From the NCBI RefSeq assembly GCF_000619845.1, contig NZ_JHUX01000003.1:180001-212000 (forward strand): a stretch of 32,000 nucleotides of DNA, given 5' to 3'. Position 1 is the stretch's first letter; each line of letters begins with the position of its first letter. Origin of the DNA: Alkanindiges illinoisensis DSM 15370 (GTDB lineage Bacteria > Pseudomonadota > Gammaproteobacteria > Pseudomonadales > Moraxellaceae). The notes under the pieces were generated by a model. It was not told where the DNA came from. It was given only the letters and a program-made list of their open reading frames with translations, and did not search any database. A program made the translations under genes and the position numbers. Shown here one piece after another: positions 1 through 32,000 of this stretch.

Positions 1-2207
1 GGTGGTACCAGACCATGTTCCGGATGCTGCCAGCGGACCAGTGCTTCAAAACTAGTGATTTTGCCTGTTGCCGTATTAATCTTGGGCTGGTAATACACCA
101 CAAATTCATCATTAATGAGTGCCTTGCGTAGCGCATTTTCAAGGTTAACCCGGTTACTGGCAGGAACGCGCTCATCCTTGGTGTAAAAACGCGCAGTATT
201 GCCGCCCAGCCGTTTGGCTTCCTGTAGGGCTTTTTCAGCATGGTTAGACAGGCTATCCACCTGACGGCCGTGATCTGGATACATGGCAATTCCGATGGAC
301 AGGGTAACAATCAATTCCTGATCCTGCACCATAAACGGTTGCTCGAACGCATGCATAATTTTTTTACACTGCGATTTAATATCAGAGTTTCTAAAGCGGT
401 TGCTCTCATAAATAATGGCAAAATCATCACCGCCCAGACGCGCCACCATAATGGAATCACCATTGAGGGTGAGCAGGCGTTTGGCCACCTGTTGCAGCAA
501 AATATCGCCGCCATCATTTTGTAGTGAATCATTTAAAAAGCGGAAGCGGTCAATGTTAAGCCGTATCAGGGCAAATTTTTCTTTCTTGTCATGGCTGCCA
601 ATCATCAGTTGATGCAGCTGGGTCTTGAACAGATTGCGGTTGGGCAGGTCTGTGAGCGCATCATAGTTGGATAAATAAGACAGGCGGCGCTCATCATTTT
701 TGCGCTGGGTCAGGTCAGATAAAATCCCAATATAGTGGGTGATGCGTTCATCTTCATTTTTAATGGAATTGATATGAATCCACAGTGGTAGCTCTTCACC
801 CTTGGCATCACGCTCAACAATTTCGCCTTCAAACTCGCCAGTCTGCATGAGTGCCTTAAGAATCTCTGCATGCTGTTTCTGGATTTTTTCACCATTATGC
901 TGATAGCTGAACACATGACTGCCAATAAAATAGTCACGGGGCAGTCCCATAATTTCTTCAAAGCGTGGATTGGTATCCAGATAATGCAGTTTGCTGTCCA
1001 GAATGAAAATCCCTTCAGCCGCTCGTTCAAACACACTGGCAGACAGTTTTAGGCGTTCGGCTACTACTTTTTCATCATTAATATTGCGGCGAATACCAAC
1101 CATACGTAATGGCTGCTGGTTTTTGGAGTCACGCTGGATCACGCGGCCCATGTCATGCACCCACACCCAGTAGCCTTTTTTATGTCGAATGCGGTACACG
1201 CTTTCGTAGCGGTCACTGTGGTTGCGTAAATGGGTAGAAATAGCAGCTTTTACCTTGGGGAAGTCTTCCGGGTGAATCAGCCGGCGAATATTGCCGCTGT
1301 AATCATTAATTTCTTCGTTCTGATAACCCAGAATCTGGTCAAAGTTGGTGGTCTGAATGGTTCTGCTTTTAATATCCCAGTCCCAACTGCCAATGCCAGC
1401 GGTTTGGTGCGCCATTTCCAGACTTTGCTTGGAACGCTCCAGGCTGGAGTTGATTTGTTGAATATCAAAGGTGCGTTCACGGACTTTTTCTTCAAGGCGC
1501 TGGTTGGTTTGTTGCAGTTTCCATTCTACGGCACGGCGTTCCAGCATTTCCTGTTCCAGTTGCTGATACGCCTGTTCAGTGATACTGCGCTGGTGTTCGG
1601 CATGCTCAACCAGATTATCATTGCGGATTACCAGCCAGGTTAAGCGGTCACGGGTTTTGTACAAGTGATGGCCGCAAAACAGCATAAAAAGAATATAAAT
1701 GTCATTAATCAGATAAAACGGGTCATTTAATGAAAAACTGGGCCAGTTGCTCAGCTGCATGGTCAGGATAGGAGCCATGCTGGTCAGAACGAGTAGATAA
1801 AAGCAGCGAATACGGATGGTCAGGCTAATCAGGCCGAGAACATGCGCAAATACCACAATGGTATAAAACACATAAAAATTAGGTTCAAGCGGAGTGTTGG
1901 TTGGTACATCAATCAACCGCAGGCCCATAATGATTTGCCCAAAGGCAAAGATCAAGCCAAAAATAAACGAATTGATTTGCAGGTATAAATCAGCAAAGGC
2001 AGCCTTGAGTTTATAGGTTTTGGCATTGAGCTGAACATTGATGATGGCTGATAGGGCCACCACCAGGGTAGACACCATACACCATGTGGTGAGGTGTTTA
2101 TAATTCACCAAAGAAGATTGCTTATAAAACAGATAAGTAATAAGAATGAGACCTACAGCGCCCAGAAGTTGCAGGTTTTGCTGCTGCTGGGTTTCTGTAA
2201 TCTGCAT
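1..2207 (-). CDS. Membrane-anchored PAS-PAS-GGDEF(degenerate)-EAL cyclic-di-GMP signalling protein; C-terminus lies beyond the window edge
   Basis: The minus-strand frame is open from ATG 2207 to position 1. It is missing from the ORF track because it has no stop in the window. Hand translation gives MQITETQQQQNLQLLGAVGLILITYLF..., about 190 aa with 5-6 hydrophobic helices, then a coiled-coil linker. Two PAS/PAC modules follow (GIGSWDWDIKSRT...HKKGYWVWVHDMGRV; SVFERAAEGIFILD...PLWIHINSI). Next comes a GGDEF-type domain (YDALTDLPNRNLF...ARLGGDDFAIIY) and the start of an EAL domain (EFVVYYQPKI...SFEALVRWQHPEHGLV). Confidence 0.85.
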   Translation of the reverse strand, partial: MQITETQQQQNLQLLGAVGLILITYLFYKQSSLVNYKHLTTWCMVSTLVVALSAIINVQLNAKTYKLKAAFADLYLQINSFIFGLIFAFGQIIMGLRLIDVPTNTPLEPNFYVFYTIVVFAHVLGLISLTIRIRCFYLLVLTSMAPILTMQLSNWPSFSLNDPFYLINDIYILFMLFCGHHLYKTRDRLTWLVIRNDNLVEHAEHQRSITEQAYQQLEQEMLERRAVEWKLQQTNQRLEEKVRERTFDIQQINSSLERSKQSLEMAHQTAGIGSWDWDIKSRTIQTTNFDQILGYQNEEINDYSGNIRRLIHPEDFPKVKAAISTHLRNHSDRYESVYRIRHKKGYWVWVHDMGRVIQRDSKNQQPLRMVGIRRNINDEKVVAERLKLSASVFERAAEGIFILDSKLHYLDTNPRFEEIMGLPRDYFIGSHVFSYQHNGEKIQKQHAEILKALMQTGEFEGEIVERDAKGEELPLWIHINSIKNEDERITHYIGILSDLTQRKNDERRLSYLSNYDALTDLPNRNLFKTQLHQLMIGSHDKKEKFALIRLNIDRFRFLNDSLQNDGGDILLQQVAKRLLTLNGDSIMVARLGGDDFAIIYESNRFRNSDIKSQCKKIMHAFEQPFMVQDQELIVTLSIGIAMYPDHGRQVDSLSNHAEKALQEAKRLGGNTARFYTKDERVPASNRVNLENALRKALINDEFVVYYQPKINTATGKITSFEALVRWQHPEHGLVP

Positions 2208-2487
2208 ATTAAAAATACGCTGATAGAGATCCTTGTCGAGGCGCTGTTCAATCATCCTGATTAAGCTCCAGACATTCCTGCTGAATGAAGGGATGATTTA
2301 TTTAAAATCCGATTTTCTGGCGCTGACTTAAACATGTTTATCCTAAATAGTGCTTCTTGATTTTGAACGCGATAACGAACAGATCAATTTCTGGTAATCC
2401 CTACCATACCGCCTGACTATAACATAGCTTGTTGATTAACGAACTTCAATCATTATGCTCATAAACTCTCCGCAAATGATGTAATTT

Positions 2488-3231
2488 TTAAAACTGTTTT
2501 GCCTGATTGCAGGAAGAATAAGCAAATAAAAGCGCAGACATAGCAGCCACGGGCGCAGTTTCTGTTCTTAAGATTCGCTCACCCAGTGTCCAGCATTCAA
2601 AATTGTTGGAACTGGCCAGTTCTATTTCTGCGCTGCTTAACCCACCTTCCGGCCCCACCAGCAAATATAACGACTGCGGAAAAGGTGTGGTAAAACTTAC
2701 AGGATTGCGGGCTGGGGCTAAAACCAGCTTGCGTGCTTCAATGGATTCAAGCTGGATAAACCATTCCTGTAATGACAAAGGTGGCAAAATTTGTGGAACC
2801 CGGTTCATGCCACATTGTTCACACGCCGCAATGGCCACCTGCTGCCAGTGTTCAATTTTCTTTTGGTCGCGTTCATATTTCAGGCGCATTTCACAGCGTT
2901 CACTCACCAGCAATTGAATCGCATGCACACCCAGTTCCGTGGCTTTCTGAATGGCATAATCCATCCGGTCACCTTTGCTCATCACCTGACCAAGCGTAAC
3001 CTGATAACCCGGTGTGCGATCCTCTGCGTTAAACTGCGCCAATAGCACGCTGGCTGTCTTTTTCTGGACATCGGTCAGCGTTGCAATATATTCCCCGCCC
3101 TGGCTATTAAACAAAATCGCCTGTTCGCCAGTTTGTGCCCGAAGCACTCGCACCCAGTGGTGAAATACATTTTCAGGCAGGCTCAGTGTTTCATTCAGGC
3201 TTAAAGGCAGATCAACATAAAAACGGTTCAT
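2488..3231 (-). CDS. rsmE: 16S rRNA (uracil1498-N3)-methyltransferase RsmE
   Basis: 247-aa ORF with the RsmE layout: N-terminal MNRFYV..., and C-terminal SPOUT motifs LLVGPEGGLSSAEIE and GERILRTETAPVAA. Confidence 0.9.
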   Translation of the reverse strand: MNRFYVDLPLSLNETLSLPENVFHHWVRVLRAQTGEQAILFNSQGGEYIATLTDVQKKTASVLLAQFNAEDRTPGYQVTLGQVMSKGDRMDYAIQKATELGVHAIQLLVSERCEMRLKYERDQKKIEHWQQVAIAACEQCGMNRVPQILPPLSLQEWFIQLESIEARKLVLAPARNPVSFTTPFPQSLYLLVGPEGGLSSAEIELASSNNFECWTLGERILRTETAPVAAMSALLFAYSSCNQAKQF

Positions 3232-3286
3232 GAGCAGCTCTATTTTCGGGAATCAGGTGTCGGGTCACAGTAATCAAGAATGAAAT

Positions 3287-4693
3287 TTACGGAAGGTTAA
3301 ACATAGCAGGCATTGATGTCTCAGCCAATGAAACCGATTGACGAACCGCCCAGTCAATAGCGCGGCTTGTAATGTCAAACATCTGGTCAATTTCATCAGC
3401 AGTAATACAATAGGGTGGAATAAAATAAACATGGTTGCCAATTGGGCGAATCAATAAGCCATGTCGCAAAGCATATTGTGCCATCAGGCGTCCGCGTTGC
3501 TGTACTGCCGGGTAGGGCTGACCATTGGCTTGTATCAGATCAAAGGCTGCAATCATGCCTGTTTGCCGGCAATGTGCCACATGAGGATGGGTGGCCAGTT
3601 CCGCCAGTTTGATCTTAAACTGCTGAATGCGCTGCTGGTTTTTTTGTAAGGTATTTTCTTGTGCAAAAATAGCCAGCGAGGCCAGTGCCGCACGGGCTGC
3701 CAGTGGATTGCCGGTAAAACTGTGAGAATGCAAAAAGCCCTTGGCCACATCCGGACTATAAAATGCTTGATAAACCTCATCAGTGGTCATTACACAGGAC
3801 ATGGGCAAATAGCCGCCGGTTAAGCCTTTGGATAAGCAAAGAAAATCAGGACAAATGCCAGCCTGCTCATGGGCAAACAAGGTACCGGTACGGCCAAAGC
3901 CAACCGCAATTTCATCCAGAATCAGGTGAATCTGATGCTCATCACAGAGTTGCCGCAACCAGGTTAGATATATTGGCGGATACATTTTCATGCCAGCCGC
4001 ACCCTGTACCAGCGGTTCAACAATAATGGCACAAATGCGTCCCTGATTTTCCTCAACCAGTGCTTTAAGCGCGCTAAAGCGTTGCCCTAAAAATTCTTCA
4101 TCGCTTTGATTAGGGGCTTTTAAAGATAAATCTGGGGTAGGTGCACGCAAATGCTGAATCAGTAAAGGCCGATACTGGCTGGAAAACAGCGGAATATCGG
4201 TCACGCTCAGGCTGCCGAGTGTTTCACCATGATAGCCATTTTCAAGGGAAATAAAGGTATTACGCTCAGGTTGTCCTGATTTATGTCCTACAGTTTGAGG
4301 CCCTGCTGTTTGATGCCAGAATTGCAAACTCATTTTTAGCGCCACTTCCACTGCTGCCGAGCCGCTATCGGCAAAAAAGCAACGGGTCAGCGGTGGTAAA
4401 GTGACTGCAACCAATTGAGCAGCCAGTTGTTCAATAGGACTATGGGTAAACCCCGCCAGAATCACTTGTTCAAATTGTTCCAGTTGATCAGTAATGGCTG
4501 CATTAATTGCCGAATGGCTGTGCCCGTGTAGATTCACCCACCATGAGCTAATGCCATCCAGTATCGGCTCACCATTATCCAGATACAGGTAAGCTCCCTT
4601 GGCGCGGGCAATCTTCGGTACAGGATTAATATCCTGCTGGTACATCTGGGTACAAGGATGCCAAAGCGCAGAAGAGCGTGCAGAGGTTTGCAT
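3287..4693 (-). CDS. bioA: Adenosylmethionine-8-amino-7-oxononanoate aminotransferase (BioA)
   Basis: Class-III aminotransferase/BioA motifs: LWHPCTQM, SSWWVNLHGHSH, LILDEIAVGFGRTGTLFA, and the PLP-lysine context FLCLSKGLTGGYLP. The first ATG is at 4693 (MQTSARS...). The track start at 4708 is a TTG overlapping the stop of the upstream ORF (TTGA) and remains an alternative start. Confidence 0.88.
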   Translation of the reverse strand: MQTSARSSALWHPCTQMYQQDINPVPKIARAKGAYLYLDNGEPILDGISSWWVNLHGHSHSAINAAITDQLEQFEQVILAGFTHSPIEQLAAQLVAVTLPPLTRCFFADSGSAAVEVALKMSLQFWHQTAGPQTVGHKSGQPERNTFISLENGYHGETLGSLSVTDIPLFSSQYRPLLIQHLRAPTPDLSLKAPNQSDEEFLGQRFSALKALVEENQGRICAIIVEPLVQGAAGMKMYPPIYLTWLRQLCDEHQIHLILDEIAVGFGRTGTLFAHEQAGICPDFLCLSKGLTGGYLPMSCVMTTDEVYQAFYSPDVAKGFLHSHSFTGNPLAARAALASLAIFAQENTLQKNQQRIQQFKIKLAELATHPHVAHCRQTGMIAAFDLIQANGQPYPAVQQRGRLMAQYALRHGLLIRPIGNHVYFIPPYCITADEIDQMFDITSRAIDWAVRQSVSLAETSMPAMFNLP

Positions 4694-4704
4694 AGCGGGT
4701 CTTT

Positions 4705-5055
4705 TCAATAAAATCGGGATTTGAAAAACTGATGAGCTGATTTGCTAAGTATGTGCTGAAGTTTTAGGGCAAATAAGGCATATAGCATCAGAGTTAGTGC
4801 CAGCCCAAACCATAGCAGAGAATATGTAAGAGAGTGAGACTGCCTAACGATAAACTGATAAAAAATAAGCAATGCGCTCAGCGCAGCCAGCAACCGGATG
4901 CAGCGCAATAGCTGATTGACTATAAGTCCTGTACCTAGAACAACCATGACCAAACCGGGCAATACAATCATCAATAGCATGAGCAACAGGCCAAATATCA
5001 TCAGGGTAATGCCGCATGTAAGCCGCAATACCTTGAGAATATTTGAAAGGCACAT
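4705..5055 (-). CDS. Hypothetical small integral-membrane protein (116 aa)
   Basis: ATG-initiated ORF packed between metF (18 nt upstream) and bioA (its stop overlaps a possible TTG start of bioA). It has three to four long hydrophobic stretches (ITLMIFGLLLMLLMIVLPGLVMVVLGTGLIV; LLAALSALLIFYQFIV; LLWFGLALTLMLYALFAL). No family was recognised and no clear SD is present. Confidence 0.45.
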   Translation of the reverse strand: MCLSNILKVLRLTCGITLMIFGLLLMLLMIVLPGLVMVVLGTGLIVNQLLRCIRLLAALSALLIFYQFIVRQSHSLTYSLLWFGLALTLMLYALFALKLQHILSKSAHQFFKSRFY

Positions 5056-5073
5056 TGATCAGTTGATTTACTG

Positions 5074-5904
5074 TTAAGCCAAGCCTAAATCCTTGACCAG
5101 TTGACGCGTTGGTTCGGTCTGGTTCATGGTGTAAAAATGCAGCGCAGGCGCACCGCCTTCAATTAAGCGTTGGCATAACTTGACCACAACTTCATGGCCA
5201 AATGCACGAATACTGGCACTGTCATCACCATAGGCGGCCAGTTGCTTGCGAATCCAGCGCGGAATCTCGGCACCCGTTGAATCAGCAAAACGGATCAGGT
5301 TGCTGGCATTGGTAATGGGCATAATGCCGGGAATGATTGGCGCATCAATACCTAGTTGCTTGATGCGGTCAATAAAATAAAAGTAGCTGTCTGTGTTAAA
5401 GAAAAACTGGGTAATCGCCGCATTGGCTCCTGCCCGGACTTTTTCAGCAAAGCGCTCAATATCCTGATCAAAGCTGGACGCTTGCGGATGCATTTCAGGG
5501 TAAGCTGCCACTTCAACATGAAAATAATCGCCTGAATGATCACGGATAAAACGTACCAGATCAGTGGCATAAGGCAGTTCGCCCAAGCCAACCTGACCAG
5601 ATGGCAAATCACCCCGCAATGCCACCAGACGGTTAATGCCTTTGGCCTTATAAATGTCCAGCAGTTCAGCAATGCGTGCCTTATCATCACCAATACAGGA
5701 CAGGTGAGGCGCTACAGGCGCACCCTGACCATGCAGTGCATCAATGGTAGACAAGGTACGTTCACGGGTAGAACCACCAGCACCATAAGTGACTGAAAAA
5801 TATTGTGGATTAAGCTGTTGCAGCTCCTGATGCACCACAATCAGCTTTTCGGCGCCTACATCAGTTTTGGGCGGGAAAAACTCAAAAGAAATTGAAGTTG
5901 CCAT
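5074..5904 (-). CDS. metF: 5,10-methylenetetrahydrofolate reductase (MetF)
   Basis: 276-aa ORF starting MATSISFEFFPPKT, with SVTYGAGGSTRERT and LVALRGDLP, typical of bacterial MTHFR. Confidence 0.9.
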   Translation of the reverse strand: MATSISFEFFPPKTDVGAEKLIVVHQELQQLNPQYFSVTYGAGGSTRERTLSTIDALHGQGAPVAPHLSCIGDDKARIAELLDIYKAKGINRLVALRGDLPSGQVGLGELPYATDLVRFIRDHSGDYFHVEVAAYPEMHPQASSFDQDIERFAEKVRAGANAAITQFFFNTDSYFYFIDRIKQLGIDAPIIPGIMPITNASNLIRFADSTGAEIPRWIRKQLAAYGDDSASIRAFGHEVVVKLCQRLIEGGAPALHFYTMNQTEPTRQLVKDLGLA

Positions 5905-5935
5905 GTCTCAACCATTGATAAAATAAATACGAATT

Positions 5936-5970
5936 TTAAAAACCGCCAGACAGAAATGACTGCTGGCGGC
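5936..5970 (-). terminator. Rho-independent terminator between ahcY and metF
   Basis: On the minus strand CCGCCAG (5969-5963) pairs with CTGGCGG (5949-5943) across a 13-nt loop, followed by TTTTTAAAA. It lies about 65 nt after the ahcY stop. Confidence 0.6.
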
Positions 5971-6036
5971 ATGTTGTCTTTAAAACATAGTGACTTTAAA
6001 AGACAGTAACTTTAAAACAGAGTAGCTATTTTAAAA

Positions 6037-7449
6037 TTAATACTTATAGCTGTCAGTCTTGAATGGCCCTTCAACCGGAACGCCCAGATAGTCAGCCTGT
6101 GCCTGGGTCAACTGGGTGAGTACACCACCAAAACCTGCAACCATAGCAGCTGCGACTTCTTCATCCAGTTTTTTCGGTAGAACTTCAACACGAATGCGGC
6201 CAGCTTTCTGATCACTTGGCAAATCAGCAAATTTTTCCTTGAACAGGTGCATTTGTGCCAGTACCTGATTGGCGAAAGAGCCGTCCATAATACGGGAAGG
6301 GTGACCTGTTGCATTACCGAGGTTTACCAGACGGCCTTCAGACAACAGAATTAGATAATCATCGCTGGCATCAGAGCGGAATACCTGATGAACCTGCGGC
6401 TTCACCTCTTCCCAGCGATAGTTTTTGCGCAGGTAAGCGGTATCAATTTCGGTATCAAAGTGACCAATGTTACAAACTACGGCACCTTTTTTCAGGGTAT
6501 TTAACATGGCGCTGTCACACACTTTGTCATTACCTGTCGTGGTGACAATCAGGTCAGTTGTGCTAAGCAGCGCCTGATTAATGTCTGCTTCTATACCTGT
6601 AACAATACCGTTGTTATAGGGAGAAACCACTTCATAGCCATCCATACAGGCTTGCATGGCACAAATTGGATCAACTTCAGAAACACGTACAATCATGCCT
6701 TCCTGACGCAAAGACTGTGCAGAGCCTTTACCTACATCACCATAACCAATCACCAGCGCACGACGGCCAGATAGCAGCATGTCGGTAGCGCGCTTAATGG
6801 CATCGTTTAAGGAATGACGGCAGCCGTATTTGTTGTCATTCTTGGATTTGGTGACAGAATCATTCACATTAATGGCAGGTACTTTAAGGGAACCCGCATG
6901 ATGCATTTCAATTAAACGCATGACACCAGTGGTGGTTTCTTCGGTCACACCGTGAATATTGTCCAGCAGTTGCGGATATTTTTTATGGATTAAACCCGTC
7001 AGGTCACCGCCATCGTCCAGAATCATATTGGCTGGCCACAACTCATCTGTGCCATTTACATGAATCTGCTGTTCCAGACACCATTCATACTCAGCTTCGG
7101 TTTCACCTTTCCAGGCAAATACCGGCACACCACTGGCAGCAATGGCAGCAGCAGCATGATCCTGTGTCGAGAAAATATTGCAGGACGTCCAGCGTACTTC
7201 GGCACCCAGATCAATCAGGGTTTCAATTAATACCGCAGTCTGGATCGTCATGTGGATGCAACCCAGAATCCTGGCACCTGCAAGTGGCTTTTCACTGGAA
7301 TAACGACGGCGTAGACCCATCAGGGCAGGCATTTCTGCTTCAGCCAGCGAGATTTCCTTGCGACCAAAGTCGGCTAGACGAATATCAGCAACTTTGTAAT
7401 CAGTAAATTCAGAGGAATTTGAAATAGAAGACGCACTAACCGCGTTCAT
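6037..7449 (-). CDS. ahcY: Adenosylhomocysteinase (S-adenosyl-L-homocysteine hydrolase)
   Basis: Begins MNAVSASS...[33 protein letters not shown] and has the NAD-binding motif [12 protein letters not shown] and a C-terminal ...[13 protein letters not shown] 7449 is preceded by AAGGAG with a 6-nt spacer. The longer track ORF (from 7548) reads through the leader/riboswitch and is not credible. Confidence 0.93.
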
Positions 7450-7478
7450 GAGGATCTCCTTAAGATCAATCAATTCGC

Positions 7479-7550
7479 GGATGCCGTTCACTAAATGACG
7501 TGCTTGAGCCTGGCAGTATATTGGTTTTACTGTTGCAGCACCCCTCAAGA
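7479..7550 (-). promoter_or_regulatory. SAH (S-adenosylhomocysteine) riboswitch in the ahcY leader
   Basis: The minus-strand RNA reads CUUGAGGGGUGCUGCAAC-[CAGUA aaaccaaua UACUG]-CCAGGCUCAAGCA-N12-AACGGCAUCC. P1 pairs CUUGAG (7549-7544) with CUCAAG (7508-7503), and there is an internal 5-bp hairpin. The conserved GAGG..GCUGC..CAGGCUC..AACGGC core is present. The 3' tail GGCAUC can pair with GGUGCU as a pseudoknot, with compensatory changes relative to the AGCGCU/GGCGCU pairing I remember from the class consensus. The element sits directly upstream of ahcY, its classic target gene. Confidence 0.78.
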
Positions 7551-7893
7551 CCCGCCAATTTTACGCAATTGTTAACGCAGTTCCAAGACTTACAGAAGAA
7601 ATAAATAAATTAAAAATCTAAAACGGAAGGGTTTTGTTAAAAAATTGAGAAATAAGCACTTTTAGCGCATAATTTTGATGTAAGGTAACAAACACAAGGG
7701 AATTATGAAGTTTGCTTGGCTTTCATAATAAAAAATAGCCTACTGAAAATTAAACACTTTTTATAAATTGTGTCAAAACTTTACAGAAACTCTATAAAAA
7801 TAGTGAATTCGGTGACTGAAATTCATCTTCAACCTGTGTTTAATAGCACTTGACCGATAGATAGACGCAAAAATCCTTTGAGGAGTTAATCAT

Positions 7894-8616
7894 ATGAAAA
7901 CTTTACGTGTTTTAGCAGTATCTGCTGCTGTACTTGCAGTAACCAGCCCAGCATTTGCTGACGAAAAAGTAGTAACTGATGAAGGTATTGCTACTTTCTC
8001 TTTTTTTAAGCCTGCTTCTGTACGTATTGAGGGTGGTACTACAGGTTACGGTGGTGCGATTGCTTACGGCGTAAACCAGTATACTGATGTGGTACTGGGT
8101 TATAACGGCGGTGACGCTGCTGATCTGGTTGGCGGTGAAGTAAAATATAATGGCGTTGAATACGATCTGGAGCAGGATAACAATACTGCTTACCTGAACG
8201 CTGAAATTCGTCCGTTTGGCAACTGGTTCCATGTTGCGTTAGGTACAGCCTATAACGACAACGAATATAAAGTAAGCACCCGTAACAACCGTGGTGATAT
8301 TACTATTAACGGTACCAAGTTTGATAACGCTACTGCCAACGTTCGTGGCCGTATCAACTATAAAAATGATATCGTTCCATACATCGGCTTTGGCGTATCT
8401 CCTTCAATCACCAGCCGCATTGGCCTGTTCGCTCAGGTAGGTGCTTTTTATAATGGGAACCCAGAAGTTCATTTAGACACTGATACACCATTAGCTACTG
8501 GTAATAACGGTCAAACCCTGCGTGCTGCCTTGGATGAAGAAGAGCGCGATATCCGCAATGATGACAAATACAAGTGGATGCCAGTTGGTAAAGTAGGTTT
8601 AAGCTTCCGCTTCTAA
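7894..8616 (+). CDS. carO: CarO-family outer-membrane beta-barrel channel
   Basis: It has a signal peptide (MKTLRVLAVSAAVLAVTSPAFA|DE), a GAGGAG SD 8 nt upstream, and a C-terminal aromatic residue (VGLSFRF). Blocks GGTTGYGGA, LGYNGGD, YLNAEIRPFG, YKNDIVPYIGFG, IRNDDKYKWMPVGKVG match my recollection of Acinetobacter CarO. Codon usage looks like that of a highly expressed gene. Confidence 0.85.
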   Translation: MKTLRVLAVSAAVLAVTSPAFADEKVVTDEGIATFSFFKPASVRIEGGTTGYGGAIAYGVNQYTDVVLGYNGGDAADLVGGEVKYNGVEYDLEQDNNTAYLNAEIRPFGNWFHVALGTAYNDNEYKVSTRNNRGDITINGTKFDNATANVRGRINYKNDIVPYIGFGVSPSITSRIGLFAQVGAFYNGNPEVHLDTDTPLATGNNGQTLRAALDEEERDIRNDDKYKWMPVGKVGLSFRF

Positions 8617-8638
8617 TCTACAGGCCTCCTGTAAAATT

Positions 8639-8666
8639 AAAAAGCAGACTTCGGTCTGCTTTTTTT
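8639..8666. terminator. Bidirectional rho-independent terminator between carO and cysB
   Basis: AAAAAGCAGAC-TTCG-GTCTGCTTTTTTT is a perfect GC-containing stem flanked by an A-run and a T-run, placed between convergent genes. Confidence 0.85.
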
Positions 8667-8718
8667 ATGGCTTAAAAACTAAAATTTTTGAAATAGTTCC
8701 AAAATTAACAGCCCAAGA

Positions 8719-9642
8719 TTAAACCTCAGGCTGTGCTGCTTTTTTCAGCGCTTTAATATCTGCATCTGGCGAACATAGGGAAATGAACTCATAACCATAG
8801 CCGCGTAACAAGTGACCTTTACGCACTGCAATCCAGGTGGTATTTTCACCAAACAAATCAATTTGTAGCTGATTTAAGCGGCGATCACGGTCGGCATCAT
8901 AGGCAATGGAGTTCACAATACCCACACCCATGCCCAGTTCTACATAGGTTTTAATCACATCGGCATCCAGTGCAGACATTACAATATCCGGGCTTAAACC
9001 CGCATTGCTAAAGGCTGAGTCAATTTTAGAACGGCCAGTAAATCCGCCGTGATAAGTGATCAGTGGCCATTTTGCCAGTTCATCCAAAGTTACCGTTTGC
9101 TGTTGTGACAGGGGATGACCTTGTGGGGTGATAATGCTGTGATACCAGTGATAATAAGGCACACTGGCCAGACTTTCCTCTTGCGTGAGGGATTCGGTAG
9201 CAATGCCAATATCGGCTTCGCCATGCATCAGCATTTCAGCAATTTCAACCGGACTGGCCTGCTGCAAAATCAGGTGTACTTTGGGAAAGGCTTTTTTAAA
9301 TTTGGCCACAATTGGCGGCAGGATATAGCGTGCCTGAGTGTGCGTGGTGGCAATAATCAGTTCACCCTGATCCACACGATTAAAGTCATCCGATAAGCGT
9401 TTGATATTGTCGGCATCACGCAGCATACGTTCCACAATACCCAATAAAGCCTGTCCGGGTTCTGTCAGGCCAAGAATACGTTTGCCTTTGCGAATAAAAA
9501 GTTGCACGCCCAATTCATCTTCAAGGTCTTTAATGTGTTTACTGACTCCGGATTGAGAGGTAAACAGGGCATTGGAAGCGTCAGTCAGGTTGAAGTTCTG
9601 GCGTACTGTTTCACGAATAATCCGTAATTGTTGAAAATTCAT
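8719..9642 (-). CDS. cysB: LysR-family transcriptional regulator of the cysteine regulon (CysB/Cbl type)
   Basis: 307 aa. The N-terminal HTH MNFQQLRIIRETVRQNFNLTDASNALFTSQSGVSKHIKDLEDELGVQLF and IIATTHTQARYILPPIV closely parallel E. coli CysB. It sits next to the sulfate transport operon. Confidence 0.85.
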   Translation of the reverse strand: MNFQQLRIIRETVRQNFNLTDASNALFTSQSGVSKHIKDLEDELGVQLFIRKGKRILGLTEPGQALLGIVERMLRDADNIKRLSDDFNRVDQGELIIATTHTQARYILPPIVAKFKKAFPKVHLILQQASPVEIAEMLMHGEADIGIATESLTQEESLASVPYYHWYHSIITPQGHPLSQQQTVTLDELAKWPLITYHGGFTGRSKIDSAFSNAGLSPDIVMSALDADVIKTYVELGMGVGIVNSIAYDADRDRRLNQLQIDLFGENTTWIAVRKGHLLRGYGYEFISLCSPDADIKALKKAAQPEV

Positions 9643-9827
9643 TGTCGATTATCTCCAGATTTTCTGTCATTTTTGCGGTATAAAACAGGATGATTGATAG
9701 TCAAACAGGCACTTATGAACGCCTGAATGATAAATCACAATGCCTTAGCAATAAATTGAATTAAGCAGTCAATTCATTGTTTAGTGATTTAACTGCCTGA
9801 TTTAACTTTCTAAGTTAATGGCCTGAG

Positions 9828-10919
9828 TTAAGCGGCATAATCATCAAAAAGATGCAAATTACTGGCTGTCACCCAGACCGTTTGCCCCGGCTGTAAGGTG
9901 AGGCTTAGTTGCTGCTCCGGTGTGAGGGCAACTTCAAGCAAGCGGCCTTGCCGATCCTGAAGCTCAACCCGGATTTGTCCTGCCAGCCAGACATCACGAA
10001 TTACTTTGGCCTGCAAACTTGGTTCGACAGGTGCCTGTGTATGAATATGCAGCTCATTGGGACGTGCAAACACAATCACATTATCCTGACTGCGCTCCTG
10101 AGATTGTTTAGGCAGTTGAGACTGATAGTGCTGTGGCAACACAAGCTGATCATCTGAAAATACGATCCGATTGCCTTGACGCTGGCCTTCAAGCCGGTTG
10201 GCCTGGCCCAAAAAGTCAAACACAAAAGGGGTTGCCGGATGGTCATAGACTTCACGTGGGCTACCAATTTGTTCAATATTGCCTTTGTTCATCACTACAA
10301 TCTGGTCGGCTACTTCCAGCGCTTCTTCCTGATCATGCGTCACAAAAATTGAGGTAATGTGCAGTTCATCATGCAGGCTGCGCAGCCAGCGGCGCAGTTC
10401 CTTACGTACTTTCGCATCAAGGGCACCAAAAGGTTCATCCAGTAACAACACTCGCGGTTCAACGGCTAGCGCCCGAGCCAGTGCAATCCGCTGGCGCTGA
10501 CCACCGGATAACTGGGCAGGAAAGCGGTCTGCCAGAAAACCCAGTTGTACCAGATCAAGCAGCTTGCTCACCCGTTTCTTGATTTCTGCTTCAGAAGGAC
10601 GGGTTTTACGGGGACGCACGCGCAAGCCAAAAGCCACATTGTCAAACACGGTCATGTGACGAAACAGCGCATAGTGCTGAAACACAAAGCCAACCTGACG
10701 ATGGCGTACATGTGTATCTGTGGCATCTTCACCTTCCAGCAGGATTTGCCCGCCATCGGCTGATTCGAGTCCGGCAATAATACGCAGCAGGGTGGTTTTG
10801 CCGCAGCCGGACGGCCCTAACAGCGCCACCAGTTCACCTTCGGGAAAATCAAGGCTAATGTTATTTAAGGCATGAAAATTGCCAAAGTGCTTGTCAATAT
10901 TTTTAACCTGAATGCTCAT
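9828..10919 (-). CDS. cysA: Sulfate/thiosulfate ABC transporter ATP-binding protein CysA
   Basis: Has Walker [10 protein letters not shown], signature [14 protein letters not shown] and Walker [12 protein letters not shown], plus a C-terminal TOBE-like extension. It is the last gene of the sbp-cysTWA cluster. Confidence 0.92.
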
Positions 10920-10996
10920 GGCAAATGTCCTATGATAATCCTGTAATTACATCTGTACGATAATGGAGAAGCGTAGTTCGCCGTAATTAATTGGCC

Positions 10997-11887
10997 TTAG
11001 CCAGTCGAATCGGTACGGTTGTCCTGACGATTGGTACGGGATTCAATCCACACCTTAAGAATCAGGGTTAAAATTGCCAGTAGTGCCAGCAGGGATGACA
11101 CTGCAAATGCGGCACTAAAGGTATATTCGTTGTATAAAATCTCAACATGCAGCGGCAGGGTATTGGTTTCACCGCGAATATGACCAGACACAACGGATAC
11201 CGCACCAAACTCACCCATAGCGCGTGCATTACACAGAATCACGCCATACAGCAGGCCCCATTTAATATTGGGCAGGGTGACATGCCAGAAGGTTTGCCAG
11301 CCATTCGCACCCAGTACAATTGCCGCTTCTTCCTCTTCAGTGCCTTGTGCTTCCATTAGGGGAATGAGTTCGCGTGCCACAAAGGGAACCGTAATAAACA
11401 CGGTGGCCAGTACAATGGCAGGCACTGCATACAAAATCTGGATGTCATGATCCCGCAGGCTTTCCCCAAACCAGCCTTGTGCACCAAATAGCAATACCAG
11501 CATTAAACCGGCAATCACTGGGGATACAGAAAACGGCAGGTCAATCAGGGTAGTTAAAATGGATTTGCCCCGAAACCTGAACTTGGCCACGCTCCATGCT
11601 GCTGCAATACCAAAAATCACATTTACTGGCACAGCAATGGCTGCGGTTAGTAAGGTCAGTTTGACGGCAGCCAGAGTATCAGGGTCAATTAGGGCATGAA
11701 CATACACCTGAACGCCTTGCTTGAAGGCTTCAACAAACACCAAAATGAGCGGCAATAACAGGCAGCTTGCAAAGAAAATCAGGCTAATAGTTAAAACGAT
11801 ATAGCGTACCAGTGGTGATTCACGAGTAGCATCACGCGATTGCAGGCGGTCTGACAGGGCATTTCCGTTAGTAATGGACAAACTCAC
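10997..11887 (-). CDS. cysW: Sulfate ABC transporter permease CysW
   Basis: The permease carries the EAA-type loop and [26 protein letters not shown], as in E. coli CysW. The preferred start is GTG 11887, which overlaps the cysT stop (GTGA) and is preceded by GGGAGGG. The track start (11920) would overlap cysT by 37 nt. Confidence 0.88.
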
Positions 11888-12729
11888 GATGCAACCCTCC
11901 CGGTACGACGACTGGCCCAAGCCTGTAAAAAGTTAATCAGCAGTAATAGTGCAAATGAAATAATGAGCATCACCACGGCAATGGTGGTTGCTCCGGCATA
12001 GTCATATTCTTCTAGCCGGGAAATAATGAGTAGCGGGGCAATTTCAGTTTTATAGGGCTGATTACCTGCAATAAAAATAACTGATCCATATTCGCCAACA
12101 CCACGGGCAAAGGCCAGCGCAAAACCGGTAAGCAATGCCGGAAAAAGTATGGGAAAAATAACTTTGGTAATGGTTTGCAGGCGTGACGCACCCAAAGCGG
12201 CAGCGGCTTCTTCCAGTTCAGTTTCCAGATCAGCCAGTACAGGTTGTACGGTACGTACCACAAAGGGCAAGCCAATAAAAGTCAGCGCCAGGGTAATGCC
12301 AATACTTGTATAGGCAATGTGAAGACCTAAAGGCTCAAGGTATTGACCCAGCCAGCCATTTTTGGAATACAGTGTGGTCAGGGCAATGCCGGCAACCGCG
12401 GTTGGCAGGGCAAATGGCAGGTCAACCAGTGCATCTACAATGCGCTTGCCGGGAAAGCTATAACGTACCAGTGCCCATGCCAGTAACAGGCCAAACACCA
12501 CATTCACCAGCGCCGCAATTAATGCAGTACTAAAGCTCAGTTGCAGGGCTTTTAAAATTCGTTCGGAAGTCAGAATGTCAATCAGGCCATCCCAGCCAAT
12601 ACCCATTGAACGGATAAACACAGCCGATAATGGCACCAGTACCACCAGTGACAAATACAGCAGGGTAAAACCCAGTGATAGCCCAAAACCTGGCAGGACG
12701 CGGGTTTGTTTAGCCCTAACATTTGCCAT
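11884..12729 (-). CDS. cysT: Sulfate ABC transporter permease CysT (CysU)
   Basis: Multi-pass permease with [22 protein letters not shown] and [19 protein letters not shown] 12729 is preceded by GAGG with a 6-nt spacer. The track start at 12741 is a TTG that contains that SD. Confidence 0.88.
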
Positions 12730-12750
12730 AAATAACCTCAAAATAAACTG

Positions 12751-13401
12751 CTAAAACGAACGGGAAAACTGAAATTGCTGTAGTGGCGTTAAGTCCCGCA
12801 TTCGGGGGTTATGATTTAATGAGGGGCGTACAGGGCCTGAAGCAAAAGGAGTGGCGCCTGATGTTATTAGGTCAAGATAGGGCAACAATTGTGGCCATGC
12901 ACCAAACCCGGAAGCCACATTGATATGCCCGGCATTACCCAAATCAACCAAAGCAGATTGCCATTGGCTGGCCAGCGCTTTGGCAGACTTAAAATCCAGC
13001 CACGGATCAGTCTGGCTGGCAATCAGCAAGCTAGTACCAGCAAGTGCGTTGGGTAAAAAATCAGCAATACTGGCCTGACCTGACTGGCGTAAACCAGTGC
13101 TGGAGAACCGCTCAGGATTGGCAGGCGCAACCAGAATGAGGGAATCAACAGCGCTAGCTAATTCTGGATGCTGTTTTAGCGCAGCCACGCTGGTCAGACA
13201 GCCAAAACTATGGGCAACAATTTGCACAGGCTTATTTTGCTGCTGCAAAACCTTGGCCAATTGAGCTACCCATTGTTGCAATATCGGCTGATGCCAGTTT
13301 TGCTGTTCAACGCGTTCGGCATTTGGCAAAACTTGTTGCAGCCAGCTTTGCCAGTGCTGTGCTTCACTGCCGCCAACACCTGGAACAATCAAGCGTTTCA
13401 T
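12751..13401 (-). CDS. Alpha/beta-fold serine hydrolase (YdeN/RBBP9-like) embedded in the sulfate operon
   Basis: 217 aa from ATG 13401, with GGAG 7 nt upstream. It starts MKRLIVPGVGGSEAQHWQSW and has the nucleophile elbow IVAHSFGC. Size and motif order resemble the YdeN/RBBP9 serine-hydrolase family. Spacing to its neighbours is operon-like (53 nt after sbp, 21 nt before cysT). Confidence 0.7.
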   Translation of the reverse strand: MKRLIVPGVGGSEAQHWQSWLQQVLPNAERVEQQNWHQPILQQWVAQLAKVLQQQNKPVQIVAHSFGCLTSVAALKQHPELASAVDSLILVAPANPERFSSTGLRQSGQASIADFLPNALAGTSLLIASQTDPWLDFKSAKALASQWQSALVDLGNAGHINVASGFGAWPQLLPYLDLITSGATPFASGPVRPSLNHNPRMRDLTPLQQFQFSRSF

Positions 13402-13454
13402 CACATTACTCCAAAGTGTGCCCAAGTTTTGCTTGCTAAACCTACCAGTTGGAA

Positions 13455-14480
13455 TTATTGATTGCCTGAGTTCTGAGCCACGATCTGGTCAAAAACACCG
13501 CCATTATCAAAATGCGCCTTCTGGGTTTTTCTCCAGCCGCCAAATTCCTTGTCCACCGTGACCAGTTTTAGAGGCTTGAACACATTTTTATATTTGGCCA
13601 GAACCTGTGCATTACGTGGACGATAAAAGTTTTTGGCTGCAATTTCCTGCCCGGCAGGAGAGTACAAATAATTCAGGTAGCCAGTGGCCAGATTGCGGGT
13701 GCCATGCTTTTCCACGTTTTTATCAACAATGGCTACGGGTGGCTCAGCCAGCACAGACAGGCTAGGGGTAATGATTTCAAACTTGTCCGGCTGCTCACGA
13801 ATAGCCAGGTAGGCTTCGTTTTCCCAGGCCAGCAATACATCACCAATACCACGCTCTACAAACGTAGTGGTGGCACCACGCGCCCCAGAATCCAGCACCT
13901 TGGTATGCTGGTAAACCTGACGAACAAATTCCCGCGCTGACGTGTCATTACCGCCTTTTTGATGCTTGGCCCATGCCCATGCTGCCAGATAGTTCCAGCG
14001 TGCGCCGCCAGAAGTTTTTGGATTAGGTGTAATGATTTCAACACCGGGTTTTACGATGTCACCCCAGTCCTTGATTTGTTTTGGATTACCTTTGCGTACC
14101 AGAAAAACAATGGTTGAGGTATAAGGTGTGGAATTCTGTGGAAACTGTTTTTGCCAGTTTTTGTTTTTAATTAAAGAAGTATTATCAACAATCGCATCAA
14201 TGTCAGAAGCCAGTGCCAATGTCACCACATCAGCTTCCAAACCATCAATGACTGAACGGGCCTGCTTGCCAGAACCGCCATGTGACTGACGGAAATTAAC
14301 TTCCTGTCCGGTTTTTTTCTGCCAGTAGCTGCCAAAAGACTTATTAAAATCGTCGTATAGTTCACGCGTTGGGTCATACGACACATTTAAAAAATTGATA
14401 GGGGCTGCTGCCAGCGCACTGCCACTCAACAGGACAGCAGCTAGACCAGCGGTCAAAGCGGTGCTAAAACGAATTGCCAT
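13455..14480 (-). CDS. sbp: Periplasmic sulfate/thiosulfate-binding protein (Sbp/CysP)
   Basis: ATG 14480 has GGAG 7 nt upstream, and there is a signal peptide [26 protein letters not shown]. Motifs [32 protein letters not shown] and [16 protein letters not shown] are typical of Sbp/CysP. The 18-codon N-terminal extension in the track is rejected. Confidence 0.9.
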
Positions 14481-14679
14481 TTTATTTCTCCAGAATTTTG
14501 CACTTTTTGAGATGAAAAACGTGTTCTTCATCAATCATTGGAATAAGGATAAAAATTTCTGTAAAAATAAAAAAACAATAAAAAAAGCAATTCTTATGAA
14601 AAAATGTGATTTAAAGAAATAGCAATTCAGGAAATACTAGTGAGGCTTATCACTCGTGAAGCCAGTTTGGGAAATAACT

Positions 14680-15492
14680 ATGATCAGTATTAAGAATGGC
14701 AATTATTGTCAGCATATTGACTGTCAGGATCGTGCTTTTTTATACGGTGATGGCTTCTTTACCACAATCCGGCTGGAAGAGGGCAAGCTTTGCCTGTGGC
14801 AGCGCCATATCGAACGATTAATTCAGTGTGCCGATCAGTTGGGTTTTAACCTGGACATTGAAATACTAGAGCAGCAGGTTCAGGATTTTCTCAAAAACCA
14901 CGACAGCTCTTTTGGTACGGTTAAAATTATCATTAGCCGTGGCTTGGGCGAACGTGGCTATCTGCCACCCGAACAAAGTGCCGATATTTATATCCAGTTT
15001 TTCCCTGCTGAGAAACCGGAAATTATGGCTCAGTCAGCGCAGCCTATTGATAGCGGTTTATTACAGCTTACGCTGGGTCATGTGATGCCTGCCATTGCAG
15101 GCTTAAAAACCCTGAACCGTATGGAGCAGGTTTTACTCCGGCAGGAGCTGGCAGCAACAAAATGGCCTGAAGCACTGGTGTCTGATATTCAGGGTAACCT
15201 GATTGAAGGCGTTTACAGTAACTGCTTTTTTTATATGGATAACAAGTGGTACACCCCGTTGCTGGATCAGGCAGGCATTGCAGGCGTCATGCGTGCCGAA
15301 ATTCTGGCACAAATGCTAAGCGACAATATCCCGCATTTAATTACCCACATTCCAAAAACTGTGGTTGACCAGATTGAAGCACTGTTTTTCTGTAATGCCT
15401 TAAGCGGTATTGTGCCAGTCAAAAGCCTGAATGGACGTGCGTTAACCACTCAGCCTGTCGAACAGTTAAAACAAAAATTGCGTGGCTTGTGA
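14680..15492 (+). CDS. pabC: Aminodeoxychorismate lyase (PabC, fold-type IV PLP enzyme)
   Basis: DRAFLYGDGFFTTIRLEEGKLCLWQRHIERL and GLKTLNRMEQVL (PLP-lysine context) parallel E. coli PabC. The pabC-mltG-tmk order is conserved. ATG 14680 aligns with the E. coli N-terminus, but GTG 14656 (the track start) remains possible. Confidence 0.8.
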   Translation: MISIKNGNYCQHIDCQDRAFLYGDGFFTTIRLEEGKLCLWQRHIERLIQCADQLGFNLDIEILEQQVQDFLKNHDSSFGTVKIIISRGLGERGYLPPEQSADIYIQFFPAEKPEIMAQSAQPIDSGLLQLTLGHVMPAIAGLKTLNRMEQVLLRQELAATKWPEALVSDIQGNLIEGVYSNCFFYMDNKWYTPLLDQAGIAGVMRAEILAQMLSDNIPHLITHIPKTVVDQIEALFFCNALSGIVPVKSLNGRALTTQPVEQLKQKLRGL

Positions 15493-15615
15493 TATTAAAT
15501 TTTTTGCGATTTCCAATGATTTCCTGAATGAGTTGGGCAGGCAGCAATCTGAACCGCTCAATTTTGCCATCAAGTTCTGCTATGCTTGCTTACCTTTGTT
15601 CAGCATCAATCGGTT

Positions 15616-16767
15616 ATGGCAAAACGTCCTGTTAAAACGAAAGCAAAACCCAAAACCAGTGGGGCCTATAAAACCAAAGCAGCGCCATCCGGGGCAGGCA
15701 TTTTGCAGTCTAAAGGTCTACGATTTTTAGTCATTATCATGATTGTCGGCTTGCTGGGGTTATGGCTACTGTTGTGGCAAGGGCTTTGGCGTGAAATTCC
15801 CATGCGTACCCAGAGCCAGATGCTCAATATCAAACAGGGACAAACCTATTCAGGCCTGATTGCCGAGTTGAGCGAAAAAGGACAGATTCGTTTCCCCGTT
15901 ATGGCCAAAATTTACCAGCGCCTGTTTATTCACGATACCTTAAAAGCAGGTGTTTATGAGGTTGAAAAAGGCACAACGGTTCAGCAACTCTTGCAAATGC
16001 TGAGTAATGGCAAGCTGGCGCAGATAAACCGGGTCTTGGTGATTGAAGGCACGACGTTTGGTCAATTGCGTAAGCGTCTGGACAGTGATCCGAATGTCAC
16101 CCATACATTAAAAGGACTAGATAACCCGCAACTGCTGAAAAAGCTGGAGATTAACCAGTCGCATCCTGAAGGCTGGTTTGCCCCCAATACCTATTATTTT
16201 GCCAAGGGCGAAACCGACGCCGCAATTTTAAAGCATTTATATCGCACGCAAAAAAAGATTGTAGATGAAGCCTGGCAAAAACGCGCGCCCAATTTACCGT
16301 ATAAAAATGCCTATGAAGCCCTGATCATGGCTTCAATTGTGGAAAAGGAAACCGGCATTCCGCGTGAGCGACAGGACGTCGCTGGCGTATTTGTGCGCCG
16401 CCTGAAAGTGGGCATGCGCCTGCAAACCGACCCTACAGTTATTTATGGCATGGGAGATAACTATAAGGGCAATATCCGTCGTCAGGATTTGCTCACACCA
16501 ACGCCGTATAACACCTATACCATTGATGGCTTGCCGCCAACACCGATTGCATTGCCCAGCAAGGCTTCTATCGAAGCAGCTTTGCATCCGGCAACAGGAA
16601 ACAGCCTGTACTTTGTAGCAACCGGCACTGGTGGGCATGTATTTAGCAGCTCACTGGAGCAGCATAATCAGGCCGTGGCCAATTACCTGAAAGTCTTGCG
16701 CCAGAAACGTGCGGCTAATGCCAATCCAGCTAGCAATCCAGCAGGAGTAGCCCCTGATGTTTATTAG
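15616..16767 (+). CDS. mltG: Endolytic murein transglycosylase MltG (YceG family)
   Basis: It has a basic N-terminus followed by one TM helix (LRFLVIIMIVGLLGLWLLLW). YceG motifs are present: EGWFAPNTYYF, ASIVEKETG, LQTDPTVIYG, YNTYTIDGLPPTPIA. ATG 15616 is preferred over the TTG at 15586. Confidence 0.88.
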   Translation: MAKRPVKTKAKPKTSGAYKTKAAPSGAGILQSKGLRFLVIIMIVGLLGLWLLLWQGLWREIPMRTQSQMLNIKQGQTYSGLIAELSEKGQIRFPVMAKIYQRLFIHDTLKAGVYEVEKGTTVQQLLQMLSNGKLAQINRVLVIEGTTFGQLRKRLDSDPNVTHTLKGLDNPQLLKKLEINQSHPEGWFAPNTYYFAKGETDAAILKHLYRTQKKIVDEAWQKRAPNLPYKNAYEALIMASIVEKETGIPRERQDVAGVFVRRLKVGMRLQTDPTVIYGMGDNYKGNIRRQDLLTPTPYNTYTIDGLPPTPIALPSKASIEAALHPATGNSLYFVATGTGGHVFSSSLEQHNQAVANYLKVLRQKRAANANPASNPAGVAPDVY

Positions 16768-17377
16768 TTTTGAAGGTACGGAAGGGGTAGGCAAAACCAC
16801 CCTGATTAAAAGTCTGGTAAATTATTTGCAGCAACAGGGCAAGCAAGTGGTTTTGACACGCGAACCTGGTGGCACTCCACTGGCTGAACAAATCCGTCAG
16901 TTATTGCTGAGCCCGCTGGATGAAGCTATGAGCGAAAACTGCGAACTGTTGCTGATCTTTGCTGCACGTGCCCAGCATATTGCACAGGTGATTCAACCGG
17001 CACTCAATGCAGGCCGATGGGTGCTGAGTGATCGCTTTGTTGACGCCAGTTTTGCCTATCAGGGCGGTGGCCGTGGCTTGAATGTAGACACGATTGAGTT
17101 ACTGCGCCAGCAATTTGTACCTGTAATGCCACATCTGACTTTCTGGCTGGATGCACCAGTAGAGCTTGGGATGCAACGCGCGCAAAAACGCGGAGCACTG
17201 GATCGTTTTGAACAGGAAAAACTGGAATTCTTTCAAAAAGTGCGTGCAGTTTACCAAAACCGGGCCAACGGAGAACCGGAACGTTTTGTACGGCTAGATG
17301 CTAGCCAAACGCCAGCACAAATTCTGGAGCAGGCCATTGCAGTGCTCAGGCAAAATCAACTGCTGACAGCAAACTGA
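16757..17377 (+). CDS. tmk: Thymidylate kinase
   Basis: MFISFEGTEGVGKTT P-loop, DRF motif (LSDRFVDASFAYQGGGRG), 206 aa. It overlaps the end of mltG by 11 nt. Confidence 0.92.
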   Translation: MFISFEGTEGVGKTTLIKSLVNYLQQQGKQVVLTREPGGTPLAEQIRQLLLSPLDEAMSENCELLLIFAARAQHIAQVIQPALNAGRWVLSDRFVDASFAYQGGGRGLNVDTIELLRQQFVPVMPHLTFWLDAPVELGMQRAQKRGALDRFEQEKLEFFQKVRAVYQNRANGEPERFVRLDASQTPAQILEQAIAVLRQNQLLTAN

Positions 17378-17396
17378 AACGTGAAAACCAAAAAAT

Positions 17397-17420
17397 AAAG
17401 GCAAACCTGAGTTTGCCTTT
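17397..17420. terminator. Stem-loop between convergent tmk and nadB (probable bidirectional terminator)
   Basis: AAAGGCAAAC-CTGA-GTTTGCCTTT forms a 10-bp stem whose A/T-rich ends serve both strands. Confidence 0.65.
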
Positions 17421-17461
17421 AGATCTATCAGCAGTTTTTTACTGTATTTTTTAAGGTTGCT

Positions 17462-19087
17462 TTAAACTACGATTGGTGACTGTGCAACAAAGTCCGGTGG
17501 TAGCAGAACGGTATCACGGATTTCAGTAGAGATTTCCGGATAGTCCAGCGTATAGTGCAAGCCCCGGGACTCATGACGTTGCAAGGCGCAGCGCACAATC
17601 ATTTCTGAAACCAGTACCAGATTGCGGAGTTCAATCAGGTTTTTGGTGATGACATAACCCTGATAGTAATCTTCAATTTCCCGCTTGAGTAACTCAATCC
17701 GGTTTAGCGCGCGTTGTAGGCGTTTTGTGGTACGGACAATACCCACATAGTTCCACATAAAGCTGCGCAGCTCATCCCAGTTCTGCAAAATCACTACGTC
17801 TTCATCCGGGTTTTGCACCTTGGATGCATCCCACTTCGGCACACTGGTAATAGCCTGCGTATTTGGGTGCAACTGGGCAATATGGCGTGCCGCACTCATC
17901 CCATAAACAAAACATTCCAGCAGGGAATTGCTGGCCATACGGTTGGCGCCATGCAAACCGGTAAAGGATGTTTCACCAATAGCATATAAGCCTGCAATAT
18001 CAGTCTGGCTATGATGATCCACCATTACTCCGCCGCAAGTGTAATGCGCGGCAGGCACGACAGGAATCATGTCTTTGGTAATATCAATGCCCAGTTCCAG
18101 CAGGCGTTCGTACAAAGTAGGGAAGTGGGATTTAACAAAATCTTCCGGCTGATGGGTGATATCGAGCCAGACATGACGAATACCTAGCCGCTTCATCTCA
18201 TAGTCAATGGCACGGGCCACAATATCACGTGGAGCCAGTTCAGCACTTTCATGGAAACGCTGCATAAAGCGTTCTCCATCAGGCAAGCGCAAATACGCGC
18301 CTTCACCACGCATTGCTTCCGTAATCAAAAATGAACGTGCCTGCGGGTGATAGAGGCAAGTTGGGTGAAACTGGTTAAACTCCAGATTCGCTACCCGGCA
18401 GCCCGCTCGCCATGCCATGGCAATGCCATCTCCGGTCGCAATATCCGGATTGGATGTATATAAATAAGCTTTACTGGCACCACCGCAGGCCAATGCTACA
18501 AATGGGGCCAGCAGGGTTTCAACCTGCTCAGTGTGAATATTCAGTACATATAAACCAGCGACCCGGTTATTGCCTGCAAGCCCCAGACGCTGGCTGGTAA
18601 TTACATCAATAGCCGCATAGTTTTCTAGCAACGTCACATGCTGGCATTCACGCACGCGCTTGACCAGTGTGGTTGAAATTGCCATGCCGGTTGCATCCGC
18701 CGCATGGATAATCCGGCGCTGTGAATGACCACCTTCACGGGTTAAATGTAGTTGTTCGGCTTCGTCCAGCGTAAACCGTACACCTTGTTCCAGCAGGAAA
18801 TTAACGGCATCACGGCCATGTTCTACTGTAAATGCCACTGCATCAGGGTGACACAAATGTGCGCCTGCAATTAGGGTATCTTCAACATGCTGTTCTACAG
18901 AATCAGTTTCATCCAGCACAGCAGCAACACCACCCTGCGCATAGTAGGTACTTGCTTCTGTTAATACTGATTTTGCCAGTACGGCAACTTTAAGATGAGT
19001 AGGAAGGGATAAGGCAAGGGTTAACCCGGCTGCCCCGCTTCCAACAATAATCACATCGTAAATAGATGCCTGGCTCTGGTCGCGCAT
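17462..19087 (-). CDS. nadB: L-aspartate oxidase (NadB)
   Basis: 541 aa from ATG 19087. It has the FAD-binding N-terminus [17 protein letters not shown] and motifs [11 protein letters not shown]..., HPTC and RGEGA, with the length typical of NadB. The 41-codon upstream extension in the track is hydrophobic junk translated from AT-rich intergenic DNA. Confidence 0.92.
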
Positions 19088-19343
19088 TGTAAAAAGCCTG
19101 AAATTGAATAAAAAACAGAGGCGAATAACACGCCAAAATGATAAAAAACGCAAGCTTTTTACCAAAAAAATTATGATTGGAAATATAGATTTAACTGTAT
19201 GAAATTTCACATTTTCTACATAATCTCAATTAAAGCGGGGATTTAGCTCAAATAGAAACGATTGCTAACAGAAAATCCTTAAAAACTCTGTTAAAACAGT
19301 TAACTAAATTTCTGATTACATAGACTCACTAGGAAGGCAGTCA

Positions 19344-20729
19344 ATGAGTATCAATTATATTCAACGGGGTGTTGTTGCAGCAGTATGTTCTATTGTCATT
19401 AGTCAACCCAGCATTGCAGCTGCGCCTGTTGATTTTTCGTCATTAGTTCAGACAGTAAGTCCTGCCGTAGTACGCGTTAATGTATCTAAAAAAATGAGTC
19501 AGGAAGAGTTATTACAACAACAAATGCCTGAATTATTACGCCGTTTTTTCGGTAATAATGTGCAAATCCCAAATCAACGTCTGCCACAGGAACAAAATGC
19601 CTATGGCAGTGCATTTTTTATCACTAAAGATGGTTATTTGCTTACTAACCACCATGTGATTGCCGATGCCAGCAAGGTAACCATAACATTAAATGACCGC
19701 CGTGAAATTGATGCCGAGCTAGTGGGTAGCGATGCACGTACCGATGTTGCTGTGCTGAAAGTAAAAGGCAGTGATTTTCCAGCCTTGCGTATCGGTGATG
19801 CCAACAGTCTGAAAGTGGGTGAACCTGTACTGGCCATTGGCTCACCGTTTGGTTTTGATTATTCTGCTTCCGCAGGTATTGTGAGTGCAAAGTCACGGAC
19901 CATGTCTCGTGAAAACGCAGTGCCATTTATTCAAACTGACGTTGCCCTAAATCCTGGTAACTCTGGTGGCCCATTATTCAACCGGGACGGAGAAGTAATC
20001 GGTATCAACTCACGCATCTTTAGTGGAACCGGCGGCTATATGGGTTTATCGTTTTCTATTCCAATTGATGTTGCTATGGATGTTGCCAATCAGATTATAA
20101 AAACTGGCAAGGTGTCCCGTGCTTATCTGGGTGTAATGTTGCAGGATATCGACCGAAACCTTGCCGAAGCTTATGAGTTGTCACGTCCAGAGGGAGCGCT
20201 GGTAACACAGGTTTCTGACGACACACCAGCCAGCAAGGCAGGTTTAAAGGCAGGGGATATTATCCTGTCCTATAATGGCACTCCAATTAATCGCACTACC
20301 GATCTAATTAACCTGATTAATCGCACCCGGCCAAACCAGACAGCAAGCATGGTCGTACAACGTAATAGCAAGCAGTTATCCTTAAGTGCCACATTGACCA
20401 GTGCGCCTGACGATACACCACCTGCTGAAAGCATGAAAACCGATCAGGGCAAAGGGCCTTCTCTCGGCATGCAATTGCGTGACTTAACACCAGCAGAAAG
20501 CCAGAGTTTAAAAATAAAAGGCGTCATTATTACTGATGTATTGCCGGGTGGTTTGGCCGCTCATGCGGGTTTACTGCCGGGAGATGTGATCACTAGCCTG
20601 AACAATACCCAAACACCAACAGCCACAGCATTACTGACTGCCATTCGTAGTCTTCCTTCAAACCGTGTGGTTCGGGTTGCAATTCAGCGCGATGGCGTTC
20701 CAGCAATTGTTGGGTTAAGGGTTGAATGA
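19344..20729 (+). CDS. degP: Periplasmic serine endoprotease, DegP/DegQ/MucD (HtrA) family, two PDZ domains
   Basis: It has a signal peptide (…ISQPSIAAAP) and the catalytic triad contexts TNHHVI, DVAVLKV and GNSGGPLF. Two PDZ-like segments are present (GVMLQDI...AGLKAGDIILSYNG; GVIITDVLPGGLAAHAGLLPGDVITSLN). The SD is AGGAAGG. Confidence 0.9.
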   Translation: MSINYIQRGVVAAVCSIVISQPSIAAAPVDFSSLVQTVSPAVVRVNVSKKMSQEELLQQQMPELLRRFFGNNVQIPNQRLPQEQNAYGSAFFITKDGYLLTNHHVIADASKVTITLNDRREIDAELVGSDARTDVAVLKVKGSDFPALRIGDANSLKVGEPVLAIGSPFGFDYSASAGIVSAKSRTMSRENAVPFIQTDVALNPGNSGGPLFNRDGEVIGINSRIFSGTGGYMGLSFSIPIDVAMDVANQIIKTGKVSRAYLGVMLQDIDRNLAEAYELSRPEGALVTQVSDDTPASKAGLKAGDIILSYNGTPINRTTDLINLINRTRPNQTASMVVQRNSKQLSLSATLTSAPDDTPPAESMKTDQGKGPSLGMQLRDLTPAESQSLKIKGVIITDVLPGGLAAHAGLLPGDVITSLNNTQTPTATALLTAIRSLPSNRVVRVAIQRDGVPAIVGLRVE

Positions 20730-20740
20730 AAATGATTCAA

Positions 20741-20764
20741 GCGGTATAGCTTTCCATGTACCGC
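20741..20764 (+). terminator. Stem-loop just after degP (weak terminator candidate) at the core/capsule-locus junction
   Basis: GCGGTA-N12-TACCGC starts 12 nt after the degP stop and is followed by TCCTTCAGTTTT. Confidence 0.4.
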
Positions 20765-20884
20765 TCCTTCAGTTTTATAAATTCTATATGGACTAATATA
20801 AAGTTCCTCTTTATAGTCACCGGGAATTATTAATAAAATCGTATTTATACGAATAGCGCTTGCTGACTAATTGATACCGATATT

Positions 20885-21697
20885 ATGGCTGAAGTAAACA
20901 AACCGATATACCGGCTTAAGCCCCGCAGTGGACTGGCTGTACAGTATGCTGCAATCCGGGCCTTATTTTTAAGGGAATTCCAAACTCGATTTGGACATTA
21001 TCGCCTTGGCTATGTATGGGCCATTTTAGAACCAGGTATGCTGGTATTCTTAAAGCTTGTATTGTTTGGCGGTATCATGGAACGTGCCATTCCTTATATG
21101 TCCTATACACTTTTTCTGGTTAATGGTGTACTACCAATTCGTATGTTTATGCGTTCGTCAACGCAATCCCTACATGCAGTATCTAGTAATAGGGGCTTGT
21201 TAAATTATCGTCCTGTAATGCCAGTTGATGCAGTAATTGCCCGTATATCTGTAGAAATGACATTATATTTTGGGGTATACAGCCTTTTTATGGTGGGCTT
21301 ACTCTACTTTGGTGAACCTATTAGTCTAAGTTATTTACCAAATTTATTCGTTTGCTGGTTTTTACTTTATATTTTTACTTTTGGCTTTGCATTAATTATG
21401 TGTTCTCTGGGTGATTTCTCAAAAGAAGTCGCAAAATTTGTTTCTTCATTCTTTATTATATTTTACTTAATGTCTGGCGTAATGTTTTCAATTAATAATG
21501 TGCCAGTGCAATTCCATCCTTATCTATTATGGAACCCGCTATTACATTGTCTAGAATTTATGCGTCATGCCGTATCACCCGAATATCCAGTGACTTACGT
21601 ATCTTTTAATTATCTATTAATAAGCACATTAGTTGTTTTATTTACTGGTCTTTTAATTTATAAATCACGCGAAAGAATAATGTTGACGTCAAAATGA
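20885..21697 (+). CDS. kpsM: Capsule polysaccharide ABC exporter permease KpsM (ABC-2 type)
   Basis: ALFLREFQTRFGHYRLGYVWAILEP, LLNYRPVMPVDAVIARISVEM, YLLWNPLLHCLEFMRHAV and C-terminal YKSRERIMLTSK parallel E. coli KpsM block by block (from memory). It is a six-TM ABC-2 permease, and its stop overlaps the kpsT start (ATGA). Confidence 0.92.
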   Translation: MAEVNKPIYRLKPRSGLAVQYAAIRALFLREFQTRFGHYRLGYVWAILEPGMLVFLKLVLFGGIMERAIPYMSYTLFLVNGVLPIRMFMRSSTQSLHAVSSNRGLLNYRPVMPVDAVIARISVEMTLYFGVYSLFMVGLLYFGEPISLSYLPNLFVCWFLLYIFTFGFALIMCSLGDFSKEVAKFVSSFFIIFYLMSGVMFSINNVPVQFHPYLLWNPLLHCLEFMRHAVSPEYPVTYVSFNYLLISTLVVLFTGLLIYKSRERIMLTSK

Positions 21698-22362
21698 TTA
21701 AACTAGAGAATTTGACAAAATCCTATGCCACAAAAAAAGGCCGACATTTCGTTTTCCGTAATTTAAATATTACTTTGCCTGGTGGAAAAAGCGTTGCCTT
21801 GATTGGTAAAAATGGTGCAGGGAAGAGTACACTACTACGTATTATTGGCGGTATAGATCATGCAGATTCTGGCCAAGTAGTTTCTAATGCTTCTATTTCT
21901 TGGCCAGTAGGGCTAGCAGGTGGTTTCCAGGGTAGCTTAACGGGTCGGCAAAATGTCCGTTTTGTTTCCCGATTATTTGTCCCAGAAAGCAAAGTTGATG
22001 ATATTGTACGCTACGTGGAAGACTTTGCCGAGTTAGGCAAATACTTTGATATGCCAATAAAAATTTATTCATCGGGGATGCGTTCACGTTTGGGGTTTGG
22101 CTTAAGTATGGCATTTGACTTTGATTACTACTTGCTGGATGAGGTCGGCGCTCCTGGTGATGCGCAGTTTAAAGCCAAAAGTAAGGTTTTATTAGATAAT
22201 CTAAAGAAGAACTCTAACATTATTATGGTGTCCCATAATTTAAATGACCTGACAGAGCATTGTGATGTCGCCCTCTTTGTTAAGGAAGGCAATGCTTATT
22301 ATTTTGATAGTGTTGAGGAAGCAGTAGAGGTTTATAAAGAATATGCACTGGCTCAGAAATAA
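21694..22362 (+). CDS. kpsT: Capsule polysaccharide ABC exporter ATPase KpsT
   Basis: MIKLENLTKSY..GRHFVFRNLNI, Walker A GKNGAGKSTLLRIIGGID, ISWPVGLAGGFQGSLTGRQNV, and ELGKYFDMPIKIYSSGMRSRLGFGLSMAFDFDYYLLDE are near-identical runs to E. coli KpsT as I recall it. Confidence 0.93.
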   Translation: MIKLENLTKSYATKKGRHFVFRNLNITLPGGKSVALIGKNGAGKSTLLRIIGGIDHADSGQVVSNASISWPVGLAGGFQGSLTGRQNVRFVSRLFVPESKVDDIVRYVEDFAELGKYFDMPIKIYSSGMRSRLGFGLSMAFDFDYYLLDEVGAPGDAQFKAKSKVLLDNLKKNSNIIMVSHNLNDLTEHCDVALFVKEGNAYYFDSVEEAVEVYKEYALAQK

Positions 22363-23446
22363 TTCTACCTGGTTGAGTTTTATTGCAGTAGTAATCATCC
22401 CATTACTGTTTATAGCTTTCTACTTGTTTACCATAGCTGAAAATCGTTATGTTTCTACTTCTACAGTAGTGGTGAAGCAAATTGGAGATATAGGTGGAAG
22501 CCAAACCAACGGTTTAGGTATCTTATTAGGGGTTAATAATACCAGTAGTGAAGATGCACATTTCCTTAAAGCTTACATTCAATCTCCTGACCTGATTTAT
22601 GCGCTGGATAAACAGTTGAATTTACGTAAAGCATTTGCAGGTAATGGAGGTGATCCGATTTTTGAATTATCTTCTAATGCTTCCAAAGAGGATTTGGTAA
22701 AGTATTTTAATAGACGGGTTACCCTAACGTTTGATGAAAAAAACTCGATGTTGACGGTTAAAACAGAAGGCTTTACACCTCAGTTTGCACTAAAATTGAA
22801 TCAGGCTATTTTAAAACTTAGTGAAAGCTTTATTAACCAGATTTCACAGCGAGTAGCGCGTGATCAGCTGGTGTTTGCGCAGACTCAGTTACAAGAGGCA
22901 GCTAGTAATCTAAAGCAGTCCCGTGAAAATCTGATTAGTTATCAAAACAGGAATCAGATGCTGGATCCGCAAACTACAGCTCTGGCGACTTCAAGATTAG
23001 TAATGCAACTTCAGAGCCAGTTAGCAGATTTGCAAACTCAGGAACGCACGTTACTCAGCTACCTCAATCCAGAGGCATCACAAGTAGTGGCATTACATAG
23101 CCAGATTAATGCTGTACAGCAACAAATAACCCAAGAGCAAGGCAAGCTAACTTCACCGCAGGGCGGTACCAAGTTAAACCGACGCTCTGCTGATTTTGAA
23201 GAATTAAAAGCCAAAGTGGAATTTAGCACGGATCTTTATAAACTTGCACTTGGTTCCCTGGAAAAAGCTCGATTGGAAGCAGTGCGTAAATTAAAGAATG
23301 TCGTTATTATTACAAGTCCCCAATTAGCACAGGATGCGTATTATCCACGCAAGGGCTATATTTTACTCTCAAGTTTCTTAATTTTTACCATTATATTTGG
23401 AATAGGGCAGTTGGTTGCTTCTATTATCCGTGAGCATCGGGAGTAA
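22343..23446 (+). CDS. kpsE: Capsule export inner-membrane/periplasmic adaptor KpsE (PCP-3 family, CtrB/BexC-like)
   Basis: 367 aa. It has an N-terminal TM helix (WLSFIAVVIIPLLFIAFYLF) followed by ENRYVSTSTVVVKQ, a long coiled-coil periplasmic region, and a C-terminal hydrophobic helix. Its position between kpsT (20-nt overlap) and kpsD supports the call. Confidence 0.82.
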   Translation: MHWLRNNSTWLSFIAVVIIPLLFIAFYLFTIAENRYVSTSTVVVKQIGDIGGSQTNGLGILLGVNNTSSEDAHFLKAYIQSPDLIYALDKQLNLRKAFAGNGGDPIFELSSNASKEDLVKYFNRRVTLTFDEKNSMLTVKTEGFTPQFALKLNQAILKLSESFINQISQRVARDQLVFAQTQLQEAASNLKQSRENLISYQNRNQMLDPQTTALATSRLVMQLQSQLADLQTQERTLLSYLNPEASQVVALHSQINAVQQQITQEQGKLTSPQGGTKLNRRSADFEELKAKVEFSTDLYKLALGSLEKARLEAVRKLKNVVIITSPQLAQDAYYPRKGYILLSSFLIFTIIFGIGQLVASIIREHRE

Positions 23447-23452
23447 GTTCTC

Positions 23453-25174
23453 ATGAAGCATTCAAGTTTGTTCCTAGGTATTGCGATTGTTATAAGTACC
23501 TATAGCCATGCTGCAGTTATTGACGATTTGCTTCCAGATACGAATGACTACGTGGCTGGTCCTGCCAATACTACCCGTCAGACCCCATTAAATACTGCAG
23601 AGGCAAATACAGCTCAGGCGCAAGCTGCTGCTATGTTGCAACCAAATGCAATTTTAAATCTTGGTAATTCAAGGCCAGTTTCTTTAAATCAAAATTCGCG
23701 TATGTTTGGTGCCCAGTTATTTAAGGGTGCTTTTGCCAGTAGTTCTGGGAGTACGTTTAATTCAAGCTACATTATTAATCCCGGCGATAATATTCAATTG
23801 CGACTTTGGGGGGCATATCAGTTTGCTGGTACATTAACTGTAGACCCTCAAGGCAATATTTTTGTACCAAACGTTGGGCCGCTTAAAGTTGCCGGGGTCA
23901 GCAATGGTCAGCTACAAAATATAGTTCAGCAAGCAGTACGCCGCGTATATGTATCCAATGTGGGTGTCTATGCTGCTTTGGAGCAAGCCCAACCTGTTAA
24001 GGTATTAGTTACAGGCGCAGTAGTCCAGCCAGGCTCTTATGGTGGCGTTTCAAGCGATTCTATACTGGCATATCTGGACCGTGCAGGTGGAGTTGATCCA
24101 GATCGTGGCAGTTATGTTGATATTCAAATTCTGAGAAATGGAAGATTTGTTCAGCAGGTTAATCTTTATGATTTCCTGCTGGCCGGGCAGTTACAGAATT
24201 TTGCCTTTAAGGATGGTGATGTAATTGTAGTGGCCCCACGTAAGCATACATTTTCTATTAATGGAGAAGTCTACAATGCTTACGATTTTGAGTTTGATGT
24301 ACCCCAACTTACCGTAGGCAAGGCACTATCAGTGGCTCGCCTTAAACCAGGTGCAACACACATTAGTATCAGCCGTCGTCAGGGTGCAGAGTATCGTAGT
24401 GAATACTACAGCATTGCACAAGCGCAAAATGTTGTATTACAGGATGGCGATGTAGTTGCGGTAACAGCAGATCGTTATGCTGGCACTATTCAGGTAAGAG
24501 TAGAGGGAGCCCATCAAGGTGCGCATGCAGTTGTATTGCCTTATGGTGCCACACTAAAACAGGTTATTCAGCAAATTCAGCCTAATGCATTATCGCAAAT
24601 TAATGCGATCCAATTGTTCCGTCCTTCTGTCGCGCAACGTCAAAAGGAAATGCTTAACTTGTCGTTAGATAAGCTTGAGGAGTCGACTTTATCGGTACGT
24701 TCGGCTACCCGTGAAGAGGCAGAACTTCGTTTGAAAGATGCAGAGTTAATTAAACAGTTTATTACTAAAGCACGTGTAGTACAGCCTAAAGGTCAGGTTA
24801 TCTTAAATAAAAATAATTGGGATAATATTATTTTAGAGCAAGGTGATGTGTTAAATATTCCTGAAAAAACCTCTGTTACCATGGTTCATGGTGAAGTTAT
24901 GTTCCCAAATGCTCTAAGCTGGCAGCCTGATCAACGAATTGATTATTATATCAAACAGGTGGGTGGTTATACACAGAAATCGAATAAATCCAAGTTAATA
25001 GTTGTTCATCAAAATGGTGAAGCGGAACAGGTCAGTAATAGTTATATTATCAAACAAGGCGATGAAATTATGGTCTTGCCAAAAGTTTCTACAAAAAGTG
25101 TTGAAATTGGTAGAGGTTTAACGCAGATTATTTATCAAATCGCTATTGCGGCTAAAGTTGTGTTTGATCTTTAA
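23453..25174 (+). CDS. kpsD: Capsule export periplasmic/outer-membrane protein KpsD
   Basis: There is a signal peptide, then SRMFGAQLFKGAF, LRLWGAYQFAGTLTVDPQGNIFVPNVGPLKVAGVSNGQL, RYAGTIQVRVEGAHQGAHAVVLPYG and RPSVAQRQKEMLNLSLDKLEE. These are long runs shared with E. coli KpsD as I recall it. The length (573 aa) fits KpsD rather than the shorter CtrA/Wza. Confidence 0.92.
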   Translation: MKHSSLFLGIAIVISTYSHAAVIDDLLPDTNDYVAGPANTTRQTPLNTAEANTAQAQAAAMLQPNAILNLGNSRPVSLNQNSRMFGAQLFKGAFASSSGSTFNSSYIINPGDNIQLRLWGAYQFAGTLTVDPQGNIFVPNVGPLKVAGVSNGQLQNIVQQAVRRVYVSNVGVYAALEQAQPVKVLVTGAVVQPGSYGGVSSDSILAYLDRAGGVDPDRGSYVDIQILRNGRFVQQVNLYDFLLAGQLQNFAFKDGDVIVVAPRKHTFSINGEVYNAYDFEFDVPQLTVGKALSVARLKPGATHISISRRQGAEYRSEYYSIAQAQNVVLQDGDVVAVTADRYAGTIQVRVEGAHQGAHAVVLPYGATLKQVIQQIQPNALSQINAIQLFRPSVAQRQKEMLNLSLDKLEESTLSVRSATREEAELRLKDAELIKQFITKARVVQPKGQVILNKNNWDNIILEQGDVLNIPEKTSVTMVHGEVMFPNALSWQPDQRIDYYIKQVGGYTQKSNKSKLIVVHQNGEAEQVSNSYIIKQGDEIMVLPKVSTKSVEIGRGLTQIIYQIAIAAKVVFDL

Positions 25175-25184
25175 AATCCTTAAA

Positions 25185-25212
25185 GGTGTACCATGTCGTT
25201 GTATGGTATACC
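25185..25212 (+). terminator. Stem-loop 10 nt after kpsD (possible terminator or attenuator)
   Basis: GGTGTACCAT-N8-ATGGTATACC forms 10 bp including one G.U pair. There is no clean U-tract (…TGACTTTG), so termination activity is uncertain. Confidence 0.35.
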
Positions 25213-25376
25213 TGACTTTGAATCTAATCTAGGATTTTTAATCTTAAAGGTAATGTTTAACACTGGATCAATAGTACTTATTGCTTAAATAATTCTATTA
25301 TTATAGTTTTACGTTCAAATGATTGTTAAGTTCATAACCGAAATTTTACAATAGTTTAAATCAATTTATGTAGGGC

Positions 25377-28274
25377 ATGATGGAAGAGCAAACCTTAATT
25401 CTAAATGGGCTAGAAATTAAATATAAATTTAAAGAAAAAAAGTATGATTGTGAACATTTAATTATTATATTTTCAGGATTTGCGCCTTATAAAGAGTTTA
25501 CTTATGATTTTGAAAACTCATTGGCTGTAAGCCGTGCTAATGTATTATGGATCAAAGACGATTTTAAAGAACATGCTTGTTATTATTTATGCCAAGATAT
25601 GGATTTTTACATCGAAGAAATAATTTATCAATTTATTGAACAAAAAATAAAAGAGCTGAATCTTAACCAAAAAAATGTAACGTTATTAGGATTGTCAAAG
25701 GGAGGAAGTGCAGCTCTGTATTATGGTTTGAAGTATAATTTTTCTAATATTGTATGTGCAGTACCTCAAATAAAAATTGCTTCTTATGTGTTAGGAAAAA
25801 CAAAAGTCACTGCAAAAAAAGCATCAGTAGTTGCAAAGCATATGCTAGGAGAGCATCCTCAGGCACACCATATAGTACAGCTAGATAATCTGATCCCAAG
25901 TCTTATAAAAGAAGATCAACAACTTAATAAGAATATTTATTTATTAACAGGCAAGGCTGATCCGCAATATTATACTGAAATAGAACCTATATTACCCCTA
26001 TTACGTAAATACCAAAACTTTAATTTGATTGTTTCTGAGTCTGTTTATGCAAAAAACCATGAACATATTATAAGACATAATAGTCCTTTACTAATACATC
26101 TATTAGGTTTATTAAGCGATAATTTATCTGTTTATCTAAACAACCAAAAATTTGAAAATAATCAGTATAGTATTAAAGATAAATCAGCAGAACCTATAGT
26201 TACTGTTGAAGCATTATCTTTAAAAGAGGAATGCTTATTTATAGAGGGTGTGGCATTATTAAGAGGTCTAGAAGCTGCTAATTGGGAAGATGTAAAATAT
26301 ACATTATATTTAAAAAATGCCCAACGTAATTATTCTTTTTATTTAAATAAAGGTAATCGGCCTTATTTAACACAAAAGTATTTTAATGGTGACCAAGTTA
26401 TATACGATAAAGCATATTACAAAACAAATAATGGAATTCATCTTATTAATATAGTAGAGCCAGGTATATATCATTTTAATCTTGAAGTTTGCTGTCAAGG
26501 TATTACTAAAAATGTAAAGCTTTGCACTAGCCAGCCCCTGAGTCTAACAGCTACCTCATGTGGTCATGTTTACCAAATTAGTAGTAAATCTAATGGTATT
26601 ACACTTAATGTTAAAGCTATTAGTAATTGGTCATTAAGTCAGCAATTAGATATTTTTCAGAAACAATTTAAAAAATCTGGCAAAATATGGCTATATAAAG
26701 ATAATATTTTGGCTATGCATTTTGAGAATGAAATATCCACTTTGATTATTGATGTAGTAGAAGGGAATGAAACTATTGAGATACGTTATTTCGATAAATT
26801 CCGTATTTTTACACAAGAAATTCAAGAAATTATAAATAATTTATCTGGTTCTTCACAATTAAAAAATCAGAAAGTTATAGTAAAAGTTCAACGAAAATCT
26901 ATATCAAACATTTATAGTTATTTAAATGATAATATAGGAGAGTTTTATAGGCAGTTTACTCAAAAGTTTAATGATTATTCTTACCATGAAAAGTTTACTC
27001 TAGGCAATAAAGCCTTGACGAGTAAAATCATTGCTAAACGTAGCAAGGGAGAAAGAATCTCTGTTGGTTTACTCGTTAATGATCGAACAAAATGGAATTA
27101 TGAAAGTCTGTATTATAGCTTAAATCAGAGTCAAGAGTTTAGTGTAAGGATTCTGCTAGCTCGATTACCTAGCTTTGATGATCAAGATTATGAATTAAAC
27201 AAAGAATTTTTTAGACAGATTGATAATAATATTTTATACATCAGTGAAATGGATCAGAAGGGCCGTATAAATATAATTGCTGATCAATTTGATATAATGT
27301 TTTACCAGCAACCATGGGGAATGCGATATTGGGTTAAATCACTACATACTAAAATCCTTGGATGTTTTACTCATTATGGTTATTTAATATTCGAAGATAA
27401 ACTTGATTACTGTATTGATGATTTTCATCCATTCATTTGGCGCTTCTTCGCACAAAATGAATTGCATAAACTTAATCACATTAAATTTACCCCAGCAGCT
27501 TCAGAGAGAATTCGTGTTTCTGGCTATGCCAAAATGGATGCTTATCAAGTATCAGTCCAGTCTTCTTTAGATTCAATTTGGCCGACAAATGTTGAGTCAG
27601 CTCATAGTCGAATTATTTACGCTCCCCATCATTCTGTAGGACCTTCTTTATTAAAGATAGGGACTTTTGATTGGAATCATCAAAAAATTCAGGATTTAAT
27701 GCTAAAGTATCTAGATACAGCATGGGTATATAAACCTCATGGGCGTTTGCGTTATATGGTGGCTGAACATAATATTATGACTGATGAGCAGTATCAAAAT
27801 TATCTGGGACGCTGGGCGACAAATCATAGTATTATTTACGATAATGGGAATTACTTTGATCTATTTAAAACTTCTGACGTATTAATAACTGATAGCAGTT
27901 CGTTTTTGGCGGAGTATTTCCCTACTGGTAAACCAATTATTTGGCTAGTATCTGCACGCAGTAAAATGAAGTTTAATGATTTTGGTAAACGTCTTACAGA
28001 TGGATTTTACAAAGTACATAACCTTGAAGAGCTTGAAAGCGTCTTTAACCAAGTAGTTATCCAAAAATATGATCCATTATTAAGTGTAAGGCAACAGATC
28101 ATCCAAGAATGTTTTGCTTTTAAAGCAAGTAGTGCTGAGAAGATTCATCAGTTTCTATTGGAAGAATTTCCTAAGTCTATTGTTTCACCACCAGCTAAAC
28201 CCTTGCATAGAACAACTACTGGCTCTAACTTGATAAAACTGTTTAGGAGAGCAAAAAAGTATTTAAGTAAATAG
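25377..28274 (+). CDS. 965-aa multidomain capsule 'region 2' enzyme: N-terminal alpha/beta-hydrolase-fold module + central beta-rich module + C-terminal TagF-like (CDP-alditol phosphotransferase-type, GT-B) module; candidate capsule polymerase
   Basis: aa 1-250: HLIIIFSGF..., nucleophile elbow LLGLSKGGSAALYYG (Ser107, codon 25695-25697), LLTGKADPQYY (Asp195), and NHEHIIRH (His228/230/234). aa ~270-420: a pattern of the type L.IEGVALLRG...YTLYLKN...FYL, as found in the N-terminal beta-sandwich of TagF-family enzymes. aa ~555-950: RISVGLLVND..., IIYAPHHS (Y748-S753), VYKPHGRL, and DVLITDSSSFLAEYFPTGKPIIWL (D839), resembling the YAPT(W/F)R ... LITDYSS...KPII motifs of TagF/TarF-type enzymes. A basic amphipathic C-terminal tail is present. 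The assignment is by motif only. Confidence 0.6.
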   Translation: MMEEQTLILNGLEIKYKFKEKKYDCEHLIIIFSGFAPYKEFTYDFENSLAVSRANVLWIKDDFKEHACYYLCQDMDFYIEEIIYQFIEQKIKELNLNQKNVTLLGLSKGGSAALYYGLKYNFSNIVCAVPQIKIASYVLGKTKVTAKKASVVAKHMLGEHPQAHHIVQLDNLIPSLIKEDQQLNKNIYLLTGKADPQYYTEIEPILPLLRKYQNFNLIVSESVYAKNHEHIIRHNSPLLIHLLGLLSDNLSVYLNNQKFENNQYSIKDKSAEPIVTVEALSLKEECLFIEGVALLRGLEAANWEDVKYTLYLKNAQRNYSFYLNKGNRPYLTQKYFNGDQVIYDKAYYKTNNGIHLINIVEPGIYHFNLEVCCQGITKNVKLCTSQPLSLTATSCGHVYQISSKSNGITLNVKAISNWSLSQQLDIFQKQFKKSGKIWLYKDNILAMHFENEISTLIIDVVEGNETIEIRYFDKFRIFTQEIQEIINNLSGSSQLKNQKVIVKVQRKSISNIYSYLNDNIGEFYRQFTQKFNDYSYHEKFTLGNKALTSKIIAKRSKGERISVGLLVNDRTKWNYESLYYSLNQSQEFSVRILLARLPSFDDQDYELNKEFFRQIDNNILYISEMDQKGRINIIADQFDIMFYQQPWGMRYWVKSLHTKILGCFTHYGYLIFEDKLDYCIDDFHPFIWRFFAQNELHKLNHIKFTPAASERIRVSGYAKMDAYQVSVQSSLDSIWPTNVESAHSRIIYAPHHSVGPSLLKIGTFDWNHQKIQDLMLKYLDTAWVYKPHGRLRYMVAEHNIMTDEQYQNYLGRWATNHSIIYDNGNYFDLFKTSDVLITDSSSFLAEYFPTGKPIIWLVSARSKMKFNDFGKRLTDGFYKVHNLEELESVFNQVVIQKYDPLLSVRQQIIQECFAFKASSAEKIHQFLLEEFPKSIVSPPAKPLHRTTTGSNLIKLFRRAKKYLSK

Positions 28275-28297
28275 CCAGTGAATCTTTTTTATCTATG

Positions 28298-28349
28298 AAA
28301 TCTATATCTGTACAGTTCTAATTTTTGAAAATTAGAACTGTATAGATTT
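28298..28349 (+). terminator. Long imperfect AT-rich hairpin 24 nt after the 965-aa ORF (probable terminator)
   Basis: The inner stem pairs CAGTTCTAATTTT (28313-28325) with AAAATTAGAACTG (28328-28340). The outer stem pairs AAATCTATA (28298-28306) with TATAGATTT (28341-28349). A 6-nt bulge separates the two on the left arm, giving 22 bp in total. Confidence 0.45.
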
Positions 28350-28498
28350 AATGCAAATTAACATTTATGGAATTTCTGTGGCCTTGAATAATTGGCTAAA
28401 AATTCTATCTTTCTAATTTTGTAAAAAATATTGCAACCAGATTGCAATTTTACTCTATATTAATAGTATAGATTCTTTTGTTAATCTTTAGGCCTAAA

Positions 28499-29707
28499 AT
28501 GGATCAGCTGATAAAATATCTTCAAGAAATGCTTGCAATTGTAGGCTATAAAAATGTTCATATATGGAAATACCAGCAAGATATAGCAGTAATTGAGTGC
28601 ATTGACTTTGGTGTGGCTTTTGATATCAAGCAATCGCATGGCTACTATGCTATTGATTTACTAGCCCGTAACGCTAATACACGTAAAATTTTAGCGCTTC
28701 TCTACAATGATTTTTTAACTAAACCTAAATCAAGAATTTATAAAGTTCCAGTACATAATGAATTTGCTTTAATAGCTGATTTTATAAAAAGCGAATTTTT
28801 AAAATTAGAAAATTTATTCGTAATTAAGAAAAACTGTTATGGTAGTCCTAAAATATATATGCTTGATGAGAGTAATTTTTTGCAAAAACAGGAAGCTATC
28901 AAAGTCTTCTGGTGGGATGGAGTTGCTAATTTTGGAGATATTTTAGGGCCTTGGCTCATTAGTATGATGACTAAAAGGCCTATAGTCAATGTTCGTGGAA
29001 GTAAGTCATCTAATGCTATCTTTTCAATCGGTTCAATTATTAATATGATGAATACAGATCATATTAACCCTAGTATTTGGGGAAGCGGGCTTATCAATAC
29101 AAATAGTATTCCTAAGTTAGGAGAAAAACTTGCAAAGATTAATATTAAAAAGATTACGGCAGTAAGAGGTAGGCATACTCACCATGAACTTACGCAAAAG
29201 CTGGGATATGTTATACCTGAGGTTTTCGGTGACCCTGCTTTATTACTTCCAGAATACTTTACACCTGACATTATTAAAAAAGATAGAGGTGTATTAGTTC
29301 CTCATTGGAGTCAATTTAAATTATTTGAGAATCTTTCAATAGATAATATTCAATTAGTAAATGTAGGAGATGATGCCCATAAGGTTGTATCAGATATTGC
29401 TAATGCTAAATTCTGTATTGCTACTTCTTTACATGGAATTATAGTTGCACAAGCCTACAATGTACCTTGGGTATGGTTGAATATTAAAGATAAACCCCTT
29501 CATTCAGGCAAGCACTTCAAATTTCATGATTTCTTTTCCATTTTAGAAAATGATAAAATTGTTAGGCACGATTTGAATATCTCCGATATCAGTCAGGAAA
29601 ATATTAGCCAACTAATACATAAAGCCTATCTGCCAAAATTTAACCAATATTTTAATAAAGAATCTTTAATAGAAGCTTTCTATCAATTGGAAATAAAAAA
29701 TGGGTAG
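28499..29707 (+). CDS. Polysaccharide pyruvyl transferase family protein (CsaB/WcaK-like) with an extra ~140-aa N-terminal domain
   Basis: KVFWWDGVANFGDILGPWLI (the N.GD motif opening the family domain) and CIATSLHGIIVAQAYNVPWVWL (the RLHG-type C-terminal motif) are present. The first ATG is 28499 (MDQLIKYL...); the track start 28478 is a TTG. No family was recognised for residues 1-~140. Confidence 0.7.
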   Translation: MDQLIKYLQEMLAIVGYKNVHIWKYQQDIAVIECIDFGVAFDIKQSHGYYAIDLLARNANTRKILALLYNDFLTKPKSRIYKVPVHNEFALIADFIKSEFLKLENLFVIKKNCYGSPKIYMLDESNFLQKQEAIKVFWWDGVANFGDILGPWLISMMTKRPIVNVRGSKSSNAIFSIGSIINMMNTDHINPSIWGSGLINTNSIPKLGEKLAKINIKKITAVRGRHTHHELTQKLGYVIPEVFGDPALLLPEYFTPDIIKKDRGVLVPHWSQFKLFENLSIDNIQLVNVGDDAHKVVSDIANAKFCIATSLHGIIVAQAYNVPWVWLNIKDKPLHSGKHFKFHDFFSILENDKIVRHDLNISDISQENISQLIHKAYLPKFNQYFNKESLIEAFYQLEIKNG

Positions 29708-29851
29708 TTTGCATTTGTTAAAATTAACACTTTTTCAAATAAAACAAAAAGCTTTATAGTGTCTACACATTTGTTATGATAGGGACTATCAGTTAAATAC
29801 GTGTGATAGCGAAACTAGTTGGTATTATATGTTTTAATTAAAATAGTTAAC

Positions 29852-31219
29852 ATGAAAATTGGAGAAATGGGCTCTGCAATGAAAAATTCTTGGTCGATAG
29901 TAGTAACTGCAAAAGCATTACCAGAAAATATTAATATTTTTATAGAACACCATTTAAAGCTTAATCCTAAAGAAATTTTTTTATTTCTAGACGCTCCTGA
30001 TGACTTTGATAATTCACAAGATTTAGTCAAAGCTGATAGTTTAAGAATAATTGAATGTACGCCAGAATTTTGGAAATCAAGGCCACATTTTCATATGCTT
30101 AGATATGAAAAAGGAGTGCGTCCTGAATTAGTAGAATATCGTCAATACCATAATATGCTACATGCTCATTCAATTAGTGACGCCGAGTGGCTGCTTATGA
30201 TGGATATAGATGAGCTATTATATACAAGATCAGACGTAGGAAATTTGCTAAATAAGTATCCTGATAATATTTTTTCAATTTTATTGATGCCAATTGAAGC
30301 GGTTTACAAGGATGATCCTCCAGTTAGTTTTAAAGAAGTATTTGATACAGACTTTTTTAAAACAAGAAAAAAAGTAAACTATGAGTATTGGAATAAAATA
30401 TATGACAGGGAAGGAATCTATCATAAATCTGGTTTTTTCGGCCATGTTACCGGGAAATCTTTTACTCGGGTAAATAAGGAAATAATGCAACCATCTTGTC
30501 ATTTAAATAAACCACTTGACCGTGATTTAGGTTATGCATTTATTGAAGAAAATATGAATATTATGCATTTTGAATCTCAAACACTTGAGATGTTTTCTCA
30601 AAAAATTATTAATAGGTCTAGTAAAAAGTTTAATGTTGGTTTTCTAGATGAGATAAGTGTCAAACGTACCAATAATATAATTAGTATCTATAAAGAAAAA
30701 GGTGAATTAGCCTTATTAGATATATATTTATATATGCATGTTTTTTCAAAAGAAAAAATTAATAAGATTTTAAATGATGGATATATATTAGAAATTACGG
30801 ACAAGACTACTTCAGACTATGTATTTGATCATAAAATAGTTTCTTTCCACCATAGTGTTTTAGTTTATGATCATTCAAAAGATATTGTAATTGCTTTAAA
30901 AGAAGAGGATATTTCTTCCTCTATACATTCAATTGTGAAAATTGCAATAAATAAAGAACGTGTAGATATAGAATCAAAGGCTTTTTTATATTTTGAATAT
31001 AATTATAAAATAGAATATTTATGTGTGGATAGAGATGGAAAAATTATAATATTTAGATCAAATAAAGCCCAATTATTAAATTATTTCACTGATAACAATT
31101 ATTTTTCATTATCAATTGATAATAAATATATAACAGTGAAGCCTAGTTGTGAGGTTTTATTTAAAGCAGAAAAAATTAATAAATGGGAGCAACTATATAA
31201 ATTTAATTTTAGAAGTTAA
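29852..31219 (+). CDS. Family-2-type glycosyltransferase (Glyco_tranf_2_4-like N-terminal domain) with a ~190-aa C-terminal domain of unknown function
   Basis: WSIVVTAKALPENINIFIEHHLKLNPKEIFLFLDAPDD and the DxD-type motif WLLMMDIDELLY fit a GT-A fold. The start is ambiguous: ATG 29852, 29867 or 29879, and the track start 29819 is a TTG. The C-terminal third (from ~aa 280) has no motif I recognise. Confidence 0.6.
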   Translation: MKIGEMGSAMKNSWSIVVTAKALPENINIFIEHHLKLNPKEIFLFLDAPDDFDNSQDLVKADSLRIIECTPEFWKSRPHFHMLRYEKGVRPELVEYRQYHNMLHAHSISDAEWLLMMDIDELLYTRSDVGNLLNKYPDNIFSILLMPIEAVYKDDPPVSFKEVFDTDFFKTRKKVNYEYWNKIYDREGIYHKSGFFGHVTGKSFTRVNKEIMQPSCHLNKPLDRDLGYAFIEENMNIMHFESQTLEMFSQKIINRSSKKFNVGFLDEISVKRTNNIISIYKEKGELALLDIYLYMHVFSKEKINKILNDGYILEITDKTTSDYVFDHKIVSFHHSVLVYDHSKDIVIALKEEDISSSIHSIVKIAINKERVDIESKAFLYFEYNYKIEYLCVDRDGKIIIFRSNKAQLLNYFTDNNYFSLSIDNKYITVKPSCEVLFKAEKINKWEQLYKFNFRS

Positions 31220-31255
31220 GTAGGTTAAGATAATTAATTAAAAAATAATTTTCCT

Positions 31256-31293
31256 TAGGGTAATAGTAAAATTTAGAAGTATTTATTACCCTA
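31256..31293 (+). other. Stem-loop after the glycosyltransferase gene
   Basis: TAGGGTAATA (31256-31265) pairs with TATTACCCTA (31284-31293), a perfect 10-bp inverted repeat with an 18-nt loop, 37 nt after the stop codon. Confidence 0.35.
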
Positions 31294-31527
31294 GAATATA
31301 TTATTATATAATGATATCGATACCTAATATAATTCACTTACTTTATATCTAAAAATATATGTTTTATCCCTCATGAGAGGGAAATATTATTGTAAATAGC
31401 TAAAATTACAAAGTTTTTATGTATAAATTTTCATTACTATATTGTAATCTTTCTACTACTAATCTTAAGACAAAATTGTTTTACAATTAACTTTTAAAAT
31501 TTTGCAATCGTAGCGGGAATTAGTTGT

Positions 31528-32000
31528 ATGAGTAAAATCACAAAATTAATTAACACACCTAACATTTTTTTTAAAGATATGGCTTACAAGACTCTGACCC
31601 AGCGTTTGCCTATGTTATTAGACAATTTAGGCAATAGACTAGAAGTTTTCGACACAAGCCCGAGCCCCGCAAAAAAAGTACCTGTGACTAAGCGACCTGT
31701 TTCTTCAACTAAAGCAGATAATTCAGTAGCAGCAAAAACTATAATACCTTCCTCGATAAATTTGAGTCATATTAATCTCCTGTCACCTATTTATCATATT
31801 ATACATACCGGAGAAGGTATGACTCATGGTCCATCACATTTAAGTTTATGGATTCCAACTTTTTTGACCACACAAATATCTTTTGCTGTCATCGTTCGTA
31901 ACGTAGATTTATATAATTGGGTGGTTGAAAAATATCCTTTTATTAATGTTGCCTATGCTAAAACACCTATAGATATTGAAAATCTATTAAACAATATGGC
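31528..32000 (+). CDS. Capsule-cassette ORF, 5' part only (runs off the window); function unassigned
   Basis: ATG 31528 opens a frame that stays open to the window end (157 codons) and is missing from the ORF track because it is incomplete. Hand translation: MSKITKLINTPNIFFKDMAYKTL...VPVTKRPVSSTKADNS...PIYHIIHTGEGMTHGPSHLSLWIPTFLTTQISFAVIVRNVDLYNWVVEKYPFINVAYAKTP. The N-terminal KL..P..FFKD motif resembles the N-termini of several capsule biosynthesis enzymes as I remember them. Confidence 0.55.
   Translation, partial: MSKITKLINTPNIFFKDMAYKTLTQRLPMLLDNLGNRLEVFDTSPSPAKKVPVTKRPVSSTKADNSVAAKTIIPSSINLSHINLLSPIYHIIHTGEGMTHGPSHLSLWIPTFLTTQISFAVIVRNVDLYNWVVEKYPFINVAYAKTPIDIENLLNNM

What the first reader, a model, noticed from the sequence alone, without database searches (positions are those of the whole stretch)
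20730..32000. ABC-transporter-dependent (kps/group 2-type) capsule locus inserted next to degP/mucD in an Acinetobacter-like chromosome
The sequence shows kpsM-kpsT-kpsE-kpsD translationally coupled (an ATGA overlap, a 20-nt overlap, a 6-nt gap), followed by an AT-rich biosynthetic cassette. By established knowledge, characterised Acinetobacter capsules are Wzx/Wzy-dependent K loci (between fkpA and lldP). Kps-type export is typical of E. coli group 2, Neisseria, Haemophilus, Pasteurellaceae and Campylobacter. The M-T-E-D order followed by the variable region matches the Campylobacter arrangement rather than E. coli region 1/3. kpsC/kpsS (beta-Kdo linker transferases) and kpsF/kdsB are not in the window. 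A complete system requires kpsC/kpsS, so they are predicted downstream of the cassette.
Basis: partly seen in the sequence, partly recalled or inferred. Interest (0 to 1): 0.62.

Follow-up and report, generated by a model that had tools for sequence, protein, structure and literature searches.

The report
Complete Kps-type capsule locus, Alkanindiges
This is a complete, intact gene cluster for an ABC-transporter-exported ("group 2"-type) capsule, most likely a teichoic-acid-like ribitol-phosphate polymer. It lies at a chromosomal site shared by a whole group of Acinetobacter relatives, so it is a new example of a well-known system and not a surprising insertion.

Summary
kpsM, kpsT, kpsE and kpsD lie at 20885-25174 with the stated overlaps, followed by a 27-35% GC cassette. 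The predicted kpsC and kpsS exist 4.6 kb past the window end, so the system is complete: a 19.2-kb locus between degP and a thioesterase gene.

The host is Alkanindiges (Moraxellaceae), not Acinetobacter. The locus is not a strain-specific island. kpsM follows degP directly in the three other Alkanindiges assemblies examined, in a fourth sampled genome of the same genus and in five neighbouring genera. Acinetobacter shows the empty site (nadB-degP-thioesterase-lepA).

Kps loci are common in the family. KpsC-like genes occur in 144 of 397 sampled genomes, including 22 of 121 Acinetobacter species. The genome also keeps a Wzx/Wzc-type locus.

The central cassette is unique to this genome among those sampled. 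It holds three TagF-like phosphotransferase modules, a Bcs1-like CDP-ribitol synthase, a GT-A glycosyltransferase, a pyruvyltransferase-like protein and a CsaC-like O-acetyltransferase domain. This predicts a wall-teichoic-acid-like capsule.

The export genes diverge much more from those of relatives than the flanks do, which fits whole-locus allele exchange.

Verdict: new member of a known kind, of modest interest. An earlier scan note describes a similar locus in another genome.

The parts
19344..20729 (+). degP/mucD-type Do-family serine protease; conserved left flank of the capsule locus
   Evidence: TIGR02037 at 2e-135. Nucleotide identity to Alkanindiges hydrocarboniclasticus H1 is 84% up to position 20725, then falls to 68%.
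20730..20884 (+). 155-bp degP-kpsM spacer: left boundary of the locus, with a hairpin plus T-run at 20740-20765 and sigma-70-like hexamers at 20789-20839
   Evidence: The site counts are not above the shuffled expectation, so these are only candidates. Sequence read.
20885..21697 (+). kpsM, ABC-2 permease of the capsule exporter (270 aa)
   Evidence: NF050053 KpsM at 4e-41 covering 4-252 of 257 positions; PF01061.
21694..22362 (+). kpsT, ATPase of the exporter (222 aa); ATGA overlap with kpsM
   Evidence: Matches PDB 8tsi_A (KpsT of the KpsMT-KpsE complex) at 1e-80. Overlap shown.
22343..23446 (+). kpsE, inner-membrane/periplasmic PCP-3 adaptor (367 aa); 20-nt overlap with kpsT
   Evidence: TIGR01010 BexC/CtrB/KpsE at 2e-93. 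Matches PDB 8tsh_E at 8e-79.
23453..25174 (+). kpsD, outer-membrane polysaccharide export (OPX) protein (573 aa) with a signal peptide
   Evidence: PF02563 and PF22461. N-terminus MKHSSLFLGIAIVISTYSHA. 63-78% identical to proteins named polysialic acid transporter or polysaccharide export protein in Alkanindiges and Acinetobacter species.
25377..28274 (+). 965-aa fusion protein. The N module (about residues 1-412) has a CsaC/SacC-like alpha/beta-hydrolase O-acetyltransferase domain and an XcbB/CpsF signature. The C module (about residues 545-931) is a TagF-like GT-B phosphotransferase. It is the candidate capsule polymerase/modifier.
   Evidence: - Matches SacC 6yuo at 2e-13 over residues 23-204 and NF033892 at 3e-11.
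- The two modules occur as separate proteins of about 410-445 aa elsewhere.
- In the C-module family, 32 of 37 members hit PF04464, and hhalign to the 454-aa TagF-like family gives 97% probability.
- The AF2 model has pLDDT 92 and a GT-B fold, but the top fold hits are UDP-GlcNAc 2-epimerases.
28478..29707 (+). 409-aa polysaccharide pyruvyl-transferase-like protein
   Evidence: PF04230 at 2e-12 over residues 142-336. No PDB sequence match.
29819..31219 (+). 466-aa GT-A (Glyco_tranf_2_4) glycosyltransferase with an unassigned C-terminal half
   Evidence: PF13704 at 2e-7 over residues 38-138. No PDB sequence match.
31528..32000 (+). 5' part of a 454-aa TagF/TagB-like CDP-polyol phosphotransferase gene that runs to extrapolated position 32892.

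Beyond the window, in extrapolated window coordinates:
- Bcs1-like CDP-ribitol synthase, 32934-34307
- Second TagF-like paralogue (366/377 aa), 34352-35485
- Secreted beta-propeller gene on the minus strand, 35520-36563
- kpsC, 36604-38658
- kpsS, 38686-39948
- Flanking thioesterase, 39949-40353
   Evidence: - ORFs and domains.
- 454-aa protein: PF04464, about 900 relatives, and invariant HGDS, PTWEG, K-x-HP and DIS motifs. AF2 pLDDT is 82 with Bcs3 8a0c as the top fold hit, and TagF and TarL also among the hits.
- Bcs1-like protein: NF001183 at 5e-49, TarI 4jis at 6e-34, plus an SDR domain.
- KpsC: 6mgc at 8e-79 and 6mgd at 3e-65.
- KpsS: NF050054 at 1e-111.

Best explanation
The finding is the first 11 kb of a complete 19.2-kb ABC-transporter-dependent (group-2-like) capsule locus of an Alkanindiges species.

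Inferred pathway, by homology to the E. coli, A. pleuropneumoniae and H. influenzae systems:
1. KpsS and the two-module KpsC build the poly-beta-Kdo glycolipid anchor on phosphatidylglycerol. They use CMP-Kdo from the housekeeping kdsD and kdsB genes.
2. The cassette enzymes build the serotype polymer on this anchor. A Bcs1-like bifunctional enzyme makes CDP-ribitol. Three TagF-like phosphotransferase modules (the 454-aa protein, the 366-aa protein and the C module of the 965-aa protein) prime and polymerise polyol-phosphate. A GT-A enzyme probably adds a sugar. A CsaC-like domain and a pyruvyltransferase-like protein decorate the chain.
3. KpsMT-KpsE-KpsD exports the lipid-anchored chain to the cell surface.

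Evolution: the locus sits in an old, conserved slot between degP and the thioesterase/lepA genes. This slot is shared by several genera related to Alkanindiges. The centre of the locus, and in this genome the export genes too, have been exchanged by recombination.

Shown here: gene content, completeness, synteny and divergence pattern. Inferred: expression, polymer chemistry and the division of labour among the TagF-like modules.
For: Core parts, all intact and full length:
- KpsM, KpsE and KpsS by NCBIfam.
- KpsT, KpsE and KpsC by PDB sequence matches at 1e-80, 8e-79, and 8e-79 plus 3e-65.
- KpsD by Pfam, with a signal peptide.
- kdsB and kdsD present as single copies.

Cassette:
- IspD+SDR fusion with a ribitol-5-P cytidylyltransferase signature.
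- No TagD-type glycerol-3-P cytidylyltransferase in the 100%-complete genome.
- TagF-like status of the 454-aa protein, of the 366-aa paralogue (hhalign 99.6%) and of the 965-aa C module.
- CsaC-like domain, pyruvyltransferase-like protein and GT-A.

Mechanistic frame: Litschko et al. 2024 (PMC11666461) and Bcs3 (PMC10299916).

Conserved site:
- nadB-degP-kpsMTED in the H1, WGS2144 and MAG Alkanindiges assemblies, and kpsM-kpsT directly after degP in the sampled genome G031 of the same genus.
- kpsM directly after degP in five further genera, and the empty site in Acinetobacter.
- The full nadB-degP-kpsMTED-region2-kpsCS-lepA arrangement in a 62%-GC genus, with no GC dip.

Cassette swapping: region 2 of the two sister assemblies where it could be read is unrelated.

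Divergence: flanks are 92-93% identical to H1 at the amino-acid level, but KpsM/T/E/D are 63/77/67/78%. The break falls at the degP stop codon.
Against:
- KpsM, KpsE and KpsS score below NCBIfam's equivalog cut-offs, although the alignments are full length.
- Foldseek ranks UDP-GlcNAc 2-epimerases above TagF for the 965-aa C module, and generic GT-B folds score about as well as TagF for the 454-aa model (TM about 0.5). The TagF assignment therefore rests on sequence profiles and motifs.
- The ribitol-5-P cytidylyltransferase model is only just above its cut-off (166.9 against 166 bits), so another CDP-polyol is possible.
- No dedicated sugar-nucleotide genes point to the GT-A donor.
- The promoter and terminator scans do not exceed chance.
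Confidence: 0.8

Rival explanations
1. The locus is a recently acquired genomic island specific to this strain, perhaps brought in with the neighbouring integrase-bearing element.
For: - The locus is 34.7% GC against 46.3% for the genome, and region 2 is 31.8%.
- An integrase gene lies 280 bp beyond the thioesterase.
- The export genes are more diverged from congeners than the flanks are.
Against: - The site is occupied by kpsM in four other Alkanindiges genomes and five other genera, and in full in a 62%-GC genus.
- The integrase belongs to a separate 40,044-bp prophage inserted into the 5' end of lepA. It has its own terminase, portal and tape-measure genes, and it is absent from Alkanindiges sp. 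WGS2144, where the thioesterase abuts lepA.
- No tRNA gene lies in the downstream stretch scanned, which covers the right boundary of the locus.
- What may be recent is replacement of alleles within an old locus, not insertion of the locus itself.
Confidence: 0.07
2. The exporter and anchor genes are functional, but the main polymer is a glycan made by the GT-A and other enzymes. The TagF-like proteins would make only a short polyol-phosphate linker, acting as transition transferases like CpsA/CpsC of A. pleuropneumoniae, and not the bulk polymer.
For: - The 454-aa and 366-aa families sit on the same contigs in many taxa, including Rahnella and Acinetobacter (matching contig lengths). This is as expected for a conserved accessory pair.
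- CpsA is a PF04464 enzyme that primes on poly-Kdo (PMC11666461).
Against: - A third TagF-like module is fused into the largest cassette protein.
- The only precursor pathway encoded in the cassette is for a CDP-polyol.
- Only one recognisable glycosyltransferase is present, and it has no processive-polymerase signature.
- No LicD-type CpsC homologue was detected.
Confidence: 0.2
3. The locus is silent or decaying, and the Wzx/Wzc-type locus on contig 6 makes the only capsule.
For: - A complete-looking wza-wzb-wzc-ugd-wzx glycosyltransferase cluster exists on contig 6 (C6:141348 onward).
- No expression data were obtainable.
Against: - All 14 genes of the kps locus are open and full length against their family models, with no stops.
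- The export genes are translationally coupled.
- The locus is retained across genera.
- A 98%-identical KpsD and a 94%-identical 965-aa protein exist in other samples.
- There are no long homopolymer tracts that would suggest frequent switching off.
Confidence: 0.08

Closest known systems
Campylobacter jejuni capsule locus (kpsMTEDF, variable region, kpsCS)
   Same: The conserved genes have the same order and orientation, flanking a hypervariable, low-GC biosynthetic centre. The class of system is the same: ABC transporter-dependent with a Kdo-glycolipid anchor. The arrangement is taken from established knowledge and PMC13724630.
   Different: There is no kpsF in this locus. The cassette has no heptose or MeOPN genes and no homopolymer phase-variation tracts. 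The chromosomal site differs.
Haemophilus influenzae type b cap locus (bexDCBA, bcs1-4, hcsAB) and E. coli K18/K22/K100 ribosyl-ribitol-phosphate capsules
   Same: Both have a Bcs1-like fused cytidylyltransferase/SDR CDP-ribitol synthase. Both have TagF-like ribitol-phosphate transferase modules; the Bcs3 CroT structure 8a0c is the top fold hit for the 454-aa protein. Both have KpsC/KpsS homologues. Sources: PMC10299916 and PMC13171606.
   Different: No single Bcs3-like multi-enzyme with ribofuranosyltransferase, phosphatase and SH3b domains is present. Instead there are three separate TagF-like modules, a GT-A, a pyruvyltransferase-like protein and a CsaC-like domain. Sequence identity to the solved enzymes is only about 13-15%.
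Actinobacillus pleuropneumoniae serotype 3/7 capsule pathway (CpsA/CpsC transition transferases plus the CpsD TagF-like polymerase)
   Same: Both make a wall-teichoic-acid-like capsule with PF04464 enzymes acting on the poly-Kdo anchor. Both combine small TagB/TagF-like proteins with a large multi-domain enzyme (PMC11666461).
   Different: This genome has no CDP-glycerol synthase (no TagD). No LicD-type CpsC and no TPR domain were detected. The donor is predicted to be CDP-ribitol, not CDP-glycerol.
Moraxella bovis and Acinetobacter species kps loci (same family)
   Same: They carry homologous kpsMTED and kpsCS genes. KpsD is 63-75% identical in named Acinetobacter species. The three Acinetobacter genomes examined have the same kpsMTED-cassette-kpsCS layout. 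The M. bovis capsule has been demonstrated experimentally (PMC12797221).
   Different: In Moraxella, kpsMTEDCS is contiguous and the biosynthesis genes lie elsewhere. In the Acinetobacter genomes examined, the locus is not next to degP and the degP-thioesterase-lepA site is empty. The cassettes are unrelated to this one.

Membership tests
ABC-transporter-dependent (group 2/3-like, Kps) capsule system | KpsM ABC-2 permease plus KpsT ATPase | tested here: met
   NF050053 at 4e-41, full length. KpsT matches 8tsi_A at 1e-80. The two genes overlap by ATGA.
ABC-transporter-dependent (group 2/3-like, Kps) capsule system | KpsE (PCP-3) and KpsD (OPX) envelope-spanning partners | tested here: met
   TIGR01010 at 2e-93, and 8tsh_E at 8e-79. 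KpsD has Poly_export and SLBB domains and a signal peptide.
ABC-transporter-dependent (group 2/3-like, Kps) capsule system | KpsS and dual-module KpsC beta-Kdo transferases that build the glycolipid anchor | tested here: met
   The PF05159 search of the genome finds kpsC (684 aa, two modules) and kpsS (420 aa) at C3:216604-219948. KpsS matches NF050054 at 1e-111. KpsC matches 6mgc at 8e-79 and 6mgd at 3e-65.
ABC-transporter-dependent (group 2/3-like, Kps) capsule system | CMP-Kdo supply (KdsD/KpsF, KdsB/KpsU) | tested here: met
   Single housekeeping copies lie at C3:779414-780223 (TIGR00393, 351.6 bits) and C3:897099-897812 (TIGR00466, 272.2 bits). There are no capsule-dedicated paralogues.
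ABC-transporter-dependent (group 2/3-like, Kps) capsule system | A lipid-anchored polymer is actually produced and displayed on the surface | not testable with these tools
   This needs mutants, staining and chemistry.
E. coli group 2 locus organisation (region 1 kpsFEDUCS, region 2, region 3 kpsMT) | kpsMT and kpsFEDUCS lie on opposite sides of region 2 | tested here: not met
   The order here is kpsMTED, region 2, kpsCS, with no kpsF or kpsU in the locus. This is the Campylobacter-like layout.
TagF-like (PF04464) capsule polymerases / WTA-like capsules | GT-B phosphotransferase domain with the conserved His-containing motifs | tested here: met
   - 454-aa protein: PF04464 at 22.7 bits (cut-off 22.1), with invariant H188-G-D-S, P-T-W-E-G and K296-x-H298-P motifs in 30 relatives. 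Fold hits include Bcs3, TagF and TarL.
- 366-aa paralogue: hhalign 99.6%.
- 965-aa C module: 32 of 37 relatives hit PF04464, and hhalign gives 97%.
TagF-like (PF04464) capsule polymerases / WTA-like capsules | Structural match specifically to TagF-type enzymes and not to generic GT-B folds | tested here: inconclusive
   For the 454-aa model, Bcs3 is the top hit, but UDP-GlcNAc 2-epimerase and MshA score alike (TM about 0.5). For the 965-aa C module, the top 50 hits are nearly all UDP-sugar 2-epimerases and include no TagF-type enzyme.
TagF-like (PF04464) capsule polymerases / WTA-like capsules | A CDP-polyol donor pathway is encoded alongside | tested here: met
   The 457-aa IspD+SDR fusion matches NF001183 ribitol-5-P cytidylyltransferase at 166.9 bits (cut-off 166) and TarI 4jis at 6e-34. 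No TagD was found in the genome.
Recently acquired genomic island | Presence/absence polymorphism among close relatives, and its own mobility genes | tested here: not met
   The site is occupied in four other Alkanindiges genomes and five other genera. The adjacent integrase belongs to a separate prophage in lepA. Only the compositional deviation fits an island.

The most novel reading that the evidence does not exclude
The cassette may encode a structurally new group-2 capsule: a ribitol-phosphate, wall-teichoic-acid-like polymer that is glycosylated, O-acetylated and pyruvylated. It would be assembled by an unusual set of three TagF-like modules, one of them fused to a CsaC-like O-acetyltransferase in an architecture seen only twice among 1.84 billion representative proteins.

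The degP-lepA slot would also be a previously undescribed capsule-switching hotspot that has persisted across a clade of Moraxellaceae genera. The widely co-occurring 454-aa and 366-aa TagF-like pair could be a second, LicD-free type of transition-transferase pair.
Probability: 0.3. Interest if true: 0.5.

Novelty: new member of a known kind. Interest (0 to 1): 0.3.

Why it matters
Capsule research in Moraxellaceae has centred on the Wzy-dependent K loci of Acinetobacter baumannii.

This locus, and the survey around it, show that Kps-type capsules are widespread in the family. They appear in about a third of the sampled species-level genomes, including about one in six sampled Acinetobacter species. 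A clade around Alkanindiges keeps such a locus at one fixed site, with freely exchanged cassettes.

For glycobiology, the cassette offers new TagF-like enzymes, a CDP-ribitol synthase and a fused O-acetyltransferase-phosphotransferase. These could extend the enzymatic toolbox for making teichoic-acid-like polymers.

For Alkanindiges, an alkane degrader, a charged polyol-phosphate capsule could affect cell-surface hydrophobicity and phage susceptibility.

None of this changes current concepts. It is a solid annotation and a modest lead.

Tried and rejected
- **PDB sequence searches:** the 454-aa, 377-aa, 466-aa and 409-aa proteins found nothing. A profile of the 965-aa C-module family also found nothing meaningful.
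- **Fold search of the 965-aa C module:** it returned UDP-GlcNAc 2-epimerases and not TagF. The TagF-like call therefore rests on Pfam hits in relatives and on hhalign.
- **Promoter and terminator scans:** they did not exceed the shuffled expectation. No operon boundaries are claimed.
- **Literature searches:** searches for Alkanindiges capsule and Acinetobacter kps genes found no paper describing these loci. The supplements of Rendueles et al. 2017 did not resolve it either.
- **Integrase as part of the capsule locus:** considered and rejected. It belongs to a 40-kb prophage in lepA.
- **Beta-propeller gene as a conserved kps component:** considered and rejected. Its homologues in Acinetobacter lie far from their kps loci.
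- **CpsC/LicD-type transition transferase for the 377-aa protein:** considered and rejected. It is a TagF-like paralogue.
- **tRNA or direct repeats at the locus boundaries:** no tRNA was found in the downstream stretch scanned. Repeats at the boundaries were not searched for, because the insertion is ancient.
- **G031 lacks a KpsC match:** its contig ends about 1.5 kb after kpsD, so this is an assembly break and not evidence of absence.

Full report
**1. Observation**

The window has four co-directional ORFs at 20885-21697, 21694-22362, 22343-23446 and 23453-25174.

They are KpsM, KpsT, KpsE and KpsD:
- KpsM matches NF050053 at 4e-41 over 4-252 of 257 positions.
- KpsE matches TIGR01010 at 2e-93 over 7-361 of 362 positions.
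- KpsD carries Poly_export and SLBB domains.
- KpsT and KpsE match the chains of the solved KpsMT-KpsE complex at 1e-80 and 8e-79.
- KpsD has a signal peptide.

The scores for KpsM, KpsE and KpsS are below NCBIfam's equivalog cut-offs. The proteins are therefore diverged orthologues and not close copies of the E. coli proteins.

Downstream, GC falls to 27-34%, against a genome mean of 46.3%.

**2. Completeness**

A search of the whole genome with Pfam Capsule_synth found a 684-aa two-module KpsC and a 420-aa KpsS at C3:216604-219948. This is 4.6 kb beyond the window end and on the same strand. KpsS matches NF050054 at 1e-111. The two halves of KpsC match the solved N- and C-terminal beta-Kdo transferase modules at 8e-79 and 3e-65.

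The genome has one kdsD/kpsF and one kdsB, both elsewhere on the contig. CMP-Kdo is therefore available, but there are no capsule-dedicated paralogues.

All genes of the locus are open and full length. There are no long homopolymer tracts.

**3. Full anatomy**

Positions past 32000 are extrapolated window coordinates.

| Gene or feature | Coordinates |
|---|---|
| degP | ends at 20729 |
| spacer | 155 bp |
| kpsM-kpsT-kpsE-kpsD | 20885-25174 |
| 965-aa protein | 25377-28274 |
| 409-aa pyruvyltransferase-like | 28478-29707 |
| 466-aa GT-A | 29819-31219 |
| 454-aa TagF-like | 31528-32892 |
| 457-aa IspD+SDR | 32934-34307 |
| 366/377-aa TagF-like paralogue | 34352-35485 |
| 347-aa secreted beta-propeller, opposite strand | 35520-36563 |
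| kpsC | 36604-38658 |
| kpsS | 38686-39948 |
| YbgC-like thioesterase | starts at 39949, directly after kpsS |

The locus is 19.2 kb at 34.7% GC. Region 2 is 11.4 kb at 31.8% GC.

**4. Host and context**

- The closest KpsE relatives in the species-level genome collection are Alkanindiges hydrocarboniclasticus H1, Alkanindiges sp. WGS2144 and a MAG, at 66-67% identity.
- Flanking NadB and DegP are 92-93% identical to those of H1.
- Handle G044 of the window's own genus has the contig length of the WGS2144 chromosome. The genus is therefore Alkanindiges, not Acinetobacter.
- Genus g20 is Acinetobacter. The 3,571,042-bp contig of G178 is that of A. shaoyimingii.

**5. Is it an insertion?**

- All three other Alkanindiges assemblies show nadB-degP-kpsMTED at the same place. 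In WGS2144 the locus ends kpsS-thioesterase-lepA. A fourth genome of the genus, G031, also has kpsM-kpsT directly after degP.
- I sampled 59 Moraxellaceae genomes with DegP and read 1.5 kb on either side.
- kpsM directly follows degP in Alkanindiges and in five other genera (g3, g10, g12, g14, g16).
- Two Acinetobacter genomes show nadB-degP-thioesterase-lepA. Genera g7, g19 and g21 show nadB-degP-lepA. These are the empty site.
- In G013 (genus g14, about 62% GC) the entire nadB-degP-kpsMTED-6 kb-kpsCS-lepA arrangement is present with no GC dip.

The locus is therefore an old resident of this slot in a clade of genera. It is not an island of this strain.

The integrase 280 bp past the thioesterase belongs to a separate 40,044-bp prophage (C3:220491-260534). 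The prophage has terminase, portal, tape-measure and tail genes. It is inserted into the first codons of lepA and is absent from WGS2144.

**6. Exchange within the locus**

Region 2 differs completely between congeners:
- WGS2144 has UDP-GlcNAc 2-epimerase, UDP-ManNAc dehydrogenase and GT-B-like enzymes.
- The MAG has a Stealth phosphotransferase and a 1265-aa GT2+TagF enzyme.
- No cassette protein of this genome has a tblastn match in those loci.

This genome's export genes are also outliers. The flanks are closest to H1 (92-93% at the amino-acid level), but KpsM/T/E/D are only 63/77/67/78% identical to H1. The other three genomes are closer to one another, up to 85-91%.

Nucleotide identity to H1 is 84% up to the degP stop codon and 68% from kpsM onward. 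This fits replacement of the whole locus by recombination from a more distant lineage, with one crossover at the end of degP. Accelerated divergence is the alternative, and I did not test between the two.

**7. How common are such loci?**

- KpsC-like genes were found in 144 of 397 sampled Moraxellaceae genomes.
- In Acinetobacter the count is 22 of 121, of which about 20 are full length. In Alkanindiges it is 3 of 4; the fourth genome's contig ends just after kpsD.
- Genus g13 scores 32 of 42. Its contiguous kpsMTEDCS layout matches Moraxella bovis Epp63 (PMC12797221).
- Many matches in g18, which is probably Psychrobacter, cover only half of KpsC and were not resolved.
- Three complete Acinetobacter genomes carry kpsMTED-cassette-kpsCS at other sites.
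- Proteins 63-75% identical to this KpsD are annotated in A. faecalis, A. ursingii, A. lanii, A. shaoyimingii, A. terrestris and others.
- I found no paper that describes these Acinetobacter or Alkanindiges loci.

**8. Second capsule system**

The genome also has wza-wzb-wzc followed by a UDP-sugar dehydrogenase, an epimerase, a Wzx flippase, a pyruvyltransferase, glycosyltransferases, an aminotransferase and a PglF-like dehydratase. This cluster starts at C6:141348. It is a Wzx/Wzc-type locus, so the two systems coexist.

**9. What the cassette predicts**

- **CDP-ribitol synthase.** The 457-aa protein fuses an IspD-type cytidylyltransferase to an SDR reductase. It matches the ribitol-5-P cytidylyltransferase model NF001183 at 5e-49 and TarI 4jis at 6e-34. 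This is the architecture of H. influenzae Bcs1 CDP-ribitol synthase (the comparison with Bcs1 rests on established knowledge and PMC10299916). No TagD-type CDP-glycerol synthase was found in the genome.
- **454-aa TagF-like protein.** It belongs to a family of about 900 proteins annotated as CDP-glycerol glycerophosphotransferases, from Neisseria, Bibersteinia, Aeromonas, E. coli, Acinetobacter and others. The HGDS, PTWEG, K-x-HP and DIS motifs are invariant. The AF2 model has pLDDT 82. Its top fold hit is the Hib polymerase Bcs3, followed by TagF and TarL, although generic GT-B enzymes score similarly.
- **366-aa paralogue.** It has no Pfam hit of its own, but it is a paralogue with the same motifs (hhalign 99.6%). 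The two families repeatedly sit on the same contigs.
- **965-aa fusion.** The N module has a CsaC/SacC-like O-acetyltransferase domain (6yuo at 2e-13) and an XcbB/CpsF signature. In the C-module family, 32 of 37 members hit PF04464, and the family aligns to the 454-aa family at 97% probability. Each module occurs as a stand-alone protein in other taxa. The full fusion was seen only twice among 1.84 billion representatives, and in none of 396 other family genomes. The fold search for this module returned UDP-GlcNAc 2-epimerases, so the structural evidence says only 'GT-B'.

Together with the GT-A and the pyruvyltransferase-like protein, the most economical reading follows the framework of Litschko et al. 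2024. The product would be a wall-teichoic-acid-like (glycosyl-)ribitol-phosphate capsule. It would be primed on poly-Kdo by one small TagF-like enzyme, extended by the others, O-acetylated and perhaps pyruvylated.

I put this chemistry at about 55%. I put the existence of a functional Kps capsule system at about 80%.

**10. Verdict**

The premise that made the finding look surprising, Kps export in an Acinetobacter-like genome, does not hold, because such loci are frequent in the family and fixed at this site in the genus.

This is a new, uncharacterised member of a known kind. It has a cassette worth biochemical follow-up and a tidy example of a conserved capsule-switching slot.

An earlier scan note (e1-2738967) describes what appears to be the same kind of locus, between a protease and lepA, in another genome. 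I used it only as a lead to look for lepA.

Noticed in passing
beyond the window: G000:C3:220491-260534 (L008:10491 onward, L087, L088): A 40,044-bp prophage sits right after the capsule locus. It carries a P4-type integrase, ERF recombinase, HNH, terminase, portal, tape-measure and J-like tail protein genes. It is inserted into the first codons of lepA, and an imperfect repeat of the codons for IRNFSIIAHI lies at both ends. The intact lepA now begins with phage-side sequence. The element is absent from Alkanindiges sp. WGS2144.
   Followed up: partly
L008:5520-6563, minus strand (extrapolated window 35520-36563): A 347-aa protein with a signal peptide and a five-bladed beta-propeller of the phage receptor-binding-platform type (PF21311 at 9e-17; phrog_287 minor tail protein at 7e-18) is encoded on the opposite strand inside region 2. 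Homologues at 42-47% identity occur in 5 of 121 Acinetobacter genomes, far from their kps loci. Whether it binds or trims the polyol-phosphate polymer is unknown.
   Followed up: partly
G000:C3:953712-956162, minus strand (L044:2712-5162): This is a second Capsule_synth-domain protein: 816 aa, with GT2 (Glyco_tranf_2_2 at 5e-48) fused to a KpsC/KpsS-like domain (7e-12). It lies next to a pyruvyltransferase-like gene. It may be a separate ulosonic-acid or Kdo-transferase glycan module.
   Followed up: no
G000:C6:141348-162600 (L042, L043): A Wzx/Wzc-type polysaccharide locus is present: wza-wzb-wzc, UDP-sugar dehydrogenase, epimerase, wzx, pyruvyltransferase, GT4, DegT aminotransferase and a PglF-like dehydratase. 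A DUF1016/YhcG nuclease gene is inserted in it.
   Followed up: partly
window 20725-25174 versus L009 (A. hydrocarboniclasticus H1): Nucleotide identity drops from 84% to 68% exactly at the degP stop codon. This genome's KpsM/T/E/D are more distant from every congener than the congeners are from each other, although the flanks are closest to H1. This suggests the conserved export genes were replaced along with the cassette.
   Followed up: partly
L008:1528-2892 and L008:4352-5485; hit lists: The 454-aa and 366-aa TagF-like families repeatedly sit on the same contigs in unrelated taxa, judged by matching contig lengths (for example in Rahnella and Acinetobacter). This suggests a conserved two-enzyme unit, possibly a transition-transferase pair distinct from CpsA/CpsC.
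   Followed up: partly
L086 (G013:C143:29500-49499): A Moraxellaceae genus with about 62% GC carries the same nadB-degP-kpsMTED-cassette-kpsCS-lepA arrangement without the thioesterase gene. The kps genes there are at host GC, which indicates long residence at this site.
   Followed up: partly

Follow-up and report, generated by a model that had tools for sequence, protein, structure and literature searches.

A rare fusion of a predicted CsaC-type O-acetyltransferase with a divergent TagF-like domain in a capsule locus of Alkanindiges illinoisensis

The capsule locus described here raises the question of what is made by a 965-residue protein (hereafter X965) that joins an alpha/beta-hydrolase fold to motifs of teichoic-acid polymerases. 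With a probability of roughly 60%, we consider X965 to be the polyol-phosphate transferase half (probably ribitol-phosphate) of a capsule polymerase, fused to an O-acetyltransferase acting on the polymer. The protein is encoded in a 32,000-nucleotide stretch of DNA (the window) and is identical over 965/965 residues to RefSeq WP_051526466.1 (P0251), which assigns it to the soil bacterium Alkanindiges illinoisensis (Moraxellaceae) and not to Acinetobacter, as the first-pass annotation had assumed. A related locus is found in Acinetobacter sp. LoGeW2-3.

By its gene content, the locus is an ABC-transporter-dependent ('group 2'-type) capsule locus (Table 1). The kpsMTED genes lie directly upstream of X965, and region 2 is low in GC and varies between relatives. 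No terminator-like sites were found in 25100-28550, which includes both gaps flanking the X965 ORF. The sequence continues in L090, which matches window positions 15380-32000 at 100% identity and extends past the window end to provide the second TagF-like gene in full, a Bcs1-like CDP-ribitol synthase gene, a third TagF-like gene and, downstream, kpsC. The synthase, encoded three genes downstream of X965, combines IspD and SDR parts and scores 166.9 bits with the NCBIfam ribitol-5-phosphate cytidylyltransferase profile, against a cutoff of 166; IspD+SDR is the architecture of Bcs1 (PMC10299916).

The three-gene cassette formed by the second TagF-like protein, the CDP-ribitol synthase and the third TagF-like protein shares 41-68% identity with its counterparts in two further loci (L065 and L066). 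Its order of TagF-like, cytidylyltransferase and TagF-like genes is that of cpsA-cpsB-cpsC (PMC11666461) and of Cps7A/Cps7C and Cps7B in Actinobacillus pleuropneumoniae. The two systems differ in that Cps7B is a CDP-glycerol synthase, whereas CDP-ribitol is predicted for the X965-locus cassette. They also differ in where an unusual active-site residue is located: Cps7A itself has a Tyr at the position of TagF His444, whereas in the X965 locus the Tyr variant occurs in X965 and the two smaller TagF-like proteins have canonical HG and HP motifs.

Inspection of the X965 translation places every motif previously quoted at its expected residues, namely GLSKGG (105-110, Ser107), GKADP (192-196, Asp195), NHEHIIRH (227-234, His228), QQPWG (644-648), YAPHHS (748-753), KPHGR (786-790), LITDSSSF (836-843, Asp839) and GKPII (851-855). 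The three-module layout proposed earlier is essentially right, although BLAST coverage, AF2 models and a domain census are better fitted by four parts. Residues 1-255 match SacC/CsaC among PDB sequences (phmmer, E 2.4e-13), and the C-terminal part has 79 homologues (E down to 2e-89, 23-44% identity, most with PF04464), so that the similarity of the modules is not due to chance.

Table 1. Genes of the capsule locus and parts of X965 in window coordinates
Feature	Position	Strand	Basis and remarks
kpsM	20885-21697	+	Pfam + NCBIfam
kpsT	21694-22362	+	Pfam + NCBIfam
kpsE	22343-23446	+	Pfam + NCBIfam
kpsD	23453-25174	+	Pfam + NCBIfam
X965 ORF	25377..28274	+	ATG start, 965 aa, single ORF listed at these coordinates
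Alpha/beta-hydrolase O-acetyltransferase domain, CsaC-type (predicted), aa 1-255	25377..26141	+	PDB SacC 6yuo, E 2.4e-13; Foldseek
All-beta accessory domain, aa ~263-420	26163..26636	+	AF2 all strands, pLDDT ~88-95; domain census
Linker, aa ~421-545	26637..27011	+	BLAST coverage; low pLDDT
TagF-like GT-B phosphotransferase domain, divergent, aa ~546-935	27012..28181	+	Homologues, PF04464, TarL profile match, AF2
Basic C-terminal tail, aa 936-965 (…LIKLFRRAKKYLSK)	28182..28271	+	Predicted helical
Polysaccharide pyruvyltransferase-like gene	28478..29707	+	PF04230, 47.9 bits vs cutoff 25.3; 402 aa in L090
GT2-like glycosyltransferase gene	29819..31219	+	PF13704 Glyco_tranf_2_4, 31.9 bits vs cutoff 27.5
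Second TagF-like gene, 5' part, off window end	31528..32000	+	tblastn, translation; 454 aa in full in L090

The N-terminal domain, which had been likened to glycan O-acetyltransferases such as CsaC, lives up to that description: aa 1-255 is a predicted CsaC-type O-acetyltransferase. The domain is modelled at high pLDDT by AF2, and Foldseek ranks 1-5 are all CsaC (E 2e-12, TM 0.70-0.73, 25-26% identity). CsaC (SacC/MynC; N. meningitidis serogroup A; PDB 6YUO/6YUQ/6YUS) relies on a triad of Ser, His and Asp plus an extended network of Gln138, His201 and Tyr79 (PMC7501274). X965 shares the alpha/beta-hydrolase fold, the GxSxG nucleophile elbow (G105-L-S107-K-G109) and the triad, with Ser107, Asp195 and His228 aligning to CsaC Ser114, Asp198 and His228. 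Gln131 and Tyr69 take the places of Gln138 and Tyr79 and are both conserved. In 31 family members, Ser107 and Asp195 never vary, and His228 and Gln131 hardly do. In contrast, the His201 position is occupied by Tyr198, which is the family consensus there, and overall identity is ~26%. The genes of both proteins belong to region 2 of an ABC-transporter-dependent capsule locus specifying a phosphodiester-linked polymer, in the case of X965 a predicted one. CsaC is a free-standing protein of 247 aa, whereas in X965 the domain is followed on its C-terminal side by a beta domain and the TagF-like fusion. A stand-alone homologue (P0006) is likewise encoded in a kps locus, with the genes for a Stealth protein and for a GT2-TagF-TPR polymerase next to it.

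The all-beta domain travels with the CsaC-type acetyltransferase family and not with TagF enzymes. In stand-alone homologues it follows the acetyltransferase domain in one or two copies, and among 254 retrieved relatives it accompanies that domain in 68 non-fusion proteins as against only 1/155 non-fusion TagF-like proteins. The former comparison of this module with the N-terminal domains of TagF-family enzymes is therefore withdrawn; a profile of the domain found no match in Pfam or among PDB sequences. The linker that follows is common to P0111, P0112, P0032, P0034 and P0113 by BLAST coverage; it is poorly modelled by AF2, and at its end there is a long helix (aa 509-556). The C-terminal tail, a helix of low pLDDT at residues 449-465 of the C-terminal model, is not kept in P0111 and may be a membrane-associating amphipathic helix.

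The C-terminal domain is more divergent. A PF04464 match over aa ~555-950 had been anticipated, and 52/56 sequences in an alignment of 55 homologues and X965 do match this family at E<=1e-3. X965 itself, in contrast, scores 20.1 bits (21.5 for the C-terminal half alone) against a cutoff of 22.1, and only aa 819-857 are covered. Because X965 falls below this cutoff, its assignment to the TagF-like family rests on the homologues, among which the other fusion, P0111, scores 30 bits. Among PDB sequences, a family profile matches TarL alone (8va1, E 2.6e-5), over the C-terminal half only, and the AF2 model shows a GT-B fold of two Rossmann domains (pLDDT 89.9, pTM 0.85). Taken together, these results substantiate the GT-B-like module with TagF-like motifs of the first-pass annotation.

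X965 retains all invariant columns of the family alignment, and its key residues are Tyr667 (T-H-Y-G), Gly716/Asp721 (SGYAKMD), Pro750-His751-His752, Lys786-Pro787-His788 and Asp839/Ser842/Glu846. In the profile alignment, AP(HH)S corresponds to APTFR of TarL and DSSS..EY to DYSS..EY, while K786-P787-H788 aligns to K-M-H433-P. Pro787 and His788 are invariant (56/56), and His788 occupies the second invariant His position (the HP motif; TagF His584 / TarL His433). The GT-B fold, this HP-type His and a multidomain design are common to X965, TagF/TarL and TagF-like capsule polymerases (Cps1B, CslB, Cps3D/Cps7D, Bcs3). With this group of enzymes X965 further shares the AP… and D-x-S-S…E motifs and a place in a kps locus that also encodes a CDP-polyol synthase.

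What sets X965 apart from these enzymes, besides its highly divergent sequence, is an invariant Tyr in place of the WHG His. The 56-sequence alignment contains no conserved His in the N-terminal half of the domain, where the first invariant His (TagF His444 / TarL His300) would be expected. The QQPWG motif, which had been put forward as the WHG equivalent, lies one beta-strand too early according to the strand order of the model and the TarL alignment. The candidate loop is instead T665-H666-Y667-G668, in which Tyr667 is found in 56/56 sequences and His666 in only 16/56. The WHG base position is thus most likely Tyr667, as judged from predicted strand order and spacing and not from superposition. 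Precedent comes from Cps7A, a proven glycerol-phosphate (Gro3P) transferase in which Tyr94 occupies the place of TagF His444 and which also has a His-His pair (PMC11666461).

Both parts of X965 are known kinds of enzyme; their union in one protein is rare and has not been described. In a set of 1.84 billion representative proteins, it occurs only in the cluster of X965 and in one 38%-identical protein. The proposal of an undescribed hydrolase-fold/TagF-like fusion in a capsule locus is upheld. Relatives of X965, like TagF-like capsule polymerases, occur as fusions with glycosyltransferase domains of GT-A or GT-B type: in all 10/10 long homologues that were tested, a glycosyltransferase (9 GT2, 1 GT4) forms the N-terminal part, and P0112 carries a GT32-like domain. 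Fusion of a glycosyltransferase to a TagF-like domain, usually with a TPR domain, is a capsule-polymerase architecture (PMC5974469; Litschko et al. 2018). X965 departs from this design in that its fused parts are an O-acetyltransferase and a beta domain, with no glycosyltransferase or TPR domain by Pfam, and a glycosyltransferase is encoded by a gene of its own, two genes downstream; this GT2-like protein (Table 1) is a candidate for the sugar-adding partner.

These features suggest how X965 could operate. Residues ~546-935 would transfer polyol-phosphate onto the growing capsule chain, a polymerase role that we infer from the architecture of the long homologues and the conserved cassette. The donor would most probably be CDP-ribitol (ribitol-5-phosphate) supplied by the Bcs1-like synthase. 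Ribitol-phosphate is favoured because TagD- or IspD-like genes adjoin family members and because an IspD+SDR synthase is present in the X965 locus. In L066, L074-L077, L079 and L089, the gene directly downstream of the family member encodes a TagD-like cytidylyltransferase, and an IspD-like gene adjoins a family member in L062 and is nearby in L065, L077, L078, L085 and L088. Alternation with the GT2-like glycosyltransferase would yield a teichoic-acid-like poly(glycosyl-ribitol-phosphate). By analogy with TagF His584 and TarL His433, His788 would act on the CMP phosphate, and Tyr667 would replace the acceptor-activating His, as in Cps7A. The two smaller TagF-like proteins may build a linker on the Kdo-glycolipid, as do CpsA/CpsC of Actinobacillus pleuropneumoniae. 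The N-terminal domain would follow a ping-pong course using Ser107, His228 and Asp195, in which acetyl-CoA acetylates Ser107 and the acetyl group passes to a hydroxyl of the polymer made by the TagF-like half, with the attached beta domain probably helping to hold that polymer.

A bolder extension, which we offer tentatively and at somewhat less than even odds, is that polymerization and O-acetylation of a ribitol-phosphate capsule are physically coupled in the one polypeptide such that the nascent chain is acetylated during its synthesis. It further holds that X965 belongs to a large TagF-like clade with a different acceptor-activating residue, Tyr for His, and that evolution has exchanged the N-terminal catalytic modules set on its polymerase core, these modules being CsaC-like in X965 and P0111, GT32-like in P0112, and GT2 or GT4 in others.

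The donor could also be different. The smaller, canonical TagF-like proteins may be the sole users of CDP-ribitol, building only a linker, which would leave X965 free to transfer hexose-1-phosphate from a UDP-sugar, as CslB and Cps1B do. In that case the CsaC-like domain would acetylate a capsule of the poly(oligosaccharide phosphate) kind. Characterized polymerases with the GT-A/TagF-like architecture of the homologues transfer hexose-phosphate (PMC5974469), and CsaC itself modifies a hexose-1-phosphate polymer (PMC7501274). WHG varies to QHG in hexose-phosphate transferases (PMC11666461), but the X965 family motif is x-Y-G and not QHG. We regard this reading as unlikely given that TagD- or IspD-like genes adjoin family members in many otherwise unrelated loci, often with the family member as the sole TagF-like gene nearby. 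A similarly low probability is given to a transition (priming) role, in which X965 would resemble Cps7A and place the first polyol-phosphate on the poly-Kdo glycolipid. The Tyr at His444 and the His-His pair of Cps7A do find parallels in the invariant Tyr667 and His751-His752. The usual fusion of this subfamily to glycosyltransferases, however, fits an alternating polymerase and not a primer, and the roles of CpsA/CpsC are already matched by the small TagF-like pair on either side of the CDP-ribitol synthase.

Other readings concern the chemistry of the individual domains. That the N-terminal domain is an esterase (a de-O-acetylase or other hydrolase) is improbable, even though alpha/beta-hydrolase-fold proteins are mostly hydrolases, Foldseek ranks 6-50 are mainly esterases and lipases, sequence cannot separate acetyltransferase from esterase, and CsaC His201 is replaced by Tyr198. 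Sequence and structure alike put the acetyltransferase CsaC nearest, its specific Gln138 and Tyr79 are kept, and the gene belongs to an operon for cytoplasmic biosynthesis. Less probable still is a C-terminal domain resembling UDP-GlcNAc 2-epimerase, which would parallel the meningococcus A pairing of CsaA and CsaC. Such epimerases, and not TagF or TarL, make up the best 50 Foldseek matches of the C-terminal model (E ~1e-12), and four of the 56 aligned sequences have weak Epimerase_2 matches. The TM-scores, however, amount to no more than 0.45-0.67, a range that GT-B relatives would be expected to show; the family profile finds TarL alone and no epimerase among PDB sequences; and the PF04464 matches, K-P-H and D-x-S-S..E-Y are TagF-like. 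At the strands that carry the acidic catalytic residues in the epimerases, X965 reads FYQQPWG and FTHYGY, a further point against this reading.

Enzymatic synthesis of glycoconjugate-vaccine antigens makes use of TagF-like capsule polymerases and of CsaC, and phosphodiester-linked polymers of this sort depend critically on O-acetylation for their stability and immunogenicity (PMC7501274). If the preferred reading of X965 as a polymerase half with its own O-acetyltransferase is true, the natural fusion already supplies a design by which acetylated teichoic-acid-like polymers could be synthesized in one pot, and it would allow coupling of modification to polymerization to be tested. A sizeable TagF-like clade with an invariant Tyr for the "essential" WHG His would be relevant to how the family catalyses its reaction. 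Work on Moraxellaceae capsules has centred on Wzy-dependent loci; in environmental members of the family, namely Alkanindiges and at least one Acinetobacter, capsule loci of the ABC-transporter-dependent, ribitol-phosphate type are found as variable islands.

The name given to X965 in RefSeq, 'accessory Sec system protein Asp2', is wrong. Pfam Asp2 (PF16929) gives 27.3 bits against a cutoff of 28 and TIGR03712 gives 25.5 bits against 210.75, with the match limited to the elbow region (aa 53-148). No accessory Sec genes (SecA2/SecY2 context) are present in the window, and the gene lies in a Gram-negative kps capsule operon. Asp2 belongs to the accessory Sec system of Gram-positive bacteria and is a glycan O-acetyltransferase in its own right; it has only the fold in common with X965, an alpha/beta-hydrolase fold with its nucleophile elbow, whereas architecture and genomic context differ. 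The name attached to WP_051526466.1 needs correction.

Inspection of the ORF listing places the 965-aa protein, X965, in a forward-strand frame with an ATG start, and each motif quoted in the first-pass annotation was found at the residue it had been assigned. The RefSeq protein WP_051526466.1 from Alkanindiges illinoisensis is identical to X965 over 965/965 residues, and the Logan gene call differs in starting one Met later. The genus had been taken to be Acinetobacter; the host is instead Alkanindiges (Moraxellaceae), given the identity of X965 to WP_051526466.1 and the 99% protein identity between the DegP encoded beside the kps locus and DegP of A. illinoisensis NFYY 23406. The main interpretation, a hydrolase-fold domain fused to a TagF-like phosphotransferase of a capsule locus, stands with this correction and with two others, which concern the central module and the alignment of the WHG motif. 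Both catalytic parts of X965 are of known kinds; what is new is the architecture, the Tyr-type TagF-like clade and the host group.

Coordinates of X965, its motifs and neighboring features (window positions unless stated; L090 is a Logan contig overlapping the window)
Feature	Position	Strand	Remark
X965	25377..28274	+	965 aa
GLSKGG	aa 105-110 of X965
GKADP	aa 192-196 of X965
NHEHIIRH	aa 227-234 of X965
QQPWG	aa 644-648 of X965
YAPHHS	aa 748-753 of X965
KPHGR	aa 786-790 of X965
LITDSSSF	aa 836-843 of X965
GKPII	aa 851-855 of X965
KpsM, KpsT, KpsE, KpsD	upstream of X965	same as X965
PS_pyruv_trans-family gene (PF04230)	28478-29707	+	47.9 bits
Glyco_tranf_2_4 (GT2-like) gene	29819-31219		downstream of X965
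AT-rich stretch	31220-31527		308 bp, ORF-free
454-aa TagF-like gene	31528-32000 (continues past window end); L090 16149-17513	+	PF04464, 22.7 bits
457-aa IspD+short-chain-dehydrogenase (SDR) fusion	L090, directly after 454-aa TagF-like gene
366-aa paralogue of 454-aa TagF-like protein	L090, after IspD+SDR gene
337-aa beta-propeller protein	L090 20141-21154	-	PF21311 Phage_RBD_prop, 62 bits
KpsC	L090, after 337-aa beta-propeller gene
Housekeeping ORF, 137 aa	1230-1643	+	no Pfam match at E<=1e-5
Housekeeping ORF, 240 aa	7894-8616	+	no Pfam match at E<=1e-5

The N-terminal domain (aa 1-255) was examined by sequence and by structure. A phmmer search of PDB sequences returned SacC/CsaC, the capsule O-acetyltransferase of serogroup A meningococci, as the sole match (E 2.4e-13, aa 23-204). 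AF2 modelled aa 1-545, with confidence over aa 1-255, and the best five Foldseek matches of this model are all CsaC entries (E 2e-12, TM 0.70-0.73, 25-26% identity), followed by esterases, with Asp2 (Gap123) at rank 9. CsaC employs a Ser114/Asp198/His228 triad with a CsaC-specific extension formed by Gln138 and Tyr79 (PMC7501274); the alignment pairs these five residues with Ser107, Asp195, His228, Gln131 and Tyr69 of X965, respectively. Ser107 and Asp195 do not vary among the 31 family members, and the remaining three are at least 90% conserved. One difference is His201 of CsaC, where X965 has Tyr198. RefSeq nevertheless names WP_051526466.1 "accessory Sec system protein Asp2", a name also borne by several stand-alone homologues. 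The Asp2 models PF16929 (27.3 bits versus a cutoff of 28) and TIGR03712 (25.5 versus 210.75) both fall short on X965, and on these scores the name is a misannotation from a sub-threshold match at the nucleophile-elbow region. The NCBIfam XcbB/CpsF capsule model likewise reaches 43 bits versus 125. The domain at aa 1-255 is a distant member of the CsaC kind, not Asp2, and is predicted to work like CsaC.

The central region (aa ~270-415) is modelled with high confidence as all beta. Among stand-alone relatives, ~410-aa proteins have one copy of this domain after the acetyltransferase domain and ~546-aa proteins have two. An architecture census of the 254 relatives retrieved comprises 154 proteins with the TagF-like domain only, 68 with acetyltransferase and beta domains, 26 with the acetyltransferase only and five with the whole fusion; a single protein, P0112, combines beta and TagF-like domains without the acetyltransferase. 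Neither the beta-domain profile against PDB sequences nor X965 aa 255-545, which includes the beta domain, against Pfam gave a significant match. Because of this pairing with the acetyltransferase and the lack of PDB and Pfam matches, the earlier proposal likening the central module to N-terminal domains found in Gram-positive TagF enzymes is unsupported. The beta domain is an accessory domain of the CsaC-like acetyltransferase family of X965, and perhaps binds polymer. The linker that follows (aa ~421-545) is poorly modelled, with a long terminal helix at aa 509-556, and is common to X965 and the homologues P0111, P0112, P0032, P0034 and P0113.

The complete fusion is rare. When 1.84 billion cluster representatives were scanned exhaustively with HMMER, 3158 matched, and only two of these cover X965 in full: P0001, which represents the cluster of X965 itself and is 94% identical to it, and the 927-aa P0111 (38% identity, aa 10-931). 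A scan of GTDB species representatives recovered no relative, a metagenome contig scan with the fusion alignment recovered C-terminal-type relatives and no further fusions, and our literature search turned up no report of a capsule polymerase with an O-acetyltransferase domain. The P0111 gene directly follows kpsE-kpsD and is itself followed by a GT2 gene and a homologue of the gene for the 454-aa TagF-like protein. Over the core of beta domain, linker and TagF-like domain, P0111 is 47% identical to P0112 from Acinetobacter sp. LoGeW2-3, whose N-terminus is GT32-like in place of the acetyltransferase and is unrelated to the CsaC-like module of P0111. P0111 and P0112 thus clearly illustrate how capsule enzymes exchange modules, the N-terminal catalytic module having been replaced on a conserved core. 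The partnership of acetyltransferase and TagF-like enzyme is seen in its unfused form in the kps locus of P0006, which places a stand-alone acetyltransferase with beta domain next to both a Stealth protein and a GT2-TagF-TPR polymerase of 1393 aa.

Assignment of the C-terminal domain (aa ~546-935) required weighing TagF-like enzymes against UDP-GlcNAc 2-epimerases, which are related GT-B proteins of similar size. The domain yields a confident GT-B model (AF2, pLDDT 89.9, pTM 0.85), for which the best 50 Foldseek matches are all UDP-GlcNAc 2-epimerases (E ~1e-12, TM 0.45-0.67), with neither TagF nor TarL among them. PF04464 on X965 itself reaches 20.1-21.5 bits against a cutoff of 22.1, and at aa 819-857 only. 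The domain has 79 homologues (E down to 2e-89), and in an alignment of 56 sequences (55 homologues plus X965) PF04464 matches 52 and Epimerase_2 matches four. While phmmer with the C-terminal half found no real match in the PDB, the family profile reached S. aureus TarL (8VA1, E 2.6e-5). This alignment places K-P-H788 on K-M-H433-P, Y-A-P-H-H-S on F-A-P-T-F-R, S-G-Y-A-K-M-D on T-G-V-P-R-T-D and D839-S-S-S…E846-Y on D-Y-S-S…E-Y. TarL His433 contacts the CDP-ribitol alpha-phosphate and is the equivalent of TagF His584 (PMC10901376). Because the sequence evidence favours TagF-like enzymes, the epimerase reading was rejected and the Foldseek result is taken as fold-level similarity.

Conservation within the TagF-like family also bears on the WHG position, the site of the catalytic His in TagF and TarL. 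Eleven residues are invariant in 56/56 sequences (Phe642, Tyr667, Gly716, Asp721, Pro750, Pro787, His788, Ser842, Pro853, Asp899 and Arg905) and four are at least 89% conserved (His751, His752, Asp839 and Glu846); X965 carries them all. The N-terminal Rossmann half contains no conserved His among the 56 aligned sequences. In the model, an L-G-C-F strand is followed by T665-H666-Y667-G668, directly before the strand aligned to TarL "AYVSS". QQPWG, put forward in the first-pass annotation as the WHG equivalent, follows a strand one earlier than L-G-C-F according to the AF2 model and the TarL alignment, and was rejected for that reason. Given this strand order and the lack of a conserved His, the WHG position is most likely H-Y-G, with Tyr667 replacing TagF His444/TarL His300, an assignment drawn from strand order and spacing, not superposition. 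The same His-to-Tyr replacement occurs in Cps7A, a proven glycerol-3-phosphate transferase whose Tyr94 overlays TagF His444; the motif is also known in QHG and QYA forms (PMC11666461).

The surrounding locus is a strain-variable, ABC-transporter-dependent capsule island. In strain NFYY 23406 the entire kps island (window 20730-32000) is absent right after degP, and the locus is absent from the representative A. illinoisensis genome among GTDB species representatives. At the same site, A. hydrocarboniclasticus and several Moraxellaceae MAGs carry kpsMTED, and their kps loci contain no match to the region-2 (serotype-specific) proteins of the window. GC content is 22-34% in region 2 (window 25000-32000) versus 45-50% in flanking housekeeping genes, a contrast typical of serotype-specific capsule regions that have been exchanged. 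Our literature search found nothing relevant on kps capsules of Alkanindiges or Acinetobacter. A promoter scan gave 27 sites versus 21.8 ± 5.0 expected, which is not above chance. L090 is 100% identical to window 15380-32000 (16,621 bp) and extends the sequence by 6.3 kb, thereby completing the 454-aa TagF-like gene, which is missing from the ORF listing as its ORF extends beyond the window end.

The genes on L090 inform the likely donor. The 457-aa IspD+SDR protein scores 166.9 versus a cutoff of 166 with the NCBIfam D-ribitol-5-phosphate cytidylyltransferase model, and the same IspD+SDR arrangement is found in Bcs1, which synthesizes CDP-ribitol in H. influenzae b (PMC10299916). Elsewhere, a TagD-like glycerol-3-phosphate cytidylyltransferase gene directly follows family members in loci L066/67/68, L074, L075, L076, L077, L079 and L089, and an IspD-like gene adjoins one in L062 and lies nearby in L065, L077, L078, L085 and L088. 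These neighbors, together with the CDP-ribitol synthase of the X965 locus, support a CDP-polyol as the donor, here most likely CDP-ribitol.

Long homologues point to a role in polymerization. An N-terminal glycosyltransferase is present in all 10 that were examined (nine GT2, one GT4) and in P0113 and P0035, and this GT/TagF-like architecture is that of the capsule polymerases of Litschko et al. (PMC5974469). This shared architecture argues that, in alternating polymerases, the TagF-like subfamily of X965 would supply the phosphotransferase half. The cassette of TagF-like protein (430-454 aa), CDP-ribitol synthase and TagF-like paralogue (366-387 aa) recurs at 41-68% identity in L065 (Acinetobacter sp. 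LoGeW2-3) and L066 (a metagenomic locus), with the same gene order as cpsA-cpsB-cpsC, the genes by which A. pleuropneumoniae equips its Kdo glycolipid with a poly(glycerol-phosphate) linker (PMC11666461). Both the 454-aa and 366-aa proteins retain the canonical H-G and H-P histidines (G-H-G and K-L-H-P in the former). Because of this gene order and these histidines, the cassette with its two small TagF-like proteins would synthesize the linker, and X965 with the GT2-like protein would build the repeat unit. The pyruvyltransferase-like protein may be a further modifier, and the presence of its gene in region 2 suggests that the ribitol-phosphate polymer of the capsule is pyruvylated. Neither of the related loci L064 (that of P0111) and L065 encodes a homologue, and PDB searches with this protein and the GT2-like neighbor gave no match. 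The capsule is predicted to contain ribitol-phosphate, one hexose and O-acetyl groups, and possibly a pyruvate ketal.

Two further features of the island were observed. The very AT-rich stretch between the GT2-like and second TagF-like genes may contain an internal promoter or mark a site of recombination. An odd passenger for a capsule locus lies ~4.8 kb beyond the window end, where it separates the third TagF-like gene from kpsC and is read from the opposite strand. The 337-aa protein it encodes combines a hydrophobic N-terminus with a five-bladed beta-propeller and might serve in glycan binding or cleavage.
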